Positions 1 through 64,000 of a DNA stretch of 64,000 nucleotides are shown piece after piece; positions within the stretch are counted from its first letter, which is position 1; the number at the start of each line of letters is the position of its first letter. Both the position numbers and the translations under genes were made by a program. The notes under the pieces were generated by a model that made no database searches, was not told the DNA's origin, and saw only the letters and a program-made list of their open reading frames with translations. Source of the stretch: Minisyncoccota bacterium (GTDB lineage Bacteria > Patescibacteriota > Minisyncoccia > Phycocordibacterales > UBA918); contig JAWKSQ010000001.1 in assembly GCA_041389045.1 (NCBI GenBank), positions 139,063-203,062 of the forward strand, written 5' to 3'.

Positions 1-98
1 CACAGAGGGAAGTGTAATATAGGTAGCTATATGTTGTCAAGCATTTGGCCATAGACCCTCTGGACTATCACGAGGGCTTGCGTCATTAGTGTTGATAT

Positions 99-1429
99 AT
101 GAGTAGAACAGAGGCACCAGAGGGATTTGTATCCAAACATACGTTTGTACCAGTAACTACGCGCTACTGCCTCTATGCCCGCAAATCTACTGAGTCAGAG
201 GAACAACAGGTCCTTTCTATCGACTTGCAAATCAAGGAGATGCTCCAGATGGCAGAACGGGACAATTTGGAGATAGTAGAAATAAAAAAAGAATCACACT
301 CTGCCAAGGAGGCTGGGATGAGGCCAGTATTTAACGAGATTGTTGATGAGATAAAGTCTGGAAAGTTTAATGGAATACTGACGTGGGCGCCCGACCGTAT
401 CTCAAGAAACGCTGGTGACCTCGGTCGAATTGTTGATCTTATGGACTCAGGATTATTGCAGGAGATACGAACCTACGGACAAAAGTTCAGCAATAACCCA
501 AACGAGAAGTTTCTACTGATGATTCTTGGGTCTCAAGCTAAGCTCGAGAACGATAATAAGGTGGTGAACGTAAAGCGAGGGATGCGTGCACGATGTGAGA
601 TGGGGTTGTATCCATGTATCGCTCCTACAGGATATTCAAATAGTAAGAATGTAGATAAGCGGTGTCATATTGAAATCGACACAGAGCGTGCACCGATAGT
701 GAAGAAGATGTTTGAGAAGATTGCATACGAAAACCTAACGGGCAGGCAACTCTACTTCTGGCTGAAAGACGAAGCGAATTACAAAACAAGAACTGGTAAA
801 CAACTTCATCTCGGAAATCTTTACATGATTCTGCGGAATCATTTCTACTACGGAACCTTTCAATATCCAAAGAATAGTGGGCAGTGGTATAAGGGCGCAC
901 ACGAGCCACTAATTAGTAAGGCATTGTTTGATCAGGTGCAGGAAAAATACAGGTACAAAATACTCGAGGTAGTGGAATGCAGACAAAAGAGTTTGCCTTC
1001 ACAAAGCTCATGTCCTGTGCACTGTGTGGTTCAGGCATTACAGCAGATGAAAAGTATAAAACTCAAAAGAATGGAAATACTCATCGCTATGTCTACTACG
1101 GGTGCTGTAAGTCGAATGATAGAAGTTGTACCTCTGGCTATATAAATGAGGAGGACCTGGTCGAACAGCTAGTTGCCCTGATGGATAAAATTGAATTCAA
1201 CGACATCGGAATGAGGCAGAAAATAAAAGCAGAAATTGAACGTCATAAGAAGTTCCAATCAGGATTGCTTGGAGAAAAGGAATCAAAGATAAAGGTAAAA
1301 GATGTTGAGGTTAGGAATTATGCCAAGTACATCTTGAGAGAGGGTCAGATACATGAGAAAAGAGAGCTGTTATCGTGTCTGAAAAGTAGGGTGACTTTAG
1401 CAGGAAAGGTAGTAAGTTTGAGTAATTGA
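99..1429 (+). pseudogene. large serine recombinase (resolvase domain + recombinase domain + zinc ribbon), frame broken once
   Basis: ORF 99-1145 has the resolvase catalytic region (YCLYARKSTESEEQQ, WAPDRISRN). ORF 977-1429 continues in another frame with a Cys-rich ribbon (CALCGS..YYGCC) and a coiled coil. The frames rejoin if the A5 run at 943-947 is read as A6. Confidence 0.8.
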
Positions 1430-1571
1430 TAAAAATATCCATTAGAATCTCTGACTGTATCTTGCTTAAAATACAGGTTCGAATCATCTCGTCTTACACA
1501 CCAGCGAGCTAGCTCGAGAGACTCTAGTTCTTAGAGCGCCCAAGACAGGTTAATCTTAATTGTAAAACAAT

Positions 1572-1600
1572 AAGCATCTGAATTATCAGTGATGCTTTTT
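1572..1600 (+). terminator. putative rho-independent terminator after the recombinase
   Basis: Stem AAGCATC/GATGCTT followed by a T run. Confidence 0.45.
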
Positions 1601-1604
1601 ACTG

Positions 1605-2057
1605 ATGATTTGGTATACTTTTGAAATAATTATGTTCGAATGGATTAAATATTCATATCTCAAGTTTATCTTGATGACACTTACTTTCATCTTTATAGGA
1701 ACTCTATTTTTGAGTCTATTTCATATGTCTACTGACATGAGTATGACGAATCATACTCCTGGCTGTCCTATGCTGATGGAAACAGGAGCTATCTGTCAAA
1801 TGGATTACAGTGAGCATCTGTCAGCTTGGTCGGCACTTTCTCTCGCTATTCCTATTCTGTTACTAATGCTATTTTTACTACCTCTGGCAAAAGCATGTGC
1901 TATTGCTTGTTCTGTACTATTTAATCAAGTCTTCTTGGTATGGAAGCTCCTAGTATTTAATTTCTACCAGAAAAAATTTCCAACCTACATCGTTCGTAGT
2001 TTTCAAGAACTATTCTCAAGCGGAATTCTACACCCCAAGCTATACCACCTCGCATAA
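1605..2057 (+). CDS. hypothetical membrane protein with a Cys/Met motif, paralog of 13572..13988
   Basis: Shares SLFHMS..M.M..C..ME.G..IC.M...H..AW and a C-terminal QELFS.GILHPKL with ORF 13572-13988. Hydrophobic segments are present. The start may be the Met at 1632. Confidence 0.6.
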   Translation: MIWYTFEIIMFEWIKYSYLKFILMTLTFIFIGTLFLSLFHMSTDMSMTNHTPGCPMLMETGAICQMDYSEHLSAWSALSLAIPILLLMLFLLPLAKACAIACSVLFNQVFLVWKLLVFNFYQKKFPTYIVRSFQELFSSGILHPKLYHLA

Positions 2058-2114
2058 GCTAACCTCTTTTCACGAAGATAGTTTTTACTATTCGTGATTA
2101 CGTTAGCTTTTTTG
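2057..2114 (+). terminator. nested-hairpin terminator
   Basis: AGCTAAC..TCACGAA..TTCGTGA..GTTAGCT followed by TTTTTT. Confidence 0.6.
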
Positions 2115-2143
2115 ATGCTTAATAACTTGAATTATATTAATTT

Positions 2144-2893
2144 ATGGAAGAAACAACTCAAAAACAAACTAACCCGTACCTAATACCAGCTGCCATTCTC
2201 ATTGCTGGAGCCTTTGTAGCCGTCGCTCTGTACTTTGGTGGTTCTACACCTACACCAGTCGCAGTTGGGACAGGAAACAATCAGCCAGCAGTAGCGGGGC
2301 AGCCAGAACCAACCGGTTCAACCGATGCTGTTCGAACAGTTACTAGTGAAGACCACATTAAAGGAAATCCAGACGCACCGATTAAAATTGTTGAGTACTC
2401 AGATTTTGAGTGTCCGTTCTGTAAGCGATTTCACGACACTATGAATGAAGTGATGGATAAGTATGGAGATTCAGGCGAAGTGGCTTGGGTATTTAGACAA
2501 TTTCCTTTAGAGCAATTACATCCAGTGAAAGCTCAGGCGGTTGCTGTGGCTTCAGAATGTGCAGCAGAACAGGGTGGTAACGATGCTTTTTGGAAGTTTA
2601 CTGATGGATACTTCGACGTGACACTGACAAATAACCGAACTGATATCGAAACAGTCATTCCTCAACTAGCGAAAGAAGCTGGACTAGATCAGACAGCTTT
2701 TCAAACGTGTGTTGAAAGTGGAAAATACGATGACCATATCGCAGCCGACATTGCTAATGCAGTCGAGACAGGAGGTCGTGGTACCCCATGGAGCGTCATG
2801 ATTGGTCCAGATGGCAAAACCTATCCAATCAATGGTGCCCAGCCACTGGCGGCAATTGAACAGTTAATTTCAATTGCTAAAAACGAGCAATAA
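2144..2893 (+). CDS. DsbA-family thiol:disulfide oxidoreductase, membrane anchored
   Basis: N-terminal TM segment. Thioredoxin-fold CxxC motif DFECPFCKRFH. Thioredoxin-like C-terminal region (GTPWSVMIG). Confidence 0.85.
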   Translation: MEETTQKQTNPYLIPAAILIAGAFVAVALYFGGSTPTPVAVGTGNNQPAVAGQPEPTGSTDAVRTVTSEDHIKGNPDAPIKIVEYSDFECPFCKRFHDTMNEVMDKYGDSGEVAWVFRQFPLEQLHPVKAQAVAVASECAAEQGGNDAFWKFTDGYFDVTLTNNRTDIETVIPQLAKEAGLDQTAFQTCVESGKYDDHIAADIANAVETGGRGTPWSVMIGPDGKTYPINGAQPLAAIEQLISIAKNEQ

Positions 2894-2898
2894 AACTT

Positions 2899-3447
2899 AT
2901 GTACGTTAAGACCCTTAGAGTAGTTTTTGCAAAACCACTGTATGCCACACTATTTTTAGTAATTAGTTTCTTCGTGCTATCGGTAGCTATTATGTTGCCT
3001 CACGTAGGGCTAATAAGAACTTTATGGCAGTACGAATCGGTGTCTGTTGTTGAAATTTTGCTACTGACAGCAAATCTCTACGGGTCATTAGGAACAAACT
3101 TCACTATTCTGTCAGCTTCTTACACTGTGGTCATTGCTTTACTGTTTGGCATGCAGGTGACGCTTCTTGTGTACTATCTTAAAAGCATACGAAACAAAGC
3201 TACCAATCTGACCAGTGTAGGGGCCAGTGGAGTTGGTGGACTCATTAGTGGTTTTTTTGGTATCGGGTGTGCCGCTTGTGGGACATTTTTACTGTCTTCA
3301 ATCCTAGTGTTGTTCGGAGCTGGCGGATTGCTTGCGTGGCTACCGTTTGGTGGAGAAGAATTTGGTTTAATCGGAATAGGTTTATTGGTGTATGCCAATT
3401 ACCTCATTATAAAGAAAATAGATGCACCAAAAGTGTGCACATCGTAG
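2899..3447 (+). CDS. hypothetical 4-TM membrane protein with an intramembrane CxxC (GCAACG)
   Basis: Four hydrophobic segments. The third is Gly-rich and contains FGIGCAACGTF. The gene starts 6 nt after the dsbA-like gene. Confidence 0.5.
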   Translation: MYVKTLRVVFAKPLYATLFLVISFFVLSVAIMLPHVGLIRTLWQYESVSVVEILLLTANLYGSLGTNFTILSASYTVVIALLFGMQVTLLVYYLKSIRNKATNLTSVGASGVGGLISGFFGIGCAACGTFLLSSILVLFGAGGLLAWLPFGGEEFGLIGIGLLVYANYLIIKKIDAPKVCTS

Positions 3448-3474
3448 TTATTATTTATCCTAAATTATTAAAAT

Positions 3475-4008
3475 ATGAAACCATTAGTAATTATTATAGG
3501 TCTTGCAGTAATACTCTTAATTGGTGGATCGTGGTGGTCTAACACTTCTCAGCAGAAAGATTTCGAGCAAGAAATCATTGGTATCACCTCGACTATTGTT
3601 ACAGACCGTAGTCATGTACAGACTGAAGTTGATTACAAAGACACGCCCCCTGTTGGTGGAAATCATCATCCCGTGTGGTTGAGTTGTAACGGTGATATCT
3701 ATGATGAACCAGTTGTAGATGAAAATGCAGTCCATTCACTTGAGCATGGTGCGGTCTGGATTACGTATCAACCTAACTTATCAGTTGCAGATATAGAAAC
3801 GCTGGAGAAAAAAGTCACTGGCTATTCCTTTATTAGCCCCTATCCAGAACAAGAGTCTCTGATCATGATGACCGCTTGGGGTGTGCAACTTCCGCTTGAT
3901 ACTGTTGATGATCCGCGCATAGATCAATTTCTAGCTAAATTTCGACAAGGACCCCAAACACCCGAACCAGGAGCAACCTGCAACGCTATTCCGGGTGGAA
4001 TGCAATAA
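3475..4008 (+). CDS. DUF3105 domain protein
   Basis: N-terminal TM segment, PPVGGNHHPVW and VHSLEHGAVWITYQP match my recollection of the DUF3105 pattern. Confidence 0.75.
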   Translation: MKPLVIIIGLAVILLIGGSWWSNTSQQKDFEQEIIGITSTIVTDRSHVQTEVDYKDTPPVGGNHHPVWLSCNGDIYDEPVVDENAVHSLEHGAVWITYQPNLSVADIETLEKKVTGYSFISPYPEQESLIMMTAWGVQLPLDTVDDPRIDQFLAKFRQGPQTPEPGATCNAIPGGMQ

Positions 4009-4016
4009 GTCTGTAT

Positions 4017-4640
4017 ATGAAATACCAGATTCTAAAACAAAATTGGCTCGTCGTACTTCTTGGTGTAGTAGTTGGAATGGTTATTTTTCTCTGGGGACAA
4101 AATAACCAGTCTGGAGATACACCAAACGCTGCTGAAATTGGCTTTGCTCAAGATATGAGTGTTCACCATCAACAGGCAATAGAGATGTCATTCTTAGTTC
4201 GAGAAAAAACTGACAATCAAGAGATTCGAAGTTTTGCTTTTGACATCATCAACACACAAGCTAATCAGCGAGGGATGATGCTGGGCTGGCTTGATTTGTG
4301 GCAACAGCCCATGACCACCACCGGAAGACCAATGATGTGGATGCAAGCTGCAATGGATACTATGGATCATAGTCAGATGAGTAGCTCATTTACTTCTGGA
4401 GCCTATATGCCAGGTATGGCCACTAAAGCTGAAATGGAAAAGCTTGTAAACGTAGACGCCATTGAAGCAGAAAAATTATTTCTCGAACTGATGATTCGAC
4501 ATCATCAAGGCGGAGTGATGATGGCACAGGGTGTGATTGACCGTAGTGATAATGAAGTAGTCACACGATTGGCGGAAACGATGGTCAATGGCCAACAAGC
4601 CGAAATTGATTATATGAACGAATTGTTAACAAACTACTAA
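4017..4640 (+). CDS. DUF305 domain protein (ferritin-like four-helix, metal-stress associated)
   Basis: Two DUF305 repeats: FAQDMSVHHQQAIEMS and MIRHHQGGVMMAQ. N-terminal TM segment. Confidence 0.8.
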   Translation: MKYQILKQNWLVVLLGVVVGMVIFLWGQNNQSGDTPNAAEIGFAQDMSVHHQQAIEMSFLVREKTDNQEIRSFAFDIINTQANQRGMMLGWLDLWQQPMTTTGRPMMWMQAAMDTMDHSQMSSSFTSGAYMPGMATKAEMEKLVNVDAIEAEKLFLELMIRHHQGGVMMAQGVIDRSDNEVVTRLAETMVNGQQAEIDYMNELLTNY

Positions 4641-4649
4641 ATAAATAAT

Positions 4650-5309
4650 ATGGAAGAGACACAAAGAAATGAAGAACCTATTAAACGTAACGAGGAGGAA
4701 TTTCATGTAACCGCAACAAAAGTCCAGCAAAAACCACTCCTGATCTATGGCGCAGTTGCCGTAGTTATAGTTTTGGTAGTAGGAGCAATTTTGTACACAC
4801 AAGGTTTTGTCACTGCCGCTAAAGTAAATGGTCAGTCAATCAGTCGACTGAGTGTAGTCAGTGAGTTGGAAGAACAGGCTGGTGCGACAGTACTAGATTC
4901 TATGATTTCAGATATCCTGATCGAACAAGCTGCCACTGAGGCCGGGGTGACAGTGACTGACGCTGATGTGGCAACAGAGATTGTAGCTATTGAGTCACAA
5001 ATTACTACCCAAGGAGGAACGTTGGACGAGGTCTTAGTACAGCAAGGATTAGACCGGGAAAGTCTTACAAAACAAATTCGGATGCAAAAACTACTGGAAG
5101 CTCTTTTATCATCGGACATCGTGGTAACTGGTGAAGAAATTGATGCTTTTCTAGCAGAGAATGGCCCAGTTCCTGAAGGTCAGGAAGAAGCCGCTCGGGC
5201 ACAAGTAGCCGAACAGCTTAGAAGTCAAAAGTTTAGCACTGCTGCGCAAAGCTACGTAACTGGTTTACGTACTAAGGCAAACATTCAGTACTTAGTGAAC
5301 TACAAATAA
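4650..5309 (+). CDS. SurA N-terminal-domain-like membrane-anchored chaperone, no PPIase domain visible
   Basis: TM anchor followed by AAKVNGQSISRLSVVSELEEQAG and repeated helical segments, as in SurA_N/PpiD-like proteins. Confidence 0.5.
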   Translation: MEETQRNEEPIKRNEEEFHVTATKVQQKPLLIYGAVAVVIVLVVGAILYTQGFVTAAKVNGQSISRLSVVSELEEQAGATVLDSMISDILIEQAATEAGVTVTDADVATEIVAIESQITTQGGTLDEVLVQQGLDRESLTKQIRMQKLLEALLSSDIVVTGEEIDAFLAENGPVPEGQEEAARAQVAEQLRSQKFSTAAQSYVTGLRTKANIQYLVNYK

Positions 5310-5313
5310 TCGT

Positions 5314-6564
5314 ATGAGATATATTTTATTTAGTTTTATTGCTTTAGCCCTTGTTGGAGGAGGTTTTGTGGCTTGGCACAACACGGAAACATCGACTGTG
5401 GCATACGAACGAGAAACAACAGCCAGTGATTCAAGCACTGTAGTTACAAATAGTGTTCCTGAAGTAACCTCGAGTGCTGAGCCGTCTACTATGGAAGTGA
5501 GAGAAATTGAAATTCAGCCCGGTGATACATTCTCGACTATTATGGAAGAAATTGATGTACCATCCTCAGACCAAACTCTAATCCTGACCGCTGTACAAGA
5601 CGTGTACGACTTCACCAAACTCCAAGCTGGTAAATTGTTGCACGTGGTGTTTGCGCAAGACGCTCTTGCGTCGATTGATTATGATTTGTCTGATGATAAG
5701 AAAATAGTGGTAGAGAACGTGAATGGCGACTTTATCGCAAAAGAAACGGCTATTGAATATGACATCACCGATACAGCGCGTAGTGCTACTATCGAATCGT
5801 CGCTGTTTGTTGATGGTGCAGACGTTGGCTTGTCTGACAAAACACTCATTGAACTGGCTGAAATATTTCAGTGGGATATCGACTTTACCACTGACATTCA
5901 GGTCGGCGATTCATTTACTGTCTTGTATGAAGAACGTAAATCCAAGGATGGCGAAGAAGCTAGCTCAGGAAAAATACTCGCTGCTCAATTCAAAAATCAA
6001 GGCACAACATATGATGCTTATTACTATGAGACATCAGATGAAACGTCTGGCTATTATTCTGCCAGGGGCGAAAGTGTTGAGCGACAATTCTTAAGTTCAC
6101 CAATTAGTGTCGGGTACATCAGCTCTGGCTTTAGCTATAGTCGGGTGAATCCAGTTACTAAACAAGTTACACCACATCGAGCGCTTGATTATGCCGCTCC
6201 GCAGGGCACACCAATCGTCGCCATTGCTGACGGAGCAGTCTCGGTTGCCGGAAGTAAAGGTGGGCTTGGTATCACTGTTGAGATTGAACATGGTCAATAT
6301 CTCAGTCAGTATGCTCACCTTTCAAAGATAGCAACAGGCGTAAAACGAGGGGCCACAGTATCTCAAGGTGACATTATTGGCTATGTTGGTTCAACTGGTA
6401 TTTCAACTGGCCCGCACTTACAGTACGCTTTCTTTAAAGATGGTACACCGATTAATCCATTAACCGCTGAATTGCCTGTTGGTGAAGCGCTCGATGAATC
6501 AGTCATGAATGACTTTTTTGCGGTTCGCGACCGCCTTATCGAACAACTAGAACCCCTTAATTAA
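5314..6564 (+). CDS. M23 family peptidoglycan metalloendopeptidase
   Basis: HRALDYAAP, HGQYLSQYAHLS and GSTGISTGPHLQY (the HxxxD/HxH LytM signature). N-terminal TM segment. Confidence 0.85.
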   Translation: MRYILFSFIALALVGGGFVAWHNTETSTVAYERETTASDSSTVVTNSVPEVTSSAEPSTMEVREIEIQPGDTFSTIMEEIDVPSSDQTLILTAVQDVYDFTKLQAGKLLHVVFAQDALASIDYDLSDDKKIVVENVNGDFIAKETAIEYDITDTARSATIESSLFVDGADVGLSDKTLIELAEIFQWDIDFTTDIQVGDSFTVLYEERKSKDGEEASSGKILAAQFKNQGTTYDAYYYETSDETSGYYSARGESVERQFLSSPISVGYISSGFSYSRVNPVTKQVTPHRALDYAAPQGTPIVAIADGAVSVAGSKGGLGITVEIEHGQYLSQYAHLSKIATGVKRGATVSQGDIIGYVGSTGISTGPHLQYAFFKDGTPINPLTAELPVGEALDESVMNDFFAVRDRLIEQLEPLN

Positions 6565-6571
6565 CATTACT

Positions 6572-8518
6572 ATGACAGAGAGAAAACAAGAGTCAAAAAG
6601 TGCTTGTGACCATTGCCACAGCGACGCAAATCCTGAGACTGGAGTTCTGGCAATCCTGAGTGCAGGAGGTGCACTAAAATCACTTACACCTGTTTCAGGG
6701 ATGCTCTTAGCAGTGGGTTTTATTGGCTCGTTCTCACTACCTGAAGGCTGGAGTACACTTTTTTATCTACTATCTATCGTGGCAGGATCAATCTTTGTTC
6801 TACGGAGCGCCATCAATGGACTCATCAAACAAAGATTCTTAAATATTAGTTTCTTAGTAGTGATTGCTTCTATAGGAGCAATCTATATTGGTGAGTATGG
6901 CGAGGCGGCTGCAGTAGTTTTCCTCTTTTCATTAGCTGAATGGTTTGAGAGCTTTGGGGTTGAACGTTCACGTAAGGCAGTAGCAGCCCTCATTAAAAAA
7001 TCTCCAAAAGTCGCTCAGTTAAAAACTGGCGAGACTGTGCCTGTTGAAGAAGTTGAGATTGGAATGGTTGTAGTAGTAAAGCCTGGTGAGTTGATTCCAA
7101 TGGACGGTGTTGTTGTGGCTGGAGGTTCCTCAGTTGATGAGGCGGCGATTACTGGTGAGTCAACACCGTCTGATAAGGTCGTCAAAAGTAACGTGTTTGC
7201 TGGTACTCTCAATATACAAGGGTATCTTGAAATACAGGTAGAAAAAATGAGTAGAGATTCTACCTTTGCTAGAATCATTACGCTTATCGAAGAAGCTCAA
7301 GCCTCACGTGCCCCAACGCAAACATTTATTGATAATTTTGCTCGCTACTACACACCGCTAGTTGTTGTAGTGTCGCTACTAACGGTCGTCATTCCTGTGG
7401 TGCTACTTGGACAGCCATTTGATGAGTGGCTGTATCGAGCTATCACGCTCTTGGTGATAGCTTGCCCGTGTGCACTGGTAATTGCAACACCAGTTGCCAT
7501 CGCGTCAGCTATTGGCGGTGCGTCCCGTCACGGTATTTTGATTAAAGGTGGGGTGTATCTTGAAAAATTAGCCAAAGTGAAAGCGGTCGCTTTTGATAAA
7601 ACGCGGACTCTGACATACGGAAGACATACAGTTACAGAAGTCTTAGCGTTTGGTTCACACACCAAAGATGAAGTAATCGCTGACGCGGCTGGTTTGGAAG
7701 CTTTTTCCTCCCATCCGTTAGCAGAAGTAATTACTCAGTATGCAAAAGATCGAAGCATTACTCCACATAGCATGGAGTCGTTTGAAAACGTTGCTGGTAA
7801 AGGTGGAAAGGCACATTGTTTAGTTTGTAACGCAAAAAGTTATATTGGGAACACTAAGCTAATGAAAGAGCACGCGATAGAAGACAAATCGTTTTTAGCA
7901 GAAATTGAACGCTTGGAGAAGTTAGGCCAAACAGTAGTAATGGTGGCTGAAGAATCAGAGCTTATTGGGGCTATCGCAATAGCCGACACTGTACGTGAAG
8001 AATCCTCGTCTGTAGTTACGGAACTAAAGAAAGCTGGAGTAGAGAGTGCCATGCTTACCGGTGATAATACTCTCAATGCCACGTATGTGGCACAGTTAGT
8101 TGGCATAGATGATATTAGGTCTGAACTACTCCCTGAAGATAAAGTGAAAGCAGTGAAAGATTTACAAGCAAAGTATGGTTCAGTGGCGATGGTTGGCGAT
8201 GGGGTCAACGATGCACCCTCCCTAGTAACCTCAAATGTTGGCTTTGCCATCGGAGCAGGTGGTACCGATGCTGCGATTGAATCCTCAGACGTCACTCTTT
8301 TATCAGGTGATCTAACTACTATTCCACGTTCGATTCGATTAGCAAAAGCTACCATGAGAACGATTCGTTTCAATGTAGCTTTGGCTATAGGCGTAAAGAT
8401 TCTATTTTTGATTCTAGTACCGTTTGGCTTAACAAATCTTGTGTTTGCCATTGCAGCAGATTCAGGTATGGCGATTGTAGTTATTCTTAATAGCTTACGG
8501 CTATTTAATAAACAGTAA
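6572..8518 (+). CDS. P1B-type heavy-metal ATPase, CPC type (Zn/Cd/Pb-like)
   Basis: N-terminal CDHCHSD, TM6 ACPCALVIATP, GDGVNDAPSL, and TM8 AADSGMAIVV (DxG). The phosphorylation motif reads DKTRTLT instead of DKTGT. Confidence 0.85.
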   Translation: MTERKQESKSACDHCHSDANPETGVLAILSAGGALKSLTPVSGMLLAVGFIGSFSLPEGWSTLFYLLSIVAGSIFVLRSAINGLIKQRFLNISFLVVIASIGAIYIGEYGEAAAVVFLFSLAEWFESFGVERSRKAVAALIKKSPKVAQLKTGETVPVEEVEIGMVVVVKPGELIPMDGVVVAGGSSVDEAAITGESTPSDKVVKSNVFAGTLNIQGYLEIQVEKMSRDSTFARIITLIEEAQASRAPTQTFIDNFARYYTPLVVVVSLLTVVIPVVLLGQPFDEWLYRAITLLVIACPCALVIATPVAIASAIGGASRHGILIKGGVYLEKLAKVKAVAFDKTRTLTYGRHTVTEVLAFGSHTKDEVIADAAGLEAFSSHPLAEVITQYAKDRSITPHSMESFENVAGKGGKAHCLVCNAKSYIGNTKLMKEHAIEDKSFLAEIERLEKLGQTVVMVAEESELIGAIAIADTVREESSSVVTELKKAGVESAMLTGDNTLNATYVAQLVGIDDIRSELLPEDKVKAVKDLQAKYGSVAMVGDGVNDAPSLVTSNVGFAIGAGGTDAAIESSDVTLLSGDLTTIPRSIRLAKATMRTIRFNVALAIGVKILFLILVPFGLTNLVFAIAADSGMAIVVILNSLRLFNKQ

Positions 8519-8520
8519 TT

Positions 8521-8811
8521 ATGAAAAAGGAAACATTCAAGGAAATAATTGAAACAGACAATAGCATCCTCCTGCTCGATATTAGAGAGCCGGAAGAACT
8601 GCTAATTGAGGAAACAATTCCTGGTGCTAAGAACGTACCAATGGGGAAAGTTTTTACCGAAGCCATTAAAGGAAATTTACCAAAAGATGTACAGATAATT
8701 GTTTTCTGTCGTACAGGTGGTCGTGCTGGTGTAGTGGAAAGAGAGTTACGTGAAAGAGGGTATCTCATTGATGGATTGGAAGGCGGTCTAGAGGCTCTAA
8801 GGGAAACATAA
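8521..8811 (+). CDS. single-domain rhodanese-like sulfurtransferase
   Basis: Active-site loop FCRTGGRAG. About 96 aa. Confidence 0.8.
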   Translation: MKKETFKEIIETDNSILLLDIREPEELLIEETIPGAKNVPMGKVFTEAIKGNLPKDVQIIVFCRTGGRAGVVERELRERGYLIDGLEGGLEALRET

Positions 8812-8817
8812 TTATCT

Positions 8818-9291
8818 ATGCTAGAAATTGTCTCCATTTTTTTAGCTACCAAGTTGCACGTCGTTATTGTTTTGACTGCACTAGTTTTTGTTGCGCTCGC
8901 TTCAGATTATCAACGACTGCGAATTCTTGTATTAGCTACAATCTCATTACCTCTTACTTTTATCGTTAGCAGAAGTGCCTCTTTGTTAGTTGAGAACCCT
9001 CGACCATTTCTTGAGCACGATTTTATGCCATTGGTGGCTCACGCGGCTGACAATGGATTCCCTTCAGATCACGCTTTGTTGGTATTTGCTATCGCTAGTA
9101 TTGTGTTCACGTTTAACAAATCAGCTGGAATAGTTTTGTTTATTATGGCGGCTTTGGTTGGATTTGGAAGGGTGCTGGTTGGGGTACATCACGTTGTTGA
9201 TGTGCTAGGTAGTTTCGTGATTGCAGCATCCATTGTTAGTTTATGCTATCTAACTTTACGCAGTTCTCTTACTGAAATCTATAAAGATTAA
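8818..9291 (+). CDS. PAP2-family phosphatase (undecaprenyl-diphosphatase-like)
   Basis: PSDH and GRVLVGVHHVVD motifs in a polytopic membrane protein. Confidence 0.75.
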   Translation: MLEIVSIFLATKLHVVIVLTALVFVALASDYQRLRILVLATISLPLTFIVSRSASLLVENPRPFLEHDFMPLVAHAADNGFPSDHALLVFAIASIVFTFNKSAGIVLFIMAALVGFGRVLVGVHHVVDVLGSFVIAASIVSLCYLTLRSSLTEIYKD

Positions 9292-9310
9292 GTTTTTTGT
9301 GGGCGTTTTT

Positions 9311-10672
9311 CTATCCGAAGAATATTCCTCCTAATAACCAGAGATTTAGTCCAGCAATGATGATACAGATAATCCAAGCGATTATGCTAAGGATAGTTGA
9401 GTTTGCAAATTCACCCATAATCTTTTTACTGCCTGTAAACACAATGAGGGGAAAGATTGCAAAGGATAGTTGGAGACTAAGAACCACCTGACTTAATATC
9501 AAGAGATCTGTCGCTGCATTCGCACCGTAAAGACCAATAAAGACTACGGCAGGAATAATTGCTAGCAAACGAGTGATGATTCTTCGCATCCAAGGCTTGA
9601 TTCGTAGATTGATGAATCCTTCCATGATGATCTGACCAGCCAGTGTACCGGTAATAGTGGCGTTTTGTCCCGCTGCCAAAAGTGCAATGGCAAACAAAGT
9701 ACTAGCTGCACTAATACCAACTAGTGGCGAAAGGAGTTTGTAAGCATCCTCAATCGCTGCGACTTCATTGAGGCCGTTAGTAAAGAATACTGCAGCCGCT
9801 AGAATTAGAATTGAAGCATTAACAAACAAGGCGATAGTAAGGGCGATAGTTGAATCAAAAGTAGCAAACTTAACTGCTTCCTTTTTACCTTCTTTTGTTT
9901 CAGCATACATTCGAGTCTGAACGATAGATGAGTGCAAGTAGAGATTATGAGGCATTACTGTAGCTCCAATAATACCAATTGCTAAGTAAAGCATTTCAGG
10001 ATTGAATACTAATTGAGCAGTAGGAAGGAACCCAACTAGCAACGGAGCGATAGCGGGAGCTGAAGCAAAAATTTGAAAGGCAAATATACCAGCAATTGTC
10101 GCCATCAAAGTAACAATAAGGGCTTCTAAGTAACGGAAACCCTTATTCTGCAAGAGAAGAATAACTAAAACGTCAACTGCCGTAATGATCACACCGACTA
10201 TAATTGGAATATTAAACAGAAGGTAAAGTGCAATGGCTGAACCAATTACCTCGGCTAAGTCAGTGGCGATAATCATCACTTCAGCCATGAGCCAAAGTAT
10301 GATAGCGACCGGCTTAGGGAATTTATCTTTACACATTTGAGCTAGGTCTCTACCTGTCACAATACCCAGCTTTAGGGCTAGGTGCTGTAGAATCATGGCA
10401 AAAATACTAGACATTAGTACTACGGTAAGTAAGGCGTAGCCAAACTTTGAACCGCCAGCAATACTGGTGGCCCAGTTTCCTGGGTCCATATAACCGACAG
10501 CTACCAAAAAGCCTGGACCAGAATATAAGAGTAATTTTTTAGAAAAGGATAGGTTAGGTGGAACAGGAATTGAGCGGTGTACTTCAGGTAAACTCGGTGT
10601 CTTTTCATCTTCCCCCGCTTCTCTTGAGGCTCCTTTCCAGCCTAAAGCTTTAAATAAATTTGTGTGCGTCAT
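9311..10672 (-). CDS. mntH: Nramp-family divalent metal (Mn/Fe) transporter
   Basis: DPGNWATSIAGGSKFGY and MPHNLYLHS, 11-12 TM segments, 453 aa. Confidence 0.9.
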   Translation of the reverse strand: MTHTNLFKALGWKGASREAGEDEKTPSLPEVHRSIPVPPNLSFSKKLLLYSGPGFLVAVGYMDPGNWATSIAGGSKFGYALLTVVLMSSIFAMILQHLALKLGIVTGRDLAQMCKDKFPKPVAIILWLMAEVMIIATDLAEVIGSAIALYLLFNIPIIVGVIITAVDVLVILLLQNKGFRYLEALIVTLMATIAGIFAFQIFASAPAIAPLLVGFLPTAQLVFNPEMLYLAIGIIGATVMPHNLYLHSSIVQTRMYAETKEGKKEAVKFATFDSTIALTIALFVNASILILAAAVFFTNGLNEVAAIEDAYKLLSPLVGISAASTLFAIALLAAGQNATITGTLAGQIIMEGFINLRIKPWMRRIITRLLAIIPAVVFIGLYGANAATDLLILSQVVLSLQLSFAIFPLIVFTGSKKIMGEFANSTILSIIAWIICIIIAGLNLWLLGGIFFG

Positions 10673-10725
10673 AGGTATAATAAATCGCTTTTTGCGATAG
10701 GTTTTTAATAATGTTTTGTATAGTT

Positions 10726-11160
10726 TTAATCTTTAAACTTTGGAATAGGAGATCCATGAGGGTCATTCACTGGATTGTGTAAAAATTTTGCCAGTCTTTT
10801 TATTACGTCATCACTGAATGCATGTTCTAACTTCTCAGCTTCTTCATGGATTTTGTCTTTTGGAATTTTTAAAGTTTCGTGCAGGAAAACTTCTATAATC
10901 CTGTGTTTATAAGTTAGTTTCTGAGCCGCGCCCAAACCTTTTGCTGTCAAAGTAATTTGACCGTAGATTTCAGCAACTACAAAACCATCTCTAACTAATT
11001 CTTTCACTCGCTCTGAAACAGTTGATTTACTGAGCTTGAGACGTTCAGCAATATGTGTCACCCCAGCTTCACCCGTTGCTTTTTGGATAATATATATCGC
11101 TCTAATATAGTCTTCTTTGGTCGATGATATCGACGGAGGAGTACCCGAAGGTGTTCGCAT
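10726..11160 (-). CDS. mntR: DtxR/MntR-family metal-dependent repressor
   Basis: Winged-HTH N-terminus (EDYIRAIY..LKLSKSTVSERVKELV) and a dimerisation domain with HRIIEVFL..HEEAEKLEH. Lies directly upstream of mntH on the same strand. Confidence 0.8.
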   Translation of the reverse strand: MRTPSGTPPSISSTKEDYIRAIYIIQKATGEAGVTHIAERLKLSKSTVSERVKELVRDGFVVAEIYGQITLTAKGLGAAQKLTYKHRIIEVFLHETLKIPKDKIHEEAEKLEHAFSDDVIKRLAKFLHNPVNDPHGSPIPKFKD

Positions 11161-11246
11161 GTACGAACTATACTCTTATTCGCTTTAAAAGCAAGATAAA
11201 ATATCAACACAGGCAATAATTTATTATATGTAAATTTGAAACGCGA

Positions 11247-11275
11247 TTGACTAAGAGACCCCCTGGGGGTATCAT
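11247..11275 (+). promoter_or_regulatory. sigma70-like promoter with a G/C-tract palindromic operator in the spacer
   Basis: TTGACT (11247-11252), 17-nt spacer, TATCAT (11270-11275). The palindrome ACCCCCTGGGGGT (11258-11270) fills the spacer, 6 nt upstream of the csoR-family gene start. Confidence 0.6.
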
Positions 11276-11281
11276 TGAAAT

Positions 11282-11554
11282 ATGAAACAGGACATTAAGA
11301 AAAAAGTCATCAAAAGACTTAAAATCATTGAAGGTCAGGTTCGTGGGTTACAAAAAATGGTTGAGAAAGAGAAGTATTGTGTTGATGTTATTACCCAGTC
11401 CTCTGCTGTTCGTCATTCTCTAGGATCAGTTGAAGATTTAATGATGGAAAATCATCTTTCAACTCACGTGATTGAACAGATGAGGAAGGGGCAACATAAA
11501 AAAGCTACTCAAGAAATTTTATCGGTATATAAATTAGCTAAGTTTAATAAATAG
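11282..11554 (+). CDS. CsoR/RcnR-family metal-sensing repressor
   Basis: RLKIIEGQVRGLQKMV, then Cys (YCVDV) and NHLSTH. Ligand fingerprint is x-C-H-H. Confidence 0.8.
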   Translation: MKQDIKKKVIKRLKIIEGQVRGLQKMVEKEKYCVDVITQSSAVRHSLGSVEDLMMENHLSTHVIEQMRKGQHKKATQEILSVYKLAKFNK

Positions 11555-11556
11555 CT

Positions 11557-13554
11557 ATGAAACACTCACATGATTGTCATAGTCACGGAAGTCCTGGAAT
11601 GGGTCACGGCTCAGCTGGTACTTTTTTAAAGCGGTTTTGGATCGTTACCTTTCTGCTCATTCCGTTAGTCTTTGCTAACGAAATGATAATGGAGGCTATC
11701 GGTTTGGACTCATTCATTCTGAGCAAGTGGATCGGTTTTGGTATAGCTACAATTATTTTTGGTTTCTCGCTTATCTTTTTCCAGCATGCGTGGCATGAAA
11801 TAAAAGCCAGGGCGTATGGCATGATGACGTTGGTTTCAATCGCGGTTGCCTCAGGATATCTCTTTTCGGTAGCTGCTACATTTATTCCGAGTCTCGAAGC
11901 AGATTTCTACTTGGAAATTTCAACTTTGATTTGGGTGCTTCTCTTTGGGCATTACCTTGAAGCAAAGTCTGGAGCAGCAGCTGGTGATGCCCTTGCTGAA
12001 GTTGCTAAGCTTTTACCAAAACAGGCACACAAACTGGTTGACGGACAAGAAGTTGACGTAAACATTGCAGAGTTGGTTAAAGGCGATATTGTTTTAGTGA
12101 AACCAGGTGAGAAGATTCCAGCTGATGGTTTGATACAAGAAGGTTCTGCCAATATAGACGAAGCCCTGATTAGCGGTGAATCAAAGCCAGTTGAAAAAAC
12201 CGTCGGTGCGGAAGTAGTCGCTGGTGCTATCTGTCTTGATGGCTCACTCACCATTACACTTACCCGAGTTGGTGAACACTCTACCATTGGACAAATTCAA
12301 ACCTTAATCGCCCAGGCCCAACAGACCAAACCAAACTCGCAACGAATTGCCGACAAAGCAGCTGCCGTACTTACATTTGTGGCTGGTATTACTGCGCTGT
12401 TAACTATTTTGGTTTGGACATTCTTGCTAGGCGAGACGTTTGTGTTTGCGGTTACTCTCGCTATTACGGTATTGGTAATTGCTTGTCCGCACGCACTGGG
12501 TTTGGCTATTCCAACTGTGACCACCATCACGACATCACTAGCAGTGAAAAATGGTTTCTTCATCAAGAACCTAGCGAAGATTGAGGTCATTCGGAAAGCT
12601 GACTACGTGGTTTTTGATAAGACTGGCACGCTTACAACTGGTCAGTTTGGGGTGACTGATATTGTTGCGACCAGCAGTCTTTCTAAGGAAGACATTTTAC
12701 ACATTGCCGCTTCGCTTGAACAACATTCTTCACATATTATCGGTGAGTCTATTGTGAAGCATGCTAAAGATTCTAAAGTCGCACTCTCTAATATTTCAGC
12801 CTTTAAGAATGTAGCTGGGAAAGGTATCACTGCCGAACTTGATGGAAAAAGGTATGTGGTTGGTAATAAGGCCCTCATGTCTGAGATGAACATCAATCTT
12901 GATGGTGCTGAAGCCGAATATAAAACTCTGTCTAAGAAAGGCAAAACGACCATCTTGATAGCTGACGGAACTAAGGTGCTTGGTCTAGTCGCTCTGTCTG
13001 ATGCCATCAAACCAGAGTCATTTGAAGCAGTTAACCGGTTGCATGTAATGGGTGTGAAAGTAGCGATGTTAACGGGAGACAATATCCAAGTAGCTAAAAG
13101 TGTAGCCGAAGAACTTGGTATTGATACCTACTTTGCCGAAGTGTTGCCAGAAGATAAATACGAACACATTAAGGAATTGCAAAATGATGGCTCAATTGTA
13201 TTGATGGTTGGCGACGGTGTAAATGATGCACCTGCACTGACCCAAGCAAATGCGGGAATTGCCATTGGTGCAGGAACTGATGTGGCAGTTGAAGCGGGTG
13301 ATGTGGTACTGACTCGCAACAATCCCGAAGACATTGTTCGACTGATTACATTAGCCAAGAAAGTGTATAGCAAAATGATCCAAAATCTTGTGTGGGCGCT
13401 GGGGTATAACGTTGTCGCTATTCCAGCTGCTGCTGGCGTGTTTGCGTACTGGGGCTTCTTCTTACGGCCTGAAATCGGGGCGTTTGTGATGAGTTTATCA
13501 ACGGTGATTGTAGTAGCCAATGCCATGCTCCTCAAACGAATAGATTTAGGTTAA
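11557..13554 (+). CDS. copB: P1B-3 type copper ATPase (CopB-like, CPH motif)
   Basis: His-rich N-terminus (HSHDCHSHGSPGMGHG), TM6 ACPHALGLAIP, DKTGTLT, GDGVNDAPAL, YN in TM7 and MSLST in TM8. Confidence 0.85.
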   Translation: MKHSHDCHSHGSPGMGHGSAGTFLKRFWIVTFLLIPLVFANEMIMEAIGLDSFILSKWIGFGIATIIFGFSLIFFQHAWHEIKARAYGMMTLVSIAVASGYLFSVAATFIPSLEADFYLEISTLIWVLLFGHYLEAKSGAAAGDALAEVAKLLPKQAHKLVDGQEVDVNIAELVKGDIVLVKPGEKIPADGLIQEGSANIDEALISGESKPVEKTVGAEVVAGAICLDGSLTITLTRVGEHSTIGQIQTLIAQAQQTKPNSQRIADKAAAVLTFVAGITALLTILVWTFLLGETFVFAVTLAITVLVIACPHALGLAIPTVTTITTSLAVKNGFFIKNLAKIEVIRKADYVVFDKTGTLTTGQFGVTDIVATSSLSKEDILHIAASLEQHSSHIIGESIVKHAKDSKVALSNISAFKNVAGKGITAELDGKRYVVGNKALMSEMNINLDGAEAEYKTLSKKGKTTILIADGTKVLGLVALSDAIKPESFEAVNRLHVMGVKVAMLTGDNIQVAKSVAEELGIDTYFAEVLPEDKYEHIKELQNDGSIVLMVGDGVNDAPALTQANAGIAIGAGTDVAVEAGDVVLTRNNPEDIVRLITLAKKVYSKMIQNLVWALGYNVVAIPAAAGVFAYWGFFLRPEIGAFVMSLSTVIVVANAMLLKRIDLG

Positions 13555-13571
13555 AATAACAGACATAACGT

Positions 13572-13988
13572 ATGTTTACATTTGTACAACAAACAGCTAA
13601 GAAAATAGTCTGTATTAGCGTACTCACAGTTTTTATCGGCGCCATGTTCGTTAGCTTGTTCCATATGTCTGTAGGCATGGATATGGCTGGTGGCATGTCA
13701 GATTGTCTGTTTATGGAACGAGGTGAAGTGATTTGCCCGATGAATATCGCTGACCATATTGGGGCGTGGAAAGATGCTTTTGTTTCAGTCGTTCCAACCA
13801 TCGTCACGCTTGTATTAGCTGCGGGTGCGATTGCTTTGGTTGTTTCAACAGCACCTTTTTTATTGGGTGCAAAAAGAAAACTGATACCCATCCAACTCAA
13901 TGTGTTTCGTACTCGGACGTACTCCTTTTCATATCGTCCACTACAGGAACTATTTTCTAATGGTATTCTTCACCCAAAACTTTTTTAG
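13572..13988 (+). CDS. hypothetical membrane protein with a Cys/Met motif, paralog of 1605..2057
   Basis: Same conserved blocks as ORF 1605-2057 (SLFHMS, C..ME.G..IC.M, H..AW, QELFSNGILHPKLF). Immediately downstream of copB. Confidence 0.6.
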   Translation: MFTFVQQTAKKIVCISVLTVFIGAMFVSLFHMSVGMDMAGGMSDCLFMERGEVICPMNIADHIGAWKDAFVSVVPTIVTLVLAAGAIALVVSTAPFLLGAKRKLIPIQLNVFRTRTYSFSYRPLQELFSNGILHPKLF

Positions 13989-14044
13989 CTACCGAATATT
14001 GCGATTTAAATCGCTCATTTAGTAGCTTAGAAAAGTAAATAAAC

Positions 14045-14707
14045 ATGCAAAAAACATACTTTCTTGGTGCAATTCTTTTTGCACCATCGATTATTCTCGC
14101 TCACGAGGAAGAACTACATATCACCACGGCGTGGTACCAAGAACCGATGACTGTTGTCGCCATACTTTTAGCTGCTCTGGCTATAAGTGTGCTCAGCTAT
14201 GGAGTCATCACCAAGAGAAAAAACTTCATCACGATACCAGTAATAGCGTTGGTAGCGGTTGCTGTCACAGGTTTAGTTTCCTTTGGTCAAAACAACCTCA
14301 CCTACGAGCCAGACTTAGCGGTCGCAAACTTTGGTGAAGGTCAGTCAGTCACCTTATACAAGAGTCCGAATTGCGGCTGTTGTAGTGGTCACACAGCGGC
14401 ACTCGAAGCAGCTGGCTTTGATGTCACGATTGAAGAAACAAATGAGCTTAACACTATTAAACAATCAAACAATATTCCTCTGGGTGGAGAGAGCTGTCAC
14501 ACGTCTATCATTGGTGATTACGTAGTAGAAGGTCATGTGCCACTAGAAGCCATTGAGAAACTACTGACTGAACAACCTGACATTGCTGGCATTGGATTAC
14601 CGGGAATGCCAATTGGTACCCCAGGTATGCCAGGCAAAAAAACAGCTCCGTATGAAGTTTATCAATTATCAGCTGATGGAGAGATGTCACCTTATCTAAC
14701 TATCTAA
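14045..14707 (+). CDS. DUF411 (CopG-like) metal-binding protein with an N-terminal membrane region
   Basis: YKSPNCGCCSGH, CHTSIIGDYVVEGHVP and GLPGMPIGTPGMPG are the DUF411 signature blocks. Confidence 0.8.
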   Translation: MQKTYFLGAILFAPSIILAHEEELHITTAWYQEPMTVVAILLAALAISVLSYGVITKRKNFITIPVIALVAVAVTGLVSFGQNNLTYEPDLAVANFGEGQSVTLYKSPNCGCCSGHTAALEAAGFDVTIEETNELNTIKQSNNIPLGGESCHTSIIGDYVVEGHVPLEAIEKLLTEQPDIAGIGLPGMPIGTPGMPGKKTAPYEVYQLSADGEMSPYLTI

Positions 14708-14709
14708 AT

Positions 14710-16383
14710 ATGAAATACATATTAAGCATAGGTGCGTTCTTGCTCCTTATTGGTGGGGTGTTTTGGTATACCAGTACTCCAAACATGATGAGGATGAACA
14801 TGGACGGCATGATGATGGGACAAAATATTCCTGAAGAAGACAATTTAGCAATCTTGCACGATGCGAATGTACCAGAAGTACAGCCAACTCAAGTGGTTGA
14901 ACTCAATGATGGCGATACATTTAATCTTACTGCTTCAATTGTGAAGCAAGAAGTCGGTAATCGAACTGTAAAGCGGTTGGCGTATAACGGTCAGATTCCT
15001 GGCCCAGTACTGAAGGTGCAAAAGGGTGCAAAAGTGACCGTCAACTTTATCAACAACATAGACATGCAGACATCACTGCACTCACACGGCTTACGCGGAG
15101 ATTGGCAGATGGACGGTGCAGTACCGATTACTCCAGCCATTGCAGTCGGAGAAAGTTTCTCGTATGAACTTGAGTTCCCTGATACGGGCGTATTTTGGTA
15201 CCACCCACACGTACGTGAAGACTACCAGCAAGAAGTGGGTCTCTACGGAAACATGATTGTAGAAGAAGATGGGTACTGGAATGAGGCTGATCAAGAAGAA
15301 TATCTAATAGTTGATGACATTCTTGAAGACGGAGACTTTACCGAAGGAGTAGTGACTAACACTCTCATGGGCCGCTTTGGTGACACATTGCTCATTAATG
15401 ACAAAGAAGACTATAACTTTACCGTTAAACAAGGAGAAATAACACGGGCGTATATCACTAACGTTGCAAACACTCGAACCTTCCAGTTAGAGTTTGAAGG
15501 TGCACTCATGAAGCTTGTCGGTGGAGATGTGGGGCGAATTGAAAAAGAAGAGATAATCGAGCATCAGACTATAGGAACAGCTGAACGATATGTAATTGAG
15601 CTGTATTACGATACGCCAGGAACGTACGCAATTGATCATCGTGGAGAAACTATTGGTACAGTCACCGTAGAAGCTTCTGGTACAAATAAGAAAGCAGAAT
15701 TCATGACCTTGCGTTCTAACGTTGCTGACTATACTGATATTCGATCTGATGTTGCATCGTTATTATCTAAAACACCTGACAAAAATCTTCGTCTCGATAT
15801 AGAAATGAAAGGCATGATGAGCGGAATGATGAATGATATGAACGGTGGTGGATCAGGTATGGGTATGATGGGCGGAAATGCTGATGACGATATGATGCGT
15901 GAGCACTGCAAGATGATGCCGGAAATGGCTGGCTGTGAACCGTATCTAGAAGGATCTGAAGAAGAGGAAGAAGAACACGGCGAGGATGGTATTGAATGGG
16001 AAGACGATATGGCCATGATGAACAATATGAGTTCTGACGAAAATATCGAATGGGTTATTGAAGACACTGACACAGGAGCAAAGAACGACGAGATTGATTG
16101 GTCATTCAAGACTGGAGACTTAGTGAAGGTGCGTGTCTACAATGACGAAAAAGGTATGCATCCTATGCAGCATCCTCTTCACTTCCACGGTCAACGGTTT
16201 GTTGTCTTGGCAGAAGACGGTGAACTCAATGAAAACATGCAGTGGAAAGACACGGTGTTGATTCCAAAGGGTCAGACTGTAGATATTCTTGTTGATATGA
16301 GTAACCCAGGCAACTGGATGGCTCACTGTCACATCGCTGAACACCTGCACTCAGGCATGATGTTCAACTTTGAGGTGAAGTAA
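14710..16383 (+). CDS. multicopper oxidase with a Met-rich and acidic insertion
   Basis: Copper-site motifs HSHGL, WYHPH, HPLHFHG and HCHIAEHLHSGMM. The insert is MKGMMSGMMNDM..MGMMGG..EEEEEEHGEDG. Confidence 0.85.
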   Translation: MKYILSIGAFLLLIGGVFWYTSTPNMMRMNMDGMMMGQNIPEEDNLAILHDANVPEVQPTQVVELNDGDTFNLTASIVKQEVGNRTVKRLAYNGQIPGPVLKVQKGAKVTVNFINNIDMQTSLHSHGLRGDWQMDGAVPITPAIAVGESFSYELEFPDTGVFWYHPHVREDYQQEVGLYGNMIVEEDGYWNEADQEEYLIVDDILEDGDFTEGVVTNTLMGRFGDTLLINDKEDYNFTVKQGEITRAYITNVANTRTFQLEFEGALMKLVGGDVGRIEKEEIIEHQTIGTAERYVIELYYDTPGTYAIDHRGETIGTVTVEASGTNKKAEFMTLRSNVADYTDIRSDVASLLSKTPDKNLRLDIEMKGMMSGMMNDMNGGGSGMGMMGGNADDDMMREHCKMMPEMAGCEPYLEGSEEEEEEHGEDGIEWEDDMAMMNNMSSDENIEWVIEDTDTGAKNDEIDWSFKTGDLVKVRVYNDEKGMHPMQHPLHFHGQRFVVLAEDGELNENMQWKDTVLIPKGQTVDILVDMSNPGNWMAHCHIAEHLHSGMMFNFEVK

Positions 16384-16400
16384 TAGCGGTATGCACGCAA

Positions 16401-16436
16401 ACTAACAAGACCACTCAATTGAGTGGTCTTGTTAGT
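16401..16436 (+). terminator. 16-bp perfect hairpin terminator
   Basis: ACTAACAAGACCACTC-AATT-GAGTGGTCTTGTTAGT followed by TT. Confidence 0.7.
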
Positions 16437-16493
16437 TTGCTAGACTTGCTGAGATTGATGGGGTATTAACCCCTCTCGATAGGTCTCGCTACG

Positions 16494-16569
16494 TGGTGCG
16501 CCCACTAGGGATCGAACCTAGGACCTTCTCCTTAAAAGGGAGCTGCTCTACCGGCTGAGCTATAGGCGC
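16494..16569 (-). tRNA. tRNA-Lys (anticodon TTT), CCA encoded
   Basis: Manual cloverleaf: acceptor GCGCCTA/TGGGCGC, D arm GCTCAGCCGGTAGAGC, anticodon loop CTTTTAA, T arm CTAGG-TTCGATC-CCTAG, then ACCA. Confidence 0.85.
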
Positions 16570-16745
16570 AGATATTAGATTGTAATACGTATCTCTCCTT
16601 AATAAGGGTAAACAGTATGGGGTACTGTTTACGCGTACCGAGGTGAGCTATAGGCGTATTTATCAAACTTCAATACGTATCTCTCCTTAATAAGGGTAAA
16701 CAGTATGGGGTACTGTTTACGCGTACCGAGGTGAGTTGTGGCCGC
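16558..16745. repeat. 88-bp tandem direct repeat (about 2.1 copies) that includes the first 12 nt of tRNA-Lys
   Basis: The 64-nt core is identical at 16584-16647 and 16672-16735. GAGCTATAGGCG (the tRNA 5' end, 16558-16569) recurs at 16646-16657 and degenerately at 16734-16745. Each unit holds the hairpin GTAAACAGTA-TGGGG-TACTGTTTAC. Confidence 0.8.
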
Positions 16746-16854
16746 ATGGAAGTGGTGGCAATATACCACATTATATAGATAAATCAAAAGTAAAAATACA
16801 GCCGTCGGTGAAATAAAATAGATTCAAGTAAGATTCTCTGGTAGTCTAGCAAAC

Positions 16855-17310
16855 ATGAAACAGGTGATACTACACAACATTCGCAGTCACTATAATGTTG
16901 GAGCGATATTTCGTACTGCTGATGGAGCGGGAGTAAGAAAGATCTATTTGGTTGGTTATACACCAGCGCCTAAAGACCGTTTTGGTCGGTCTGTGCCAGA
17001 GATAAGTAAAACCGCACTGGGAGCGGAGCAGGCGATACCTTGGGAAAAGAATGATGACATTCTGGCGTTAATAGAATCCTTGCAAGCAAATGGCGTAAAG
17101 GTAGTGGCGGTTGAGCAAGCAGAAAATTCCACCCAGCTTTATGACTTTGTGGTGCCAGAGTCGGTTGCTTATATTTTTGGTAGTGAGACTGAAGGTCTGT
17201 CTAAAGAGGTGCTCGAAAGTGTTGATGAGGTTCTTGAACTACCAATGCTGGGGAGTAAAGAATCTTTGAATGTATCAGTAACGGTAGGAATTGTGTTGTA
17301 TCATAAGTAA
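16855..17310 (+). CDS. TrmH/SpoU-family RNA 2'-O-methyltransferase
   Basis: NVGAIFRTADGAGV, GSETEGLS and SLNVSVTVGIVLY motifs. Confidence 0.8.
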   Translation: MKQVILHNIRSHYNVGAIFRTADGAGVRKIYLVGYTPAPKDRFGRSVPEISKTALGAEQAIPWEKNDDILALIESLQANGVKVVAVEQAENSTQLYDFVVPESVAYIFGSETEGLSKEVLESVDEVLELPMLGSKESLNVSVTVGIVLYHK

Positions 17311-17313
17311 GTT

Positions 17314-18822
17314 ATGTTCCGAATCGGAAAGACTTTGTCGGATAAAAAAATACTTCTCGGGTATTTGCTTAGTGGCTTATGTTTAGGAATCGGTTTTTTG
17401 GTACCGACTCTTTGGGTGGTGGTTATCTTTGGGGTTGCTAGTTTTGTTTGGTTAGTGACATTAAGTGATAAATATAAAGTACTAGCGATCGGCGGTTTGA
17501 TGGCCTGGACAAGTAAAACTTTATTCGCTATCAGTTGGTTTTGGTCAGTTTACCCGATTAGTGTCTTTGATTTAGATATTGGTTACTCAGGCCTGTTAGT
17601 AATTTTTATGTACTGGTCATACGTTGGCGTATCTATCGGATTGGCTGGTCTATTTTTTGCCTTAATTTGTTCATTTCTATATAAAAATTTTTCCAAAAAG
17701 TTTTTTATTTTGACACTCCCATTTTTCTGGCTTTTATTTGAGATAACTGGCTCATATCTATTCACGTTGTTTTCTCTTGGAGAAGGGGGAACTTTAAATG
17801 GGGTATTTAGTTTTGGTTATATTGGGTATCTCCTGGCCGAGCATCCTTGGCTTTTGCAGATAGCCAATTTCGGTGGAGTTTTTACCCTTACTCTAGTAAC
17901 GGTTTTCTTGGGAGTTGGACTCTGGCAAATTTTAACAAATGACGGTTTTACCAAGAGAGTTCAAATCATAGGAATAGTTTTGCTGGTTGTTTGGATTTCT
18001 GGCTTCCTTATCGATCCAAAACCGATTGATAATTCAGTTAATAAAATTAAAGTAGCCATTGTTGATACAAATTTTAGTGGTCGAGAATATTCGTCTCGCT
18101 CAGATAGGGCGGAATATCATGCTAAGCAAATGCGTGAAGCCCTAAAAACTGCCTTGGAAGCAGAAGTTGATTATGTAGTGATGTCTGAGGATTCACGATA
18201 TATAGACGCCAGATTATCACCCCTTTCGGCTTATTCAATATTTCGCTTCGATCATGCCGACACAGAGGCCGTGGTCATTGAAGCGGGTCGGACACCGATG
18301 CCGGGCGGAGTGGTTACTTTGCGAGCAACTATCTACGACGGACAGGCCAAGACAGCTTATGGAGTAGACAAACAATACTTGGTACCACAAGGAGAATACA
18401 TGCCAAAAATTTCCACAGCAGTTATGAATTTATTTGGTTTATCTGAAACGGCCAAAGATATCGATAGTCGAGTACTTTATAGACCGGGTCCCTTATTCTC
18501 ACAGTCCGCTTTACCTAGTCATGTGCCAGGAGTTTTGTTTTGTTTTGCTACCGCTGATCCTTTAGGAGTATTTAAGTTAACTCGAGAACGAGCATTACCG
18601 TTTATTGCTCATCCGGTGTCACACGCTTGGTTTAATAATCCATATACACTATGGCATCAGTTCGATACCATGCTCAAGGTGCAGGCCGTTTGGAATAATG
18701 TGCCGATAGTGTCGGCCGGCAATAAAATCTCAGGTGCCCTCTACACAGAAAATGGTCTCAAGGTAGAGCCAGAAGTGTTTGCCAGCGGAGAAAGTTGGCA
18801 GGTTAAGCTAGTGGAGTTTTAG
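17314..18822 (+). CDS. apolipoprotein N-acyltransferase-like protein (polytopic N-terminus + CN-hydrolase domain)
   Basis: Multi-TM N-terminal half. C-terminal half has VVMSED (Glu), DKQYLVPQGEYMP (Lys, close to the Lnt DKxHLVPFGEY block) and LFCFATAD (Cys). Confidence 0.55.
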   Translation: MFRIGKTLSDKKILLGYLLSGLCLGIGFLVPTLWVVVIFGVASFVWLVTLSDKYKVLAIGGLMAWTSKTLFAISWFWSVYPISVFDLDIGYSGLLVIFMYWSYVGVSIGLAGLFFALICSFLYKNFSKKFFILTLPFFWLLFEITGSYLFTLFSLGEGGTLNGVFSFGYIGYLLAEHPWLLQIANFGGVFTLTLVTVFLGVGLWQILTNDGFTKRVQIIGIVLLVVWISGFLIDPKPIDNSVNKIKVAIVDTNFSGREYSSRSDRAEYHAKQMREALKTALEAEVDYVVMSEDSRYIDARLSPLSAYSIFRFDHADTEAVVIEAGRTPMPGGVVTLRATIYDGQAKTAYGVDKQYLVPQGEYMPKISTAVMNLFGLSETAKDIDSRVLYRPGPLFSQSALPSHVPGVLFCFATADPLGVFKLTRERALPFIAHPVSHAWFNNPYTLWHQFDTMLKVQAVWNNVPIVSAGNKISGALYTENGLKVEPEVFASGESWQVKLVEF

Positions 18823-20083
18823 CTAGACGGTCGAGTTCTTCCTGGACGACTGCGGCGTCGCTCCAAACAGTCTTTTGCCCATGTGGACCCATGATGTATG
18901 GATCAGTTCCTTTACCAGAGATAAGAACATGGCCACCAAAAGGTACTACCTCTAGAGCTTTACGAATCGCGAGCCTACGGTCAAGAATAATTTCTAGTTT
19001 ACTAGTATCAGCTATTCCTCTAGCCATCTGGTCAATTATTTGTTTTGGGTCTTCGTCGTACGGATCTTCATTGGTGAGGATTATATAGTCACAGTACTTG
19101 TCGGCTAAAGCGCCCATTTCTGGTCTTTTCCAAGTGTCTCTGCCACCGCCAGTGTTACCAAGGACACAAACTTTCTTAGTATTAGGGAAGGCCTGGTAAA
19201 GTTTTTCTAAAGAGTCTGGAGTATGAGCGTAGTCCACTACGGCTGTTAGTTGTTTAGGGGCACTCTTTTGTGGAGTGAACTTTTCTACTCGTCCAGAAAT
19301 AGGTGGAAAATCACGTAAGGCCTTGTCGATGGTTTGGAAAGAAATATTAAGCGCTCGAGCCAAAGTGATGGCCGCTAAGATATTGTAGACGTTGAAAAGC
19401 CCGATGAGTGGTACTCGGATAGTGACGTCGCCAAAGACTAGACTCACACTGTCACGGTGTAGTGAATGCAGGGACATATTTTTAAGACTGTAGGGAAGAG
19501 GGTGTTCGACTTTGAAATCCAGAAAATCTTGTCCGTGTTCGTCGTCGACATTTACTACTAGGTAGCGCGGTCTTTTAATGGACTGCTCAAGTCTTTTAGC
19601 GATAGACAATTTAGCCTTTTTGTATTTTTCAAAAGAACCATGAGACTCGATGTGTTCTGGTGTCAGGTTGGTGAAGATAAGAGCGTCCATTTCAATAAAC
19701 TGGTGTCGAAATTGTTTCGCGCCTTCTGAAGTCATCTCGATAACCGCGTGAGTACAGCCAGCTGTCACCGCTCGACGTAAAAAACTCTGGACGAAGAAAC
19801 GGCCCGGCATGGTCATCTTAAATAGATTCCGCTCTCTTTCATCGCCAATCTTAAATTGGATAGTAGACAGGGAAGCAACTTTGTGTCCGTTAGCTTCAAG
19901 GATTCGCGTCATGATCTCAGTCACCGAAGACTTACCTTTGGTGCCTGTGACAGCGATAACCATGATTTCCCGAGACGGGTTTTTATACCATTTAGCAGCT
20001 GTGTAGGCTAAAGCCAAATGATAAGGCGGACGGACAACGTCGAGGATTTTTCGTGGTATTAAAGACTTTAATTTGGCTATCAT
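18803..20083 (-). CDS. murE: Mur ligase family protein, MurE-like
   Basis: P-loop AVTGTKGKSSVTE, DYAHTPDSLEKLY and a C-terminal Mur ligase domain. Lacks a long N-terminal domain. Confidence 0.65.
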   Translation of the reverse strand: MIAKLKSLIPRKILDVVRPPYHLALAYTAAKWYKNPSREIMVIAVTGTKGKSSVTEIMTRILEANGHKVASLSTIQFKIGDERERNLFKMTMPGRFFVQSFLRRAVTAGCTHAVIEMTSEGAKQFRHQFIEMDALIFTNLTPEHIESHGSFEKYKKAKLSIAKRLEQSIKRPRYLVVNVDDEHGQDFLDFKVEHPLPYSLKNMSLHSLHRDSVSLVFGDVTIRVPLIGLFNVYNILAAITLARALNISFQTIDKALRDFPPISGRVEKFTPQKSAPKQLTAVVDYAHTPDSLEKLYQAFPNTKKVCVLGNTGGGRDTWKRPEMGALADKYCDYIILTNEDPYDEDPKQIIDQMARGIADTSKLEIILDRRLAIRKALEVVPFGGHVLISGKGTDPYIMGPHGQKTVWSDAAVVQEELDRLAKTPLA

Positions 20084-20136
20084 TACTTTAGTATACGGAC
20101 ATTCCTACCTTTTGCCAAAACTTAAAGTTAATGGGG

Positions 20137-20724
20137 TTATGAAATCGGTATTTGCTTAAGAACAGACTGAATAAGTGTCTTAGCGTCAAGGGAAGGGTCT
20201 TGTTTTAGAACAAAATTACGAGCTTCCTTTTGGTCATAACCTAAGGTGATGAGGGCGTCGATAGCGTCAGTCTGGGCAGTGGTTAAGCTACCTTGGCTTG
20301 AGATACTTTCGATATCTGGTGTGATGGTATTGTCTATCTTACCTTCAAGGTGGGTCACAATATTGCTAGCAGTTTTTTTGCCGATGCCTGAGACTTTGTG
20401 TAGATGTTCGGCATCTTGGAGTAAAATAGCCGTCGCTAAGAGGTCGGGGCTAGCCTGACTAAGTATTTGTAGGGCAGACTTAGGTCCGATTTTGGGAATA
20501 GTGATTAGAAGTTCAAAATAACGTAGTTCTTTTTCTTCGATAAAGCCGTAAAGGTCCAGCGCCGTCTCTCTGACGGCCAAATAAGTATGAAGCAATACTG
20601 AGTCGCCGACTACAAAGGTGTGTTGACTTGCGTTGGTGTAGACCAAATAACCAATATTATGGACAGTGACAACCAAGCTGTTGTCAGTTTGAGCTACTAT
20701 GGTGCCTTCTAGGGAACGGATCAT
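20137..20724 (-). CDS. ruvA: Holliday junction DNA helicase subunit RuvA
   Basis: MIRSLEGTIV..VHNIGYLVY OB-fold start, HhH region (IPKIGPKSALQIL, VSGIGKKTASNIV) and a C-terminal domain III. Confidence 0.85.
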   Translation of the reverse strand: MIRSLEGTIVAQTDNSLVVTVHNIGYLVYTNASQHTFVVGDSVLLHTYLAVRETALDLYGFIEEKELRYFELLITIPKIGPKSALQILSQASPDLLATAILLQDAEHLHKVSGIGKKTASNIVTHLEGKIDNTITPDIESISSQGSLTTAQTDAIDALITLGYDQKEARNFVLKQDPSLDAKTLIQSVLKQIPIS

Positions 20725-20821
20725 AAGTATTTCACTATTCTACCCCAGTTGGGCCAATTAATGAAAACACCTTGCTTTTTTGATTTCAATACCGTATAGT
20801 GCTGACACATAAAAAAATCAT

Positions 20822-21094
20822 ATGCCGATAACTAAAGGAGCAGAAAAGGCGAATCGCCAATCAGAGAAGAAAAGAATTTTTAACATTCGTCGTAAGAACG
20901 TGATGAGTGATGTTGTTAAGAGTGTAAATAAAGCTGTAACAGCTGGAGATGCAAAGAAGGCTAAGGAACTTTTGCCAAAGGCTTACCAGGCTATCGACAA
21001 AGCTGCTAAGCGTGGAGTCATCAAAGACAACACTGCTTCTCGCAAGAAGTCTCGTCTAACCGCTCGGGTAAAAGCAACTGAAGGAAAGAAGTAA
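20822..21094 (+). CDS. rpsT: 30S ribosomal protein S20
   Basis: KGAEKANRQSEKKRIFNIRRKN..AIDKAAKRGVIKDNTASRKKSRL. Confidence 0.9.
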   Translation: MPITKGAEKANRQSEKKRIFNIRRKNVMSDVVKSVNKAVTAGDAKKAKELLPKAYQAIDKAAKRGVIKDNTASRKKSRLTARVKATEGKK

Positions 21095-21120
21095 TCATTT
21101 AGCTTTATAAAGCAGACATA

Positions 21121-21149
21121 AAAAACCGCGCCTGAAGGCGCGGTTTTTT
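21121..21149 (+). terminator. rho-independent terminator
   Basis: AAAAACCGCGCC-TGAA-GGCGCGGTTTTTT. The same 27-mer recurs at 25903-25929. Confidence 0.8.
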
Positions 21150-21154
21150 ATTTT

Positions 21155-21192
21155 GAATACCACAATTAATTTCGAAATTAATTGTGGTATTC
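21155..21192. repeat. 38-bp perfect palindrome
   Basis: GAATACCACAATTAATTTCGAAATTAATTGTGGTATTC equals its own reverse complement (checked by hand). Lies between the rpsT terminator and the desaturase gene. Confidence 0.9.
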
Positions 21193-21324
21193 ATTAGCCT
21201 AAGCTTCTAGTTCTTAAGATAGTATGACAGTCAAGGATCTGAAAGATGCCAAATCTGCATTTATAACCATTTTTTGCTATACTCGCCGGTAGGTTAGTTC
21301 ATCAATTCTTGGGAGGAGCTCGTC

Positions 21325-22389
21325 ATGAGTGTCATTGATTTCTTAATCCATGGTTTCTTGGATTGGTCCTCTTGGTGGATCGTTCTTTATACATTGGTGA
21401 CGACGCATATTACCATTGTTTCTGTCACTATCTACCTACATCGGAGTCAAGCGCATATTGCGCTTAAACTCCAGGCAGTACCAGAGCACTTTTTCCGCTT
21501 CTGGTTGTGGGTTCATACCGGTATGCTTACAAAGGTGTGGCAATCTATCCACCGTAAGCATCACGCCAAGTGCGAGACGGAAGAAGATCCGCATAGTCCA
21601 GTTGCTCACGGCATAAAGAAAGTGTTCTGGCAGGGGGCGGAACTCTACCGGGCCGAGGCGAAAAACGAGGAGACTATGATCAGGTATGGTTATGGTGCTC
21701 CTTATGACTGGCTTGAGAGAAATCTCTATAGTCGATACCCAAAGTTGGGAGTAACCATTCTCCTGTTTATCAACGTTTTCCTTTTTGGAGTACTAGGGTT
21801 AACTGTCTGGGCGGTACAGATGGCCTGGATTCCGGTCCTAGCGGCGGGCGTGGTTAACGGGGTGGGACACTACTGGGGTCAGCGGACTTTTTCTCCACCG
21901 GATGAGTCGAGGAACATTTTTCCTTTGGGAATCTTGATTGGTGGAGAGGAGCTTCACAACAACCATCATACCTACCCGGCTTCTGCCAAGTTGTCAGTGG
22001 AGTGGTATGAGTTTGATATCGGGTGGTTATACATCCGGTTCCTTGAACTCCTTCGTTTGGCAAAGGTAAATAGGAAGCATTTAGCACCACGAGTGCAAAT
22101 TGCGCATCATACGAACACGCCAGAGGAGACAGTGCGTGTAGTGGTGGTAATGCGATTCGAATTGCTACGGCAGTTTGACGCCTTGGTCAAAGATGTGCCT
22201 GCTACTAGTCGCGAGCTTGTTCAGCAATTGCGGAAAGAGCTCACTTCTCTCTGGGAGGACAAAACCCTGACCGTCGAAACTCGGCTGGAGAGGTTCTCTG
22301 ATTGGTGCCTTAAGGCTCGTAGTAGCGGAGTACTCTGGCTTGATGGCCTGGTCTCCCTGCTCCCGTATTGGCGGGTGGTGCGGGGATAA
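21325..22389 (+). CDS. membrane fatty-acid (acyl-CoA/acyl-lipid delta-9-like) desaturase
   Basis: Three His boxes (HRSQAH, HRKHH, HNNHH) and TM segments. Confidence 0.8.
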   Translation: MSVIDFLIHGFLDWSSWWIVLYTLVTTHITIVSVTIYLHRSQAHIALKLQAVPEHFFRFWLWVHTGMLTKVWQSIHRKHHAKCETEEDPHSPVAHGIKKVFWQGAELYRAEAKNEETMIRYGYGAPYDWLERNLYSRYPKLGVTILLFINVFLFGVLGLTVWAVQMAWIPVLAAGVVNGVGHYWGQRTFSPPDESRNIFPLGILIGGEELHNNHHTYPASAKLSVEWYEFDIGWLYIRFLELLRLAKVNRKHLAPRVQIAHHTNTPEETVRVVVVMRFELLRQFDALVKDVPATSRELVQQLRKELTSLWEDKTLTVETRLERFSDWCLKARSSGVLWLDGLVSLLPYWRVVRG

Positions 22390-22451
22390 GTTCTTATATA
22401 CCGCATGTGTGAAAAAGCTGGGTACCCATCCCCAGCTTTTTTGTTTTCTAA

Positions 22452-23303
22452 TTAACTGTCTATTTGTAGATAATTTTTTGCTTCGAGGATAGTAATGATA
22501 GCTTCCGCCATATCACCGTCAGTGATAGCTTCGTTGACGTCTTGGAGTTGTTTTTCGATATTATCTTGATCACTAGTTTCCAATCGGTCCAAATTATCTG
22601 TTATAAAATTCACTGCCTCACTTAAGTACTGCGAAGAGGTTTCAGGTCCCTCGGTTTCCAAATAGTCATCGACTTCGTTAGTGAGAGTGGTTTCAGTTAG
22701 GTTAGAAGATTCGCCGATTTTTTCAACAAGCATAGGGTTGGCGTCTGTGTCATCTAAAGCATCCTCGTGCTTTTGGGTAACGTCATTAAGTTTTGATAGG
22801 AGGGAGATTTTATTTTCTGCCGTTTCCGCGTCAGTGTTTTCTACAGCATTTAATATAGAGACAGCTTCGGACACATGTTCACTTACTTGTTCGGCAAAAA
22901 AGGTGAGGTCGACAGGTTCGCTTTGGTTGGCAGATACTAGGGTTAATTCTTCAAGGCGAGTGTTAAGACGTTCAATCTCAAAACCAACTTTGTCAGTAGG
23001 TTCGAGATGAGTTAAGGCTATAATTTCTTCAATCACGTTTACTTTAACCGGGTAAAGCGTATCTCCTGGTAAACTGCCCTGTGCTAAATACCCGGTGCTA
23101 AAGAAAATGACAAACACAGCAAAAGCGCCAGAGAAAGCTCTTAGTTGCCAAGTAGAAAAGATTGAATATGGTGATGGTTGCGGAGTTTGATTCAAAGACA
23201 AAGTGGCCTGACTAAGTAAAAACGCCTTCATAGAAGTCTTTTCTTCGACACTGAGTTGTAGGTCCTTTCCGGTTTTTAGTTTTTCTTCTATGTCTATTTT
23301 CAT
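22452..23303 (-). CDS. DUF5667-like anti-sigma/membrane protein
   Basis: TM segment followed by GDTLYPVKVNVIEEI and a long acidic helical domain. Overlaps the upstream ECF sigma gene by 4 nt (ATGA). Confidence 0.5.
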   Translation of the reverse strand: MKIDIEEKLKTGKDLQLSVEEKTSMKAFLLSQATLSLNQTPQPSPYSIFSTWQLRAFSGAFAVFVIFFSTGYLAQGSLPGDTLYPVKVNVIEEIIALTHLEPTDKVGFEIERLNTRLEELTLVSANQSEPVDLTFFAEQVSEHVSEAVSILNAVENTDAETAENKISLLSKLNDVTQKHEDALDDTDANPMLVEKIGESSNLTETTLTNEVDDYLETEGPETSSQYLSEAVNFITDNLDRLETSDQDNIEKQLQDVNEAITDGDMAEAIITILEAKNYLQIDS

Positions 23304-23800
23304 GTTGATGTTTCGTAAATTTTCTTGAGTGCCTCCAGACCTCTTTTAATGCGCATGGATATGTTGGTTTCCTTCTCTTCGAGGATGACCGCAATATCCT
23401 TTACCGGTAAGTCTTCAATATACCTCATGATAAGAACAGTTCGATAGGATTCATTGATTTGATTTAGTTTGGCTAGAAGTTCATTATGGTTAGCCTCATT
23501 CTCGCTATTGGTTTTGGGGTCAACTGGTTCATAACCAGTGTCTGTCATTTCCTCGAGCGAGTATTTACTGCGGTTGGTCCTAATTTCATTTATGAACAAA
23601 TTGTGGGCTATTTTATATAAGAAAGCCTTCTCGTACTTGATGTCTGTACCACTAACTAAGCTTTGCCAAGCTTTCAAAAAAACATCTTGGGTTAACTCCT
23701 TAGCTCTTTCTCTGTCACCAAGTTTAAAAAACAAGTACCGAAATATTCCATCGGCATACTTGTCATAGAGATTCTCAAATAAACTTAAGGGTTTATTCAT
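23300..23800 (-). CDS. ECF-type RNA polymerase sigma-70 factor
   Basis: Region 2 (ELTQDVFLKAWQ) and region 4 HTH (LPVKDIAVILEEKETNISMRIKRGLEALKK). I place the start at the ATG (MNKPL), not the upstream GTG of the ORF track. Confidence 0.8.
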   Translation of the reverse strand: MNKPLSLFENLYDKYADGIFRYLFFKLGDRERAKELTQDVFLKAWQSLVSGTDIKYEKAFLYKIAHNLFINEIRTNRSKYSLEEMTDTGYEPVDPKTNSENEANHNELLAKLNQINESYRTVLIMRYIEDLPVKDIAVILEEKETNISMRIKRGLEALKKIYETST

Positions 23801-23803
23801 AGG

Positions 23804-23875
23804 TATAGACACAGCATACGAGAAAATCTCACAATTGTCAGGCAGTGTGAGATTTTTGCACGAGCCGTGTCTATA
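23804..23875 (-). promoter_or_regulatory. nested inverted repeat in the sigma-factor leader
   Basis: Outer arms are TATAGACAC / GTGTCTATA. Inner arms are the 11-bp AAAATCTCACA / TGTGAGATTTT. It ends 3 nt upstream of the sigma start codon. Confidence 0.5.
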
Positions 23876-23943
23876 TAGTTAAGCAAAGAGTCGATACTAA
23901 TTAAGTGTCCCTTAACGCTGTTAAAAAGATATTAAAAAAATAA

Positions 23944-25875
23944 ATGTATATGAATAGTTTTATTAAAAAAAGTGTTTTAGGGGGAATCATGGCTGTGACT
24001 ATGGTGACTGCGACTGTACCTCTACAAAGAGCGGAGGCGGTTAGCATGACTGATTTGCAGGCGCAGATTCAAGCTTTGTTGGCCCAGATTAATTCCTTAA
24101 AGAAGGTGGTAGACAGTGCGCCGGCCACGACTTGTAGTCCGTTTCTGACGAATCTAACCTTAGGTGATTCAGGTACTGGAGTCACTACTCTACAGAAGTT
24201 TTTACTCAGTCGAGGTCATGTCATCCCAGCTGGGGCAACTGGCTATTATGGTGAACAGACTCGTAGTGCAGTAGCTGCCTTTCAGCTTGCACAAGGAGTT
24301 AGTCCTAGTGCCGGAAATTTTGGACCACTGACCAGAGCAAAGGCTAATGCTCTATGTGTGCCGACGGTCGTAACTACGCCAGTTAATAACACCACTCCAA
24401 CTACTACTGTCACCACTCCAAAGGATGATACAAAAGTCGTTCTAAAAGGGGAGGGTGAGCTAGAAAAGTTTCAGGTTAAGAATGGTGATGATACTAATCT
24501 AGAAGAAGGACAGCAAAATAAGTCAGTACTAGAACTTTCTTTCGTTGGTCGTTATGGTGATGTAAAGGTAAATCGTTTTGATTTAGGTTTTTCACCAGAT
24601 TTAGCTAACAATGAAGACGATCCTTGGGATACCTTTACTGAAGTGTCAGTCTGGGAAGGTAACACCAGATTAGCTAAAGTTGATGGTAGTAAAAAGTCTA
24701 ACTGGAAAGAAGATAAGCAAATAAGTGGCTATACTCTAAGAATGTCAGGGCTCGATTATTTGGTAAAAGAAAATAAAGAAGTCGAACTGACGGTGAAGGT
24801 TACCACGCAAAAAAGTATTAAGGGTACTGATGATGGTGAAATTTGGAACATCTTCGTCCCTAACAACGGAATTAGAGGTGTAGACGCAGCTAATGCAAAT
24901 GTCTACTTGGGTGATACGGCTGATTACGTCACTGTCAGTATTGATAAGGCTGGTAGTACTGACGAACTGATCGTTAAGCGTTCAGACGCAGACCCAGACG
25001 CTACTACTTTTGAACTAAAAGACGATAGTAAGACGGGATTTATCAAGGTGTTTGCCTTCGATATCGATACTGACGACAGTACTCATGATATTGAACTCAG
25101 AAAATTGCCGATTTCACTAACTGTCAGTACTGGAACAGTGAACACCTTCATGCGAGACATCAGACTGAAAGCTCTAGGAAAAACCTACACGAAAAAAACT
25201 ATCACAGATGGAGTCACCAACAATGTTGTCTTTGACCTCAGTCGAAATGATTTCATTATTGATGGTGGTGACAGGATAACCGTTGAAGTAGAAGTAGAAT
25301 TCTATAAACTTTTGCCCGAGTTTGAAAATGCCACCATCACGAGTGAAGTAAATGTGTCCAGTATTGTCGCTGAAGGAGCTAGTAAGCTGACTGGTAGTAA
25401 GCTTTCAGGGAGAGCTTCTAGCGAAGAGCATACTCTGAGTACTAAAGGTATTTCAGTAAAGGCGACCTCAGTTACTAGTACCGTCACTGCAGTAAATGGG
25501 GCACTGAATGACTACGCTACATATATGATGGAACTGAGTGTGACAGCGTTCGGACAGGAGGTATACATTCCGGTCGGAGTTAATAGTGCTATCGAATATT
25601 CCCTTAAAGATGAACTCGGTAATACCATCCCCGCCCTTGGTGTCGCTATCCTCGATTCAAATGCTAAGTTGTCAGGAGATTACTACCGACTTAATAAGGG
25701 AGAGACTAAGAAATTCACTTTGGAGGTGAGCTATCAACCAGGTGTAGCCACTAGCTTAGCTAGACTACAACTACTCGGTATTAACTTTGCCAATAGTGCC
25801 ACTGCTCCAAACCAAAATTGGCGAGCAGTACCTGCTCAACACTTTAAGTCAGACGTAAAGTTAATTGTCGACTAA
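23944..25875 (+). CDS. secreted protein with a peptidoglycan-binding (PG_binding_1-like) domain and a large beta-rich C-terminal region
   Basis: Signal/TM N-terminus, coiled segment, LGDSGTGVTTLQKFL..YGEQTRSAVAAFQ, Thr/Pro linker. 643 aa. Confidence 0.65.
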   Translation: MYMNSFIKKSVLGGIMAVTMVTATVPLQRAEAVSMTDLQAQIQALLAQINSLKKVVDSAPATTCSPFLTNLTLGDSGTGVTTLQKFLLSRGHVIPAGATGYYGEQTRSAVAAFQLAQGVSPSAGNFGPLTRAKANALCVPTVVTTPVNNTTPTTTVTTPKDDTKVVLKGEGELEKFQVKNGDDTNLEEGQQNKSVLELSFVGRYGDVKVNRFDLGFSPDLANNEDDPWDTFTEVSVWEGNTRLAKVDGSKKSNWKEDKQISGYTLRMSGLDYLVKENKEVELTVKVTTQKSIKGTDDGEIWNIFVPNNGIRGVDAANANVYLGDTADYVTVSIDKAGSTDELIVKRSDADPDATTFELKDDSKTGFIKVFAFDIDTDDSTHDIELRKLPISLTVSTGTVNTFMRDIRLKALGKTYTKKTITDGVTNNVVFDLSRNDFIIDGGDRITVEVEVEFYKLLPEFENATITSEVNVSSIVAEGASKLTGSKLSGRASSEEHTLSTKGISVKATSVTSTVTAVNGALNDYATYMMELSVTAFGQEVYIPVGVNSAIEYSLKDELGNTIPALGVAILDSNAKLSGDYYRLNKGETKKFTLEVSYQPGVATSLARLQLLGINFANSATAPNQNWRAVPAQHFKSDVKLIVD

Positions 25876-25902
25876 AGGATAAGTTATAAAGTAACAAAAA
25901 AC

Positions 25903-25929
25903 AAAAACCGCGCCTGAAGGCGCGGTTTT
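25903..25929 (+). terminator. rho-independent terminator (same sequence as 21121-21149)
   Basis: AAAAACCGCGCCTGAAGGCGCGGTTTT. Confidence 0.8.
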
Positions 25930-25969
25930 GGTGTTGTAGGGTTATGTTTTAGTAAAATAAAAACCGCTG

Positions 25970-26056
25970 CGGAGGGAGAGGGATTCGAACCCTCGAAGAG
26001 CTTTCACCCTTAACAGTTTTCAAGACTGCCGCCTTCAACCACTCAGCCATCCCTCC
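25970..26056 (-). tRNA. tRNA-Ser (anticodon TGA)
   Basis: Acceptor GGAGGGA/TCCCTCC, D arm GCTGAGTGGTTGAAGGC, anticodon loop CTTGAAA, long variable arm, T arm GAGGG-TTCGAAT-CCCTC. No encoded CCA. Confidence 0.85.
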
Positions 26057-26152
26057 GCATCAGTTTCTATTTTCCGAGTATTCCCGTTAGCAACAGATAC
26101 TAGCAAATTAAGCCGAAATTGTACATAACACCTATGATACAATTTAAATCAA

Positions 26153-26619
26153 ATGGAACAATCACCACGCGCTATTACCTGGGAAGCCCCAGAGCATAAT
26201 CATACAGAAAAGGGAGGGGATTGGTTTTTTGCTTTCACTATTATATTTATCGCGATTGTTTTGTCAGCGATAATGTTTGGAAACACCCTCTTTGCGTTAC
26301 TAATGGGTATTTCGGGCTTGGCCCTGGCCATTTCAGTGTCTAAGCGACCAGCCATTATCCCTTACGCCGTTACGGTTAGAGGAATTAGAATTAATGAGGA
26401 GGTGTACCCGTATCCGGCGAAGCTTATTCGATTGATGAAGATGATCCTAAGGGTCCACAACTTCTAGTCCAATCAAAGCGTCACTTTATGCCCCTGTTGG
26501 TAATACCGCTACCACCAGACAATATTGATGACATTGAAGACATCCTTAAAGATCGATTACCGGAAGAGCATTTGGAAGAACCACTGTTCGTGAAAATACT
26601 GGAAATATTTGGATTTTAA
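26153..26619 (+). CDS. hypothetical small membrane protein, frame interrupted once
   Basis: ORF 26153-26467 (two TM segments) stops after ..INEEVYPY. An overlapping frame continues ..SIDEDDPKGPQLLVQSKRHFMPLLVIPLPPDNIDD..ILEIFGF to the stop at 26617-26619. The shift lies near 26410-26425. Confidence 0.5.
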
Positions 26620-26654
26620 GGTATGATGCTCCGACGAGTTTTGATGTATTAAAA

Positions 26655-26726
26655 GCTCTCGTAGTTTAATGGATAAAATGCTGGTTTGCGGTACCAGCGC
26701 TCCAGGTTCGATTCCTGGCGAGAGCA
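26655..26726 (+). tRNA. tRNA-Arg (anticodon GCG)
   Basis: Acceptor GCTCTCG/CGAGAGC, anticodon stem CTGGT/ACCAG with loop TTGCGGT, T arm CCAGG-TTCGATT-CCTGG, discriminator A. No encoded CCA. Confidence 0.75.
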
Positions 26727-26876
26727 CAAATAAACACTCCCAATAATATGGGGTGTTTATTTTTGTAGCTCGAAGAGCCGGAGTCTTCGTCCAGGAATCG
26801 AAAACTGTATATCGCACGGAGCAGAAGCAGTGACGGCTGCCGTCCCATGAGGAAGATTACCCTGGCGAGAGCACCA
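26727..26876. repeat. tRNA-linked repeat unit ending in a duplicated tRNA-Arg(GCG) 3' fragment
   Basis: Contains hairpin 26729-26765, short hairpin CGAAGA..TCTTCG 26771-26789, and CCAGGAATCGAA 26791-26802, which is the reverse complement of the tRNA T arm 26707-26718. CCTGGCGAGAGCA at 26861-26873 duplicates 26714-26726 and is followed by CCA. Confidence 0.7.
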
Positions 26877-26954
26877 CATAATATAGTCTTAGTTTGTAGC
26901 CCTTTTACAAACTACCTTTTAGGGGTGTTTCTTAACTTTTGATATAATCACAGA

Positions 26955-27365
26955 ATGAAAATCATAATCTGTTGTTCAATCACAGTTTCAGATAAGGTAT
27001 TACCAATTAGAAAAATTGGAGAATTTGGGCTTTGAGATAGAAATTCCTTTGGGCGTACAACAATACATAGATAATGATTATAAACATCTGAGTAAAAGTG
27101 AGAGGGCTAGTGATAAAAAAGATATGGATTTAATTACTCGCTATTACAAAAAAATTGCTGATAGTGATTATGTCCTAGTAATAAATGCTGAGAAAGATGG
27201 TAGGAAAATTATATAGGCGGGAACACTTTCCTTGAAATGGGATTTGCCCACGTATTAGGTAAAAAGATGTTTGTGTTAAATCCACTGCCGGTAGTTTCCT
27301 ACAGTGATGAACTTGAAGCCATGAACCTGCAAGTGATAAATGGTGATTTGAGTTTAATTAAATAA
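26955..27365 (+). pseudogene. nucleoside 2-deoxyribosyltransferase-like protein, two frameshifts
   Basis: Three frame segments: MKIIICCSITVSDKVLPIRK / LENLGFEIEIP..VLVINAEKDGRK / NYIGGNTFLEMGFAHVLGKKMFVLN..SLIK. The shifts fall at the A run 27001-27005 and the A run near 27205. Confidence 0.6.
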
Positions 27366-27519
27366 CTGTTTCAAACCAACTTATCCCATCCAGACTCTCC
27401 TATGTTCACTGCATCATTGAAAAACTGAACTTCCTGGCCAAGACTCCAAATTAGTCACGAACGCCAATAATTGTTAAACTGTTAGGAGTTAATTGTTAGT
27501 GGGGTTAATTTGAATTCTT

Positions 27520-28219
27520 ATGAAAACGTTGTTATCTATTGGTGTTGTAATTGTACTGGCCCTCGTGGCTTTCTCCCTCTGGTCACCAGGTGAAATGGGG
27601 AATGATACTAAAGTGCAGACGTCTGAAATGACTGGAACTGAAACGAGTGAAGTAATGGGTGAAATGACTCAGGTAGAAGGGAGTTTACGTGGTTGAAACA
27701 GAAGAAAGCAAGGTTAATTGGGCGGGTAAAAAGCCGTTGATTGATGGCTACGTTAATAAAGGTTTCTTGGCTGTTAGTGACGGACAAATTGAAATTACCG
27801 GAGAAGAGGTGTCAGGTAACTTTACTATCGACATGAATACCTTGTCGGTTTCCGATACTCCTACTAAGCCGGGAAGGGAGTCGGCTCTTGAAGGACACTT
27901 AAAGGGGGAGGGATGGTTTAATGTGGGCCAGTTCCCCGAAGCCTCGTTTGTTATTACTCAAGCGGAAATGAGTAACTCAGGAGGAAATTATCTGGTTACT
28001 GGAGATTTGACCATGAAAGGTGTGACGAATGAAATTAGCTTTCCCGCTAGTGTTTATCTAGATGAAGCAGGTAGCTTGGTCGCGGAAGCTAATTTTGAGT
28101 TTGATCGAACTAAGTGGGGAATTACTTCTGGGTCTGGGTCAATCTTTGATAACCTAGCCGACAATGTGATTGATGACATGGTGGCTCTGTCTTTTGTTTT
28201 GGTAGCAAACAAGCAGTAG
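27520..28219 (+). CDS. YceI-like polyisoprenoid-binding protein with N-terminal anchor, frame interrupted once
   Basis: Signal/TM MKTLLSIGVVIVLALVAF, then after a T-run shift near 27683 the YceI pattern ..VVETEESKVNWAGKK...GDLTMKGVTNEISFPA. Confidence 0.7.
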
Positions 28220-28239
28220 CTATATTAGAAAATATAAAC

Positions 28240-28271
28240 AAAACCGCCGGGCTTTGCCCGGCGCGGTTTTT
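28240..28271. terminator. bidirectional GC-rich hairpin terminator
   Basis: AAAACCGCCGGGC-TTTG-CCCGGCGCGGTTTTT between convergent genes. Confidence 0.6.
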
Positions 28272-28747
28272 ATTTAGTTATCCTAAAGGATGGTGAAACA
28301 ATGATATCTTCAGGAGGAGTTTCTTCCGCTGGTTCTTCTTTTATCTCGGCTTCTGAGTCCTCACTTTCTATGATTTCCGACTCCCTTTCAACTAACGGAT
28401 CGCTAGTCTCTGTAGGGTTTGGTGTCACAGGATTTTCTCTCATGAGTGAAGCTTTAACTGTGGCATATTCGGTTTTTCTTAATTCCAGACTATCTATAGC
28501 ACGTTTGACTTCACTCTCTTTATATATCATGAGAGGTGTGTTTTCAGTGGTGTTGTTTTCGTTGTTGTGATGATCGTATTGCCAATATAGACTGACACCA
28601 AATGCCAAAGCCAATTAGTAGTACTATAGCCACTGACCAACCAATAAACCATTCCCGAGTCGGGTGCATGATTTTATGGTCCTTCAAACCACCCTTTTGT
28701 CTAAGGATATCGTTTACTATTTTTTTAATCATTTTTTTATCTATCAT
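28270..28747 (-). CDS. hypothetical membrane protein (last gene of the pil cluster), frame interrupted once
   Basis: MIDKKMIKKIVNDIL..WFIGWSVAIVLLIGFGI continues as GVSLYWQYDHHNNEN.. if one T of a T3 run (minus strand, near 28600) is removed. Confidence 0.45.
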
Positions 28748-29267
28748 GATGGTGTAATAGTAATGAATAAAGTCAGGTGTCCTTCCCAAACATTATCAAT
28801 CACATTCCTAAGGGTAAGGGTGTCAATCCAAGAATGGTAAGGTAGATTCTCTATGAGTTTAGTAAAGCCCAGAACATCGTCTTTTTTGCCTTGGAAGTTA
28901 AAAACTATTTTAATATATTCGGTCTTTTTGTCAGACCCTATTACTTTGCCCAAATTTTCAGTTTCTAATTCTATCCAATTGATTTAGCCAGGGATTCAAT
29001 TTCGCCTAGGAAGTTGATGCTGTCGCTTTCGTCTTTAAAGAAGGCAGTGTCCACTATTTTTCTGTCGGCTTCAGTTTCTTGAATAAGTTTTCTTACTCTA
29101 ATAAACGATGTTTCTTGAGCGGTGTGCTCACTCATAATGGCTAAGTACTCTTCGATTTGACTGCCTTTAGTGTGTATTTGGTAGACTAAAAATCCGAAAG
29201 CACCAATCGTAATACTAAGTACCAGTAGTGAAAAAATAAATACTTTTTTTGTACGTGAGTTTGACAT
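28744..29267 (-). CDS. PilO-like/hypothetical membrane protein of the pilMN operon, frame interrupted once
   Basis: TM segment + coiled coil (ORF 28971-29267) continues as IELETENLGKVIGSDKKTEYIKIVFNF.. (ORF 28744-28953) with a 1-nt shift at a G run near 28965. Confidence 0.4.
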
Positions 29268-29269
29268 AT

Positions 29270-29809
29270 TTATTTAGTATCCTTCATGGTTACGGTCACA
29301 TTAAAGGTAATATCTTTATCACGGGCAAGGTTAGAGATGGGTAGTAAGACATCTTCGATTTCACCACTACTCAGTAATATTTCCCTAAACTCAGCCAAGG
29401 TCTGTCTGGTATCAGCATGACCACTGATAGCAATCGGGGAGATACCAGTGTCGGTACGACTGAAGTCAAAATTATCAATCTTTACCCCGGGGTTTGTGAG
29501 AGACTCGATTAGTTTGACTATCCTTGAAAAGCGGTCTTTTTCATCCAGTTTCATTATAAGTCCAGCCCGGGCACTAGACTTGATGAGGACAGAGGAAGAT
29601 AAATCATACTCGGTCACATCCTTGACTGCTTCTTGGGCTGGACCAGAGTAGATGTCTATTCGATTATTAATAATGACATTAACAGGAATTAATAGTACTC
29701 CAGCAATGATGAATATCCCACTTAGGATAAATACCCAAATTGAAACCACACGAGTCCAATACTCTTTGGCAACTTCATGCTTGGCTGTTTGTGGGATAAG
29801 ATTTGTCAT
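29270..29809 (-). CDS. pilN: type IV pilus assembly protein PilN-like
   Basis: 179 aa, N-terminal TM segment after a short cytoplasmic peptide, directly downstream of pilM. Confidence 0.5.
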   Translation of the reverse strand: MTNLIPQTAKHEVAKEYWTRVVSIWVFILSGIFIIAGVLLIPVNVIINNRIDIYSGPAQEAVKDVTEYDLSSSVLIKSSARAGLIMKLDEKDRFSRIVKLIESLTNPGVKIDNFDFSRTDTGISPIAISGHADTRQTLAEFREILLSSGEIEDVLLPISNLARDKDITFNVTVTMKDTK

Positions 29810-29812
29810 AAT

Positions 29813-30919
29813 TTATACGGTGTTGTGGAGAGCTAGACCGATAGCAGTGGCGTAACCAAAAGAGTAATTCTTCTCGATTGGAGGAACAAAAACATCTGTT
29901 TTAAAAGCATTTTCCCAGACATTACCGCGGACACAAGGGAGACCTAAAGATTCAGACATATACTCCGGTAATCCTTTTAGGTTTGAGCTACCGCCACATA
30001 AAATAACCTTTTTGATTCGACGACTAGCATTTTTATTACCGTCTTTAGTGTGCCAATACTGCATGCGGGTAGCAATCTCATCTTTGACGACAGAGATGGT
30101 GGGGATTAAACAGTCATAAACTCTAGTGTCCTCGGCGCCTTTAATCAGGCCTTGGGTATTTTTAATATTAGTTAGTTCTGATTCAGCCACGTTATCACCG
30201 AGGACCCGGCGCATAACTTGGGATAGTTGACCGCCACCAATGTCGATAGTGGAGGTGTAGAGTAGGACTCCATCTTTGGCGATACCAACTCCAGTACGTG
30301 TCTTACCAAAATCCACCAACATAACAGTGTTTCTTTCGTCTTCTGGAATCATGGCCCTAGCCATGGCTTGTGCCTCGACTTCAAAAGCAATCGGAGTCAG
30401 TCCTGCGTCACGACAAGCTTCGTAATATTGCATGATGGTGTCACGCTGATAGGCAGCGACGACAACTTTAGCAGTCTGATTGTTCTCTGTGTCATCGACA
30501 GGGAGAATTTCGTAGTCAAAGATGGTGTCACGAGCGGCAATAGGAACATTCTCTTCTAGTCGAAATTCCAGCAAGCTCAGGATTTCTTTCTGCGGAACAT
30601 TACTTTTTAATTCAGTCTCAAAAATGTAAGCTCGCTCTTCGGGTAGGGAGACGCGGATGAAATCAGCTTTAGTGATTTTCTTAAATTCACGTAAGGTGTC
30701 TGCCAGTTGCTTGGGATTAATAATTTCACCTCGGTCGAGGGAGTTAGCTGGGATATCAATATCCCCCCATTGTTTTAGGATTTTAGTTTTTTGGTTACGA
30801 AGCGATGGTTGAAAAGACACATACTTCAACGAAGTATCCGAAATATCCACCCCCACACTAGGAAGGGTTATATAGCTTGGTGGCGGTATAAGATCAGAAA
30901 GAACTGAAAAGACACTCAT
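29813..30919 (-). CDS. pilM: type IV pilus assembly ATPase-fold protein PilM
   Basis: Actin-like fold motifs VGVDISDTSLKYV, LVDFGKTRTGV, IDIGGGQLS and ILCGGSSNLKGLPEYM. Confidence 0.8.
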   Translation of the reverse strand: MSVFSVLSDLIPPPSYITLPSVGVDISDTSLKYVSFQPSLRNQKTKILKQWGDIDIPANSLDRGEIINPKQLADTLREFKKITKADFIRVSLPEERAYIFETELKSNVPQKEILSLLEFRLEENVPIAARDTIFDYEILPVDDTENNQTAKVVVAAYQRDTIMQYYEACRDAGLTPIAFEVEAQAMARAMIPEDERNTVMLVDFGKTRTGVGIAKDGVLLYTSTIDIGGGQLSQVMRRVLGDNVAESELTNIKNTQGLIKGAEDTRVYDCLIPTISVVKDEIATRMQYWHTKDGNKNASRRIKKVILCGGSSNLKGLPEYMSESLGLPCVRGNVWENAFKTDVFVPPIEKNYSFGYATAIGLALHNTV

Positions 30920-30962
30920 CTTTATAGTATACGCTGTCGGTCAGCCAAAAAGGCTTAAAAAC

Positions 30963-31568
30963 TCACAACACAAAATAAAAATATAATCCGCAGGCAATGA
31001 AGGTAAGGATAGTAATGAGAGTGATTTTTTCTCGGACAATTGTCACAGCTCGTTCACCAAATTTGTAGGTTAGATAACCAACAATTCCGTAGCGTAATAA
31101 TCTTCCTGCCAAAGCTCCAAACATAAAAAGTAAAAGATTGCCTTTGATAGCTCCGGCGGCTAAGGCAACTAAGGTAAAGGGGATAGGTGTTACAGCACCC
31201 ATAAAGGCTAAGACAAAAGTACTGTCACGGACTTGCTCGACCATCTGTGAAAACTGTAGAGCGGTCGACTCAGATACAAACTGCATGATGAGATCTAAGA
31301 AAAAAGCCGCGGTAATGAAAGCGATAAAACCACCAGCTAGAGAAGTTAGGGTGGTGACCATGACAGCGGTAAAGGCTCTGGCTCGGTGAGCCAAGATGTA
31401 GGCCACCATAAAAGGGTCAGTAATGATTGGTAGTAAAAGGGCCGACTCAACAAATGAGATGGTGCCAAGTATCCATAGACCATAACGCATTCTTAGCAGA
31501 ACGCTGATTTGATTAGTTAGGTTAAGAACATGTTGTTCAAATCTAAGGATAAAATTTGGCTTTGACAT
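30963..31568 (-). CDS. YqaA/DedA-related membrane protein
   Basis: Polytopic, with VESALLLPIITDPFMV near the N-terminus as in the SNARE-associated/DedA superfamily. Confidence 0.55.
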   Translation of the reverse strand: MSKPNFILRFEQHVLNLTNQISVLLRMRYGLWILGTISFVESALLLPIITDPFMVAYILAHRARAFTAVMVTTLTSLAGGFIAFITAAFFLDLIMQFVSESTALQFSQMVEQVRDSTFVLAFMGAVTPIPFTLVALAAGAIKGNLLLFMFGALAGRLLRYGIVGYLTYKFGERAVTIVREKITLITILTFIACGLYFYFVL

Positions 31569-31570
31569 AT

Positions 31571-31903
31571 TTATCTAACCTTGGCTCCAGGCGGTAGGGA
31601 AGCTTCAGGTGTGAGTAGACTAAAAACCTCATCAGTCCCAACTGCCAATATCATTCCCTGGCTTTCGAGACCTCGAATTGTTCTTGGGGCTAGATTAGTT
31701 AAGAAAGGGCATTGCTTACCAACTAAGGAATTAATATCCTCAAAATAAGTTCTGATACCAGAAACAATTTGTCTAGGCGCTTCTTCGCCAACGTCGACGG
31801 ATAGCTTGAGCAATTTGTCTGCATCCTCAACTATTTCGACAGCTGTAATGGTGCCGATTTTGATTTCTAGTTTGGCAAAATCTTCGTAAGAAATTTCGGG
31901 CAT
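31571..31903 (-). CDS. tRNA-binding domain protein (CsaA/EMAP-like)
   Basis: FAKLEIKIGTI..DADKLLKLSVDVGEE..RQIVSGI..LVGKQ..NLAPRTIRGLESQGMILA. Confidence 0.8.
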   Translation of the reverse strand: MPEISYEDFAKLEIKIGTITAVEIVEDADKLLKLSVDVGEEAPRQIVSGIRTYFEDINSLVGKQCPFLTNLAPRTIRGLESQGMILAVGTDEVFSLLTPEASLPPGAKVR

Positions 31904-31906
31904 AAA

Positions 31907-32293
31907 TTATTGTTTAGACTTGGTTATAAAACTATCTAGGATCAAGGTGGGTGCCGAGGCGTCAGTCATGTTGTTTCGACCTTGGATTTGAAGGGCGTCA
32001 GCCTTGGTCGAAAATTGTTCTGGCTCGAGATGAATCGGTAGACCGACTGAGAGAGTCAGATCCATCATCAGTTCTTCAATCTCTTCTTGGATTTTGTTCG
32101 GATTATTATCTTTATCGAGAGAGTGACCAATGACTACTTCACCAATTTTCTCGGTATTTATAATGGCTTCAATCTCTTTGGCTAGGGCAGGGGAGTTTTT
32201 CAAAACTTTATGCGGGAAAGCCATTTTCCCAGACTCATCAGTGATGGCTAAGCCAACTCGCTTGCTACCGTAATCAATTCCTAATTTTCTCAT
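31907..32293 (-). CDS. ruvX: Holliday junction resolvase-like RuvX/YqgF
   Basis: MRKLGIDYGSKRVGLAITDESG start. I trimmed the ORF-track N-terminal extension, which overlaps the upstream gene. Confidence 0.8.
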   Translation of the reverse strand: MRKLGIDYGSKRVGLAITDESGKMAFPHKVLKNSPALAKEIEAIINTEKIGEVVIGHSLDKDNNPNKIQEEIEELMMDLTLSVGLPIHLEPEQFSTKADALQIQGRNNMTDASAPTLILDSFITKSKQ

Positions 32294-32322
32294 TAATACT
32301 AGAATATCATGATTAAGCAGGA

Positions 32323-32760
32323 TTACTGCTTTTCGGAACAATTGAACATCCAGCGGGTACCAAATTTGTCGGTACAAGAGCCGTAGTAATCTCCCCAGAA
32401 CATATCTTGAAGCTCCATTTCGACTTTACCGCCGTCCGATAGAGCTTTAAAAAGTTTTTCTGTTTCAGCTCGCGTGTCTGGCATAAGGTTTATGTAGACA
32501 TTGTTCCCTTGTACCAGGGACATTCCCATGGAAGGGACAATATCTGTACCCATAAGGACGAAGTCATTCATAAGTGGTAGGGCGACATGCATAACTAGAT
32601 TTTTTTCGTCTTCCGATAATTCTGGCATGCCGTCTTGTGCTGGCACTTGCCCCATGCGACTAATGTCACCTTGGAATTCCGTCCCAAAAACTGACTGATA
32701 AAACAGAAAAGCCTCCTCGGTCTGACCGTCGAAATTTAAATAGATACTAACTTTTGACAT
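32323..32760 (-). CDS. VOC/glyoxalase-fold protein (PhnB/YjdN-like)
   Basis: SIYLNFDGQTEEAFLFYQSVFG and MFWGDYYGSCTDKFGTRWMFN. Confidence 0.75.
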   Translation of the reverse strand: MSKVSIYLNFDGQTEEAFLFYQSVFGTEFQGDISRMGQVPAQDGMPELSEDEKNLVMHVALPLMNDFVLMGTDIVPSMGMSLVQGNNVYINLMPDTRAETEKLFKALSDGGKVEMELQDMFWGDYYGSCTDKFGTRWMFNCSEKQ

Positions 32761-32916
32761 ACATTATTAGGTTAATTTAATTAATTAGTCAAAACTAATT
32801 GTAGATTAATTTGAGTATTTTACTAGTGTGACTTTTGGTCAGAAAAGGTGGATTTATCCCTAAACACCCCATTCCTAGTAGGAATGGGGTGTTTAAGTGT
32901 TTTTTGAGTGTGTTAA

Positions 32917-33735
32917 ATGGTCGGTAACTTATTTGGTATACTCATGGACATGGAAGATTTCCCAAACCGAGAAAGAAACGTTGAGCAAGATAGACGAGAG
33001 TTTATTAAAGCAATGGACTCAATTGCTATTGAAGAGATTCCTGCTGTATTTGATGAAGAAGCTAGTAATAGACTAGTGACTAGTCTAGATGCTAAGAAAC
33101 TGCTCATTCTTGGTGAAATGCACGGTGTAAAAGAAAATGCTGATGTTATTTACACTCTCTTTAAAAAGTTTGGATTTCGTCAACTTGCATTGGAGTGGGA
33201 GTCAGAGCTTGGAGTAGTTGCTGAACAATATCTTGAAACAGGAGAGTTGGATTTTGATGCAATACAAGACAGTCCCGATGGCAGAATTACTGCAGGGCAT
33301 TTTGTACTACTTAAAAAGTTAAAAGCAGAGGGTTTACTCGAAAAACTTATTTGCTTTGATAGTGCGGGAGAGGCGAACTGGAATGCACGTGATGAAAACA
33401 TGGCAAAAAATATTCTTAGTTGCCTAACAGATTCACCGACGTTGGTTGTCGCAGGTAATCTGCATGCCAAAGTCGAGTCAATAACTTTTAATGACGAATC
33501 AGGTGAACACCACCCCATGGGTGAAAGGGTGAAAGAAAAAATACCTGAGGTCCCATCTGGAAAGATTGATTACCTATCAGGTCAGTATCAGAACTATGGA
33601 ACTCAAGACTTTTTTGAAGACCCTGACCAAGAGAAAACTGGTCCGAGGTTTTATATTGCCGGAGACAGTTTGTATATGTTTGTGTTACCGGAAGCTAATG
33701 TTGCTGTAGTTCCAAATCCAAGCGAGAAGCTATAA
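32917..33735 (+). CDS. hypothetical protein, possibly of the ChaN/Tiki/erythromycin-esterase-like superfamily
   Basis: LILGEMHG and VVAGNLHA resemble the GxxH motifs of that superfamily. Weak assignment. Confidence 0.3.
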   Translation: MVGNLFGILMDMEDFPNRERNVEQDRREFIKAMDSIAIEEIPAVFDEEASNRLVTSLDAKKLLILGEMHGVKENADVIYTLFKKFGFRQLALEWESELGVVAEQYLETGELDFDAIQDSPDGRITAGHFVLLKKLKAEGLLEKLICFDSAGEANWNARDENMAKNILSCLTDSPTLVVAGNLHAKVESITFNDESGEHHPMGERVKEKIPEVPSGKIDYLSGQYQNYGTQDFFEDPDQEKTGPRFYIAGDSLYMFVLPEANVAVVPNPSEKL

Positions 33736-33763
33736 TAAATAGTGTATTTAATATACTTACAAT

Positions 33764-34291
33764 ATGAGTACCGAAAAATACCAAGGAAGAAAATATTTGG
33801 TCCAAAGCTATGATCCTAACTGGGTTGCACAATACGAAGTTGAGGAATCCGCTTTGAGACGGACTCTTGGAGGTAACATACTATCAATAGAGCATGTAGG
33901 TAGCACTTCTGTACCAGGACTGGCTGGAAAGCCACTCATAGATATCCTGGTTGTTGTCAAGAATATTGAAGAAGCTGACAGATTCGAGCCAACCTTGAGT
34001 TCACTTGGTTATGATTTTCTTGGTCAGTACGTGATGGAGGGTTCACGTTTATATGTTAAGGAGAAAGACAATACTCGTCTGGTAAACTTACATTTTTTCA
34101 AACAAGGACATAAACATATCTGTGAGATGATTGGATTGCGAGATTATTTTCGTTCGCACCCAGAAGTGGTCAAAGGATACAGTCAACTCAAGTTTGATTT
34201 ATTTGAAAAATATCCTGATGATTACGGTTCATACAGAAAATATAAAGATGATTGGGTGAATGAACTGAAAGCTAAACTCGGATTAGTATGA
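33764..34291 (+). CDS. GrpB family protein
   Basis: IEHVGSTSVPGLAGKPLIDILVVV and the following blocks are typical of GrpB/UPF0157. Confidence 0.8.
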   Translation: MSTEKYQGRKYLVQSYDPNWVAQYEVEESALRRTLGGNILSIEHVGSTSVPGLAGKPLIDILVVVKNIEEADRFEPTLSSLGYDFLGQYVMEGSRLYVKEKDNTRLVNLHFFKQGHKHICEMIGLRDYFRSHPEVVKGYSQLKFDLFEKYPDDYGSYRKYKDDWVNELKAKLGLV

Positions 34292-34701
34292 AAGAAATCT
34301 ATCACGGGACAACTCAAAAAGACTTACAGGTAATCAAGCCTTTTAAAAGATATACGCCTGGTGGCAAAGACATCGCTGATTCTATTCCTCCACGTATTTA
34401 TGCTACCTACAATCCAGCTTACGCTGTTGCGCACAGCTTCCCTTGGTCTTCTGATGATGGAGTAGATATTTCAATTAGAGACGGCATAGTAACTATCATT
34501 GTCCCAAGTGATAAAGAGTCTGTACTTAAACAAGAGGTCTGTATCTACACGCTTCCTGATGACACTTTTGTTTTTACTGATGAGGAAGAAACTGGTCTAA
34601 CTTATCACACTACCGAAGAAATTAAACCTATTACGTGTCAAAGCTTTAAAAGTGTTGCAGAAGCAATGGATAAAATGGGAGGAAAAATTATCTTTATATA
34701 A
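34288..34701 (+). CDS. hypothetical protein
   Basis: 137-aa ORF overlapping the grpB stop by 4 nt. No family recognised. Confidence 0.45.
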   Translation: MKEIYHGTTQKDLQVIKPFKRYTPGGKDIADSIPPRIYATYNPAYAVAHSFPWSSDDGVDISIRDGIVTIIVPSDKESVLKQEVCIYTLPDDTFVFTDEEETGLTYHTTEEIKPITCQSFKSVAEAMDKMGGKIIFI

Positions 34702-34743
34702 AAGTAAACAAATACGAAACTGAAGCGATTCATAACCTTCCTT

Positions 34744-34811
34744 TGACGCAGGTTACTAAGTGTTCTCACCAATTTCATTGGTTGCGAGCACTAAGTACCT
34801 GCTGTCCCAGC
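34744..34811 (+). repeat. 68-bp element, itself hairpin-forming; left copy of a perfect inverted repeat (partner 38955..39022)
   Basis: The reverse complement of 38955-39022 is identical over all 68 nt (checked base by base). Internal arms GCAGGTTACTAAGTG / CACTAAGTACCTGC and ACCAAT / ATTGGT. Confidence 0.9.
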
Positions 34812-34999
34812 GCATTTGTTTTCTTTCTGAGGAGAAAGAAAACAGCCTTTACGCTTCACAAAACTACAAAACCAGCCGCAGGGCTGGTTTTGTTTAATGT
34901 TTTGTGGGGTCAAGTTTCTAATTCACTACGTTCATAAGAACTTCCTCCCCGACCTCGTCTATTTTGGCATTAAGTAATAGCCAAAATATGACTCCGGTT

Positions 35000-35101
35000 G
35001 GCACACAGGCACGAAACTGAAGCAATTCAGTTTCTAAATCAAAAGCACGATTCTCTCAAAGAATCGTGCTTTTGATTTACCTGTGTGCCCCCGCGAGGAA
35101 T
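35000..35101. repeat. tRNA-linked three-helix module ending in a displaced tRNA-Arg(TCT) 3' fragment
   Basis: Closing helix GGCACACAGG 35000-35009 / CCTGTGTGCC 35080-35089. Hairpin GAAACTGAA-GCAA-TTCAGTTTC 35013-35034. Long hairpin 35036-35078. GTGCCCCCGCGAGGAAT at 35085-35101 duplicates 35306-35322. Confidence 0.7.
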
Positions 35102-35306
35102 GATCCCGCAGTTTCTAATTCTCTATGCCCGCCTGACGGCAGGCTAGCTCATAAGAACTGCTGGACGCAGCTCCCTCGTTTTCTTTCTAGGAAGGAAAGA
35201 AAACATCACTCCGCTGGTTCGATTCCTACGAAAAGTGCCTATGCACTTTTCTCTTGGGGTACGAACAAAAACGGCACACATAATAGTGTGCTCGTTTTTG
35301 TACTCG
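35102..35306. repeat. tRNA-linked repeat unit adjacent to the intact tRNA-Arg(TCT)
   Basis: GGTTCGATTCCT 35216-35227 is the reverse complement of the tRNA T arm region 35317-35328. Hairpin GAAAAGTGC-CTAT-GCACTTTTC lies in 35228-35252 and a long terminator-like hairpin at 35259-35303. Hairpin GTTTTCTTTCT..GAAAGAAAAC lies near 35178-35206. Confidence 0.65.
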
Positions 35307-35378
35307 TGCCCCCGCGAGGAATCGAACCTCGAATAACGGCTTAGAAGTCCGCAGTTATATCCATTTAACTACAAGGGC
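35307..35378 (-). tRNA. tRNA-Arg (anticodon TCT)
   Basis: Acceptor GCCCTTG/CGGGGGC (two G-U pairs), anticodon loop CTTCTAA, T arm CGAGG-TTCGATT-CCTCG, discriminator A. Confidence 0.8.
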
Positions 35379-35455
35379 AATCAACTTGCGAAGCATAGCA
35401 GAAAAAGATGGTGCTGTGAATATTAGATGAAAAGCAAATGGCATCGCGCTTGCAG

Positions 35456-35726
35456 GGTGAAAGGCTCGATCACCTCGCTGAGTATTTTTGTTCAAGATAA
35501 AGTTTTTTCGTGGTCACGAATCACTAAGTATATTTCTGCACTTCGTGCGAAATCCACTAAGTGTTCTCGACCCAGGCTCAACCCTTTTCTTCCCTGTGAA
35601 GGGGAAGAAAAGATGTCTCCGCCTCGCACTAAGGCACGAAAGCAAAGCAGTTTGCTTTCTAAAAGAAAAGCCCAGTCAATTTGTGACTGGGCTTTTCTTT
35701 TACCTTAGTGCGCGATGAGAGGCTCG
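35456..35726. repeat. tRNA-linked repeat unit ending in a displaced tRNA-Val 3' fragment
   Basis: 35456-35492 is homologous to 35715-35751. ACTAAGT-armed hairpins. Hairpin CCTTTTCTTCCC..GGGGAAGAAAAG. Closing helix CGCACTAAGG 35625-35634 / CCTTAGTGCG 35703-35712 encloses hairpins 35636-35660 and 35661-35701. TAGTGCGCGATGAGAGGCTCG at 35706-35726 duplicates 35894-35914. Confidence 0.7.
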
Positions 35727-35896
35727 GTCACCTCGCTAAGTATTTTTGTTCGCTATGCTCCAAAAAGTACTAAGCTCCTCGACCCCGGCTATTTTAATTC
35801 TCCAAGTCTTCGAATTAAAATCACGCCCTTCGAGCCTCACACATCTATGCCTGAGACACAAAATGTCCCAGCAAAAGCTGGGACATTTTGGTCTAG
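35727..35896. repeat. tRNA-linked repeat unit adjacent to the intact tRNA-Val
   Basis: CTAAGT-armed hairpin 35737-35781. Hairpin ATTTTAATTC..GAATTAAAAT. TTCGAGCCTC 35829-35838 is the reverse complement of the tRNA T arm 35907-35916. Terminator-like hairpin 35860-35889. Confidence 0.65.
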
Positions 35897-35969
35897 TGCG
35901 CGATGAGAGGCTCGAACTCCCGACCTTCGCAGTGTAAATGCGCTGCTCTACCAACTGAGCTAATCGCGC
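35897..35969 (-). tRNA. tRNA-Val (anticodon TAC)
   Basis: Acceptor GCGCGAT/ATCGCGC, D arm GCTCAGTTGGTAGAGC, anticodon loop TTTACAC, T arm GGGAG-TTCGAGC-CTCTC, discriminator A. Confidence 0.85.
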
Positions 35970-36055
35970 AGACTTTCATATCTGCGTCGCCATATACTAC
36001 CGGTTTTTCAAATATTATCAATATCTCTCCTGGCAGGTATACTGTGTCATATATT

Positions 36056-36328
36056 ATGACAGAAATTCAGTGTGTAATAACTGGTAAAGTGCAAAGAGTT
36101 GGTTATCGAGATTTTGTTCAAGATGCTGCCGCTGAACTTGGGCTGTTTGGCTACGTGCAAAATCAAGCGGACGGCTCGGTCACTCTAGTGGCTCAAGGTG
36201 AACCAGAATCACTTAGACTCTTTGTTGAATATTTGCACGAAGGTTCACCCTTGTCGAAAGTAGAGGGAGTGGCTGTTGAGTGGCGAACCTCGACGAAACT
36301 ATATGATGATTTTTCTAGTTTAATTTAG
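36056..36328 (+). CDS. acyP: acylphosphatase
   Basis: ITGKVQRVGYRDFV..GYVQNQADGSVTLVAQGE. The start is set at the internal ATG 36056, because the upstream part of the ORF-track frame runs over the tRNA. Confidence 0.85.
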   Translation: MTEIQCVITGKVQRVGYRDFVQDAAAELGLFGYVQNQADGSVTLVAQGEPESLRLFVEYLHEGSPLSKVEGVAVEWRTSTKLYDDFSSLI

Positions 36329-36329
36329 G

Positions 36330-37016
36330 ATGAAAACAAACTCCGGTTCGCTCCAGTGTGTGGGATTTATTATGGATGGTAATCGACGCTTTGCTAAGGC
36401 GAAGGGTGAAGAAACCTTAGCAGGGCATTTGGCTGGGAAGGAGAAATTTAAGGAGGTAATAGATTGGGTGATTGAGGCTAGTATCCCCCATGCGGTTTTC
36501 TATGCTTTTTCAACTGAAAATTGGAAACGTAGCGCAGATGAAATTGAATATCTATTGGGGTTATTAATGAATGAATCAGACCCTGATTCAAATTATATTA
36601 ATAAAAATGTCAGATTAAGGACAATCGGAGATATTGATCGCTTTCCAAAGTTGATGCAGGCTAGGCTTAGAAAGTCAGAGCTTGAAACAGCTGGCAAGAG
36701 ATATGTCACAACAGTTTGGTTGGCTTTGTCATACGGTGGTCGAGCTGAAATTGTTAAAGCGGTAAATCTGGCTATTAAAAATGGAGAACCAGTAACGGAA
36801 AAATCTTTTCACCAGCTACTAGAGACTAGAGAAATGCCTGACCCCGATCTAATCATTAGGACCGGTGGGGAACAAAGGTTATCGAACTTTCTCCCTTGGC
36901 AAAGTATCTATAGTGAACTTTTCTTTGTTGATACCTACTGGCCGGCTTTTACAAAAGACGAATTTCAGCGTATTCTCAGCGAATATGCAAAAAGAGAACG
37001 GAGACTTGGTCGCTAA
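36330..37016 (+). CDS. uppS: isoprenyl transferase (undecaprenyl diphosphate synthase)
   Basis: GFIMDGNRRFAK, FSTENWKR and RTGGEQRLSNFLPWQSIYSELFF. Confidence 0.9.
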   Translation: MKTNSGSLQCVGFIMDGNRRFAKAKGEETLAGHLAGKEKFKEVIDWVIEASIPHAVFYAFSTENWKRSADEIEYLLGLLMNESDPDSNYINKNVRLRTIGDIDRFPKLMQARLRKSELETAGKRYVTTVWLALSYGGRAEIVKAVNLAIKNGEPVTEKSFHQLLETREMPDPDLIIRTGGEQRLSNFLPWQSIYSELFFVDTYWPAFTKDEFQRILSEYAKRERRLGR

Positions 37017-37767
37017 TGATGTGGCTTTGATTCCAGAAATAATCTACGAAGATGATGATGTTTTGGTAATTAACAAACCTTATGGTTTGCTTGTGCATGA
37101 GGATTGGACAGCTAGTAACTCGCAGACAGTAGTCGAGTGGTTTCTTGACCGAGTGCCAAGTGCTCACGGGGTAGGTGAAGTAACGACTAAGCCAGACGGG
37201 ACACCACTTGAACGTTCGGGGGTAGTGCATCGCTTAGACCGAGAAACTTCTGGAGTGATGATTTTGGCTAAGACAGCTAAGGCGCACGCTCATTTGAAAA
37301 AGCAGTTTCATGATCGATTGGTTAAAAAAGAGTATCGTGCTTTCGTCTACGGACGACTACATGATCAGTGGGGAACTATCAACCGACCGATTGGGCGCAA
37401 TCCAAAAGACTTCAAGAAGCGTTCCGCTGAAAGGGGAGCGAAGGGTACCCTTCGTGACGCCCTTACTTACTTTGAAAGAATTGGTGTCGGTGAGTATGAG
37501 GGCGAACCATTTTCTTACGTTAAGCTCTTACCTAAAACTGGTCGAACCCATCAACTGCGGGTGCACTTAAGGGCGATAGACAGAGCCATCGTGTGTGACG
37601 CACTTTATGCCGATAAGAAAATGCCAATCTCTAATAATTTAGGTTTAGACCGACTGGCTCTCCATGCGCATGTTCTGGAAATAGAAATGTTAAATGGTGA
37701 AAAAGAGCGCTTCATTGCAACGATTCCAAGGGATTTTGAGCTAGCGGCTGAACGTATTGCAGAGTAG
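37006..37767 (+). CDS. RluA-family pseudouridine synthase (no S4 domain)
   Basis: VLVINKPYGLLVH, HRLDRETSGVMILAK and GRTHQLRVH. Start uncertain (TTG 37006 or GTG 37021). The long upstream extension in the ORF track overlaps uppS and I rejected it. Confidence 0.75.
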   Translation: MVANDVALIPEIIYEDDDVLVINKPYGLLVHEDWTASNSQTVVEWFLDRVPSAHGVGEVTTKPDGTPLERSGVVHRLDRETSGVMILAKTAKAHAHLKKQFHDRLVKKEYRAFVYGRLHDQWGTINRPIGRNPKDFKKRSAERGAKGTLRDALTYFERIGVGEYEGEPFSYVKLLPKTGRTHQLRVHLRAIDRAIVCDALYADKKMPISNNLGLDRLALHAHVLEIEMLNGEKERFIATIPRDFELAAERIAE

Positions 37768-37823
37768 GAAGGGGTGTGGTAGATTATGGCACGTTTAATC
37801 GTCCTATTGATTAGGTATTTATT

Positions 37824-38498
37824 ATGAAAACAGCAGTTACAGGAGTTACGGTTTCGCCCGTAAATATGAGTGAAAGAGTCGACCTAGGAATTAGGGCTGG
37901 CGACACTGTTCGTGTGCACCAGAAAATTCAAGATAAAGGTAAGACACGTATCCAGATTTTTGAAGGAATCGTGTTGGCCCGTAAGCATGGTACAGAACCA
38001 GGCGCTACTTTTACCGTTCGTAAGGTAGCTAGTGGAGTGGGTGTAGAAAAAATCTTCCCGCTTTACTCACCACTAATCGACAAGCTAGAAATTGTTAAGC
38101 GCGCTAAGGTTCGTCGCAGTAAGCTTTACTACATCCGTGAAAAAGTGGCTCGTGAGGTTAAGCGTCAAATGCGACGTATGACAATGATGGGGCTTTCTAC
38201 AGAGTCTGAGACCGAGTCAGCACTACGCGCAGCAGCTGAAGCCAAGGCTTTAGAAGAAGCAGAGCTAAAGGAAAAGGCTGAAGCTGAAGCTCGCGAAGCA
38301 GAATTCGCCGCTAAGGAAGCAGAAGAAAAGGCTAAGAAAGAAGAGGCGGATGCAGCGGCCAAGGCAGAAGCAGAGGCAGTTGCTACTCCAGTAGAAGAAG
38401 CTCCTGCTCCAGTTGAGACTCCAGCTGAAGAAGTAAAGGTAGAAGAAGTGAAAACAGAAGAAGCTACAGCTGTTGAAGAAAGCGAGAAGAAGGAATAA
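37824..38498 (+). CDS. rplS: 50S ribosomal protein L19 with an Ala/Glu/Lys-rich C-terminal extension
   Basis: [42 protein letters not shown] core, then about 110 aa of low-complexity AEAKEE repeats. Confidence 0.9.
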
Positions 38499-38512
38499 GT
38501 TTCAAAATACCT

Positions 38513-38548
38513 AAAACAAAAACCGGACCCTCGTCCGGTTTTTGTTTT
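38513..38548 (+). terminator. rho-independent terminator after rplS
   Basis: AAAACAAAAACCGGACCC-TCG-TCCGGTTTTTGTTTT. Confidence 0.8.
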
Positions 38549-38607
38549 GCTTGAAGTAGATGGCCTTTTCAGGCATAATGGCGCCACGCCCAAAAGGCGT
38601 GTCACCT

Positions 38608-38692
38608 GCCCAGGTGGTGAAATTGGTATACACGTATCCTTGAGGTGGATATGCCGAAAGGTGTGGAGGTTCAAGTCCTCTCCTGGGCACCA
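38608..38692 (+). tRNA. tRNA-Leu (anticodon GAG), CCA encoded
   Basis: Acceptor GCCCAGG/CCTGGGC, anticodon stem TATCC/GGATA with loop TTGAGGT, long variable arm, T arm GGAGG-TTCAAGT-CCTCT, then ACCA. Confidence 0.85.
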
Positions 38693-38826
38693 GATTAAAG
38701 CCGGCGACTAGCCGGTTTTAATGTGGGCGAGAGGACTTGAAAAGCTTTTGAGGCAGAATTGACTGAAAGGAAATTGTGTCCAAAAGGTCTACTGAACATG
38801 TAATGTTCAAGTCCTCTCCTGGGCAC
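38693..38826. repeat. tRNA-linked repeat unit ending in a duplicated tRNA-Leu 3' fragment
   Basis: Terminator hairpin 38697-38719. GAGAGGACTTGAA 38729-38741 is the reverse complement of the tRNA T arm 38670-38682. GTTCAAGTCCTCTCCTGGGCAC at 38805-38826 duplicates 38669-38690 (22 nt). Confidence 0.7.
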
Positions 38827-39022
38827 AGAGTCGCAAAAACAAGAACACCACCTTTAGGTGGTGTTCTTGTTTTTAGGAAGCAAACTGCTTTGCTTCCGGC
38901 GACTCTGTGAAGCGGAGACATGTTCTTGCTCGTTTCTAGAGCAAGAACAGTTGAGCTGGGACAGCAGGTACTTAGTGCTCGCAACCAATGAAATTGGTGA
39001 GAACACTTAGTAACCTGCGTCA
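38824..39022 (-). repeat. tRNA-linked repeat unit in inverted orientation, containing the right copy of the 68-bp inverted repeat
   Basis: Closing helix CACAGAGTCGC 38824-38834 / GCGACTCTGTG 38899-38909 encloses hairpins 38835-38874 and 38876-38897. Hairpin GTTCTTGCTC..GAGCAAGAAC lies near 38921-38949. The 68-bp element is at 38955-39022. Confidence 0.7.
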
Positions 39023-39038
39023 AAAAATCTTACGTTTT

Positions 39039-39140
39039 GCCGGTTTTAATGTGGGCGAGAGGACTTGAAAAGGTTGCCAGCTATTTTGAAAAAATAGCGA
39101 CAACCTGTACTGAACTCCTAGAGTTCAAGCCCTCTTCCAA
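39039..39140. repeat. second, degenerate copy of the tRNA-Leu-linked unit
   Basis: 34 nt are identical to 38711-38744 (GCCGGTTTTAATGTGGGCGAGAGGACTTGAAAAG at 39039-39072). It ends in GTTCAAGCCCTCTTCC, a degenerate tRNA-Leu 3' fragment. Confidence 0.6.
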
Positions 39141-39190
39141 CTTATGAATATATTGACAAAATACTATAAAAATGTTATTATATAAAAATA

Positions 39191-39507
39191 ATGAAAAATC
39201 TTGGCTACAAAGTATTTTTGCTCGGAGCAGTATTCCTAATCCCTTCGTAGGGCAGGCCAATTTTGATACTACAGCGCCAGGTCTACTCGACGAAAAGCCA
39301 GTTTCTCTTTTTGAGGATATTGCCGGATGTTTCTATGGTAGTACTGAGGGTGGTTTTAACTTCACTCAACAGCCGGTGACTAATGAGTTTGACTTGAGGA
39401 TACAGAAGTTTGTGATGGGGGACTTAGTTTTTTATATTTCTGACTTAGGTGTAATCACTGCCGATAGTGACCTAATGGCTATATCAATCTATCTTTCGTA
39501 CTCGTAG
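39191..39507 (+). CDS. hypothetical small secreted protein, frame interrupted once
   Basis: Signal-like MKNLGYKVFLLGAVFLIP in one frame joins FVGQANFDTTAPG.. (ORF 39172-39507) if the C3 run near 39243 is read as C4. Confidence 0.4.
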
Positions 39508-39520
39508 GATTTACCGTTAA

Positions 39521-39569
39521 ATCCAGCTAAACACCCCAAATGTATTACATTTGGGGTGTTTAGCTGGAT
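39521..39569 (+). terminator. very long perfect hairpin (about 21-24 bp arms)
   Basis: ATCCAGCTAAACACCCCAAATGTA / TACATTTGGGGTGTTTAGCTGGAT. Confidence 0.7.
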
Positions 39570-40336
39570 AAACCGATTTTTCCATCTCTTTGGCAGTTCT
39601 CTTGTTTGAAGTAGGGTTTAAATAAAAGCGGCGCACTTTGTGCGTCGCTTTTATTAATTTACCTTCCTATTTTCCTCCTCCAAAAAGTTTTCCAAAAAAT
39701 CCTGGCTTATTTGTTGATCTACTACTTAACTGTTCCATAAAACTTCCTTTTGGGGTAGGGGTTGTTGGCCTGTTTTCAGGAGTCGGTTTTAACATGTCTC
39801 TTCCATTTCTTTCTCTTGGTATGTCTCTGGCACCAAGAGATGTGTCAACCAACTTCAAAGGAGTTTTGGTTGGTACCGAATGTAATTTTCTCCCCGCGCC
39901 TATTAACTGGGCGTTGTCACCTTCTGTTATTTTTCGCTAACTCAGCAATGGTTTGCAATTGTTCTGTGGTGGGTTCATTCAGGTGTCTTTACCGGTAATT
40001 TTATTATCAAAGGTCATTGGCGGCATTCATAGTCAGCTCCAATCCCTCTATCTGCCAGTAGTTCATCTGCTTTACTATCTTGTTCAGCTGAAGCGGAGTT
40101 GCCAACGCTGGTTTGCCACCTATCAATTCTGTAATCAATCATTTTACTTGGCTCTTCTCTAAAATAACATCATCTGCTGTTGCCCCAGCCTGTAAACACC
40201 TCATTCGTTTTTTCTATTGCCCCACCAAATTTTCTGCTCCCATATATAAATAGATTATATATTGTAATAAATAATGAATATCTAGCTATATTGTTACATA
40301 AACACCATTTGGACTCAATGGTGAGGTGGAGACGGT

Positions 40337-40365
40337 AAAACCCCGCGCCCTAGGGCGCGGTTTTT
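40337..40365 (-). terminator. GC-rich hairpin terminator
   Basis: AAAACCCCGCGCCCTAGGGCGCGGTTTTT downstream of the minus-strand gene 40389-41027. Confidence 0.6.
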
Positions 40366-40388
40366 ATATATTGGATTTACTCACTATA

Positions 40389-41027
40389 TTACAACTCACA
40401 CGTTAAACCACAGCTTTCTGGGGGTGCAATTCCTCTTTCGGGACAGCTGCCAGAAAAGATACAGGCGCGGTCTTCAACTTTGCTTAGGTATTCCTTGATA
40501 GTCTTTTCGTCTTTTTTTCCCGCATAGAGCAGAACTCTATCTAGGTCCGCTGGCACGTACTCAGTGAGGTCGCCCGCATACACTTCGTCGTTAACATATA
40601 AGACCACTTCATTTTCGTCATCGTTACAAATCTTCCTGGCTTCCGGTAGTTCAAGACAGGTATTGGTAACTAACATCGGTCGGTCTTCCAGAAATTTAAA
40701 GCTTTTCAGGAAGGTGGTAAAGGAAATGTCGCGGGCGTGCATATGTACGACTGTACCGTCGTCATCATGGAGGTGGGCATTATCACTCAGTTTTCGTTCA
40801 GCGGTGCTCATAAACTGAGGCAGGGAAAGATCGACAATATCGCCATCTACCACTAGTAGAAAGTCAGCGTGCACATGATAGTCGCCATCTTCGTGACTAT
40901 GTCCATCATCACTATGTCCTGGCCACCGCTCACTGTCAATAAGTGTTGGTAGTAAATAATTCATCAACAGCATTCCGACAATAATTCCCATCAAACAAAC
41001 TTGTAGCGGGGTAAATTTATTTTGCAT
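40389..41027 (-). CDS. hypothetical membrane-anchored His-rich protein with a C-terminal Cys cluster
   Basis: TM anchor, HSDDGHSHEDGDYHVHADF, AHLHDDDGTVVHMHA, and C-terminal CIFSGSCPERG..CGLTC. Confidence 0.55.
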   Translation of the reverse strand: MQNKFTPLQVCLMGIIVGMLLMNYLLPTLIDSERWPGHSDDGHSHEDGDYHVHADFLLVVDGDIVDLSLPQFMSTAERKLSDNAHLHDDDGTVVHMHARDISFTTFLKSFKFLEDRPMLVTNTCLELPEARKICNDDENEVVLYVNDEVYAGDLTEYVPADLDRVLLYAGKKDEKTIKEYLSKVEDRACIFSGSCPERGIAPPESCGLTCEL

Positions 41028-41110
41028 AAGGCAACTCTACGATAAGTAACCTTATGTCGCAAGCGCTATTCAACAGATAGCTATATTGCTATAATCTTTG
41101 TCATTTAAAT

Positions 41111-42415
41111 ATGAATAACAAAACCATTTTTTATCAATTATTAGGCAACACCTTGTTTGCTTCCGTTATCAACTCCTTCGTGTGGTTTGCGGTCACTTTT
41201 TGGGTGTTTCTAGAAACTGAGTCAGTGCTAGCAACTTCATATATCGCTGGTATTTTTGCGGTGGCTAATATGACCTCGGCTTTTTTGTTCGGTACCATTG
41301 TCGATCATAACCGAAAGAAAACCGCCATGTTTTATTCTTCCACTATTTCTTTGGTTAGCTATTTACTCGGAGCTCTCATTTATTTCACTCAACCAGTGGA
41401 AGTATTTGCTGACCCGTCCTCGAGTACTTTATGGTTACTGGTGGTGGTACTAATGATTGGTAGTGTGTCCGGCAATCTCCGAATGATCGCTCTTTCAACT
41501 ACGGTTTCAATGTTGTTTACGGAAGGGAAGGATAAGGCCAATGGACTAGTGGGGGCGATGAACGGAATGAGTTTTGCTATCACCTCAGTTTTAAGTGGAC
41601 TAGTGATTGGTTTTTTGGGGATGAACTTCGCCATTATTATTGCGGTTGTCGTGACGGCTATGGTTTTAATTCATCTGCCCTTTATACCGTTAGTAGAAAA
41701 GGAAATTGTTCATGTTGAAGGAGCGGGGAAGAAAATAGACTTCAAGAAAACTTTTACAGTAGTAGCAGCGGTACCTGGTTTACTGACGCTGATTTTTTTC
41801 ACTACTTTTAACAATTTCCTCGGCGGGGTCTTTATGGCGTTAATGGATGCTTACGGTCTGTCTTTGGTGTCAGTGCAAACTTGGGGAATGATGTTTGCGG
41901 TTGTTAGTCTAGGGTTCATTCTTGGCGGTGGTCTTATTGCCAAATACGGTTTAGGTAAAAATCCACTACGGTCGATGTTAACCGTAAACGTGATTACTTG
42001 GACAACTTGTATTTTCTTTACCATCCAGCCCTCAGCCATTTTGCTGTTTATGGGCATGCTTATTTGGATGACGCTAATACCGTTTATCGAGGCAGCCGAA
42101 CATACGGTCATACAGGCAGTGGTGCCTCTGGAAAAACAAGGTCGAGTATTTGGCTTTGCCCAAAGTATCGAGTCGGCGGCAACACCGATTACTACGTTTC
42201 TCATTGGCCCGATTGCTACTTTCTTTTTTATTCCGTTTATGACGACCGGTGCTGGAGTAGAACTGATCGGGGATTGGTTTGGGGTAGGGCAGGCTAGAGG
42301 TATTGCCCTAGTCTTTATTTGTGCGGGTACCATCGGACTAATTGTGACGTTGATAGCCTTTAGAACTAAATCCTACCTGGTCATTTCTGAATTGATGAAA
42401 GTAAAGAAAGTCTAA
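41111..42415 (+). CDS. MFS transporter
   Basis: 434 aa with about 12 TM segments and an MFS-like loop pattern (DHNRKKT after TM2). Confidence 0.75.
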   Translation: MNNKTIFYQLLGNTLFASVINSFVWFAVTFWVFLETESVLATSYIAGIFAVANMTSAFLFGTIVDHNRKKTAMFYSSTISLVSYLLGALIYFTQPVEVFADPSSSTLWLLVVVLMIGSVSGNLRMIALSTTVSMLFTEGKDKANGLVGAMNGMSFAITSVLSGLVIGFLGMNFAIIIAVVVTAMVLIHLPFIPLVEKEIVHVEGAGKKIDFKKTFTVVAAVPGLLTLIFFTTFNNFLGGVFMALMDAYGLSLVSVQTWGMMFAVVSLGFILGGGLIAKYGLGKNPLRSMLTVNVITWTTCIFFTIQPSAILLFMGMLIWMTLIPFIEAAEHTVIQAVVPLEKQGRVFGFAQSIESAATPITTFLIGPIATFFFIPFMTTGAGVELIGDWFGVGQARGIALVFICAGTIGLIVTLIAFRTKSYLVISELMKVKKV

Positions 42416-42443
42416 TTTTGCTAATTAAAGTAGTAAGTTAGAT

Positions 42444-42472
42444 TTGACAAAGTATAGGGTACCCCCTATACT
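42444..42472 (+). promoter_or_regulatory. sigma70-like promoter with a CsoR-family-type operator across the spacer and the -10
   Basis: TTGACA (42444-42449), 17-nt spacer, TATACT (42467-42472). Inverted repeat GTATAGGG-TACC-CCCTATAC at 42452-42471. Confidence 0.6.
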
Positions 42473-42478
42473 ATACAT

Positions 42479-42732
42479 ATGAAAAAGAAAGATTAGAAAT
42501 CGTTAATCACATTAGTCGCTTGGAGGGGCAACTGGCTTCTGTTAAGGCTGAATTACTATTGGATGATCCAGATTGCGAAAAGGCTAGCAAAACACTACAT
42601 TCTGCCTCACGGTCATTTGCTGGTTTGCGAGAACAGTTTGTAGAAACCTTTCTACTTACTCACTTCATTGATAAGTCAAAAATTAAAGATCAAGGTCTGT
42701 TTAATCAATTAATTGCACTAATAAAAAGTTAA
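42479..42732 (+). CDS. CsoR/RcnR/FrmR-family repressor, start region frameshifted at an A run
   Basis: ATGAAAAAGAAAGA at 42479 gives MKKERLEIVNHISRLEGQLASVK.. only if A5 is read as A6. The ORF track therefore starts at TTG 42520. One Cys (DPDCEK) and one His (LTHF). Confidence 0.7.
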
Positions 42733-43260
42733 ATGAAAGAAATCAAACACATCTCAGTACATTCGTTTAAAGAGGTGGTAGAAGCAGAAGAGAATAATCC
42801 GTCAGTTGATTTTATTAATGTTTGTACGCCAGCTGAGTACAAAGAGAAACATATCAAAGGAGTTCGTAGCGTCCCGCTTGATGAAATCCAAAATCGAGTC
42901 GGTGAGTTTACCGGTAAGACTACCATTTATGTGCACTGTCGGAGTGGAAACCGTAGTCAACAAGCTATCAAAAAATTAGCTGAACTGGGACTTACGGCAG
43001 ACTTAGTAAATGTAGAAGGAGGTTTATTGTCCTGGGATGAAGCTGGCTTTGCTACCAATAAGCTGACCAATCGTCTACCGTTAATGCGACAAGTAATGGT
43101 CGTGGCTGGAAGTTTAATTCTACTTGGATATATTTTGTCACTATTTAATCATAATTTTATTTGGTTAAGTGTTTTTGTGGGGGCAGGTCTTACTTTTGCT
43201 GGTCTAACTGGGTGGTGTGGTATGTCATTCTTACTTGCTAAGATGCCGTGGAATAAATAG
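42733..43260 (+). CDS. rhodanese domain fused to a C-terminal two-TM (DUF2892/YgaP-like) region
   Basis: Active-site loop HCRSGNRSQQA. C-terminal hydrophobic hairpin ending GWCGMSFLLAKMPWNK. Confidence 0.8.
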   Translation: MKEIKHISVHSFKEVVEAEENNPSVDFINVCTPAEYKEKHIKGVRSVPLDEIQNRVGEFTGKTTIYVHCRSGNRSQQAIKKLAELGLTADLVNVEGGLLSWDEAGFATNKLTNRLPLMRQVMVVAGSLILLGYILSLFNHNFIWLSVFVGAGLTFAGLTGWCGMSFLLAKMPWNK

Positions 43261-43286
43261 AAAATTATTCTTTACTCAAATTTATT

Positions 43287-44198
43287 ATGCAAAACAAAAT
43301 TAACTACACTGATTACTTGTCACATCAGCCCGAGGTGCAGGGGTTCTTTGATGAGCGTACCAACACCATTAGTTATGTGGTGGCTGATCTAGCGACTAAA
43401 AAATTCGCCATCATCGATAGTGTGATGGATTACGAACCAAATGGAGCGACTTTATTTTTCGAGAACGCTGACGCTATTGTGACTTATGTAAAAGAGCATG
43501 AATATGAAGTAGAGTGGATTCTTGAGACTCATGTTCATGCAGACCACCTTTCAGCAGCTCCATATTTAAAAGAAAAGTTAGGGGGAAAAATGGCAATTGG
43601 AAAATATATTGTGGATGTCCAAAATATATTCGGAAAAGTCTTTAATGAAGGAACCGAGTTTAAGCGTGACGGTAGTCAATTTGATCGGCTATGGGAAGAT
43701 GGTGATACTTTTATGGTCGGCAGTATACCCGCCAGTGTCATGCATACACCAGGTCATACTCCAGCTGATATGGTCTACATTATAGGTGATGCGGTTTTTG
43801 CTGGTGACACAATGTTTATGCCCGACTTCGGTACAGCCCGCTGTGATTTCCCGGGTGGTAGTTCGTCTACCATGTATGAGTCAACCCAGAAGATTTTTGC
43901 CTTGCCAGACACTATGCGAATGTTCATGTGTCACGACTATTTACCAGAAGGTCGGACAAAGTATGTTTGGGAGACAACTATCGGTGAACAGAAAAAAAGT
44001 AATATTCACCTAAAGGAGGGAACTGATCCAGATCGATTCAAGGCTATGCGTGATGCTCGTGATGCTGAGCTTGGTATGCCAAGACTCATTATTCCGTCCA
44101 TTCAAGTAAATATGCGGGCAGGTCACTTACCTAAAGATAAAGAAGCTGGAAATATAGTGCTTAAAACCCCAGTTAATAGTGTGTTTTCAAATAAATAA
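43287..44198 (+). CDS. metallo-beta-lactamase-fold persulfide dioxygenase-like protein (ETHE1/Blh type)
   Basis: ETHVHADHLSAAPY, HTPGHTP and GDTMFMPDFGTARCDFPGGS. 303 aa. Confidence 0.75.
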   Translation: MQNKINYTDYLSHQPEVQGFFDERTNTISYVVADLATKKFAIIDSVMDYEPNGATLFFENADAIVTYVKEHEYEVEWILETHVHADHLSAAPYLKEKLGGKMAIGKYIVDVQNIFGKVFNEGTEFKRDGSQFDRLWEDGDTFMVGSIPASVMHTPGHTPADMVYIIGDAVFAGDTMFMPDFGTARCDFPGGSSSTMYESTQKIFALPDTMRMFMCHDYLPEGRTKYVWETTIGEQKKSNIHLKEGTDPDRFKAMRDARDAELGMPRLIIPSIQVNMRAGHLPKDKEAGNIVLKTPVNSVFSNK

Positions 44199-44331
44199 AT
44201 AAAGGTTAAATCTATAGTCTTTAAATTTGTTACAATAAGTCCAGAGAAGCAATCATTTTGATGAAACGGGGTTAAAGAAATTGATTAAAACTGTGTCAGT
44301 TTAGATAGGGATTATTACTAAATTCGAAAAA

Positions 44332-44975
44332 ATGAAAACAGATTTGATTTTAGGGGGAATCGTTTTAGTGTGTGTTGGTGGAGTGGCTGGCTACATGATT
44401 GCCAGCAGTGATTGGTATGAAGGGCGTGAAATGCATGATTCAATGCATGAACATATGGAAGATGATGACCGCAGTGAAGTGAGAGACACTGGTATGCTAG
44501 GTGGGGTGGAGGAAGTGGAGTCATATGGATCACTCAATGATGATGGTTACAAGTGAACGGGATTTTCTAAGAAGGGATGATTCCGCACCATCAGGAAGCA
44601 ATTGATACAGCACAAGAAGTTTTGGTTCGTGGTGGTAGTACTCCGGAAATAAAAGCCTTGGTAGAAAATATTATCGTGGCTCAAGAAAAGGAAATTACCG
44701 ATATGAAAGCTTGGTATTTAGTTTGGTATGGTACTGAGTATGTAGACAAGGGAAATTACCAGCCAATGATGCGTGACCTTTCTGAATTATCAGGAGTAGC
44801 TCTCGATAAACGTTTTCTAGAGGATATGGTAATGCACCACCTGGGCGCTATTATGATGGCCGAGAGTGTGAGACCCTATATTGAGCATGAAGAAATTGCG
44901 GATTTAGCAGACGCTATCGTTAAGACTCAGTCAAGTGAGATTGAGTTGATGCGGGAAATGCTGAAGGATTTATAG
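44332..44975 (+). pseudogene. DUF305 domain protein, two frame interruptions
   Basis: A TM N-terminus (frame 1), then ..WSHMDHSMMMVTSERDFLRR (second frame, 44501-44578), then MIPHHQEAIDTAQ..MVMHHLGAIMMAE (ORF 44577-44975). The second shift is at the G3 run 44574-44576. Confidence 0.65.
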
Positions 44976-45083
44976 TCTTTATTTCTTATAACAAACGACC
45001 CAACTTTGTTGGGTCGTTTGTTATAATTAAGGGTATGACTATGAATACTCTGCTACTTATAGGCATGAAGATTTGTCTGATAA

Positions 45084-46697
45084 GTGAATAATTATATGGG
45101 AAAATTTGTTCTTTCAAAAAAATATTGGATAGCTGGCATTGCTGTGGTCGGACTCGTTGGCTGGGGAGTTTTTGGTGGTAGTAAAAGTGTTTTGCCGGAA
45201 GGGGTGGAGATCGGTGTGGTTGGCCTAGGGGAGGTTCTTGAAGTAGTTAGTGAAACTGGTTACGTCAAAGCTTCTCAGGCCGTTGAGATGGCTTTTGAGA
45301 GAGGTGGACGAGTCACTGAAGTATTGGTCGAGAGTGGTTCGGTGGTAGAAGCTGGTGATGTATTAATGAAGCTTGATTCTGCATCAGCCGAAGCAGACTT
45401 GGTTTCCGCTTACGCTCGTTTGGAAGCAGAGCAGGTCCGCTTAAGGGAACTTTTGTCAGGAGCTGATACCAATAGTCTGGCAGTGACTAAGTCCGCGGTG
45501 GTATCGGCTGAGACGGCTTTAGCTAATGCGAAAAGAAACTTAGAGGAAGTAATCGCTCAGCAAAACCAGTTGGTAGTTAGTGCAGAAAAAACTCTTCGTT
45601 CAACGGGTCTGCAAGCATATTTAGTAAGTGAAGAAAAAGCAAACTCAAGTTATGTATACACGGCTCCAACTATTACCGGGACTTACAACAGTGAAGTAGA
45701 AGGGGTCTATCGATTAGAGTTGTACAGCTCAGGCGCACCGTCAGGTGCTTCGTATCGTGTACTTGGTTTGGAAAACATGACCGAAGCAGTGTCTACCGTT
45801 AGTCCGACGCCGGTTGGCACGAGAGGTTTGTTTGTACAATTTCCAAATAATTTTGCGAAGCAAACTGAGTGGGAGATTCCAATTCCTAACACTCGCTCAG
45901 CCAGTTATCTGACTAATTTAAATACCTACCAGGCAGTGGTAGAAGGTAGGAAGGTGGCCATAGCCACCGCCGAAAGTGCTGTGAAAGTAGCTGAAGCTAA
46001 CTTAAAGCAAAGTCAGACTCAGCTTACCCAGGTGTCTGGTTCGGCTCGTGATGAGAGAGTTTTGGCTCAGCAGGCTTTGGTCAAACAAATGGAGGCGTCG
46101 GTTATTTCAGCCCAAGTGCAGTACGACCACCTGACCCTCAAAGCTCCTTTTGCGGGGAAGGTGACTAAAGTTTCGGTTGATCCTGGAGTGATTGTGTCTC
46201 CTACAGTCCCAGTAGTGTCGCTTATTTCTGGTGACAACTATGAGCTGGTGGTAAATATCTCTGAGTCTGATATTCAAGAAATAAATATTGGCGATACCGC
46301 TACCGTTATTTTTGACGCTTATGATGATGGGTTGTTTGAAGCTAAGGTGATTAGGATCTCACCGAGTGCAGAAGTTTCGGAGGGAGTGAGATCTTTTGAA
46401 ATGATTTTGCAATTTATCAATCAGGATGATCGAATCAGGGCTGGTCTATCAGCTGATATTGATATCTTAGCCGAAAAGAGAACTGACGTTATTGTGGTTC
46501 CGACACGAGCGATAGTTGAACAAACTGATGGCAAGTTTGTCCGGACTTGGGATGGTACAACACTCAATTATCTTCCTGTGAAAACTGGTTTAAGAGGTTC
46601 AAATGGAATGACCGAAATAGTTAGTGGTCTGACTGAGGGAACAGAAATAATTACTTTTGCCCGAGAAGCGGATATTGAAAAACTAGAAGCTAATTAG
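45084..46697 (+). CDS. efflux membrane-fusion (HlyD/MacA-like) adaptor protein
   Basis: N-terminal TM, biotinyl-lipoyl-like hairpin (GDVLMKLD), long coiled coil, beta-barrel (LKAPFAGKVTKV). Start could be ATG 45096. Confidence 0.8.
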   Translation: MNNYMGKFVLSKKYWIAGIAVVGLVGWGVFGGSKSVLPEGVEIGVVGLGEVLEVVSETGYVKASQAVEMAFERGGRVTEVLVESGSVVEAGDVLMKLDSASAEADLVSAYARLEAEQVRLRELLSGADTNSLAVTKSAVVSAETALANAKRNLEEVIAQQNQLVVSAEKTLRSTGLQAYLVSEEKANSSYVYTAPTITGTYNSEVEGVYRLELYSSGAPSGASYRVLGLENMTEAVSTVSPTPVGTRGLFVQFPNNFAKQTEWEIPIPNTRSASYLTNLNTYQAVVEGRKVAIATAESAVKVAEANLKQSQTQLTQVSGSARDERVLAQQALVKQMEASVISAQVQYDHLTLKAPFAGKVTKVSVDPGVIVSPTVPVVSLISGDNYELVVNISESDIQEINIGDTATVIFDAYDDGLFEAKVIRISPSAEVSEGVRSFEMILQFINQDDRIRAGLSADIDILAEKRTDVIVVPTRAIVEQTDGKFVRTWDGTTLNYLPVKTGLRGSNGMTEIVSGLTEGTEIITFAREADIEKLEAN

Positions 46698-46702
46698 CTA
46701 TT

Positions 46703-47422
46703 ATGAGTCTCTTTGAGTTACATAATCTAGAAAAAACTTTCACTAGTCATGGTATAGAAACAAAAGTTTTACGCGGGATTAACTTTACGATTGAAGCCGG
46801 GGAGTTTGTTTCTATTATGGGGCCTTCTGGTTCTGGTAAATCAACTCTACTAAATATTTTAGGTTTTTTGCTAGATAATACGGGAGGGGAGTATAAGTTT
46901 AATGGTAAGCGGTACGATGATCATACCGAGGACGAGATTGCGAGAATCAGAAATAGAGAAATGGGTTTTGTCTTTCAAACCTTCAACTTACTTCCGCGTC
47001 TAAGTGTGTTTGAAAATATTCAGCTACCACTAATGTATTCGGGACGGCCGGAATCAGAATGGAAAGGGCGAGTAGCAGAGGTGATAGATATTGTTGGGCT
47101 AGGACACCGGAGTGATTTTGAAACCTATAAACTCTCGGGAGGCGAAAAGCAACGCGTCGCTATTGCGCGAGCACTTGTTAATGGGCCAAATGTTATTTTT
47201 GCCGATGAACCGACTGGCAACTTAGACTCGAAGTCAGGTGGAGCAATTATGCAGACTCTGCAGAGGCTTCATGATGAGTTTGGTCATACTGTTCTTTTGA
47301 TTACCCATGAGACTTTTACGGCGGAGCATGCCGACCGAATGATTTATATTGTCGACGGCCAGGTTGAGAGTGATAAGAAAATAACTAACCGACGCAATGC
47401 TAACGAAGATTTTATAAAATAG
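46703..47422 (+). CDS. ABC transporter ATP-binding protein (MacB/LolD-like)
   Basis: Walker [10 protein letters not shown], signature [15 protein letters not shown], Walker [12 protein letters not shown]. Confidence 0.9.
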
Positions 47423-47425
47423 CTT

Positions 47426-48667
47426 ATGCCATTTAAACATACTATTTTCACTGCTATCCAAGCTCTGCAAGGACATAAGTCCCGGTCGGTTTTAACTATC
47501 CTAGGTATCGTTATTGGGGTGGCCGCAATTATTCTGGTGATGTCGATTGGAAAAGGAGTTGAAGCTTTGATACTTAATGAGGTGAGTGGGTTGGGTCCAG
47601 AAACAGTAGTGCTTAGGCCAGGCGGTAATTTGACGGATATTACGCAAACCCTATATTCACAGTCAATCACGACGGCCGATATTGAAGCTTTAAAGAAGAA
47701 ACAGAACGTCCCTAACTTGATTGAAGTAGCACCTTTCGTTATTTCTTATGAACCACTTGAATATCAAGGTAGTTTATATCGACCTTCTATCTTTGGCGCA
47801 CCGGCTGATTTTATAGTTAATTTGTTTGACCTAACTTTGACTGAGGGTCATATCTATACTGACGATGACATTGATCAAGAAGCCAGGGTAGCTGTCATCG
47901 GGTCTGAGATTCGGGAAGAGGTCTTTGGTAGTTCTCGAGCTGTTGGTAAGCAGATAAAAATCAAAGATAAAAAGTTTAAGGTTGTCGGAGTGTTAGAGGA
48001 TAGGGGTAATGTTGGTGGTTTTAATATAGACACACTTGTTCTGATTCCTTATACCTCAGTCCAGACGTACATTACTGGTACGGATTATTTTGCTGAGGTG
48101 ATGATCCGGGCGGATTCTCCGGCGAATGTCGACAAATTGGCTTACGATGTGTGGGCGACCCTGAGGGATACTCACGATTTGAGTCTGCATGAAGAGGATG
48201 ATTTTAATATCACTACTCAAGAAGAGACGATTGAATCCATTGAAACTATCGTCGACATTTTCACTTGGTTTTTGATTGCCATGGTCGCTATCTCTTTGGT
48301 GGTTGGGGGAGTCGGTATCATGAATATTATGTTGGTGTCGGTATCGGAACGGACTAAAGAGATTGGTCTGAGAAAGGCACTGGGTGCCACGAATAGGGAC
48401 ATTCTGAGTCAGTTTCTATCTGAGGCTGTGATACTGACTAGTTTGGGAGGAGTGCTGGGTATTGTGATTGGCACTAGTGTTTCGTTTTTAATATCGGTTA
48501 TCTTAATCAATACCGTTGAAGCTACTAGTAATTGGGAATTTATTTTCCCAATCTCAGGTTCAATACTCGGAGTCGGTGTGTCAGCCACGGTCGGTCTTAT
48601 CTTTGGTATTTATCCCGCCAACCAAGCTGCTAAGAAAAGTCCTATCGAAGCCCTGCGGTATGAGTAA
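47426..48667 (+). CDS. ABC transporter permease, MacB-like (periplasmic domain + FtsX domain)
   Basis: TM1, then a large extracytoplasmic domain, then a three-TM FtsX-type C-terminus (ERTKEIGLRKALGA). Confidence 0.85.
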   Translation: MPFKHTIFTAIQALQGHKSRSVLTILGIVIGVAAIILVMSIGKGVEALILNEVSGLGPETVVLRPGGNLTDITQTLYSQSITTADIEALKKKQNVPNLIEVAPFVISYEPLEYQGSLYRPSIFGAPADFIVNLFDLTLTEGHIYTDDDIDQEARVAVIGSEIREEVFGSSRAVGKQIKIKDKKFKVVGVLEDRGNVGGFNIDTLVLIPYTSVQTYITGTDYFAEVMIRADSPANVDKLAYDVWATLRDTHDLSLHEEDDFNITTQEETIESIETIVDIFTWFLIAMVAISLVVGGVGIMNIMLVSVSERTKEIGLRKALGATNRDILSQFLSEAVILTSLGGVLGIVIGTSVSFLISVILINTVEATSNWEFIFPISGSILGVGVSATVGLIFGIYPANQAAKKSPIEALRYE

Positions 48668-48786
48668 CCCGTCTAAGTTTCATTAGTTATTGATGTTCGG
48701 TTGCAAGATATTTTAAATCACTTTTATACATATCCGACAAGGAAAAGATTTTTTATTTGAGTGCTCATCGGTCGTTAGTTTGGTGC

Positions 48787-48815
48787 TTGCAGGTTATACC
48801 CCCTGGGGGTATAAT
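48787..48815 (+). promoter_or_regulatory. orphan promoter-like module with the same G/C-tract palindrome as the csoR-copB promoter
   Basis: TTGCAG (48787-48792), 17-nt spacer, TATAAT (48810-48815). 19-bp perfect palindrome TATACCCCCTGGGGGTATA at 48795-48813. Confidence 0.5.
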
Positions 48816-49209
48816 GATGTGGTTAAAGCATCGATCGTAGGATTTATTTCGATTAGGTCAACGGACTTTTTGTTAGCAAATTCGTCCCATAAAAATATCA
48901 CATCACATTTCTGTTCTTTGTCGTTGGTCCATTCCGGTGGGACTAGGGAACATATTTTTGTATGTTAAGACTGTCTCGTAAGAGTACCTTGATGTTTAAC
49001 TTAAACGTATCTTTTATAACTTTCTCAATTTCTTCAGTTAATTTCTTCGTGTCTGTCTTCTTTGTTTCAAAGATTATATTGCCAGAATTGATGTAGGTGA
49101 TGACATTGTTATAGCCCAGTGACTCAAAGCATACTTTGAGTTTAGTCATCTCTACCTTGTTATTCCCTCCAACATTAATTCCTCGAAGCAGGGCGACATA
49201 CTTTTTCAT
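48794..49209 (-). pseudogene. DUF1697 domain protein, frameshifted and truncated
   Basis: MKKYVALLRGINVGGNNKVEM.. (ORF 48943-49209) continues in another frame as ..SLVPPEWTNDKEQKCDVIFLWDEFANKK.. and stops at 48794-48796, short of the usual family length. Confidence 0.6.
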
Positions 49210-49470
49210 CGTAAAAATATTATAACAAGTTTTAATTTCTCTATAGAGTAGCTATAAAAAACTAATGTAGCACTGCTTCAAAATGATCGGTACCAGGGTA
49301 ATCTTTCGCTACACGAACGGTACAGTTTTCACACCTTACTTCGCCAAAGGCTCGTTTCGGCATGTTCAAACTCTTCGATTCTCGACGCTAGTGACGTAGG
49401 TCACTAGCTGTAGCCTAGTCATAAAAAAGAAACCTCTCCCGAAAAGGGGAGAAGCTTCGTTTTCCTGATG

Positions 49471-49543
49471 GGCGATCACAGGGAATCGAACCCTGATTAC
49501 CGGTACCACAAACCGGAGTATTAGCCGTTATACGATGATCGCC
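49471..49543 (-). tRNA. tRNA-His (anticodon GTG) with encoded G-1
   Basis: GGCGATCA../..TGATCGCC acceptor including the G-1:C73 pair, anticodon stem CCGGT/ACCGG with loop TTGTGGT, T arm CAGGG-TTCGATT-CCCTG. Confidence 0.8.
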
Positions 49544-49795
49544 ATGATGTTTTGTAGGTGCACGGCGGACCAAAGTCCGCCGTGCACCACTACAATGCGC
49601 ATAGTTATACCTATTTTTGGACAAAAAGTCGAGAGCGAGGTTTGCTCGCTTTGCGGGCTAGTGTTAAACTCAATTATTATATGGACCAAGAAGGACTAAT
49701 GGTCACGCTATTTTTTACCTTTATGCTCTCGGCCGGGGTGGGTTTTTATTTAGCTCGGTTTATTTTTTAAGGTGGTAAGTTAAATACTGGTCTTG

Positions 49796-50938
49796 ATGTT
49801 AAAAATAACTTTTATAAAAAAACTTTACCTACTAGCTGTTTTGGTCGGTGCCTTTTTTGTCTCAACACAAGCTACTCTGGCTCAAGAAGTTCATCAGGAA
49901 TTTCAAGAAATAGTAAAAGCCAAAGTGATAGAGGTGGTGAGTGAAAGTGAGCGGGATATTATGGGAACCGGGGCCAAGACCACTGTTCAGGAGTTACGTA
50001 TTTTATTATTGGATGGCGAAAAGGCTGGGGAAGTGATTCGGTTTGAAAATGATCTCGTGATTTTAGAAAAAGATGACGAAATATTCGTTAATCGTTTGCA
50101 GTCTATCGATGGGACGGAGTTTTATTCGTTTAAGGATGTTGAGCGCCGTCCACCACTGGTTTTTTTGGTTCTTATTTTTGCCGGCTTAGTAGTTTGGTTA
50201 TCAGGCAAGCAGGGTCTGAGGGCATTGCTAAGTCTAAGTCTCAGTATCGGGGCCGTTATTTTTCTTTTAATACCCGCCTTACTTAAGGGTTATTCACCCG
50301 CGCTAGCTAGTTTGGTGATATCGGGACTAATTTTGTCTGTGACTTTGTTTCTTACTCATGGCTTTAAACCTCGAGTTGTCGTTACCTTTCTGGGGACTTT
50401 TAGTGCGGTGTTTATCACTTGTGCGATTGCTTATATTTGGGTGGAGTGGATGCGGTTTACGGGTTTTGGTGATGACGCTTCGGTTTATCTTAATTTTGCT
50501 ACGGGTGGAACGATTGATTTGGCGGGACTTCTACTTGGCGGAATCATCATCGGGTTACTGGGAGTTCTCGATGATGTTTCTATCACTCAAGCTTCGGTGG
50601 TGCAGGAGCTAAAGGGAGCTGACCCAGAGCTTGGTTTTAGAGAATTGTATGAAAAAGCTCTTAGAGTTGGGCGCGACCATGTTGGGTCGCTTGTGAACAC
50701 CTTGGCTTTAGCATACGTCGGGGCATCACTGCCAATGTTATTACTCTTCTCTTACTCGGCGTCGCCGATAATTGATTTAGTTAATCAGGAAATCATTGCC
50801 GCAGAAATCGTGCGAATTATAGTCGGTAGCATTGGACTAGTTTTGGCCGTGCCAATCACGACCGCTCTAGCGGCCTGGTATTTTAAAGATAAGAAAGTTG
50901 ACACTCATGAAGATTGTGGCCATAGTCACGTCCACTAA
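49796..50938 (+). CDS. YibE/F family membrane protein
   Basis: Signal/TM, an extracytoplasmic domain, then a multi-TM region with GVLDDVSITQASVV. His-rich C-terminus. Confidence 0.7.
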   Translation: MLKITFIKKLYLLAVLVGAFFVSTQATLAQEVHQEFQEIVKAKVIEVVSESERDIMGTGAKTTVQELRILLLDGEKAGEVIRFENDLVILEKDDEIFVNRLQSIDGTEFYSFKDVERRPPLVFLVLIFAGLVVWLSGKQGLRALLSLSLSIGAVIFLLIPALLKGYSPALASLVISGLILSVTLFLTHGFKPRVVVTFLGTFSAVFITCAIAYIWVEWMRFTGFGDDASVYLNFATGGTIDLAGLLLGGIIIGLLGVLDDVSITQASVVQELKGADPELGFRELYEKALRVGRDHVGSLVNTLALAYVGASLPMLLLFSYSASPIIDLVNQEIIAAEIVRIIVGSIGLVLAVPITTALAAWYFKDKKVDTHEDCGHSHVH

Positions 50939-50990
50939 AGTCTTGAGTTATAATTAAATAGACATTACAAATAATCCTATAAAGAGTTTT

Positions 50991-51383
50991 ATGAAAAATT
51001 TCGTTGAAGAGTTCAAAGCCTTTGCCATGAAGGGCAATGTGGTAGATTTGGCGGTAGCGGTGGTTATTGGTGCTGCTTTTGGCAAAATTGTCTCATCTTT
51101 GGTTGAGAACATTGTGATGCCACTAATTGGATTATTACTAGGCGGAGTTAACTTCACTACTTGGGCGTACCAGATTGGTGAAGGGGACGAGGCGGTTGTA
51201 GTAGCTTATGGTTTGTTTATCCAAAACGTCTTTGACTTCTTAGTGATTGCTTTTGCTGTCTTTATGGCTATTAAGTTGATGAGTCGATTACAAAAGAAGG
51301 AAGAAGAAGCGCCAGCCGCACCTAAGGCTCCGGCGGAGGACATTGTGCTACTTCGTGAGATTCGCGATAGCTTGAAGCGATAG
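50991..51383 (+). CDS. mscL: large-conductance mechanosensitive channel
   Basis: [40 protein letters not shown]. Confidence 0.9.
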
Positions 51384-51806
51384 AGTTAAAATTCCAAAAG
51401 AAAATCCGCCCCTTGGGTGGATTTTCTTTAATAAAAGCGCCCAGGTTACCCAAATGAAGGTAAATTTTTAGCAATTAAGGGCGAAATTATGTTGACGACA
51501 GGTTAATTATTTGTCTTAAAGAGTTATCCACTCCGAGTCCACATTGTTTTAGGCCATTTTGACAAAGTCCCTCTTTGAGAAAATGCTATTATCTAATTAC
51601 GCACGAGTCTCTCCACCGTGTGTCGGAGGTAGTTTCAGGCACGCTTTACTTAAGTCTTAGCCAACTTAGGTGGGGTTGTTTGTAACTAATTCAATATCTT
51701 TCTTAAACCTAATTGTCGTCACTGTTATACAAGCAGTTCACTACCACCGATTATGTTTGTGAGAGATATTATCTGAGGATATTTTTATTAGCGTGTTAGT
51801 AGTGAT

Positions 51807-53120
51807 ATGGAAATCAAAAATATTCGTAAGCGTGATGGTTCGGTTCAATCTTTCAATATTGAAAAAGTTGAAAGTGCTATCCTTAAAGCCTTATACGAAA
51901 CGCAAGAAGGTGAGGTCGCTGATGCTAAAAAAGTTACCGATCTAGTTTTGAAAAAAACGGTCGACATGTGTGTGCAGGCTGCTTCCGCTACACCGGACTC
52001 ACCAGAAGCAAAGAAGTGTGTCGATGGGCATCCGGCCGTAGAAGAAATACAAGACTTGGTAGAACAGTCCTTAATGGAACTGGGTTATTTCGATACAGCC
52101 AAGGCGTATATCTTATATCGTAGCGCTCGCAAAAAACTCCGTGAACGCGACATCTTCAAGAAGCGGGTAAATCTTAAGCCTTACGAATATCCAGAACTCA
52201 ACGAATACGTCAGTTCTATTCGTCACTCTTACTGGATTCATACGGAATTCAATTACACCAGTGACGTTAATGATTTCCACGTCAATGTTTCGGCAGCGGA
52301 GAGGAATACCATGAAAAATGCGATGTTGGCTATTGCTCAGATCGAGGTGGCGGTGAAGACTTTCTGGGGAGACATCTACAAAAAAATGCCGAAACCTGAG
52401 ATTGGCTCAGTCGGAGCCACTTTCGCTGAAAGTGAGGTGCGACACGCTGATGCCTATTCACACCTTCTGGAAATTCTTGGTCTCAATACCGAATTTGAAA
52501 GTATTACGTCTGTACCAGTGATACAGGAGCGCATCAAATACCTAGAAAAAACCATCACGCTAGCGCGGACTGATGAAAACCGTCAATACATGCACTCAGT
52601 GCTACTGTTCTCACTCTTTATTGAACACGTGTCTTTATTTTCACAGTTCCTGATCATCATGTCTTTCAACAAGCACCGAAACTTGTTTAAAGGTATTAGT
52701 AATGCAGTGGAAGCTACTTCTAAGGAAGAGCAGATACACGGAATGTTCGGAATTGATATTATTAATATCATTAAGAAAGAGCATCCAGAGTGGTTTGACG
52801 ATGCTTGTAAAGAGCTGATTATAACTTCTTGTCAGGAGGCTTTTGAAGCGGAGAGTAAGATAATAGATTGGATATATGAAGCAGGTGAGTTAGAATTCCT
52901 ACCATCGGCAAATGTGAAGGAGTTTGTGAAGCATCGTTTCAATAATTCTCTAGCTTCGATTGGTTTGCCACGGATATTTGAAGTCAGTGAAGCCCTCTTG
53001 GAAGAGACTGATTGGTTTGATAACGAAGTCATTGCGACTAAGCATGTAGACTTCTTTCACAAGCGATCAATCAACTACAACAAACGTAGTTCAAGTGTAA
53101 CGAGTGATGATTTATTTTAA
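51807..53120 (+). CDS. nrdB: class I ribonucleotide reductase beta subunit with an N-terminal ATP-cone
   Basis: ATP-cone start MEIKNIRKRDGSVQSFNIEKVESAILKA. Diiron/radical motifs ESEVRHADAY (ExxH-x3-Y), LFIEHVSLFSQF and EEQIHGMF. Confidence 0.85.
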   Translation: MEIKNIRKRDGSVQSFNIEKVESAILKALYETQEGEVADAKKVTDLVLKKTVDMCVQAASATPDSPEAKKCVDGHPAVEEIQDLVEQSLMELGYFDTAKAYILYRSARKKLRERDIFKKRVNLKPYEYPELNEYVSSIRHSYWIHTEFNYTSDVNDFHVNVSAAERNTMKNAMLAIAQIEVAVKTFWGDIYKKMPKPEIGSVGATFAESEVRHADAYSHLLEILGLNTEFESITSVPVIQERIKYLEKTITLARTDENRQYMHSVLLFSLFIEHVSLFSQFLIIMSFNKHRNLFKGISNAVEATSKEEQIHGMFGIDIINIIKKEHPEWFDDACKELIITSCQEAFEAESKIIDWIYEAGELEFLPSANVKEFVKHRFNNSLASIGLPRIFEVSEALLEETDWFDNEVIATKHVDFFHKRSINYNKRSSSVTSDDLF

Positions 53121-53145
53121 AATTATTAATTGATAAGAAAAGATT

Positions 53146-54873
53146 ATGGATTCTTGGTACTGGTTGAATGAAAATAGTCGCGGTTTTCTCGCACGAGGAT
53201 ATTTGGGTGAAGGGCAGACAGCCGAAGAGAGAATTAGAGTGATTGCTGAAGCGGCTGAGAAGTATCTCGGTCGTAAAGGTTTTGCTGATAAATTCTACGA
53301 CTATATGGGCAAGGGCTGGATTTCTCTCGCTTCACCAGTGTGGTCCAACTTCGGTATCAAGAAAGGTTTGCCGATTAGTTGCTTCGGGTCATATGTGGCG
53401 GACAACATGGGTAGTATTCTCTATACCAATGCTGAAGTCGGTATGATGAGTAAGTTTGGTGGTGGTTGCTCCGGTTTCTTTGGTGAACTACGTGGACGCG
53501 GGACTAGCATTTCTGATAACGGACAGTCTTCAGGAGCTGTGCATTTCATGCAACTATTTGAAACTTTGGTTGATGTGGTTAGCCAAGGTTCGGTGCGTCG
53601 TGGACACTTTTCTCCGTACTTGCCGGTAGAGCATCCAGATATTTTGGAATTTTTAGATATTGGTACTGAAGGTAATCCTATCCAAAAACTCACGCACGCT
53701 GTCACAGTTACTGACAAGTGGATGGAGGAAATGGTAGCAGGAGACGCCGAGAAGCGAGCAATTTGGGCTCGGGTGATTCAAAGGCGTGGTGAAATGGGTT
53801 ACCCATACATCATGTTTACTGATACTGCGAATAAGAACACGGTTCAAGTCTACAAAGACAAAAAACTCACTATCCATGCTAGTAACATGTGTAGTGAAAT
53901 CATGCTTCCGTCACGTGATGACTGGTCTTTCGTTTGCTGTTTGTCTTCAGTCAACCTTTTGCACTACGATGATTGGAAAGATACCGACCTCGTCGAGACA
54001 ATGATCGCTTTTCTGGATGCTGTAATGCAAGATTTTATTGTGAAGCTAGAGGAAATGCGTGATCATGCGGAACCAGAAAAGCGCCTTGGCTTTAGTTTTA
54101 TGGAGCGCGCCTACAACTTTGCTAAAGCTAACCGTGCGCTTGGTTTAGGTGTTCTCGGCTGGCACTCACTCTTGCAATCAAAAGAACTTTCCTTTGAGTC
54201 AGCAGAAGCCCAAAAGATGAATGTGGAAGTGTTTAAGAATATCCGTGAGAAAGCTGACTCGGCTACGGTCGAACTAGCCAAAGAGCTAGGTGAACCAGAA
54301 GTAATGAAGGGTTATGGACGACGTAACTCCACTTTGCTCGCTATTGCCCCGACCACCTCATCCGCTTTCATTTTGGGTCAAGTATCACAAGGGATTGAAC
54401 CAATTTGGTCTAACTGCTACATGAAGGACGTGGCCAAGATGAAGGTGACTATTAAGAACCCTACTCTCCAAGCTTTGCTCGTTGAGAAAGGGCAAGACAC
54501 TAAAGCGGTTTGGGACAGCATTCGTGACGCCGACGGCTCAGTTCAGCACCTAGACTTCCTTAGTGACAATGAACGAGCAGTTTTCCGCACTTTCTCAGAG
54601 ATCGATCAGTCAGTCGTCATCAAGCAGGCGTCAGAAAGACAAGAGTACATCGACCAGGGTCAGTCACTTAATATCATGGTGGCGCCGGATACACCGGTCA
54701 AGGATATCAACCAGCTGTACCTCCAGGCATGGAAGCAGGGAATTAAGTCTCTCTACTACCAGCACAGCATGAACGCCGCCCAACAAATGGTACGAAAGAA
54801 GTTGGCATCAAGAACGGAAGAGGAGAGAGTAAAAAAAGAAGGGGCGTCTTCGACGCCCCTTCTTTGTATCTGA
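53146..54873 (+). CDS. nrdA: class I ribonucleotide reductase alpha subunit, short form without an ATP-cone
   Basis: PISCFGSYV, ASNMCSEIMLPS (catalytic Cys/Glu), GLGVLGWH, and C-terminal KSLYYQ. 575 aa. Confidence 0.85.
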   Translation: MDSWYWLNENSRGFLARGYLGEGQTAEERIRVIAEAAEKYLGRKGFADKFYDYMGKGWISLASPVWSNFGIKKGLPISCFGSYVADNMGSILYTNAEVGMMSKFGGGCSGFFGELRGRGTSISDNGQSSGAVHFMQLFETLVDVVSQGSVRRGHFSPYLPVEHPDILEFLDIGTEGNPIQKLTHAVTVTDKWMEEMVAGDAEKRAIWARVIQRRGEMGYPYIMFTDTANKNTVQVYKDKKLTIHASNMCSEIMLPSRDDWSFVCCLSSVNLLHYDDWKDTDLVETMIAFLDAVMQDFIVKLEEMRDHAEPEKRLGFSFMERAYNFAKANRALGLGVLGWHSLLQSKELSFESAEAQKMNVEVFKNIREKADSATVELAKELGEPEVMKGYGRRNSTLLAIAPTTSSAFILGQVSQGIEPIWSNCYMKDVAKMKVTIKNPTLQALLVEKGQDTKAVWDSIRDADGSVQHLDFLSDNERAVFRTFSEIDQSVVIKQASERQEYIDQGQSLNIMVAPDTPVKDINQLYLQAWKQGIKSLYYQHSMNAAQQMVRKKLASRTEEERVKKEGASSTPLLCI

Positions 54874-56130
54874 ATGTTTTTCGGGTATGGAGAAGGGGAG
54901 GTCTAGGATATGAGTTTCTCATAAAATAGAAAAACGGCCTTGCAGGGCCGTCTTCCCCCTTATTAACCTACACTTACACTACTGGTCGAAGGCATTAATT
55001 GCAAGTACTTGAGTGTTAACTACATTAAATATGCAGTTATTATTAATCACTGTAATTGTTGTGGCATTTGCTACGACAGTGATAGTGGTTGCAAGAAGAG
55101 GTAGGTGTAGCACAAAGCCACGAATTTTAAAATCCGTGGCTTTGTTAGTCACTGCCAAAGCCTTGCAAGGTTTTTTGATGAGGAGTAGGATAAAAAGTAC
55201 CTCAGTCCATAGGGAATGAGGATGATTTGTACAACAGCACAAGATAGGAGAAGAATGATGCCAGATAAAAAAGAAGGTGGCGAGCTACCTGAAGGTGTAA
55301 CCGAGCCTGGAAACACCGCAGGTGGGCAAGCCAAAGCTTTGCTCGTAGTCAGTGAGGCTGATGACACTTGTCATCTTTCTGACTATCAGCGTTGCGCAGG
55401 ACTGCAGACACCAGACTTGCCGGTCAGGGGCCTCCTTTTCAACAAGTGAATCTGCCTCGGCAGAAACAAGCCGCGCCCCTTGGGACGCGGCTTCGATGTT
55501 TGACATCGGTCAGTTCATCTTGTATGGTGAAAATGGTTCTTTGTGTAGATAAAAAGATTGGAGTCTAATTTTGGCTGACAAAGAAGTGACCGTCGTGGCT
55601 TGCAGGGACTTGAATCGCTTGTAAGTGATCCACCAATTGAAGATGTTTCGGATAACGTCATCGACATGACTCGAAAACTTGTTCATGGAAAGGTACAAGA
55701 AGTATTGGTCAAGTGCCTGATATGCTCTAACCGGTTCAAGCTCGGTTCCCCGTATGGCAGGTGGGTTGAAAACGATGAAGATGCGGGAACTTGTTCTCGT
55801 CAGTGCGAAGAAAAACAAGAAAAAAGAGCTAACGGTTGCTGAAAAGGATTATTCATTCAGCTTCTATCAAACAATCAAAGAAAGGAGAAATCAGGCGGCT
55901 TCCTCAGAAGCCGCCCTTAAACTTTTCTATATTTCCTGAGTAATTCTCACCAATAGTAATATCCCCGAGGGTGTTGAAAGCTTGGTGGTACTCTGTTTAG
56001 GAGCAGTGTATGATAAAGGGGTAAGAGTTTTTAATAACAGCGAGCAGGGACTACGTTTCGCGACAACGCAGTCCCCGCCCGCTGTTTTTGATTGCCGACA
56101 GATTGGCCATAAGTTTGCTATAGTTTATTG

Positions 56131-57072
56131 ATGCGTTCAATTTTCTTCATAACCTTGATAACTGGTGCCGTAGTCGGTACCAGTTATTGGTATACCAGAA
56201 CGGCCGACATCTGCCCGGTACCGATTTACTATAGTCTGGGTGAAGTTGACGAACGTTTTGCTATTAGTCTTGATGAATTAAAGACAGTCGCGACTGAAGC
56301 AGAAGCTATTTGGGAAGGGTTAACTCCTCAAGAACTCTTTGTTTACGATGAAGAAGCTGAATTTAAGATCAACCTGATCTTTGATGAAAGACAACAACTG
56401 GCTAGGACTGAAGATGATTGGCGAGCTAGACTCGATCAGCAAGAGTTTAATAACCAACTAAAGCTGGAAGAAGTAAACCGTCTAAGTCAACGATACAGTG
56501 AACGGGAAGCTGACTACACAACTAAGCGAAATGAGTATGAAAGTCAGTTATCTAAATATAACGATAAGGTTGATCGCTACAATGGACGCGGTGGTGCTCC
56601 AGCGGACGTTTTCGCTGAGTTGCAGGATGAACAAGTAGCTTTAAGCAAGTTGGCAACCGAACTTTCTCGTCAGGAGCAAGATTTAAATAATCTTGCTAAC
56701 GAAATCAATACTTTGGGAGAAAAGGTCAATCAAAATATTACAGCATACAACCAAGAGGTGGTTGAGTATAATGAAATGTTTGGTTCTCGCGATATTTTCA
56801 CTCAGGGTGATTTTGGACGAAAAAGGATAAATATTTATAAATTTGACTCCAAAGCTGAATTAACTAAAGTTTTGGCTCATGAATTTGGCCATGCGCTTGG
56901 TCTTCCTCATGTTGAAGGGGAAGGTTCTGTCATGTATTATTTAACAACAGATACTGATTATCTAAGTGCTTCAGAGACTGATTGGTCAGCCCTAAGTAAT
57001 GTCTGCAAAGACACTAATACTTTTTCCCATGAGGCTCGTCGGATAATCAGGTCAGTATTATCATATCTATAA
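56131..57072 (+). CDS. membrane-anchored zinc metalloprotease, matrixin (M10)-like
   Basis: N-terminal TM, coiled-coil middle, HEFGHALGLPHV with a downstream Met-turn SVMYY. Confidence 0.7.
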   Translation: MRSIFFITLITGAVVGTSYWYTRTADICPVPIYYSLGEVDERFAISLDELKTVATEAEAIWEGLTPQELFVYDEEAEFKINLIFDERQQLARTEDDWRARLDQQEFNNQLKLEEVNRLSQRYSEREADYTTKRNEYESQLSKYNDKVDRYNGRGGAPADVFAELQDEQVALSKLATELSRQEQDLNNLANEINTLGEKVNQNITAYNQEVVEYNEMFGSRDIFTQGDFGRKRINIYKFDSKAELTKVLAHEFGHALGLPHVEGEGSVMYYLTTDTDYLSASETDWSALSNVCKDTNTFSHEARRIIRSVLSYL

Positions 57073-57080
57073 GACTTATC

Positions 57081-57873
57081 ATGGAAACAAATTTTTTTGG
57101 CACTAAAGGTAACCGGACGCTCGGAGCGCTAGCACTCACAATGGTGATTTTGGCATTAGGTACGTACTCAATGTCGACTTGGAAGCAAACTGAGTATATG
57201 TATACTGGGCCAACCACGATTTCGGTGACAGGGGAAGGTGAGGTTAATGCTCTTCCTGATATCGGTCAGTTCAGTTTTGCGGTTAATGCTTCTGGCGCTG
57301 ATGCTATTACTGCGAAAGAAGAATCAGGTACTAAGATCAATGATCTCATCGCTTTTCTCAAAGAAAGTGGTGTAGAGGAAAAAGATATCAAGACTGACTA
57401 TTACAACATGTACCCAAAGTACAAGAATGAAACTAAACCTTGCCCACTTGGTTCATATTGTCCTGGTGAACAAGTCCAAGACGGTTTTGAAGTAACGCAA
57501 GGTATTACTGTTAAGGTGCGTAATCTGGATGATGCAACCAAGATCATTTCTGGTGTTGGCGATAAAGGAGCTACTAATATCAGTGGTCTGCAGTTTTCAA
57601 TTGATGACACTAGCGTACTTCAAGAACAAGCTAGAGCTCTCGCGATTGATGATGCCAAAGCCAAGGCAAAAGTTTTGGCTGACAAGCTCGGGGTTCGTAT
57701 CACAAAGATGACTGGTTATTACGAACAAGATGGTGGCTACCCACAACCATACGCGATGGGTGGGGTCATGATGGATAGAGCTATGTCAGAGCAAGCTTTC
57801 AATGGTCCAAAGTTACCAACTGGTGAACAAATGACTAAGAGTCAAGGTTACTATTACTTACCAAGTAGAATAG
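57081..57873 (+). CDS. SIMPL (DUF541) domain protein, C-terminal frameshift
   Basis: ISVTGEGEVNALPDIGQFSFAV.. After ..LPTGEQMTK the family-typical end VKVTITYQVE* lies in the +1 frame, with its stop at 57871-57873. A terminator follows at 57898. Confidence 0.7.
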
Positions 57874-57897
57874 TGACGCCCGCCGGTAGTATAAATC

Positions 57898-57925
57898 AAG
57901 AAAAGCCCCGTACGGGGCTTTTCTT
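57898..57925 (+). terminator. rho-independent terminator
   Basis: AAGAAAAGCCCCGTACGGGGCTTTTCTT. Confidence 0.75.
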
Positions 57926-58140
57926 TAGCTTTGAATACAGTGTGATATTTTTACAAATTGCGCATTGCGTATAAGTATGTTTTTATGAGAAGCGTAAGTA
58001 AAGTTCTGTTTTCATTGTAGCTTAATTGATTCGAATCATAGAAGCCCAAAAGACTTTTTTGACTCAAATAAACTAAGTTTCAGGTTCTTTCAACTTGTGT
58101 CACCGTCTACATAGTAGACTTACCAGGAAAGGGGAAGTAT

Positions 58141-58350
58141 ATGCGATACATAAGTAAACATACTGGCAAGACTGTTGATACCGACCTACGGAGAAAGTCC
58201 TTATTCTTAGGTGGGCGCGTAACGATTTGGTTCACCGTCTTTATCGCAGTTGTGATGTTGTGTGGCGGACGATTCCTCGTGTACGACTACGATTGGAATG
58301 ATTTTTTCACCATCACCAGCCACTGGTGGACAATGCCATTGTGGCGTTGA
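58141..58350 (+). CDS. hypothetical small membrane protein
   Basis: A GGAAAGGGGAAG Shine-Dalgarno-like purine tract ends 4 nt upstream of the ATG. One TM segment. A hairpin terminator (AAGTCCCGA..TCGGGACTTTTT) lies at about 58393-58431. Confidence 0.4.
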   Translation: MRYISKHTGKTVDTDLRRKSLFLGGRVTIWFTVFIAVVMLCGGRFLVYDYDWNDFFTITSHWWTMPLWR

Positions 58351-58523
58351 GTTGAGGTCTGAGCATGACCCGTTTTTGTCAGGTTTTGTGGAAGTCCCGA
58401 GTGCAGTTTATAGCTGCTTCGGGACTTTTTCGTTTTATCCCTTTATTTTGACAGATTCAAAATATCTGGTAAGATATAAGCAATTCGCCCCAGAGGCGTT
58501 TTTATTTTGGTAAAATATTAAGC

Positions 58524-58712
58524 ATGAGTAATTTAGGAAACTATCTGCGTGACACAATGGCAGAAATGAAGCAAGTGACGTGGCCAACGCAAAAGCAAGC
58601 AATGCTCTATACTATTTTAGTAGTAGTGATTGCCGTGTTCGTGTCGTTGTTTCTAGGAGCGTTCGATTTCTTGTTCAAAGAGGGAGTTACATTCATTATT
58701 GAGAAGTTTTAA
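58524..58712 (+). CDS. secE: preprotein translocase subunit SecE
   Basis: 62 aa, EMKQVTWPTQKQ followed by a single TM segment. Located upstream of nusG. Confidence 0.85.
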   Translation: MSNLGNYLRDTMAEMKQVTWPTQKQAMLYTILVVVIAVFVSLFLGAFDFLFKEGVTFIIEKF

Positions 58713-58731
58713 TCAGTCGTAAGCAAAATAT

Positions 58732-59277
58732 ATGGCAAAACAAAAAGGCACCGGCGAGCGACATTGGTACGCGATTCACACCTACTCAGGTTATGAAAAC
58801 GCGGTTACGCGAAATCTCAAGCAACGTATCGACTCGCTTGGTATGAATGACAAAATCTTTAACGTGGTGGTTCCAACTGAGAAGAAGATCCGCGTTAAGG
58901 GTGGTAAGCGTGTCACTGAGGAAGAACGAATCTACCCAGGTTACGTGTTAGTAGAAATGATTGTTGATGATGAGTCTTGGTATGTAGTACGTAACACCCC
59001 ACGGGTGACTGGTTTCGTTGGTAGTGGTACCCAGCCAGTTCCTTTGACTGAAGCTGAATACAACGCACTGATGAAGCAAATGTCGACGGACGAAGTTAAG
59101 CATAAGCTTGATGTGACTCCAGGAGATATTGTTATTATTGCTGACGGTCCATTTAAGGATCTTGAAGGTAGGGTAGGTGAAGTCGATGAGAAGAGCGGTA
59201 AGGTTAAGGTGTTGGTCTCAATGTTTGGGCGGGAGACTCCAGTCGAGTTAGACTTCCTCCAACTCAAAAAGGTTTAA
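58732..59277 (+). CDS. nusG: transcription termination/antitermination factor NusG
   Basis: HWYAIHTYSGYENAV, YPGYVLVEM, and a KOW region GDIVIIADGPFKDLEGRV. Confidence 0.9.
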   Translation: MAKQKGTGERHWYAIHTYSGYENAVTRNLKQRIDSLGMNDKIFNVVVPTEKKIRVKGGKRVTEEERIYPGYVLVEMIVDDESWYVVRNTPRVTGFVGSGTQPVPLTEAEYNALMKQMSTDEVKHKLDVTPGDIVIIADGPFKDLEGRVGEVDEKSGKVKVLVSMFGRETPVELDFLQLKKV

Positions 59278-59643
59278 ACTAAACTCATCAGCGTATCACT
59301 TTGTCGCTACGCTAAAAATACTATTCCCTGGACTTCTGTCCCGGTCACAGCATTTTTAGCTAGGCTCCGCGTGCTCCATCTGATGTGATTAGTTTAAAGT
59401 TAAAAGATGTTGTCGGCGTGGAATTTAGTTCAATGTACCAAAAGTACACCTCGAAAAATTTCTAACCTCCTCGTTCTTCATCTCGTTTTAAACCTTTTGG
59501 CTGAGCTCAATAGAGGAGTTTGTTTAGATAGACGGCGCGACACTTCTGTTGCAAAACAATCGTTTCTCTTGTAGGATACGCAAGCTTCAAATAGATGCTT
59601 GGATATGGAACGAGCAACTATAAAAATTTAATTTAAAACCGAT

Positions 59644-60066
59644 ATGGCAAAGAAATTAGTCAAAAAAATCAAAGTTCAAGCTGTCGGTGGTAAAGCTACC
59701 CCAGCTCCACCACTTGGTCCGGTACTAGGTCAGGCTGGTATTAATATTGGTGAATTCGTGAACCAATTTAACGAACAGACTCGTGACCGCATGGGACAAG
59801 TAGTACCAGTAGAACTTTCAGTCTTCGACGACCGAACTTTTACTTTCATTACTAAAGTTTCACCGATGTCTCGTTTGATTCTAAAGAAAATGGATAAGGC
59901 TAAAGGTTCAAGTAAGAATGCTATTACCAAAATAGGAACTCTAACCAAAGCCCAAGTAAAAGAAATCGCTGAAGAGAAAATGCCTGACCTCAATGCTGCT
60001 TCACTCGAAGCGGCGATGAAGACGGTAGAAGGAACAGCTCGCTCAATGGGCGTAAACGTAGAATAA
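59644..60066 (+). CDS. rplK: 50S ribosomal protein L11
   Basis: KVQAVGGKATPAPPLGPVLGQAGINIGEFVNQFN. Confidence 0.9.
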   Translation: MAKKLVKKIKVQAVGGKATPAPPLGPVLGQAGINIGEFVNQFNEQTRDRMGQVVPVELSVFDDRTFTFITKVSPMSRLILKKMDKAKGSSKNAITKIGTLTKAQVKEIAEEKMPDLNAASLEAAMKTVEGTARSMGVNVE

Positions 60067-60173
60067 TTTACGTTTACAAAGGTTGTTGACAGTTTGTGAC
60101 TGAAAGGAAGTAAAGTGTCATACAACCTGAACCGCTTCTGTTAAGAAGTAAACGTAGAACAATCTACCTAAAG

Positions 60174-60214
60174 CAACAAAAAAGCCGGTCCCTTTGGGAC
60201 CGGCTTTTTTGTTG
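60174..60214 (+). terminator. rho-independent terminator after rplK
   Basis: CAACAAAAAAGCCGGTCCC-TTT-GGGACCGGCTTTTTTGTTG. Confidence 0.8.
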
Positions 60215-60247
60215 CACAGACGCTTACTCCTGATAAGATTACCTTCA

Positions 60248-60964
60248 ATGCAACTAATTCCCGTCAAAACCCGTATTCTCACACCACCGCAGGATGACCT
60301 CTTGCTTGTCTTAAAAGAGTCACTGCCAAAACTCCAAAATGGAGATATTGTCTTAGTTAGTTCTAAAGTAGTAGCTATTAATGAGGGCTGTACAGTAGAA
60401 ATGTCTAAAGTAGATAAAGACCAATTAGTGACAGAAACTGCTGACTTGATTATACCTAGACCATACTGGTCGTCACCACTGACTGTGGCGCATCACACTT
60501 TTCTCGGAGCAGCTGGGATTGATGAAAGTAACGGTAATGGTTTTTATATCAAATTACCGAAAGATTTATTTAATTCTGCGACTAACCTTCGAACTTGGCT
60601 CATGAATGAGTATGGTCTAGAAAAGCTCGGGGTAATTATTACAGATAGTCATTCCTCACCGTTTCGTTTTGGGGCGACCGGGGTGGCTTTAGCTTGGCGG
60701 GGTATCGAGCCAATCGAAGACTGTCGGGGTCGGGAAGACCTCTTTGGTCGGAAGATAGAGTATGAAAGATCCAACTTTGTGGACGGCCTAGCCTCGGCCG
60801 CGACGGTCCTCATGGGTGAAGTCGATGAATGTACGCCAGTGGTGGTTGTAAGAGGAGTACCCCGAATAGTCTTTACCGAAGCAGATACCAAAGACCAATT
60901 GTTTGTCGACTTCAAAGATGATACTTTCCGCATTCTCTACGAAAAGTTTTTGCCAAAGAAATAA
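60248..60964 (+). CDS. CofE-like (F420-0:gamma-glutamyl ligase family) protein
   Basis: IVLVSSKVVAINEG, GAAGIDESN, ITDSHSSPFRFGATGVALA and MGEVDECTPVVVVRG. The start is set at ATG 60248, downstream of the rplK terminator. Confidence 0.65.
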   Translation: MQLIPVKTRILTPPQDDLLLVLKESLPKLQNGDIVLVSSKVVAINEGCTVEMSKVDKDQLVTETADLIIPRPYWSSPLTVAHHTFLGAAGIDESNGNGFYIKLPKDLFNSATNLRTWLMNEYGLEKLGVIITDSHSSPFRFGATGVALAWRGIEPIEDCRGREDLFGRKIEYERSNFVDGLASAATVLMGEVDECTPVVVVRGVPRIVFTEADTKDQLFVDFKDDTFRILYEKFLPKK

Positions 60965-61361
60965 TCACTTGAGTTTACTTTTGGTAAATGTTATACCAAA
61001 AGTTGGTCCTGTGTTTCAATATTCTTCTCATAGGGGGACGAAGTGAAATATTTGTTATTTGCCTCGATGTATTCGATGTTGGTAGCTAATGCTCTTGTTC
61101 GTTTTCCGCGTTTTGCTATTCAGGCCTCTTCTGTCTCGACGGTTATCTGCATGGCCATTTGTGTAGCGTCGCTAAGAATGGTAGAGCAGGTTGGGTTGCC
61201 GTTTTTGCTTTTGGTCATTTCAGCTGCTGCCATTTCCGAGTATTTTTGTATCCTGTTAAAGAAAGGGGTCAGAGTCTCTACGTCGCGAAAGTATGGGGGC
61301 ATACATTTTTTTGTTTTAGCTTTTGCCACAGCGTTTATGTTGTGAGTTGAACATCGCAACG

Positions 61362-61391
61362 AAAAAGGCTCGGGTTAAACCCGAGCCTTTT
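61362..61391. terminator. bidirectional hairpin terminator
   Basis: AAAAAGGCTCGGG-TTAA-ACCCGAGCCTTTT, downstream of minus-strand folA. Confidence 0.7.
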
Positions 61392-61404
61392 CAAATTTTG
61401 TTTT

Positions 61405-61926
61405 CTAATTACGTTTTCTTTCCAAATCTACCCACTGGAAGCTAAGGTTACCGCTTTCGGTGACAGGGTGTTCCTTGACTGGAACGAAATGATTTTCATA
61501 TTCAGGGAAGTAGGTGTCCGCGACCGGTTCACTTTCGACCAAAGTTAAGTGTAGCTTAGAGACGTAGGGGAGAGCTACTTCATAAAGTTCTGCTCCGCCA
61601 CCAATATGAATTTCGGTAGGGTTCTCACGTTCCGCAATGGCAAAGGCTGCTTCAAGTGAATGGGCGACTTCAGCACCTTGGGGAGCATAGTCTGTGTTGC
61701 GAGTTAGGACAATGTTGGTCCGCCCCGGTAGTGGCTTGCCGAGCATGGCTACTATTGATTCAAAGGTTTTGCGACCCATAATAATTGGGTGTCCCATGGA
61801 GAGTTCCTTAAACCGCTTTAAATCAGCCGGGATATGCCAAAGAAGCTTATTTTTATAACCAATCGCTCGACTTTTGCGACTAATAGCCGCAACAATAACG
61901 ACGGGAATGTGTGGAAAATGCATCAT
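61405..61926 (-). CDS. folA: dihydrofolate reductase
   Basis: IVAAIS..IGYKNKLLWHIPADLKRFKELSMGHPIIMGRKTFESI and IGGGAELY. Confidence 0.9.
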   Translation of the reverse strand: MMHFPHIPVVIVAAISRKSRAIGYKNKLLWHIPADLKRFKELSMGHPIIMGRKTFESIVAMLGKPLPGRTNIVLTRNTDYAPQGAEVAHSLEAAFAIAERENPTEIHIGGGAELYEVALPYVSKLHLTLVESEPVADTYFPEYENHFVPVKEHPVTESGNLSFQWVDLERKRN

Positions 61927-62014
61927 GAGTACATTATGCCACAGCTTAGATAAGATGTCTTTTGGTAGGGTGAACTATAGTCACGTATAATGTTTAGATA
62001 AAATTTACATTCAT

Positions 62015-62695
62015 ATGGCACAATACGAAATTGAGATAAAAAGTTTGCTCGGGGACGAGGCTAAAGCTAAAGATTTAATTAAAAAAATGTGCGATGCCGA
62101 CGGTACTTGCAAGATTGAATCTACTAGTAGCCAACTGAACCATTACTTCACTGGTGGAGATATCAATAATCTCTACGCTAAAGTAGAACATTTATTCGGT
62201 AGTGAGGAGCAAGAGCGCTTCCAGTTGATAGCCGAAAAGGGTAGTGATTTTTCCGTCCGGACCAGACAAAAGGATGGTGAAGTGCTTTTGGTAGTCAAGG
62301 CTTCAGTTGATGGTGGTACTAGTTCCAACACTGTGTCTCGATTGGAGTTTGAAGAACCAGTGGCGGTCAGTCTCGAAGAGTTGGACAGTCTGGTGGAGTC
62401 AGCTGGCTATGAATACGAAGCCAAGTGGTCACGCGATCGCGAGGAGTACTCATACAAGGGAGTAAATGTTTGTATCGACTGCAACGCCGGCTATGGTTAC
62501 TTGGCAGAATTTGAAACGGTGACTGATACTGATGATGAAGTGAGTCTGGATAACGTCCGCAACCGTCTAAAAGAAATCATGGCAGAACTTGGCGTGGAAG
62601 AATTACCTCAAGACCGTCTTGCCCGTATGTTCGCTCACTATAACGCCAATTGGCGGGATTATTATGGGACCAAGGATACCTTTAACATTGAGTAA
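62015..62695 (+). CDS. CYTH domain protein (triphosphate tunnel metalloenzyme/class IV adenylate cyclase-like)
   Basis: N-terminal YEIEIKSLL (ExExK) and acidic beta-strand pattern. Confidence 0.65.
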   Translation: MAQYEIEIKSLLGDEAKAKDLIKKMCDADGTCKIESTSSQLNHYFTGGDINNLYAKVEHLFGSEEQERFQLIAEKGSDFSVRTRQKDGEVLLVVKASVDGGTSSNTVSRLEFEEPVAVSLEELDSLVESAGYEYEAKWSRDREEYSYKGVNVCIDCNAGYGYLAEFETVTDTDDEVSLDNVRNRLKEIMAELGVEELPQDRLARMFAHYNANWRDYYGTKDTFNIE

Positions 62696-62828
62696 AAATT
62701 TTCAGTATGACACATTTCTTTGTTGCTCTTCATAAAATAAAACTCATCGTACAAGTAGTACGTTTCGTCTTATTTTACTCGAGCGCCTCGAACTGTATTC
62801 ATCTTAAAAATTTTAATTAAAAAGTATT

Positions 62829-63374
62829 ATGTTTCTATCAGACGTTGATATTTTGAAGGGGGTGCATGATGGCAAGATTGTCATAAAGCCTTTTAGTGAA
62901 GAGCAGTTACAGTTGGCGAGCTACGATGTGACGCTCGGCAATGAATTTGAAGTGGTAGACCGTCACCAGATAGAGGCTTCCGATCCGGCAATGAAAATCT
63001 ATCCCAAGACACGAAAGATAACTATTGCTGATGATGGCGAATTTGTCCTCCATCCTGGAGAAAATGTCCTCGGTAAGCAACGGGAATTTATTGGTGTCGA
63101 TAACGAACACCTAATCCTACTTTCTGGGAAGAGTAGTTTGGCTCGAATCGGACTCGTGGTCCATAATACCGCTATGCTTTTTAACCCCGGGCATCATTTT
63201 TATCCGACCTTTGAGTTGGTTAACAGTAGCAATATTCCAATTATTCTTCGTCCTGGGATGGAGGTTGCCCAGCTACTTTTTGCAAAACTTAGTTCGCCAA
63301 CTAGTAAGTCGTACGAAGATGTTGGTCGCTTTGACTCAGCCAATTCTGACCACTTTGCCGAAGCCAAAAAGTAA
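62829..63374 (+). CDS. dcd: dCTP deaminase family protein
   Basis: LSDVDIL..I.I.PF..EQLQLASYDVTLG, GKSSLARIGL, and E..QL near the C-terminus. Confidence 0.8.
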   Translation: MFLSDVDILKGVHDGKIVIKPFSEEQLQLASYDVTLGNEFEVVDRHQIEASDPAMKIYPKTRKITIADDGEFVLHPGENVLGKQREFIGVDNEHLILLSGKSSLARIGLVVHNTAMLFNPGHHFYPTFELVNSSNIPIILRPGMEVAQLLFAKLSSPTSKSYEDVGRFDSANSDHFAEAKK

Positions 63375-63397
63375 TTATTTATTTTAAACATATACCT

Positions 63398-64000
63398 ATG
63401 CCAAAAAAGCATCCTGAGTATCAATATTTAGATTTGATGCAAGATATTCTTGATAACGGGGTTGATAAGCCATTATTTTTTAATGATGTAGTGCTAGAAG
63501 AATATAAGAAGAAAGGAGAACAACCACCTTTCATTCGCTCAGTGTTTGGAAGACAGATTCGTTTTGACTTAAGTGAAGGTTTTCCTTTATTGACTACCAA
63601 AAAGACTTTTTGGCGTGGTATCACTACCGAGTTACTTTGGTTCCTTTCTGGTAGTTCAAATATCAAACCTTTGATAGATAGTAATAATCATATTTGGGAT
63701 GAGTGGGCTTGGAAAAATTATCACATGTGGGCAGTAAAAAATTCTCCAGAGGAAGATATGGACCAAGATGAATTTATTGCTAAACTCTCGAAGCTCAGTG
63801 AAGATGATCCGTTTGTAAAAAAGTGGGGAGATCTAATCACTATTTACGGTCGTATGTGGAGACGTTGGCCAGCAAAAGATGGTCGAGAAATTGATCAATT
63901 AGCGTGGGCAATCGAAGGACTTAAGACTCGGCCGGAAAGGAAGTCATATGTAGTTAGTGCTTGGAATCCAGATTTTATTTACGAAATGGCTTCAGAGGGT
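63398..64000 (+). CDS. thyA: thymidylate synthase ThyA, 3' end beyond the window
   Basis: Not in the ORF track because it has no stop in the window. MPKKHPEYQYLDLMQDIL..FGRQIRFDLSEGFPLLTTKKTFWRGI..ELLWFLSGSSN..YGRMWRRW..VVSAWNPD. Confidence 0.85.
   Translation, partial: MPKKHPEYQYLDLMQDILDNGVDKPLFFNDVVLEEYKKKGEQPPFIRSVFGRQIRFDLSEGFPLLTTKKTFWRGITTELLWFLSGSSNIKPLIDSNNHIWDEWAWKNYHMWAVKNSPEEDMDQDEFIAKLSKLSEDDPFVKKWGDLITIYGRMWRRWPAKDGREIDQLAWAIEGLKTRPERKSYVVSAWNPDFIYEMASEG

Follow-up and report, generated by a model that had tools for sequence, protein, structure and literature searches.

The gene-free stretch at 34702-36055 lies within the window, the whole 64,000-nucleotide stretch of DNA analysed here, which comes from an uncultured Paceibacterota (candidate phyla radiation, CPR) bacterium. 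It holds two intact minus-strand tRNA genes, tRNA-Arg(tct) and tRNA-Val(tac), both called by ARAGORN and Rfam, and each has a stack of short units behind it (Table 1). A repeat search recovered the last 17 nt of tRNA-Arg and the last 21 nt of tRNA-Val as exact direct repeats, in precise agreement with the positions given in a preliminary description of this DNA. The 37-nt repeat reported there is enclosed in a 43-nt repeat of 86% identity (35451-35493 versus 35709-35751), whose region also takes in the degenerate third tRNA-Val end. With the chance of an exact 17-mer recurring within ~250 nt estimated by us at roughly 1e-8 (250 x 4^-17), the recurrence of the tRNA ends is far beyond chance. 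The units had been called ORF-less, and the ORFs over them are indeed only short, spurious ones that overlap hairpins or tRNAs, none with a Pfam match; no promoter-like site was found within any unit of the locus. The extent described earlier, 35085-35969, holds in its coordinates, but the feature is larger, with a third Arg-linked unit (~34716-34898) beyond it. Units of the same family also lie in the window behind tRNA-Leu(gag), tRNA-Arg(gcg) and tRNA-His and at the 3' end of rplK. These other occupied tRNAs and the rplK insertion are additions to the preliminary description, as are the inverted tRNA-end copy, the conserved fold and the wide Paceibacterota distribution set out below.

Table 1. 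Units and associated features in the window (positions in window coordinates; R1 and R2 are covariance models of unit bodies).
Feature	Position	Strand	Details
tRNA-Val(tac), intact	35896..35969	-	ARAGORN, Rfam
Val repeat copy X1, last 21 nt	35894-35914	-	T-loop C56 to two bases past discriminator
Val unit 1, type 3	35727..35893	-	R2, 94.8 bits; terminator-like hairpin 35860-35889; inverted tRNA-end copy 35829-35851; hairpin 35791-35822; conserved CCGGGGTCGAGG 35777-35788; long hairpin 35734-35776; right end AGGTGAC 35727-35733
Example of a unit right end			...GCGAGGTGAC
Displaced tRNA-Val 3' end, X2	35706..35726	-	21/21 identical to 35894-35914
Val unit 2	35494..35705	-	R2, 83.7 bits; outer limit approximate; terminator-like hairpin 35660-35702; conserved small hairpin GAAAGCAAACTGCTTTGCTTTC 35638-35659; inverted copy CCTTAGTGCG 35625-35634; AGGCGGAGACATC 35612-35624; hairpin 35584-35611; long hairpin 35519-35565
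Third Val-linked unit, remnant	35445..35493	-	right-end fragment 35469-35493; degenerate tRNA-Val end 35445-35468
Promoter-like site upstream of tRNA-Arg	35392..35420	-	TTCACA-17-TATGCT
tRNA-Arg(tct), intact	35306..35378	-	ARAGORN, Rfam; last 17 nt (35306-35322) = X1
Arg unit 1, type 2	35102..35305	-	R2, 25 bits; terminator 35265-35301; inverted acceptor part 35251-35262; hairpin 35231-35250; inverted T-arm part 35216-35230; AGCGGAGTGAT 35205-35215; hairpin 35178-35204; body 35102-35177
Displaced tRNA-Arg 3' end, X2	35085..35101	-	17/17 identical to 35306-35322
Arg unit 2, type 2	34907..35084	-	R2, 30.4 bits; terminator-like hairpin 35035-35079; small hairpin 35013-35034; inverted copy CCTGTGTGCC 35000-35009; AACCGGAGTCATA 34987-34999; hairpin 34962-34986; body 34907-34961
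Arg unit 3, oldest	34716..34906	-	R2, 67.9 bits; remnant end CACAAAAC 34899-34906; terminator 34866-34893; inverted copy 34852-34865; hairpin 34817-34844; long hairpin 34748-34802
tRNA-Leu(gag) (38608-38692) and three units	38608..39141	+	X copies 38669-38690, 38805-38826; degenerate copy 39123-39141; inverted copies 38723-41, 39051-69; terminators 38697-38719, 38835-38874
tRNA-Arg(gcg) (26655-26727) and one unit	26655..26874	+	terminator 26728-26762; inverted T-arm copy 26791-26802; displaced end CCTGGCGAGAGCAC 26861-26874
tRNA-His (49470-49542) and one type-1 unit	49284..49542	-	R1, 28 bits; degenerate displaced end 49284-49303
Minimal 96-nt type-1 unit, rplK 3' end (protein gene)	60052..60163	+	R1, 33 bits; repeat GTAAACGTAGAA(T/C)AAT at 60052-60067 and 60148-60163; inverted copy 60069-60077; old terminator next, 60170-60215

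Read along the tRNA strand, a unit opens with its own version of the tRNA end; a terminator-like hairpin comes next, then the same end in inverted orientation and lastly a conserved multi-hairpin body. It starts inside the tRNA T-loop and brings a copy of the last 17-22 nt, leaving the tRNA intact, while the former 3' end and the former terminator of the tRNA are found downstream of it. The boundaries are sharp. On the left, the repeat begins at T-loop position 56 in types 2 and 3 and at 53/54 in type 1; on the right, it extends one base beyond the discriminator. Most repeats measure 17-24 nt, with a nearly constant length within a type (19 nt or 21-22 nt); they are spaced by ~170-260 nt at this locus, by 133-299 nt in the tRNA-linked units measured and by 96 nt at rplK. 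The inverted copy lies within the unit, at a distance of 30-80 nt from its left end, and in minimum-free-energy folds the tRNA end pairs with it across the terminator. Tail of the tRNA, terminator and inverted copy together constitute one hairpin of about 35-45 bp, and the long hairpins seen at occupied tRNAs are a consequence of the units. An inverted copy of at least 9 nt within 130 nt accompanies 29 of 34 repeat-bearing tRNAs and none of 28 non-CPR tRNAs, and it is still there in 20 tRNAs whose displaced copy has decayed. It matches the unit-borne tRNA end and the unit-borne flank, not the displaced copy (tRNA-Val at locus L011 and in the strain pair L083/L084).

We surveyed 160 loci around homologues of undecaprenyl-diphosphate synthase (UppS), with 148 tRNAs. 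A downstream copy of the tRNA's own 3' end, scored when at least 14 of the last 16 nt matched within 600 nt, was found for 37 of the 148, all of them in CPR-type loci; the corresponding upstream count was 0/148. When repeats or inverted copies are counted, the units occupy a large share of the tRNA genes in this major CPR lineage (54 of the 124 sampled). Across the loci surveyed, matches to R1 and R2, the two covariance models used for detection, were confined to CPR loci, and 57 of 65 lay on the same strand as a tRNA and no more than 900 nt downstream of it. The units form a common, widespread family in Paceibacterota that is tightly linked to tRNA 3' ends and apparently undescribed. A literature search returned no description of such units, and Rfam 15, run over the window and locus L003 at gathering and permissive thresholds, reported tRNAs only, with all other scores far below threshold.

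Within an array, the newest-looking copy adjoins the tRNA and the distal copies are degraded, while successive terminators and bodies are different sequences. This arrangement, together with the sharp boundaries, bears out the earlier reading of a restored tRNA with displaced fragments left by repeated insertion at one site. Unit content also turns over between genomes and sites. The tRNA-Val gene bears different unit types in different genomes, one unit type is found at Arg, His, Ser and Leu tRNAs, and some orthologous tRNAs are empty; in the window, part of Arg unit 3 (34742-34860) is 84% identical to a segment behind tRNA-Leu (38906-39024). Behind tRNA-Leu(cag) and tRNA-Val, strains L083 and L084 have different units despite about 96% identity, and L083 has a different tRNA-Leu(cag) allele along with its unit. 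The genome and metagenome collections searched yielded no filled-versus-empty pair for a single tRNA allele; for the window genome itself, the best UppS identity in these collections was 62% and an exact-protein lookup was empty.

These observations leave very little room for a local, non-mobile origin, be it by tandem duplication, by slippage or by template-switching at hairpins around the tRNA terminator. When the template is switched at a quasi-palindrome, a terminator stem can grow into the tRNA end, its arms staying complementary without selection; the tRNA-Val of locus L005, which has only a 10-nt extension of its terminator stem into the tRNA end, is of this kind. Yet terminators and bodies differ along one array, bodies are common to different tRNAs and different genomes, and the upstream controls are zero. 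A local origin is largely refuted by the cross-genome family, and no arrays built from near-identical local copies are seen.

The unit bodies share a conserved predicted fold. Standard pairs fill 94% of the cells in both body alignments, compared with 27-48% in slid controls; two-sided changes occur in 22 of 28 and 18 of 26 pairs, respectively, and none of 500 shuffles attained the observed values. The junction nucleotides GAAR, GUACUGA and a GUA loop are conserved, and bodies are kept across very divergent genomes (UppS about 57% identical). In the predicted covarying helices, G.T outnumbers A.C by 30:7 on the sense strand, a count biased by the prediction of the structure on that same strand; the excess offers moderate support for a sense-strand fold, in RNA or single-stranded DNA alike. 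The sense strand also folds more stably in 30 of 36 units. However, composition-matched shuffles reproduce most of this energy bias (-3.8 against -6.9 kcal/mol), and there is no significant difference in the G.U counts of minimum-free-energy folds. As the bias is largely compositional, the folding-energy comparison is not taken as strong evidence.

Such a fold raises the question of whether the units are structured RNAs, host-beneficial or selfish, that are made as read-through or 3'-trailer transcripts and inherited mainly vertically. The inverted copy on the 5' side and the displaced end would then form an acceptor/T-stem-like helix closing a three-way junction, yielding tRNA-like RNAs that are processed by tRNA enzymes or act on tRNA metabolism. 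The strong covariation, the conserved junctions, the G.T excess and the retention of bodies between divergent genomes all agree with this, as do the decay of the displaced copy before the inverted copy and the location of the rplK unit within a transcribed 3' UTR. We nevertheless regard it as unlikely. At tRNAs, a strong bidirectional terminator-like hairpin precedes a body that has no promoter-like site of its own, and the inverted copy follows the tRNA-borne copy and its flank rather than the displaced copy that the closing helix would require. Decaying distal copies, turnover of types, empty orthologous sites and strain differences are unlike a fixed functional RNA, and the asymmetry in folding energy is mostly compositional.

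Several other candidates were considered and rejected. Hammerhead and other known self-cleaving ribozymes were dismissed on junction motifs that misfit by eye and on the absence of an Rfam match, and T-boxes on their architecture. A store of spare 3' halves for the repair of cleaved tRNAs was rejected on the junction position, which varies between unit types. The rplK target has no GTTC, the target of IS91, and no reverse transcriptase lies nearby, as a retron would have.

A large serine recombinase at 99-1145, 34 kb from the locus, is the sole recombinase recognised in the 64 kb. Among the 36 window ORFs put through Pfam (of ~75 called) there was no tyrosine recombinase or IntI and no gene of the IS110, IS200/IS605 or TnpA/TnpB type, and a crude, insensitive motif screen of 448 ORFs in CPR loci detected no tyrosine recombinase. 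Viral contigs searched with three unit motifs gave no match, and phage and plasmid records showed similarity to tRNA-Arg itself only. Kilobase-sized stretches flanked by tRNA-end copies do occur at tRNA-His in L015 (+2723) and at tRNA-Arg in L083 (+2782). They carry an IS3 insertion or cargo of a housekeeping type, and ordinary type-1 units form their ends; having no integrase within, they were dropped as candidate autonomous versions.

Fragments of a tRNA 3' end beside the intact tRNA are a classic mark of island or prophage integration (PMC9897764), and both these fragments and the two kilobase-sized stretches would be consistent with the units being deletion scars of kilobase-sized, integrase-bearing islands or prophages once integrated in tRNA genes. 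We consider this origin highly improbable in view of the narrow size range of the units, their homologous covarying bodies in many genomes and at many tRNAs, the ordinary type-1 units at the ends of the integrase-free L015 and L083 stretches, and the results for phage, plasmid and viral sequences. The preliminary description had offered miniature non-autonomous elements and decayed scars as alternatives. The former fit the narrow sizes and the covarying bodies conserved across genomes and tRNAs; for the proximal units, these same features contradict the latter.

We propose, at about even odds, that the units are miniature insertion elements, site-specific and non-autonomous, which leave the tRNA with a restored 3' end, stack through serial insertion and probably act as folded single strands. 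Each insertion would replace the last ~20 bases of the tRNA with the unit's own copy and move the old end downstream. Since a new insertion would always enter at the same point of the functional tRNA, units would stack, with the newest adjoining the tRNA and the distal ones decaying. They are presumably moved by an enzyme encoded elsewhere. We postulate that the unit is active as a single strand whose folding pairs the tRNA-end copy with the inverted copy in imitation of the target; this would resemble the operation of an integron attC site or of the hairpin attP of CTX phage and would render integration difficult to reverse. Against this reading stand the failure to find a filled-versus-empty pair in the collections searched or a cognate recombinase among the ORFs screened, and the need for a single scaffold to gain a matching end and an inverted copy for at least six tRNAs and rplK. 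The persistence of inverted copies and the conservation of bodies in divergent genomes could likewise mean that a function in the host or as RNA, and not mobility, has been selected.

The type-1 scaffold is found at unrelated targets, namely several tRNA T-loops and the last codons of rplK, and at each of these the local sequence is matched by both the inverted copy and the stem of hairpin P3. This permits a bolder and rather improbable view, that the units are a new kind of programmable, protein-less mobile element whose ~20-nt guide is made up of the inverted copy and the 5' strand of P3. This nucleic-acid guide would base-pair with the single-stranded sense strand at the 3' ends of highly transcribed genes (tRNAs, rplK) and bring to that site a trans-acting enzyme from, or related to, the IS110 bridge-RNA or IS200/IS605 TnpA/TnpB systems, which would carry out the insertion. 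The displaced copy would then represent either a target-site duplication, a long one, or a scaffold RNA's 3' flank resembling a guide. Beyond the match of one scaffold to each target, the nearly constant repeat length per type is in line with guided insertion, body and 17-22-nt flank resemble a scaffold and guide in size, and the L083 tRNA-Leu(cag) allele differs along with its unit, as expected from co-conversion during homing. Several points weigh against it: no such enzyme is encoded by the window ORFs scanned, neither HEARO nor the known IS605-associated RNAs were matched in Rfam, the putative guide is taken up in pairing with the adjoining tRNA-end copy, and a terminator separates the tRNA promoter from the guide, which has no promoter of its own. 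In addition, to our knowledge, IS110 and IS200/IS605 elements produce no 17-22-nt duplications. If guided insertion were nonetheless at work, retargeting would take a change of guide alone, as with bridge RNAs and TnpB guides, from which the units would differ in architecture and in their long duplication.

If mobile as proposed, the units (96-300 nt) would be among the smallest site-specific integrative elements known and would imply a trans-acting recombination system in organisms with very small genomes. The fit of one scaffold to many targets hints at a simple, exploitable retargeting rule, and the arrays would form an ordered record of past insertions. For annotation, the units swell apparently intergenic space, and their tRNA fragments can mislead tRNA annotation.

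Among tRNA-targeting integrative elements, the T-loop sublocation, cis-mobilisable integrase-less derivatives and tycheposon remnant arrays are known. The units are like these elements in inserting in a tRNA loop, restoring the 3' end with an element-borne copy, leaving a displaced 3' fragment as a direct repeat and forming tandem arrays at one tRNA. As in a classical tRNA-integrating island or prophage, the repeat is the part of the tRNA from the loop to the gene end, and an intact tRNA stands at the border. Unlike an island or prophage, the units hold no integrase and no Pfam-matching ORF, and at 96-300 nt they have no kilobase cargo. They further differ from tRNA-targeting elements in carrying an inverted tRNA-end copy and a conserved covarying fold, and in serving many tRNAs and a protein gene with a single scaffold.

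With MITEs, the units have in common that they are small, non-coding, multi-copy and presumably moved in trans. Their ends (the tRNA-end copy versus, e.g., AGGTGAC), compared by eye, are however not mutually inverted; the inverted repeat lies inside the unit as a copy of the target, the direct repeat measures 17-22 nt rather than 2-10, and the units are site-specific at gene 3' ends. The palindrome-associated elements (PATEs) of IS200/IS605 are likewise 100-300 nt long, with hairpins near both ends and a strand-specific fold, and in the guide RNAs of TnpB/IscB about 20 nt of flanking target likewise come after a structured scaffold. Both lack long repeats or a carried copy of the target, whereas the units have a 17-22-nt repeat, which may have come with the element instead of arising at insertion; neither TnpA/TnpB among the window ORFs scanned nor an Rfam match to the associated RNAs was found.

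In integrons, the attC cores read RYYYAAC (R'') and GTTRRRY (R'), and CTX-type elements (IMEX) target dif with the host enzyme XerCD. The units target the tRNA T-loop/3' end and the rplK 3' end, not attI or dif, and no IntI was seen among the 36 ORFs scanned. Their junction, GTTC(G/A), read by eye, has C as its fourth base where the core GTTRRRY has a purine, and their repeat is 17-22 nt as against about 7 for attC. As a structural analogy, they share with attC and CTX attP an imperfect hairpin of variable sequence and conserved shape, and as in CTX-type elements, two inverted copies of the attachment sequence pair within one strand. Like integron cassettes, again by structural analogy, they have no recombinase inside, their entry at a fixed site would displace older units, and their arrays persist.

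The gene-free stretch at 34702-36055, bordered by the stop codon of the ORF at 34288-34701 and the acylphosphatase start at 36056, is made up entirely of related units, as seen by self-comparison (table). Each unit is a small insertion behind a tRNA, associated with a copy of the tRNA 3' end, here termed X. The preliminary description had reported displaced tRNA 3' ends, and the repeat search recovered exact repeats of 17 nt for tRNA-Arg (35306-35322 and 35085-35101) and of 21 nt for tRNA-Val (35894-35914 and 35706-35726). The Val units proposed to lie in tandem share a 43-nt repeat with 86% identity (35709-35751 and 35451-35493), and the degenerate third Val end is present next to a right-end fragment. 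In line with the ORF-less units described there, the region overlaps only short spurious ORFs, none with a Pfam match.

Units and their targets in the window
Feature	Position	Strand	Remark
tRNA-Arg(tct)	35306-35378	minus	
Three units behind tRNA-Arg(tct)	35102-35305, 34907-35084, ~34716-34906	minus	self-comparison
tRNA-Val(tac)	35896-35969	minus	
Two units behind tRNA-Val(tac)	35727-35893, ~35494-35705	minus	self-comparison
Right-end fragment and degenerate X	35445-35493		
Three units, tRNA-Leu(gag)			same architecture
One unit, tRNA-Arg(gcg)			same architecture
One unit, tRNA-His			displaced end degenerate
96-nt unit at 3' end of rplK, no tRNA	60052-60215 (with flanks)	+	covariance model, direct reading

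The units are richer in structure than first described. On the tRNA strand, every X is followed by a terminator-like hairpin and an inverted X; then come the conserved motif GGAG(A/T)C, at least one hairpin, and a long hairpin with ACTTAGT arms. Inverted copies lie at 35216-35227 (against 35317-35328) and 35829-35841 (against 35904-35916); further pairs are GGCACACAGG/CCTGTGTGCC and CGCACTAAGG/CCTTAGTGCG. In minimum-free-energy folds, X and inverted X pair across the terminator into a composite hairpin of ~35-45 bp. Where X copies differ (tRNA-Val of L011 and L083/L084, loci of the survey described below), the inverted copy matches the tRNA-borne X plus the unit-borne flank; since it tracks both, the tRNA-end copy, terminator and inverted copy read as one left module of the unit. 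A near-invariant 22-nt hairpin, (G/A)(G/A)AAGCAAACTGCTTTGCTT(C/T)(C/T), occurs at 35638-35659 and 38876-38897 and in loci L009 and L020, only inside units and every time on the tRNA strand, and may serve as a protein-binding site.

Further targets in the window are occupied, and the segments at 34742-34860 (behind tRNA-Arg) and 38906-39024 (behind tRNA-Leu(gag)) are 84% identical; tRNA-Lys and tRNA-Ser of the window carry no units. The rplK unit, matched by the type-1 covariance model at 60064-60169 (33 bits), forms a three-way junction of its own. Its direct repeat spans the terminal codons together with the stop codon, GTAAACGTAGAATAAT (60052-60067), and recurs as GTAAACGTAGAACAAT at 60148-60163, with the inverted copy TACGTTTAC at 60069-60077 and the old rplK terminator 3' of the displaced copy. 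As the displaced copy encodes ...VNVEQST*, the original L11 end, the insertion cut ribosomal protein L11 by three residues.

The host is a Paceibacterota/Parcubacteria-type bacterium of the candidate phyla radiation (CPR), whose closest relatives by undecaprenyl-diphosphate synthase (UppS) are 58-62% identical. We surveyed 160 loci around UppS homologues, with 148 tRNAs having enough flank. An X copy (at least 14/16 matches to the last 16 nt, within 600 nt) lay downstream of 37 tRNAs, all in CPR-type loci, and upstream of none of the 148. Repeats are spaced by 133-299 nt, with a left edge that falls sharply on T-loop position 56 in types 2/3 and on 53/54 in type 1, and a sharp right edge one base beyond the discriminator. 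The T-loop is a known insertion sublocation of tRNA-targeting integrative elements. An inverted copy exact over 9 nt or more, within 130 nt downstream, was found in 29/34 CPR tRNAs with a repeat, 20/90 without one and 0/28 non-CPR tRNAs; inspected examples among those 20 are units with a decayed displaced copy. The feature is real, non-random and widespread. Local duplication, a poor fit, is highly improbable.

By their covariation, the spacers constitute a conserved family with a predicted common fold. In the type 1 alignment (A1, 13 units), 94% of cells are standard-paired and 22/28 pairs changed on both sides; in the types 2/3 alignment (A3, 14 units, including four of the window's Arg, Val and Leu arrays), the values are 94% and 18/26. 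None of 500 shuffles reached the observed value in either, and slid controls were 30-48% and 27-39% paired, respectively. The consensus is a multi-helix junction, which the inverted copy closes by pairing with the initial bases of X, with conserved junction nucleotides GAAR, GUACUGA, a GUA loop and GGGGUCGAGG. The derived covariance models R1 and R2 recovered 6/6 units of the Arg-Val stretch and matched CPR loci only, always on the tRNA strand; 57 of 65 matches (E < 1e-3) lie downstream of a tRNA on their own strand and no farther than 900 nt from it, 41 within 120 nt. Rfam 15 contains no comparable family. Stand-alone tandem modules related to type-1 bodies occur off any tRNA (L003 10970-11280, minus; L011 11801-11871), in the order GUGAGAA, hairpin, CGCAAG, P2, GRACAG, P3.

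Moderate evidence points to the sense strand as the folded form. It folds more stably in 30/36 units, mostly explained by composition-matched shuffles, and G.T exceeds A.C in covarying helices by 30:7 (20:7 minus one conserved pair), a test biased by structure predicted on the sense strand. At tRNAs, palindromic terminator-like hairpins flank the unit body on both sides. Promoter-like sites are absent inside units and, on the tRNA strand of the Arg-Val stretch, occur only upstream of the two tRNAs; there is weak evidence that units have no dedicated transcript. Both strands of the window have occupied targets, which makes a mechanism confined to the lagging-strand template unlikely; single-stranded target might instead come from strongly transcribed genes, through their displaced sense strand.

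Comparison between genomes shows signs of turnover. Orthologous tRNA-Val(tac) genes carry type 3, type 2, type 4 or composite units, or none, depending on the genome, and type 1 units occur at Arg, His, Ser, Leu(gag), Leu(cag) and rplK. Between L083 and L084, with flanking genes ~96% identical, tRNA-Leu(cag) is a different allele with a unit in the former and has no unit in the latter (L083 2800-4600, L084 3560-4625), and the two loci also have unlike distal arrays behind tRNA-Val. The distal X copies have degenerated, whereas proximal ones are usually perfect. In L084, tRNA-Val and its displaced copy have different T-arms, a sign that recombination may have replaced the allele. A mirror-image case on the minus strand (L003 4727-4935, L083 2960-3168, L084 3728-3936) duplicates the 5' part of tRNA-Arg(tct), not the 3' part: a truncated 5' copy (positions 1-47) with its promoter precedes, in this order, a hairpin, a type-1 body, a TATAAT-like spacer and the complete tRNA-Arg.

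The sole recombinase among the 36 of ~75 window ORFs scanned with Pfam is a large, possibly truncated serine recombinase (99-1145; Resolvase and Recombinase domains); the others belong to ordinary non-mobility families or had no match. It heads a block (99-16569) that ends beside tRNA-Lys (16494-16569) and contains putative metal-resistance ORFs, P-type ATPase-like or multicopper-oxidase-like judging solely by translation. This block resembles an integrated island in its own right; a repeat of tRNA-Lys was not found within the window. Two kilobase-sized stretches are bounded by X copies and end in a normal type-1 unit (L015 9226-12040, tRNA-His; L083 62-2937, tRNA-Arg). Their contents are a hydrolase, a histidine phosphatase and a methyltransferase in one case and an IS3-family transposase insertion in the other; an integrase is absent from both. 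Searches of phage, plasmid and viral contigs yielded no unit-like DNA. Scars of large islands fit the units poorly and have a very slim chance; the earlier alternative of decayed scars was not borne out.

Three points keep two rivals alive: which helper enzyme is at work, how one scaffold comes to match X and inverted X at many targets, and why inverted copy and body are so well preserved. The rivals are guide-programmed insertion, which we consider unlikely, and a structured-RNA function, equally doubtful. That the units are a new, programmable kind of element has a minority chance.

The idea of integration into tRNA ends was broadly right, the anatomy fitting a displaced 3' end and a restored tRNA. 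Known tRNA-targeting integrative elements supply a replacement 3' end and leave the old one as a direct repeat (PMC9897764). The units match this logic, but are shrunk to 96-300 nt and gene-less, and no description of them was found in Rfam or the literature searched. A unit would bring the replacement end, displace the old one downstream and stack one-way behind the tRNA, its active form being a folded single strand mobilised by a trans-acting enzyme. In their one-way stacking, covarying fold, constant inverted copy and enzyme-free interior, the units recall the attC sites of integrons and the folded attP of CTX phage, and this likeness leads us to favour, at a probability of about 0.5, the reading that they are non-autonomous, mobilised in trans and active as folded single strands.

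Follow-up and report, generated by a model that had tools for sequence, protein, structure and literature searches.

The tRNA-Leu(GAG) gene described here lies in a 64-kb stretch of DNA (64,000 nucleotides, referred to as the window; G+C content 42%) and is followed by a tandem array of short, ORF-less units. This locus is a local case of a widespread, apparently undescribed family of elements located at tRNA tails. The units share one architecture, hold a fixed position and orientation behind tRNA genes, are spread over many genomes, turn over between relatives and possess a body whose secondary structure is conserved on the tRNA-sense strand. Most tRNA genes in the 64-kb window carry such conserved, structured, ORF-less units, which are also abundant in environmental metagenomes. 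Our search of the literature for such units revealed no description. We consider it an even call that they are non-autonomous mobile cassettes, which enter at the T-loop and accumulate as tandem stacks.

The hosts, where identifiable, are uncultured Patescibacteria. The RluA protein of the window is 100% identical to one annotated in a metagenome-assembled genome of Candidatus Paceibacterota (Patescibacteria). Genomes of this group (CPR) are tiny and generally regarded as poor in mobile elements. If mobile, the units would represent a new use of tRNA genes as safe harbours: the tRNA remains intact, each tRNA has its own adapted specificity, and some of the copies carry cargo. Gene flux in these organisms would then concentrate at the tRNA tails. 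As RNAs, in contrast, the units would form a large undescribed family of tRNA-linked structured RNAs. Either way, they break assemblies, give tRNA-fragment pseudo-hits and serve as strain-level markers.

Tandem units behind tRNA-Leu(GAG) and other tRNA genes of the window

The tRNA-Leu(GAG) locus comprises the following features.

38551..38579, + strand: sigma-70-like promoter TTGAAG-17-CATAAT, 5' of tRNA-Leu (consensus match only)
38608..38692, + strand: tRNA-Leu(GAG), CCA encoded (ARAGORN; Rfam RF00005, 52.6 bits)
38669..38690, + strand: T3' segment (tRNA positions G53-C74), copy 1 of the 22-nt direct repeat (repeat search)
38700..38719, + strand: terminator hairpin A, GCCGGCgactaGCCGG + TTTT (sequence, folding)
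38729..38741, + strand: antiT, i.e. inverted T-loop and 3' strand of the T-stem, GAGAGGACTTGAA (exact reverse complement)
38742..38804, + strand: type-A body of unit 1, consisting of AA, hairpin H3 and the conserved right end CTACTGAACATGTAAT (nhmmer E = 1e-6; match 38739-38804)
38805..38826, + strand: displaced T3', copy 2 of the 22-nt direct repeat (repeat search)
38835..38874, + strand: terminator hairpin B with 19-bp perfect arms (inverted-repeat search)
38877..38897, + strand: small hairpin GAAGCAAACTGCTTTGCTTC (inverted-repeat search), recurrent, also at 35637-35664 and in comparison loci L011 and L118
38899..38909, + strand: inverted copy of tRNA end and trailer, GCGACTCTGTG, the reverse complement of 38824-38834 (inverted-repeat search)
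38907..39026, + strand: type-B body, CGGAG..hairpin..GAGCTGGG..long hairpin with CTTAG/CTTAG (profile search E = 6.5e-20)
39039..39075, + strand: 37-nt block, copy 2, with the 3' half of terminator A and antiT at 39057-39069 (repeat search)
39067..39122, + strand: type-A body of unit 2, hairpin GGTTGCCAGCTATTTT..AAATAGCGACAACC and right end TGTACTGAACTCCTAGA (nhmmer E = 3e-9; match 39067-39115)
39123..39138, + strand: degenerate, probably oldest T3' copy GTTCAAGCCCTCTTCC (13/16 positions match the tRNA 3' end)

The 22-mer GTTCAAGTCCTCTCCTGGGCAC, which extends from tRNA position G53 to C74 and stops before the final CA, occurs exactly at 38669-38690 and 38805-38826, with a spacing of 136 bp. 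A third match with up to three mismatches was absent from the 64-kb window, and none of 100 shuffled sequences matched. The recurrence of the tRNA-Leu tail 136 bp downstream, which had been proposed in an earlier, sequence-only reading of this DNA, is therefore confirmed. That reading had also placed the reverse complement of the T arm behind the terminator hairpin and a second copy of the unit, ending in a degenerate Leu fragment, at 39039. All of these parts were recovered: GAGAGGACTTGAA follows the hairpin at 38700-38719, the first 34 nt of the second copy are identical to 38711-38744 (36 of 37 positions are equal over the longer block, 38711-38747 versus 39039-39075), and GTTCAAGCCCTCTTCC agrees with the tRNA tail at 13 of 16 positions.

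The Leu array begins with, in this order, the tRNA, unit A1, the 22-nt T3' copy, terminator B, the small hairpin, and the inverted tRNA end with trailer. These are followed by unit B, half of terminator A with antiT, unit A2, and the decayed T3' copy. This order reads as two periods of (T3'-X-antiT3'-body), with a type-B unit sitting in the second linker. No sigma-70-like promoter was found within the array, and a terminator-like hairpin stands between the tRNA and the array.

The unit located between the two type-A units was initially described as an inverted unit of the Arg/Val type. It is indeed of type B, and positions 38946-39024 are 96% complementary to positions 34742-34820 of the Arg/Val locus, but relative to its own tRNA it is oriented like all the other units. 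It appears inverted only in window coordinates, because the Arg and Val tRNA genes are on the minus strand. The suggestion that the units are Leu-specific had to be abandoned, since near-identical bodies were detected behind Ser, Asp, Val, Arg, Cys, Trp and other tRNAs and only the tail copies match the neighbouring tRNA. The type-A body of unit 1 is 84-88% identical to bodies in the comparison loci (designated by L-numbers) L085, L213, L113, and L136, and that of unit 2 is ~90% identical to those behind other tRNAs, such as Leu-TAG (L103) and Asp (L210).

The architecture is present at four of the seven tRNA genes in the window, i.e. Leu(GAG), Arg(GCG), Arg(TCT), and Val. The similarity to the Arg/Val locus, which had been recognized earlier, thus extends to these four tRNAs and, in metagenomes, to 27 isoacceptors. 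The presence of this architecture at tRNA-Arg(GCG), 26655-26874 with the tRNA included, had not been reported in the earlier reading. The units other than those of the Leu array are listed below.

26728..26874, + strand: unit behind tRNA-Arg(GCG) (26655-26727), with terminator, antiT at 26791-26802, body ending in GATTAC, and T3' copy at 26861-26874 (sequence comparison)
34741..35001, - strand: two further type-B bodies, 34902-35001 and 34741-34844, at the distal end of the Arg(TCT) array (profile search)
35085..35305, - strand: unit behind tRNA-Arg(TCT) (35306-35378), with antiT at 35216-35227, type-B body at 35108-35216, and T3' copy at 35085-35101 (repeat and profile search)
35445..35895, - strand: array behind tRNA-Val (35896-35969) (repeat and profile search)

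The Val array consists of a divergent type-B-like unit, which had no match to the type-B profile, a T3' copy (35706-35726), a type-B unit (35508-35626), and a degenerate T3'-like end (35451-35471). In total, nhmmer identified two type-A bodies in the window, both at Leu (38739-38804 and 39067-39115), and five type-B bodies are present (34741-34844, 34902-35001, 35108-35216, 35508-35626, and 38907-39026). Profile search of the 64-kb window revealed no type-A or type-B bodies away from tRNAs. Every unit in the window is located downstream of its own tRNA and on the sense strand relative to it.

Unit architecture, body families and distribution

In the direction of the tRNA, the layout is as follows: tRNA, terminator A, an inverted tail copy, a body of 55-100 nt, a direct tail copy beginning in the T-loop, and terminator B. 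The units are ~110-330 bp long and lack any ORF. In better-preserved units of relatives, the inverted copy runs from position 74 to position 54, so that N73 and C74 are represented by their complements. A small hairpin, H2, interrupts it at the border of either the acceptor and T-stem parts or the T-stem and T-loop parts. The inner boundaries of the units have the form ..CTTGAA(C) ... GTTCAAG, with the junction after the G, C as the fourth base, and tRNA-specific arms of 21 nt. Most of the units displayed have a terminator-like hairpin of their own behind the displaced T3' copy.

Type-A bodies are composed of AA, hairpin H3 and (G)GTGTACTGAACATGTAAT and directly abut the GTTC of the displaced T-loop, so that their end reads ..TGTACTGAACATGTAAT followed by GTTC. 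In type-B bodies, CGGAGnnATG is followed by a hairpin, by CGAG...GGG and by a long imperfect hairpin with CTTA(G)/TTAG on either side. Behind Arg(GCG), a third type of end was found, ..GATTAC, of which a degenerate form occurs behind His. The single-stranded motif TGTACTGAAC..GTAAT is conserved in sequence. The conserved CGGAG/CGAG motifs resemble tandem G.A pairs.

An exact scan with GTACYGAACATGTAATGTTC revealed the type-A end in at least 120 metagenome contigs, and the architecture was found in >200 contigs from independent projects and assemblers. An assembly artefact, i.e. a collapsed or chimeric repeat, which the earlier reading had named, for the 22-mer and the 34-mer, as grounds for refutation, is therefore practically discounted: the DNA stems from a metagenome-assembled genome, and breaks of contigs at the arrays are frequent (L086, L156), but the same architecture, with locus-specific sequence, recurs in all these independently assembled contigs. 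A direct tail copy was present within 450 nt of 17 out of 78 tRNAs in loci of Paceibacteria, Kaiserbacteria and other Patescibacteria, 11 of which have the inverted copy as well. Unrelated bacteria obtained from the RluA scan of genome contigs contributed five tRNAs only, which are too few as a negative control.

A total of 191 type-A bodies was compiled across all loci. For 155 of these, a tRNA on the same strand is located no more than 1 kb upstream, and in no case is the closest tRNA an opposite-strand one; of the other 36, half are situated less than 300 nt from the end of their contig. These bodies occur behind 27 isoacceptors (Asp, Leu x5, Val, Ser x5, Cys, Trp, Met, Arg, Ala, Tyr, Lys, Gly, and Thr). 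Most tRNA-linked type-A bodies (128/155) precede at least 10 nt of the tail of the same tRNA. For the 92 type-A units whose tRNA is at most 200 nt upstream, exact direct copies of 22-24 nt (G53 to C74) are the most frequent, and 63 of the units have at least 21 nt. Some direct copies extend through the terminator (35-61 nt), while seven are exact over at least 98 nt and form tandem arrays with periods of ~140-170 bp; the overall range is 14 to >60 bp. Type-B bodies have a same-strand tRNA upstream in 38 and an opposite-strand tRNA in 5 of 52 cases. A tail copy directly follows only 7 of these 38 bodies; type B is thus often an internal module of arrays.

Secondary structure of the bodies

The type-B alignment included 12 bodies, from the window and seven other genomes. 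Compensatory changes were detected in 16 out of 21 pairs of the consensus fold, and the unpaired CGGAG/CGAG are invariant. The type-A structure set comprised 63 distinct bodies. Their H3 stem displays mixed pair types (CG 23, GC 21, and UG 9 at one position, for example). On the tRNA-sense strand, H3 contains 27 G.U pairs versus 7 A.C, and this excess points to sense-strand folding. The predicted folding energy of unit 1 is -38.5 kcal/mol for the sense and -29.4 kcal/mol for the antisense strand. The Leu tail, terminator A and the inverted copy together are predicted to form a hairpin of -50 kcal/mol (z = -8.2).

Since the covariation is strong, the main rival to mobility is a functional RNA: the units could be genes or cis-elements of a structured RNA, such as a tRNA-linked small RNA or a processing element. 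Here, the inverted and direct T3' copies would form a basal helix like the acceptor/T-arm stack, and tandem copies would arise via slippage. We regard this explanation as rather unlikely. It would account for the covariation in both body types, for the G.U excess and better folding of the tRNA-sense strand, and for the conservation of the single-stranded motifs TGTACTGAAC..GTAAT and CGGAG/CGAG. It also agrees with the type-A orientation, which is always sense and downstream of the tRNA, and with the terminator-like hairpin that the displaced T3' copy mostly precedes. However, one such hairpin parts the tRNA from the unit, the array has no promoter, and the units are patchy between close relatives, with variable copy numbers and decayed distal copies.

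The pairing between the two tail copies argues in the same direction. The inverted copy is 87% complementary and more decayed than the direct copy; the antiT/T mismatches (24 G.U, 16 A.C, and 81 other) lack a significant G.U bias, and maintenance of this pairing at the RNA level was rejected accordingly. Unlike in a tRNA mimic, N73 and C74 would be paired in the basal helix. At gathering score, Rfam recognized tRNAs only, and nothing relevant was found in 34600-39300 at E values up to 10. A pseudo-T-arm made of the right end and the displaced T-loop was also considered and rejected, since Y in GTACYGAAC and T-loop position 57 do not covary.

The units share one feature with the t-elements of plant mitochondria, namely that inverted and T3' copies can form a predicted acceptor/T-arm-like helix beside real tRNAs. 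They differ from t-elements and tRNA-like signals in the pairing of N73 and C74 and in the terminator-like hairpin that precedes the unit.

Possible mobility, turnover and cargo

The strict position and orientation of the units, their boundary in the T-loop, the freshest repeat at the tRNA, the turnover, the versions with cargo and the promoterless array together suggest small mobile cassettes. Such a cassette would comprise T3' (positions 53-74), a terminator, a hairpin-split inverted T3' copy and a structured body, and it would insert where the T-loop begins on its 5' side (positions 53-56). Its own T3' and terminator would complete the tRNA, while the previous T3' would be displaced downstream. 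Repeated insertions would yield (T3'-X-antiT3'-body)n-T3', in which the newest cassette adjoins the tRNA; this order fits the perfect 22-mer at unit 1 and the decayed copy at unit 2. We infer that movement occurs by site-specific T-loop recombination by a trans-acting enzyme, probably on a folded single strand. The start of the direct repeat in the T-loop matches a sublocation of tRNA-integrating elements that was reportedly described by Williams in 2002.

Several points speak against mobility. With only 110-170 bp, a cassette could hardly form a circular double-stranded intermediate of the conventional kind, and a cassette with its own T3' cannot simply move to another tRNA without harming it. 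Near-identical H3 hairpins occur behind Leu-TAG, Ser-GCT and Leu-GAG, whereas terminators and inverted copies match the local tRNA; this recurrence of bodies behind different tRNAs also counts in favour of mobility. Since bodies are common to different tRNAs and the other parts are not, either the body alone moves or gene conversion homogenises the bodies.

The survey for recombinase genes in or adjoining the units gave no candidates. Namely, tyrosine recombinases (Phage_integrase) were absent among 20 scanned ORFs of the window and in the cargo of L011, and no integrase was detected in the cargo of L011 or L156. The sole recombinase among these 20 ORFs is of the serine type (99-1145) and located 25 kb from the nearest unit. 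Serine-recombinase homologues adjoin tRNA ends in L012, and in L195 one occurs in the vicinity of a unit, but the association is inconsistent. When the ORFs surrounding 120 loci were clustered, no recurrent recombinase was revealed, only housekeeping genes and LAGLIDADG/HTH proteins 5' of tRNAs. IS200/IS605 elements, guide RNAs of TnpB or IS110, retron ncRNA and snap-back replication were considered as well and found no support, since the required protein gene is absent nearby and the long direct repeat is not predicted by them.

The absence of a recombinase would be expected if the units arose by repair, without a dedicated enzyme. Double-strand breaks in the T-loop could be healed by gene conversion, for which the displaced T3' copy would provide homology on the downstream side; LAGLIDADG-type endonucleases, encoded just 5' of many such tRNAs, are candidate cutters. 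Alternatively, transformed DNA could enter by homologous recombination, with the conserved tRNA as a landing pad, or template switching could occur at the terminator palindrome. The junctions in T-loop positions 53-56 correspond approximately to the width of a 4-nt staggered cut, and LAGLIDADG_3-like genes are located immediately 5' of unit-bearing tRNA-Leu, Asp, and Met genes. Also, the repeat usually stops at C74, where conservation between species stops, and T3'-terminator-antiT3' forms an extended palindrome. Yet many unit-bearing tRNAs, including all of those in the window, have no such endonuclease gene nearby, the donor tRNA would stay cleavable, and template switching fails to explain a conserved body behind 27 tRNAs. 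Overall, repair seems quite doubtful as the origin of the units.

With regard to mobile cassettes, the units resemble tRNA-integrating islands, prophages and CIMEs (cis-mobilisable elements, which are att-flanked derivatives lacking an integrase) in the direct repeat from the T-loop to the tRNA 3' end (22 nt, G53-C74, at Leu). As in these islands and CIMEs, the element-borne 3' end keeps the tRNA intact, elements accrete in tandem at one tRNA, and cargo is present at some loci. Unlike islands, the units measure 110-330 bp, have no integrase or ORF, and contain a conserved structured body as well as the tRNA segment in inverted form. One body family serves at least 27 tRNAs here, in contrast to the single tRNA that is normal for an integrase. 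Classical att sites leave the inverted T3' copy unaccounted for.

The arrangement at one entry point with the newest cassette nearest, as well as the occasional cargo, is reminiscent of integron cassettes. As in attC sites, structure rather than sequence is conserved on one strand of the units (G.U excess over A.C). The attC site is an imperfect palindrome with R''/R' boxes (RYYYAAC ... GTTRRRY) and the junction after the G, to which the imperfect palindrome of the units, with its junction between G53 and TTC of the T-loop, may correspond. In contrast to the 7-nt consensus boxes of attC, the palindrome arms of the units are 21-22 nt long and tRNA-specific, and the fourth base is C, not a purine. 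Every array is headed by a tRNA gene, intI, attI and Pc were not found, and most cassettes are empty, unlike in integrons.

These parallels allow for the tentative idea, in our judgement an unlikely one, that the units are recombination sites of a new cassette system. A folded strand would rebuild the T-loop/T-stem core and recombine with the cognate tRNA between G53 and T54 via a trans-acting enzyme. The inverted T3' copy, the structured body and T3' would form this folded single strand, much as the integron attC hairpin rebuilds the R and L boxes, and every tRNA gene would act as an attI-like platform stacking empty and cargo cassettes. As an alternative, the inverted copy could be a nucleic-acid guide that programs which tRNA is targeted.

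MITEs and REPINs are mobilised in trans, the latter being REP doublets mobilised by RAYT transposases. Like them, the units are small, ORF-less, hairpin-forming, multi-copy and intergenic. The inverted repeats of the units, however, are copies of the target tRNA, and the duplication at their flanks varies from 14 to >60 bp, whereas MITEs have terminal inverted repeats in common with a parental IS and a short target-site duplication of fixed length. Insertion only behind tRNAs, always in one orientation, and the lack of a parental IS or RAYT at the loci set the units apart from both groups. The IS91 family targets GTTC/CTTG, and the type-A right end always abuts GTTC. One-ended transposition, as in IS91, could explain the variable left boundary of the units. 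They differ from IS91 in having a duplication (IS91 makes none), in type-B junctions that are not at GTTC, and in that no HUH transposase was found.

Comparison of related genomes revealed turnover of the units. The tRNA-Leu orthologue carries A+B+A in the window, one type-A unit in L085 and L199, and one type-B unit between perfect 60-bp repeats that take in the terminator in L004 (86% RluA identity); units are absent from the orthologues in L001/L002 (82% RluA identity) and L095-L099 (79%). The copy number varies from 1 to 3 among close strains (L153, L176, and L137), with three copies in L182. L001 and L002 have the same RluA protein, yet they diverge exactly inside the inverted copy behind tRNA-Val. 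Behind tRNA-Arg(TCT), the DNA of L086/L088 and that of L087 differ from C74 onward. A strict pair of empty and filled sites inside one species was not recovered for any unit.

The distal T3'-terminator-antiT block in L085/L199 is a diverged paralogue common to several species, which indicates that part of the arrays is old and vertically inherited. A chimeric unit, anti(Lys) with T3'(Leu), is located between convergent Lys and Leu arrays in L165 and likewise counts in favour of mobility. Reverse-transcribed mature tRNA was rejected as the source of the copies, since these carry the gene-encoded trailer and terminator and lack CCA wherever the gene lacks CCA.

Partial copies of tRNA 3' ends, present as direct repeats, are a known signature of integration into tRNA genes (PMC9897764). 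This classic signature, together with the cargo islands between T3' copies in L011 and L156, is what the units would have in common with ordinary attL/attR scars left by deleted prophages or integrative elements. Nevertheless, such an origin is improbable: random deletion would not yield, behind 27 tRNAs and in at least 120 contigs, a uniform unit of 110-170 bp with a conserved, covarying body. Remnants of an integrase were not observed, scanning of viral contigs with the type-A and type-B cores gave 0 matches, and only the tRNA-Leu part was matched in blastn searches against phage genomes. The cargo of L011 is 4.2 kb long and contains PAS, His-kinase, and response-regulator genes (Pfam). In L156, ~4 kb of cargo ORFs, which look RiPP-like by sequence, are located between two copies of one unit. 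The two ends of the L156 contig overlap by 82 nt.

Tail copies and composite arrays

Across the many loci compared, most tRNA genes encode C74 after the discriminator base and lack the remainder of CCA. C74 is also present in the direct as well as the inverted copies of tRNA tails at these loci. In L165, a 1.03-Mb contig, the arrays of tRNA-Lys and tRNA-Leu(TAA) are convergent and lie 0.8 kb apart (about 3300-4300). The unit (an ORF-less repeat cassette) adjoining tRNA-Lys terminates in the Leu tail, which is evidence for recombination between unit bodies in inverted orientation.

The 4209-bp contig L156 begins and ends with the same 82 nt. Its order over the whole contig is unit, T3' (a direct copy of tRNA positions 53-74), four cargo ORFs, T3', unit. 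This contig is either a cargo cassette between identical units or a circular molecule. The four ORFs are RiPP-like as judged by eye only.

A degenerate unit is located downstream of tRNA-His (window 49275-49469, minus strand). It comprises the antiT-like segment GAGAATCGAA (resembling the inverted T-loop copy), a body with the end GAAAGATTAC, the same as in the tRNA-Arg(GCG) unit, and after it CCTGGTACCGATC, which is tRNA-tail-like yet does not match tRNA-His itself.

Introns and ORFs associated with tRNA genes

Group I introns (Rfam RF00028), scoring above the gathering score, were identified within putative tRNA-Asp genes of three loci:

L122 4093-4321, group I intron
L138 1850-2068, group I intron
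L160 970-1170, group I intron

The host genes appear to be tRNA-Asp, as judged by their 3' ends; these three intron-bearing genes were not detected by ARAGORN. Units of type A, one of the two main body families, also occur downstream of them.

LAGLIDADG_3-like ORFs of approximately 220-240 aa (Pfam scores of 29-32 bits) lie directly 5' of, and in the same orientation as, genes for tRNA-Leu(GAG) or tRNA-Asp. A second ORF family, 230 aa long and with an HTH_23 domain, is equally placed 5' of tRNA-Met, Gln, and Trp. These ORFs look like free-standing homing endonucleases anchored on tRNA genes. The two families together include:

L001 11536-12204
L199 1783-2460
L122 3256-3972
L002, L008, L203, L140, L212, and L160 (loci only)

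Other sequences around tRNA genes

The start of the window contains a serine recombinase gene, which is apparently frameshifted, its ORF running on to ~1430, and an orphan tRNA 3' fragment downstream of it (GGTTCGAATCATCTCGTCTTACACACCA, 1475-1502):

window 99-1502, serine recombinase (Resolvase and Recombinase domains) and tRNA fragment

Homologues of this recombinase abut the tRNA-Val 3' end in locus L012 and lie 0.8 kb away from a unit in L195.

The motif TAGCGAGrCCTAnCGAgAGG was found immediately 3' of several tRNAs or tRNA-tail copies, and may be the end of a different type of element inserted 3' of tRNAs:

window 16430-16493 (minus strand), right after the 3' end of tRNA-Lys
window 1503-1525
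L087 and L156

Upstream of tRNA-Lys(TTT), a segment of ~62 nt is tandemly duplicated (window 16570-16740, minus strand), and the tRNA's first 13 nt are copied along with it (16645-16657). The duplication is on the 5' side, in contrast to the 3'-side pattern of the tRNA-tail units.

Ribosomal protein L19 (window 37824-38498) has an Ala/Glu/Lys-rich C-terminal extension of ~90 aa, which is common to relatives and varies in length (190-238 aa).

Follow-up and report, generated by a model that had tools for sequence, protein, structure and literature searches.

We conclude from the comparative evidence below that the short module at positions 48787-48815 of the window (the whole stretch of 64,000 nucleotides analysed here) is probably a genuine CsoR-controlled promoter left without its gene by a recent rearrangement, the same event having truncated a DUF1697 gene at the junction. 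The module joins a perfect operator to a canonically arranged promoter, no gene follows it on its own strand, and synteny with related genomes ends on either side of it. If this reading is true, the site offers a snapshot of the regulatory debris that accumulates while a reduced CPR genome is still losing genes, and in which a still-perfect repressor site and its promoter have been fused, at the start point, to a freshly broken gene.

A type-2 CsoR operator built into a plus-strand promoter

The operator TATACCCCCTGGGGGTATA (48795-48813) is a perfect 9-1-9 palindrome, extendable to 10-1-10 over 48794-48814. It is set within a promoter of sigma-70 type, between a -35-like hexamer, TTGCAG (48787-48792, plus strand), and a perfect -10 hexamer, TATAAT (48810-48815, plus strand), which lies 17 nt further downstream and overlaps the right arm of the operator; palindrome, hexamers and 17-nt spacer are all as the initial annotation described them. 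The predicted transcription start on the plus strand would lie 7 nt after the -10 box, at 48822-48823, and this position coincides with the homology breakpoint described below. The orphan promoter was missing from the output of a generic promoter scan, because TTGCAG, which keeps the TTG, matches TTGACA at only three of six positions; the -35 variants TTGCAT and TTGCTA are present at bona fide csoR/cop promoters of CPR bacteria (loci L064 and L111). When the module is read on the minus strand, TATAAC is found beyond the palindrome and the -35 position is occupied by CACATC, i.e. there is no -35 box; the promoter is therefore directed to the plus strand, and a minus-strand promoter is ruled out by this direct reading.

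In Streptomyces lividans, the type-2 operators of CsoR are G-tract pseudopalindromes with the 21-nt consensus ATATACCCCTNAGGGGTATAT, the inverted repeat TAC-X9-GTA is needed for binding of the repressor, and there are three sites, at csoR, copZA1 and copZA2 (PMC3902906). The orphan module fits this rule exactly over 48797-48811, as TAC (48797-48799)-CCCCTGGGG-GTA (48809-48811). It thus shares with the S. lividans operators a G/C-tract pseudopalindrome of about 19-21 bp, TAC/GTA dyads that are 9 bp apart and an overlap with the core promoter, the hexamers being in canonical register. It differs from them in having no regulated gene downstream, in being predicted here from sequence, and in belonging to a genome whose CsoR carries the fingerprint x-C-H-H and the motif RLKI. 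The sequence rule, the presence of a CsoR repressor in the same genome and the recurrence of the palindrome upstream of copper genes together identify the module as a type-2 CsoR operator.

This recurrence is extensive. A scan for the exact 19-mer, with one genome taken per species, gave matches in at least 120 species, including Actinomycetota, Clostridia and many Patescibacteria, and the identical 19-mer stands upstream of cop genes in Streptomyces, Mycobacterium, Clostridia and Patescibacteria. Loci were called by tblastn with the window CsoR, the window ATPase and a CopZ sequence, and downstream proteins were assigned via Pfam; the genes counted were csoR, Cu-ATPase, copZ, DUF4396, ArsP_1 permease and Grx-MauE. 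A copper-type gene of this set starts at most 1.5 kb downstream of the palindrome at 100 of the 113 evaluable loci among the matches listed; this identifies the palindrome as a promoter-proximal CsoR operator of wide conservation and rules out a chance sequence. The occurrence of one identical 19-bp CsoR operator from Actinomycetota and Clostridia to Patescibacteria is of somewhat broader value than the orphan site itself, as is the manner in which Patescibacteria build this operator into the promoters of leaderless csoR mRNAs.

Among the matches listed, 23 loci belong to Patescibacteria. In all 22 of those that could be evaluated, the palindrome lies between the -35 and -10 boxes or overlaps them, and the distance from its centre to the start of a gene is 14-75 nt. 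The -10 box begins inside the right arm of the palindrome, and the -35 box is usually TTGACA, with TTGACT, TTGCAT and TTGCTA also seen; at L061 and L064, the register of GGGGG-TATAAT is the same as in the orphan module. The most frequent downstream gene is csoR; the spacing of 17-21 nt between its start codon and the operator centre implies that its mRNA is leaderless, and projected on the orphan site this offset corresponds to 48821-48825.

The distance from the -10 box to the csoR start codon is 6-8 nt in these Patescibacteria, and a TTGACA -35 box usually abuts the palindrome. The pattern is found in the window (11270-11284) and at L033, L041, L047, L050, L069, L071, L079, L083, L105, L116, L120 and L126, so that leaderless csoR mRNAs seem to be the rule in this group.

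The other operator of the window fronts a copper cluster

The other operator copy, GAGACCCCCTGGGGGTATC (11255-11273, plus strand), has an imperfect left arm, with GAC instead of TAC, and is enclosed in the csoR promoter, formed by TTGACT (11247-11252), a 17-nt spacer and TATCAT (11270-11275). The csoR ATG follows 6 nt past the -10 box, as expected of a leaderless gene, and 18 nt from the operator centre. The two sites have in common an exact core, ACCCCCTGGGGGTAT (11258-11272 and 48798-48812); the initial annotation had recognized this core but had given its length as 13 nt, whereas it extends over 15 nt. Through the -10 box the orphan and csoR sites, which are 37 kb apart, agree at 17 of 18 positions, and their register to the -35 and -10 boxes is identical. 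That such a core is unlikely to recur by chance, as had been estimated before, is borne out by dinucleotide-preserving shuffles, none of which (0/100) yielded any match; for a 13-mer with at most two mismatches, 0.41 occurrences are expected in the window. Of the two sites, it is the orphan operator that better matches the consensus, since the autoregulatory site of csoR has GAC for TAC in one arm.

Further copies were sought throughout the 64-kb window with relaxed patterns, half-sites and a mismatch scan, and only these two sites were found; the next-best match to the 19-mer has five mismatches and lies within a gene. The orphan site is consequently the second and not, as the initial annotation counted it, the third copy. 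An origin of the two copies in a duplicated segment was rejected: the flanks are unrelated and the similarity is confined to 15-18 nt. A dispersed repeat or mobile element of the REP or MITE kind was rejected likewise, with only two copies in 64 kb and no homologous flanks. A search for the 21-mer in viral contigs gave no match.

The orphan module thus resembles the csoR-copB promoter in the 15-nt core, the 17-nt spacer, the overlap of right arm and -10 box, and orientation. It differs from it downstream: the csoR-copB promoter is followed after 6 nt by a leaderless ATG, whereas the orphan promoter runs into antisense pseudogene DNA. More than one operator for one repressor is a familiar arrangement, and RicR of M. 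tuberculosis, for instance, controls several unlinked loci. The window shares with such CsoR/RicR regulons the presence of several operators at unlinked loci of one genome; in those regulons, however, each operator has behind it a gene (for a metallothionein, oxidase, chaperone or ATPase), whereas the orphan operator of the window has none.

The gene csoR (11282-11554, plus strand) encodes a repressor of the CsoR/RcnR family (Pfam PF02583, E = 1.3e-24), whose best match among solved structures is Geobacillus CsoR (4m1p) and which is presumed to bind both operators. Directly after it, and co-transcribed with it, is the gene for a P1B ATPase of CopB type (11557-13554, plus strand) with a CPH motif and a His-rich N-terminus, followed by genes for a DUF411 protein and a multicopper-oxidase-like protein. 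The initial annotation had left the metal as copper or nickel; because the neighbouring ATPase is of CopB type (CPH) and stands within a DUF411/multicopper-oxidase cluster, we favour copper as the likely signal and regard nickel as less likely. The window ATPase is 70% identical to the ATPase encoded directly behind a perfect palindrome in Campbellbacteria (L095).

At that Campbellbacteria locus (PCTT01000013.1, palindrome at 5689-5707), copB follows the palindrome directly and there is no csoR between them or nearby, so that the same operator is able to front copB itself in close relatives. The window CsoR is itself atypical. It has Cys33, His58 and His62, whereas canonical Cu(I)-sensing CsoRs have a second Cys at the position of His62; its fingerprint, x-C-H-H, is nearer to the RcnR type, and RLKI replaces the DNA-binding motif RLxR. 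This atypical repressor is nonetheless placed in a CopB/DUF411/multicopper-oxidase cluster, behind a canonical type-2 operator.

Synteny ends on both sides of the module

The last gene of the left synteny block encodes a MacB/FtsX-type ABC permease (47426-48667, plus strand). In FtsX relatives of 93% identity, homology with the window ends at the stop codon (48667), and FtsX is followed by a tRNA and GC-rich repeats. Between this stop codon and the DUF1697 remnant lies the promoter-bearing junction segment of 155 nt (48668-48822), for which no homologue was found in relatives on either the FtsX side or the DUF1697 side. BLAST of the segment against the 120 operator loci and the window returned nothing beyond the palindrome, and JGI metagenomes scanned for TTGCAGNN-palindrome-TATAAT (the pattern TTGCAG-NN-palindrome-TATAAT) gave no match. 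Exact look-ups of window proteins, by which a pre-rearrangement allele or an orthologous promoter was sought, found none; as for the closest YibE_F relatives, L135 starts too near the contig end and L136 is without DUF1697. In the comparison with relatives that the initial annotation had proposed, a homologous operator site was found in none.

The contigs of the 93%-identical relative (L007, 9243-9532; L008, 8586-8776; L009, 1490-1868) all end within 200-380 nt of FtsX, in a tRNA and then GC-rich repeats. These contig ends may reflect an assembly-breaking repeat or a variable region at the position of the window's junction.

On the right, the module abuts the end of a broken minus-strand DUF1697 gene (48823-49209), as had been noticed initially; we find this pseudogene to be both frameshifted and 3'-truncated. 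An N-terminal ORF of 88 aa (48943-49209; PF08002, E = 1e-32) is interrupted by a 1-nt frameshift near 48943-48950, after which a second frame continues. Intact orthologues have about 180 aa, and some 50 C-terminal residues are absent from the remnant; its new tail, TTSLYPQGV*, is encoded by the promoter and palindrome read backwards, the ORF ending at 48794. The closest syntenic orthologue, in Parcubacteria GW2011_GWF2_44_8 (L001), is about 80% identical at the nucleotide level, and this similarity stops abruptly at 48823, 10 nt short of the palindrome. The breakpoint (48822/48823) is thus 7 nt past TATAAT and 18-19 nt from the palindrome centre, i.e. at the location where transcription or the leaderless start codon begins at bona fide promoters. 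The gene order in L001 is RNR-MscL-YibE_F-(tRNA-His)-DUF1697, followed by genes for a 90-aa protein, ASCH and PNPOx, with no palindrome. We considered whether this 90-aa gene downstream of DUF1697 was a csoR whose promoter had been left behind in the window; it is not a CsoR gene and no palindrome is present there.

The palindrome is not made of conserved DUF1697 (PF08002) codons. At its position the intact orthologues read KYIEGAVVW, encoded by unrelated DNA without a palindrome, and a CsoR-like box was found in none of the DUF1697 loci; the possibility raised by the initial annotation, that the palindrome is coding sequence conserved at the protein level in intact orthologues, is hence discounted. 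The synonymous divergence of DUF1697 is saturated and only dN is usable, so that dN/dS could not reveal relaxed selection. The dN between the window DUF1697 and its L001 orthologue (0.126) is not above that between two intact orthologues (0.153), which dates frameshift and truncation as recent in comparison with that divergence. With a pseudogene this young, the perfection of the palindrome does not by itself indicate selection.

Other, independent DUF1697 variants (P0069, encoded at L137 1612-2046, P0059 and P0013) are truncated or diverged at almost the same codon, after NPxVDTL[KY]; the truncation at L137 arises through overlap with a convergent gene. The N-terminal segment of about 125 residues may be a self-sufficient domain, or the truncation point may be fragile. 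A similar palindrome was sought at truncated variants (P0069, L137) and is absent there.

No gene follows the promoter

The statement of the initial annotation that no plus-strand gene follows the module holds. The ORFs behind the promoter are a 7-codon ATG ORF at 48817 and a 49-codon GTG ORF at 48819, within a 62-aa ORF (48780-48968); they have no Pfam match and are antisense to DUF1697. An Rfam search of 48600-49800 at a permissive threshold matched the tRNA-His alone. This tRNA (49470-49542), together with a terminator-like hairpin (49429-49458), forms a minus-strand unit (49429-49542) that is the first obstacle to a plus-strand transcript; read on the plus strand, 49435-49452 forms a terminator-like hairpin. 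Beyond this opposing tRNA, at a distance of about 860-970 nt, come the next supported plus-strand genes, namely a 29-aa ORF (49681-49770), YibE_F (49793-50938) and MscL.

Origin of the orphan promoter and alternative explanations

The initial annotation had offered two options, a metal-responsive antisense or small RNA and the relic of a lost regulated gene. We favour the relic, since synteny ends at the module on both sides and the break falls at the predicted start. A recent deletion or translocation would have joined the promoter, cut approximately at its transcription start, to the 3'-truncated antisense DUF1697 gene, and would have removed the regulated gene; by analogy with relatives, the latter could have been a leaderless csoR paralogue, copZ, a Cu-ATPase gene or a DUF4396 gene. 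Apo-CsoR encoded at 11282-11554 would still occupy the orphan site and block RNA polymerase; copper would release CsoR, and a transcript would then start near 48822, run antisense through the DUF1697 remnant and probably reach no further than the tRNA-His hairpin near 49435-49460. Neither such a transcript nor any titration of CsoR at the orphan site would be a selected function; both would be by-products.

When genes are lost from reduced genomes, relic or orphan promoters and decoy sites for transcription factors can remain, and they are usually degenerate. The module resembles such relics in that a regulatory element has outlived the deletion of its gene and that pseudogenisation is adjacent; it differs in that its operator still matches the consensus perfectly, which accords with a recent event. 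Several points speak against a promoter that lost its gene. No relative was found with the same promoter and an intact downstream gene, both the lost gene and the arrangement before the break being hypothetical. If the deletion was random, it is a striking coincidence that the break falls within about 2 nt of the predicted start; chance may indeed account for this precision, or the palindrome may have made illegitimate recombination in its vicinity more likely. The better consensus of the orphan compared with the autoregulatory site could hint at maintenance by selection. Lastly, the -35 box (TTGCAG) is weak, and, the source being a MAG, an assembly error could lie behind the frameshift or even behind the junction. 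The module is of use mainly for annotation, as the marker of both a rearrangement junction and a DUF1697 pseudogene and as the predicted source of one spurious antisense transcript inducible by copper. That it is orphaned, with the break at +1, is mildly curious, yet unsurprising for a reduced genome; it is otherwise an ordinary element of known kind.

It is rather unlikely that the module is instead a copper-inducible promoter under selection, whether for a cis-antisense or other non-coding RNA, for a long leader to the operon of the 29-aa ORF, YibE_F and MscL (49681-51383), or for a CsoR decoy, i.e. a high-affinity operator that would tune free CsoR and hence the induction threshold of csoR-copB. 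Such a role would suit the perfect operator and -10 box, superior in match to the site of csoR itself, the plus-strand hairpin at 49435-49452, which could define an RNA of about 630 nt, and the His/Cys-rich C-terminal tail of YibE_F. Against it, the orthologous site is present in no relative, no Rfam family is matched, the plus-strand ORFs are without Pfam match, and the pseudogene is too young for an intact palindrome to be a sign of selection; we therefore see no support for a selected function of the antisense or small RNA suggested initially. As for the leader, its path would run head-on through the tRNA-His and its terminator; in L001 and L136 the YibE_F operon is preserved, as are the sequence upstream of it with the 29-aa ORF and the His-rich tail of the protein, and no CsoR box is present; and none of the 120 palindrome loci among the matches listed has YibE_F within 3 kb. 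A regulatory link from the orphan promoter to YibE_F is therefore unlikely. Quite improbable, too, is the retention by selection of the operator-promoter as a gene-less device, either a copper-inducible ncRNA or antisense promoter or a high-affinity CsoR decoy, the latter of which would sequester CsoR and so sharpen or delay the induction of csoR-copB with its weaker operator. Only as a maintained decoy or ncRNA promoter would the module teach something new about metal regulation.

An assembly artefact would require a chimeric contig in which a fragment of a real CsoR promoter from another place or strain had been linked to the FtsX block and the DUF1697 block, and the frameshift would be a sequencing error. 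This we hold to be very unlikely, even though the Paceibacterota contig was assembled from a metagenome, synteny is lost on either flank within a span of 155 nt, every contig of the 93%-identical relative breaks off just after FtsX, and palindromes and G/C runs are error-prone: the 15 nt shared with the other operator are too short to mislead a k-mer assembler and neither breakpoint lies inside them, the flanks are not inverted copies of each other, which excludes a fold-back chimera, and the left flank bears no relation to the DNA that precedes csoR. The remaining readings, in which there is no operator at all, are effectively excluded. A chance sequence is contradicted by the exact 15-mer match to the csoR operator and by a 19-mer tied to copper genes in at least 100 species. 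Derivation from DUF1697 codons could invoke the reading of the palindrome as ...LYPQGV* at the end of the remnant, where MAFFT aligns Y..G to Y-x-x-G with a 3-residue gap, but DNA homology stops before the palindrome is reached, the orthologue DNA at the aligned codons is unrelated, and no DUF1697 locus contains the palindrome. A bidirectional terminator hairpin would be well placed between the convergent FtsX and DUF1697 genes, and a hairpin of about 10 bp is possible; however, the T-run of an intrinsic (rho-independent) terminator is absent on both strands, the site is unlisted by the terminator scan, and the folding z-score of the region is -0.27.

The tRNA-His and YibE_F region beyond the junction

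A strong GC-rich hairpin, GTGCACGGCGGAC...GTCCGCCGTGCAC (49553-49592), is located between the putative promoter of the tRNA-His and the tRNA itself, and is absent from the corresponding region of L001. Immediately upstream of YibE_F, the 29-aa hydrophobic ORF MDQEGLMVTLFFTFMLSAGVGFYLARFIF (49681-49770, plus strand) has counterparts in L001 (5465-5554) and L136 (4092-4181); because its sequence and position are conserved in these relatives, it probably encodes a genuine small membrane protein and shares a transcript with YibE_F and MscL. In this lineage the YibE_F proteins end in His/Cys-rich tails, HEDCGHSHVH in the window (50890-50938) and HSHSHGADAHDHCDHGHAH in the L001 orthologue (C-terminus of P0246), which suggests a metal-related role for the YibE_F family in these bacteria.
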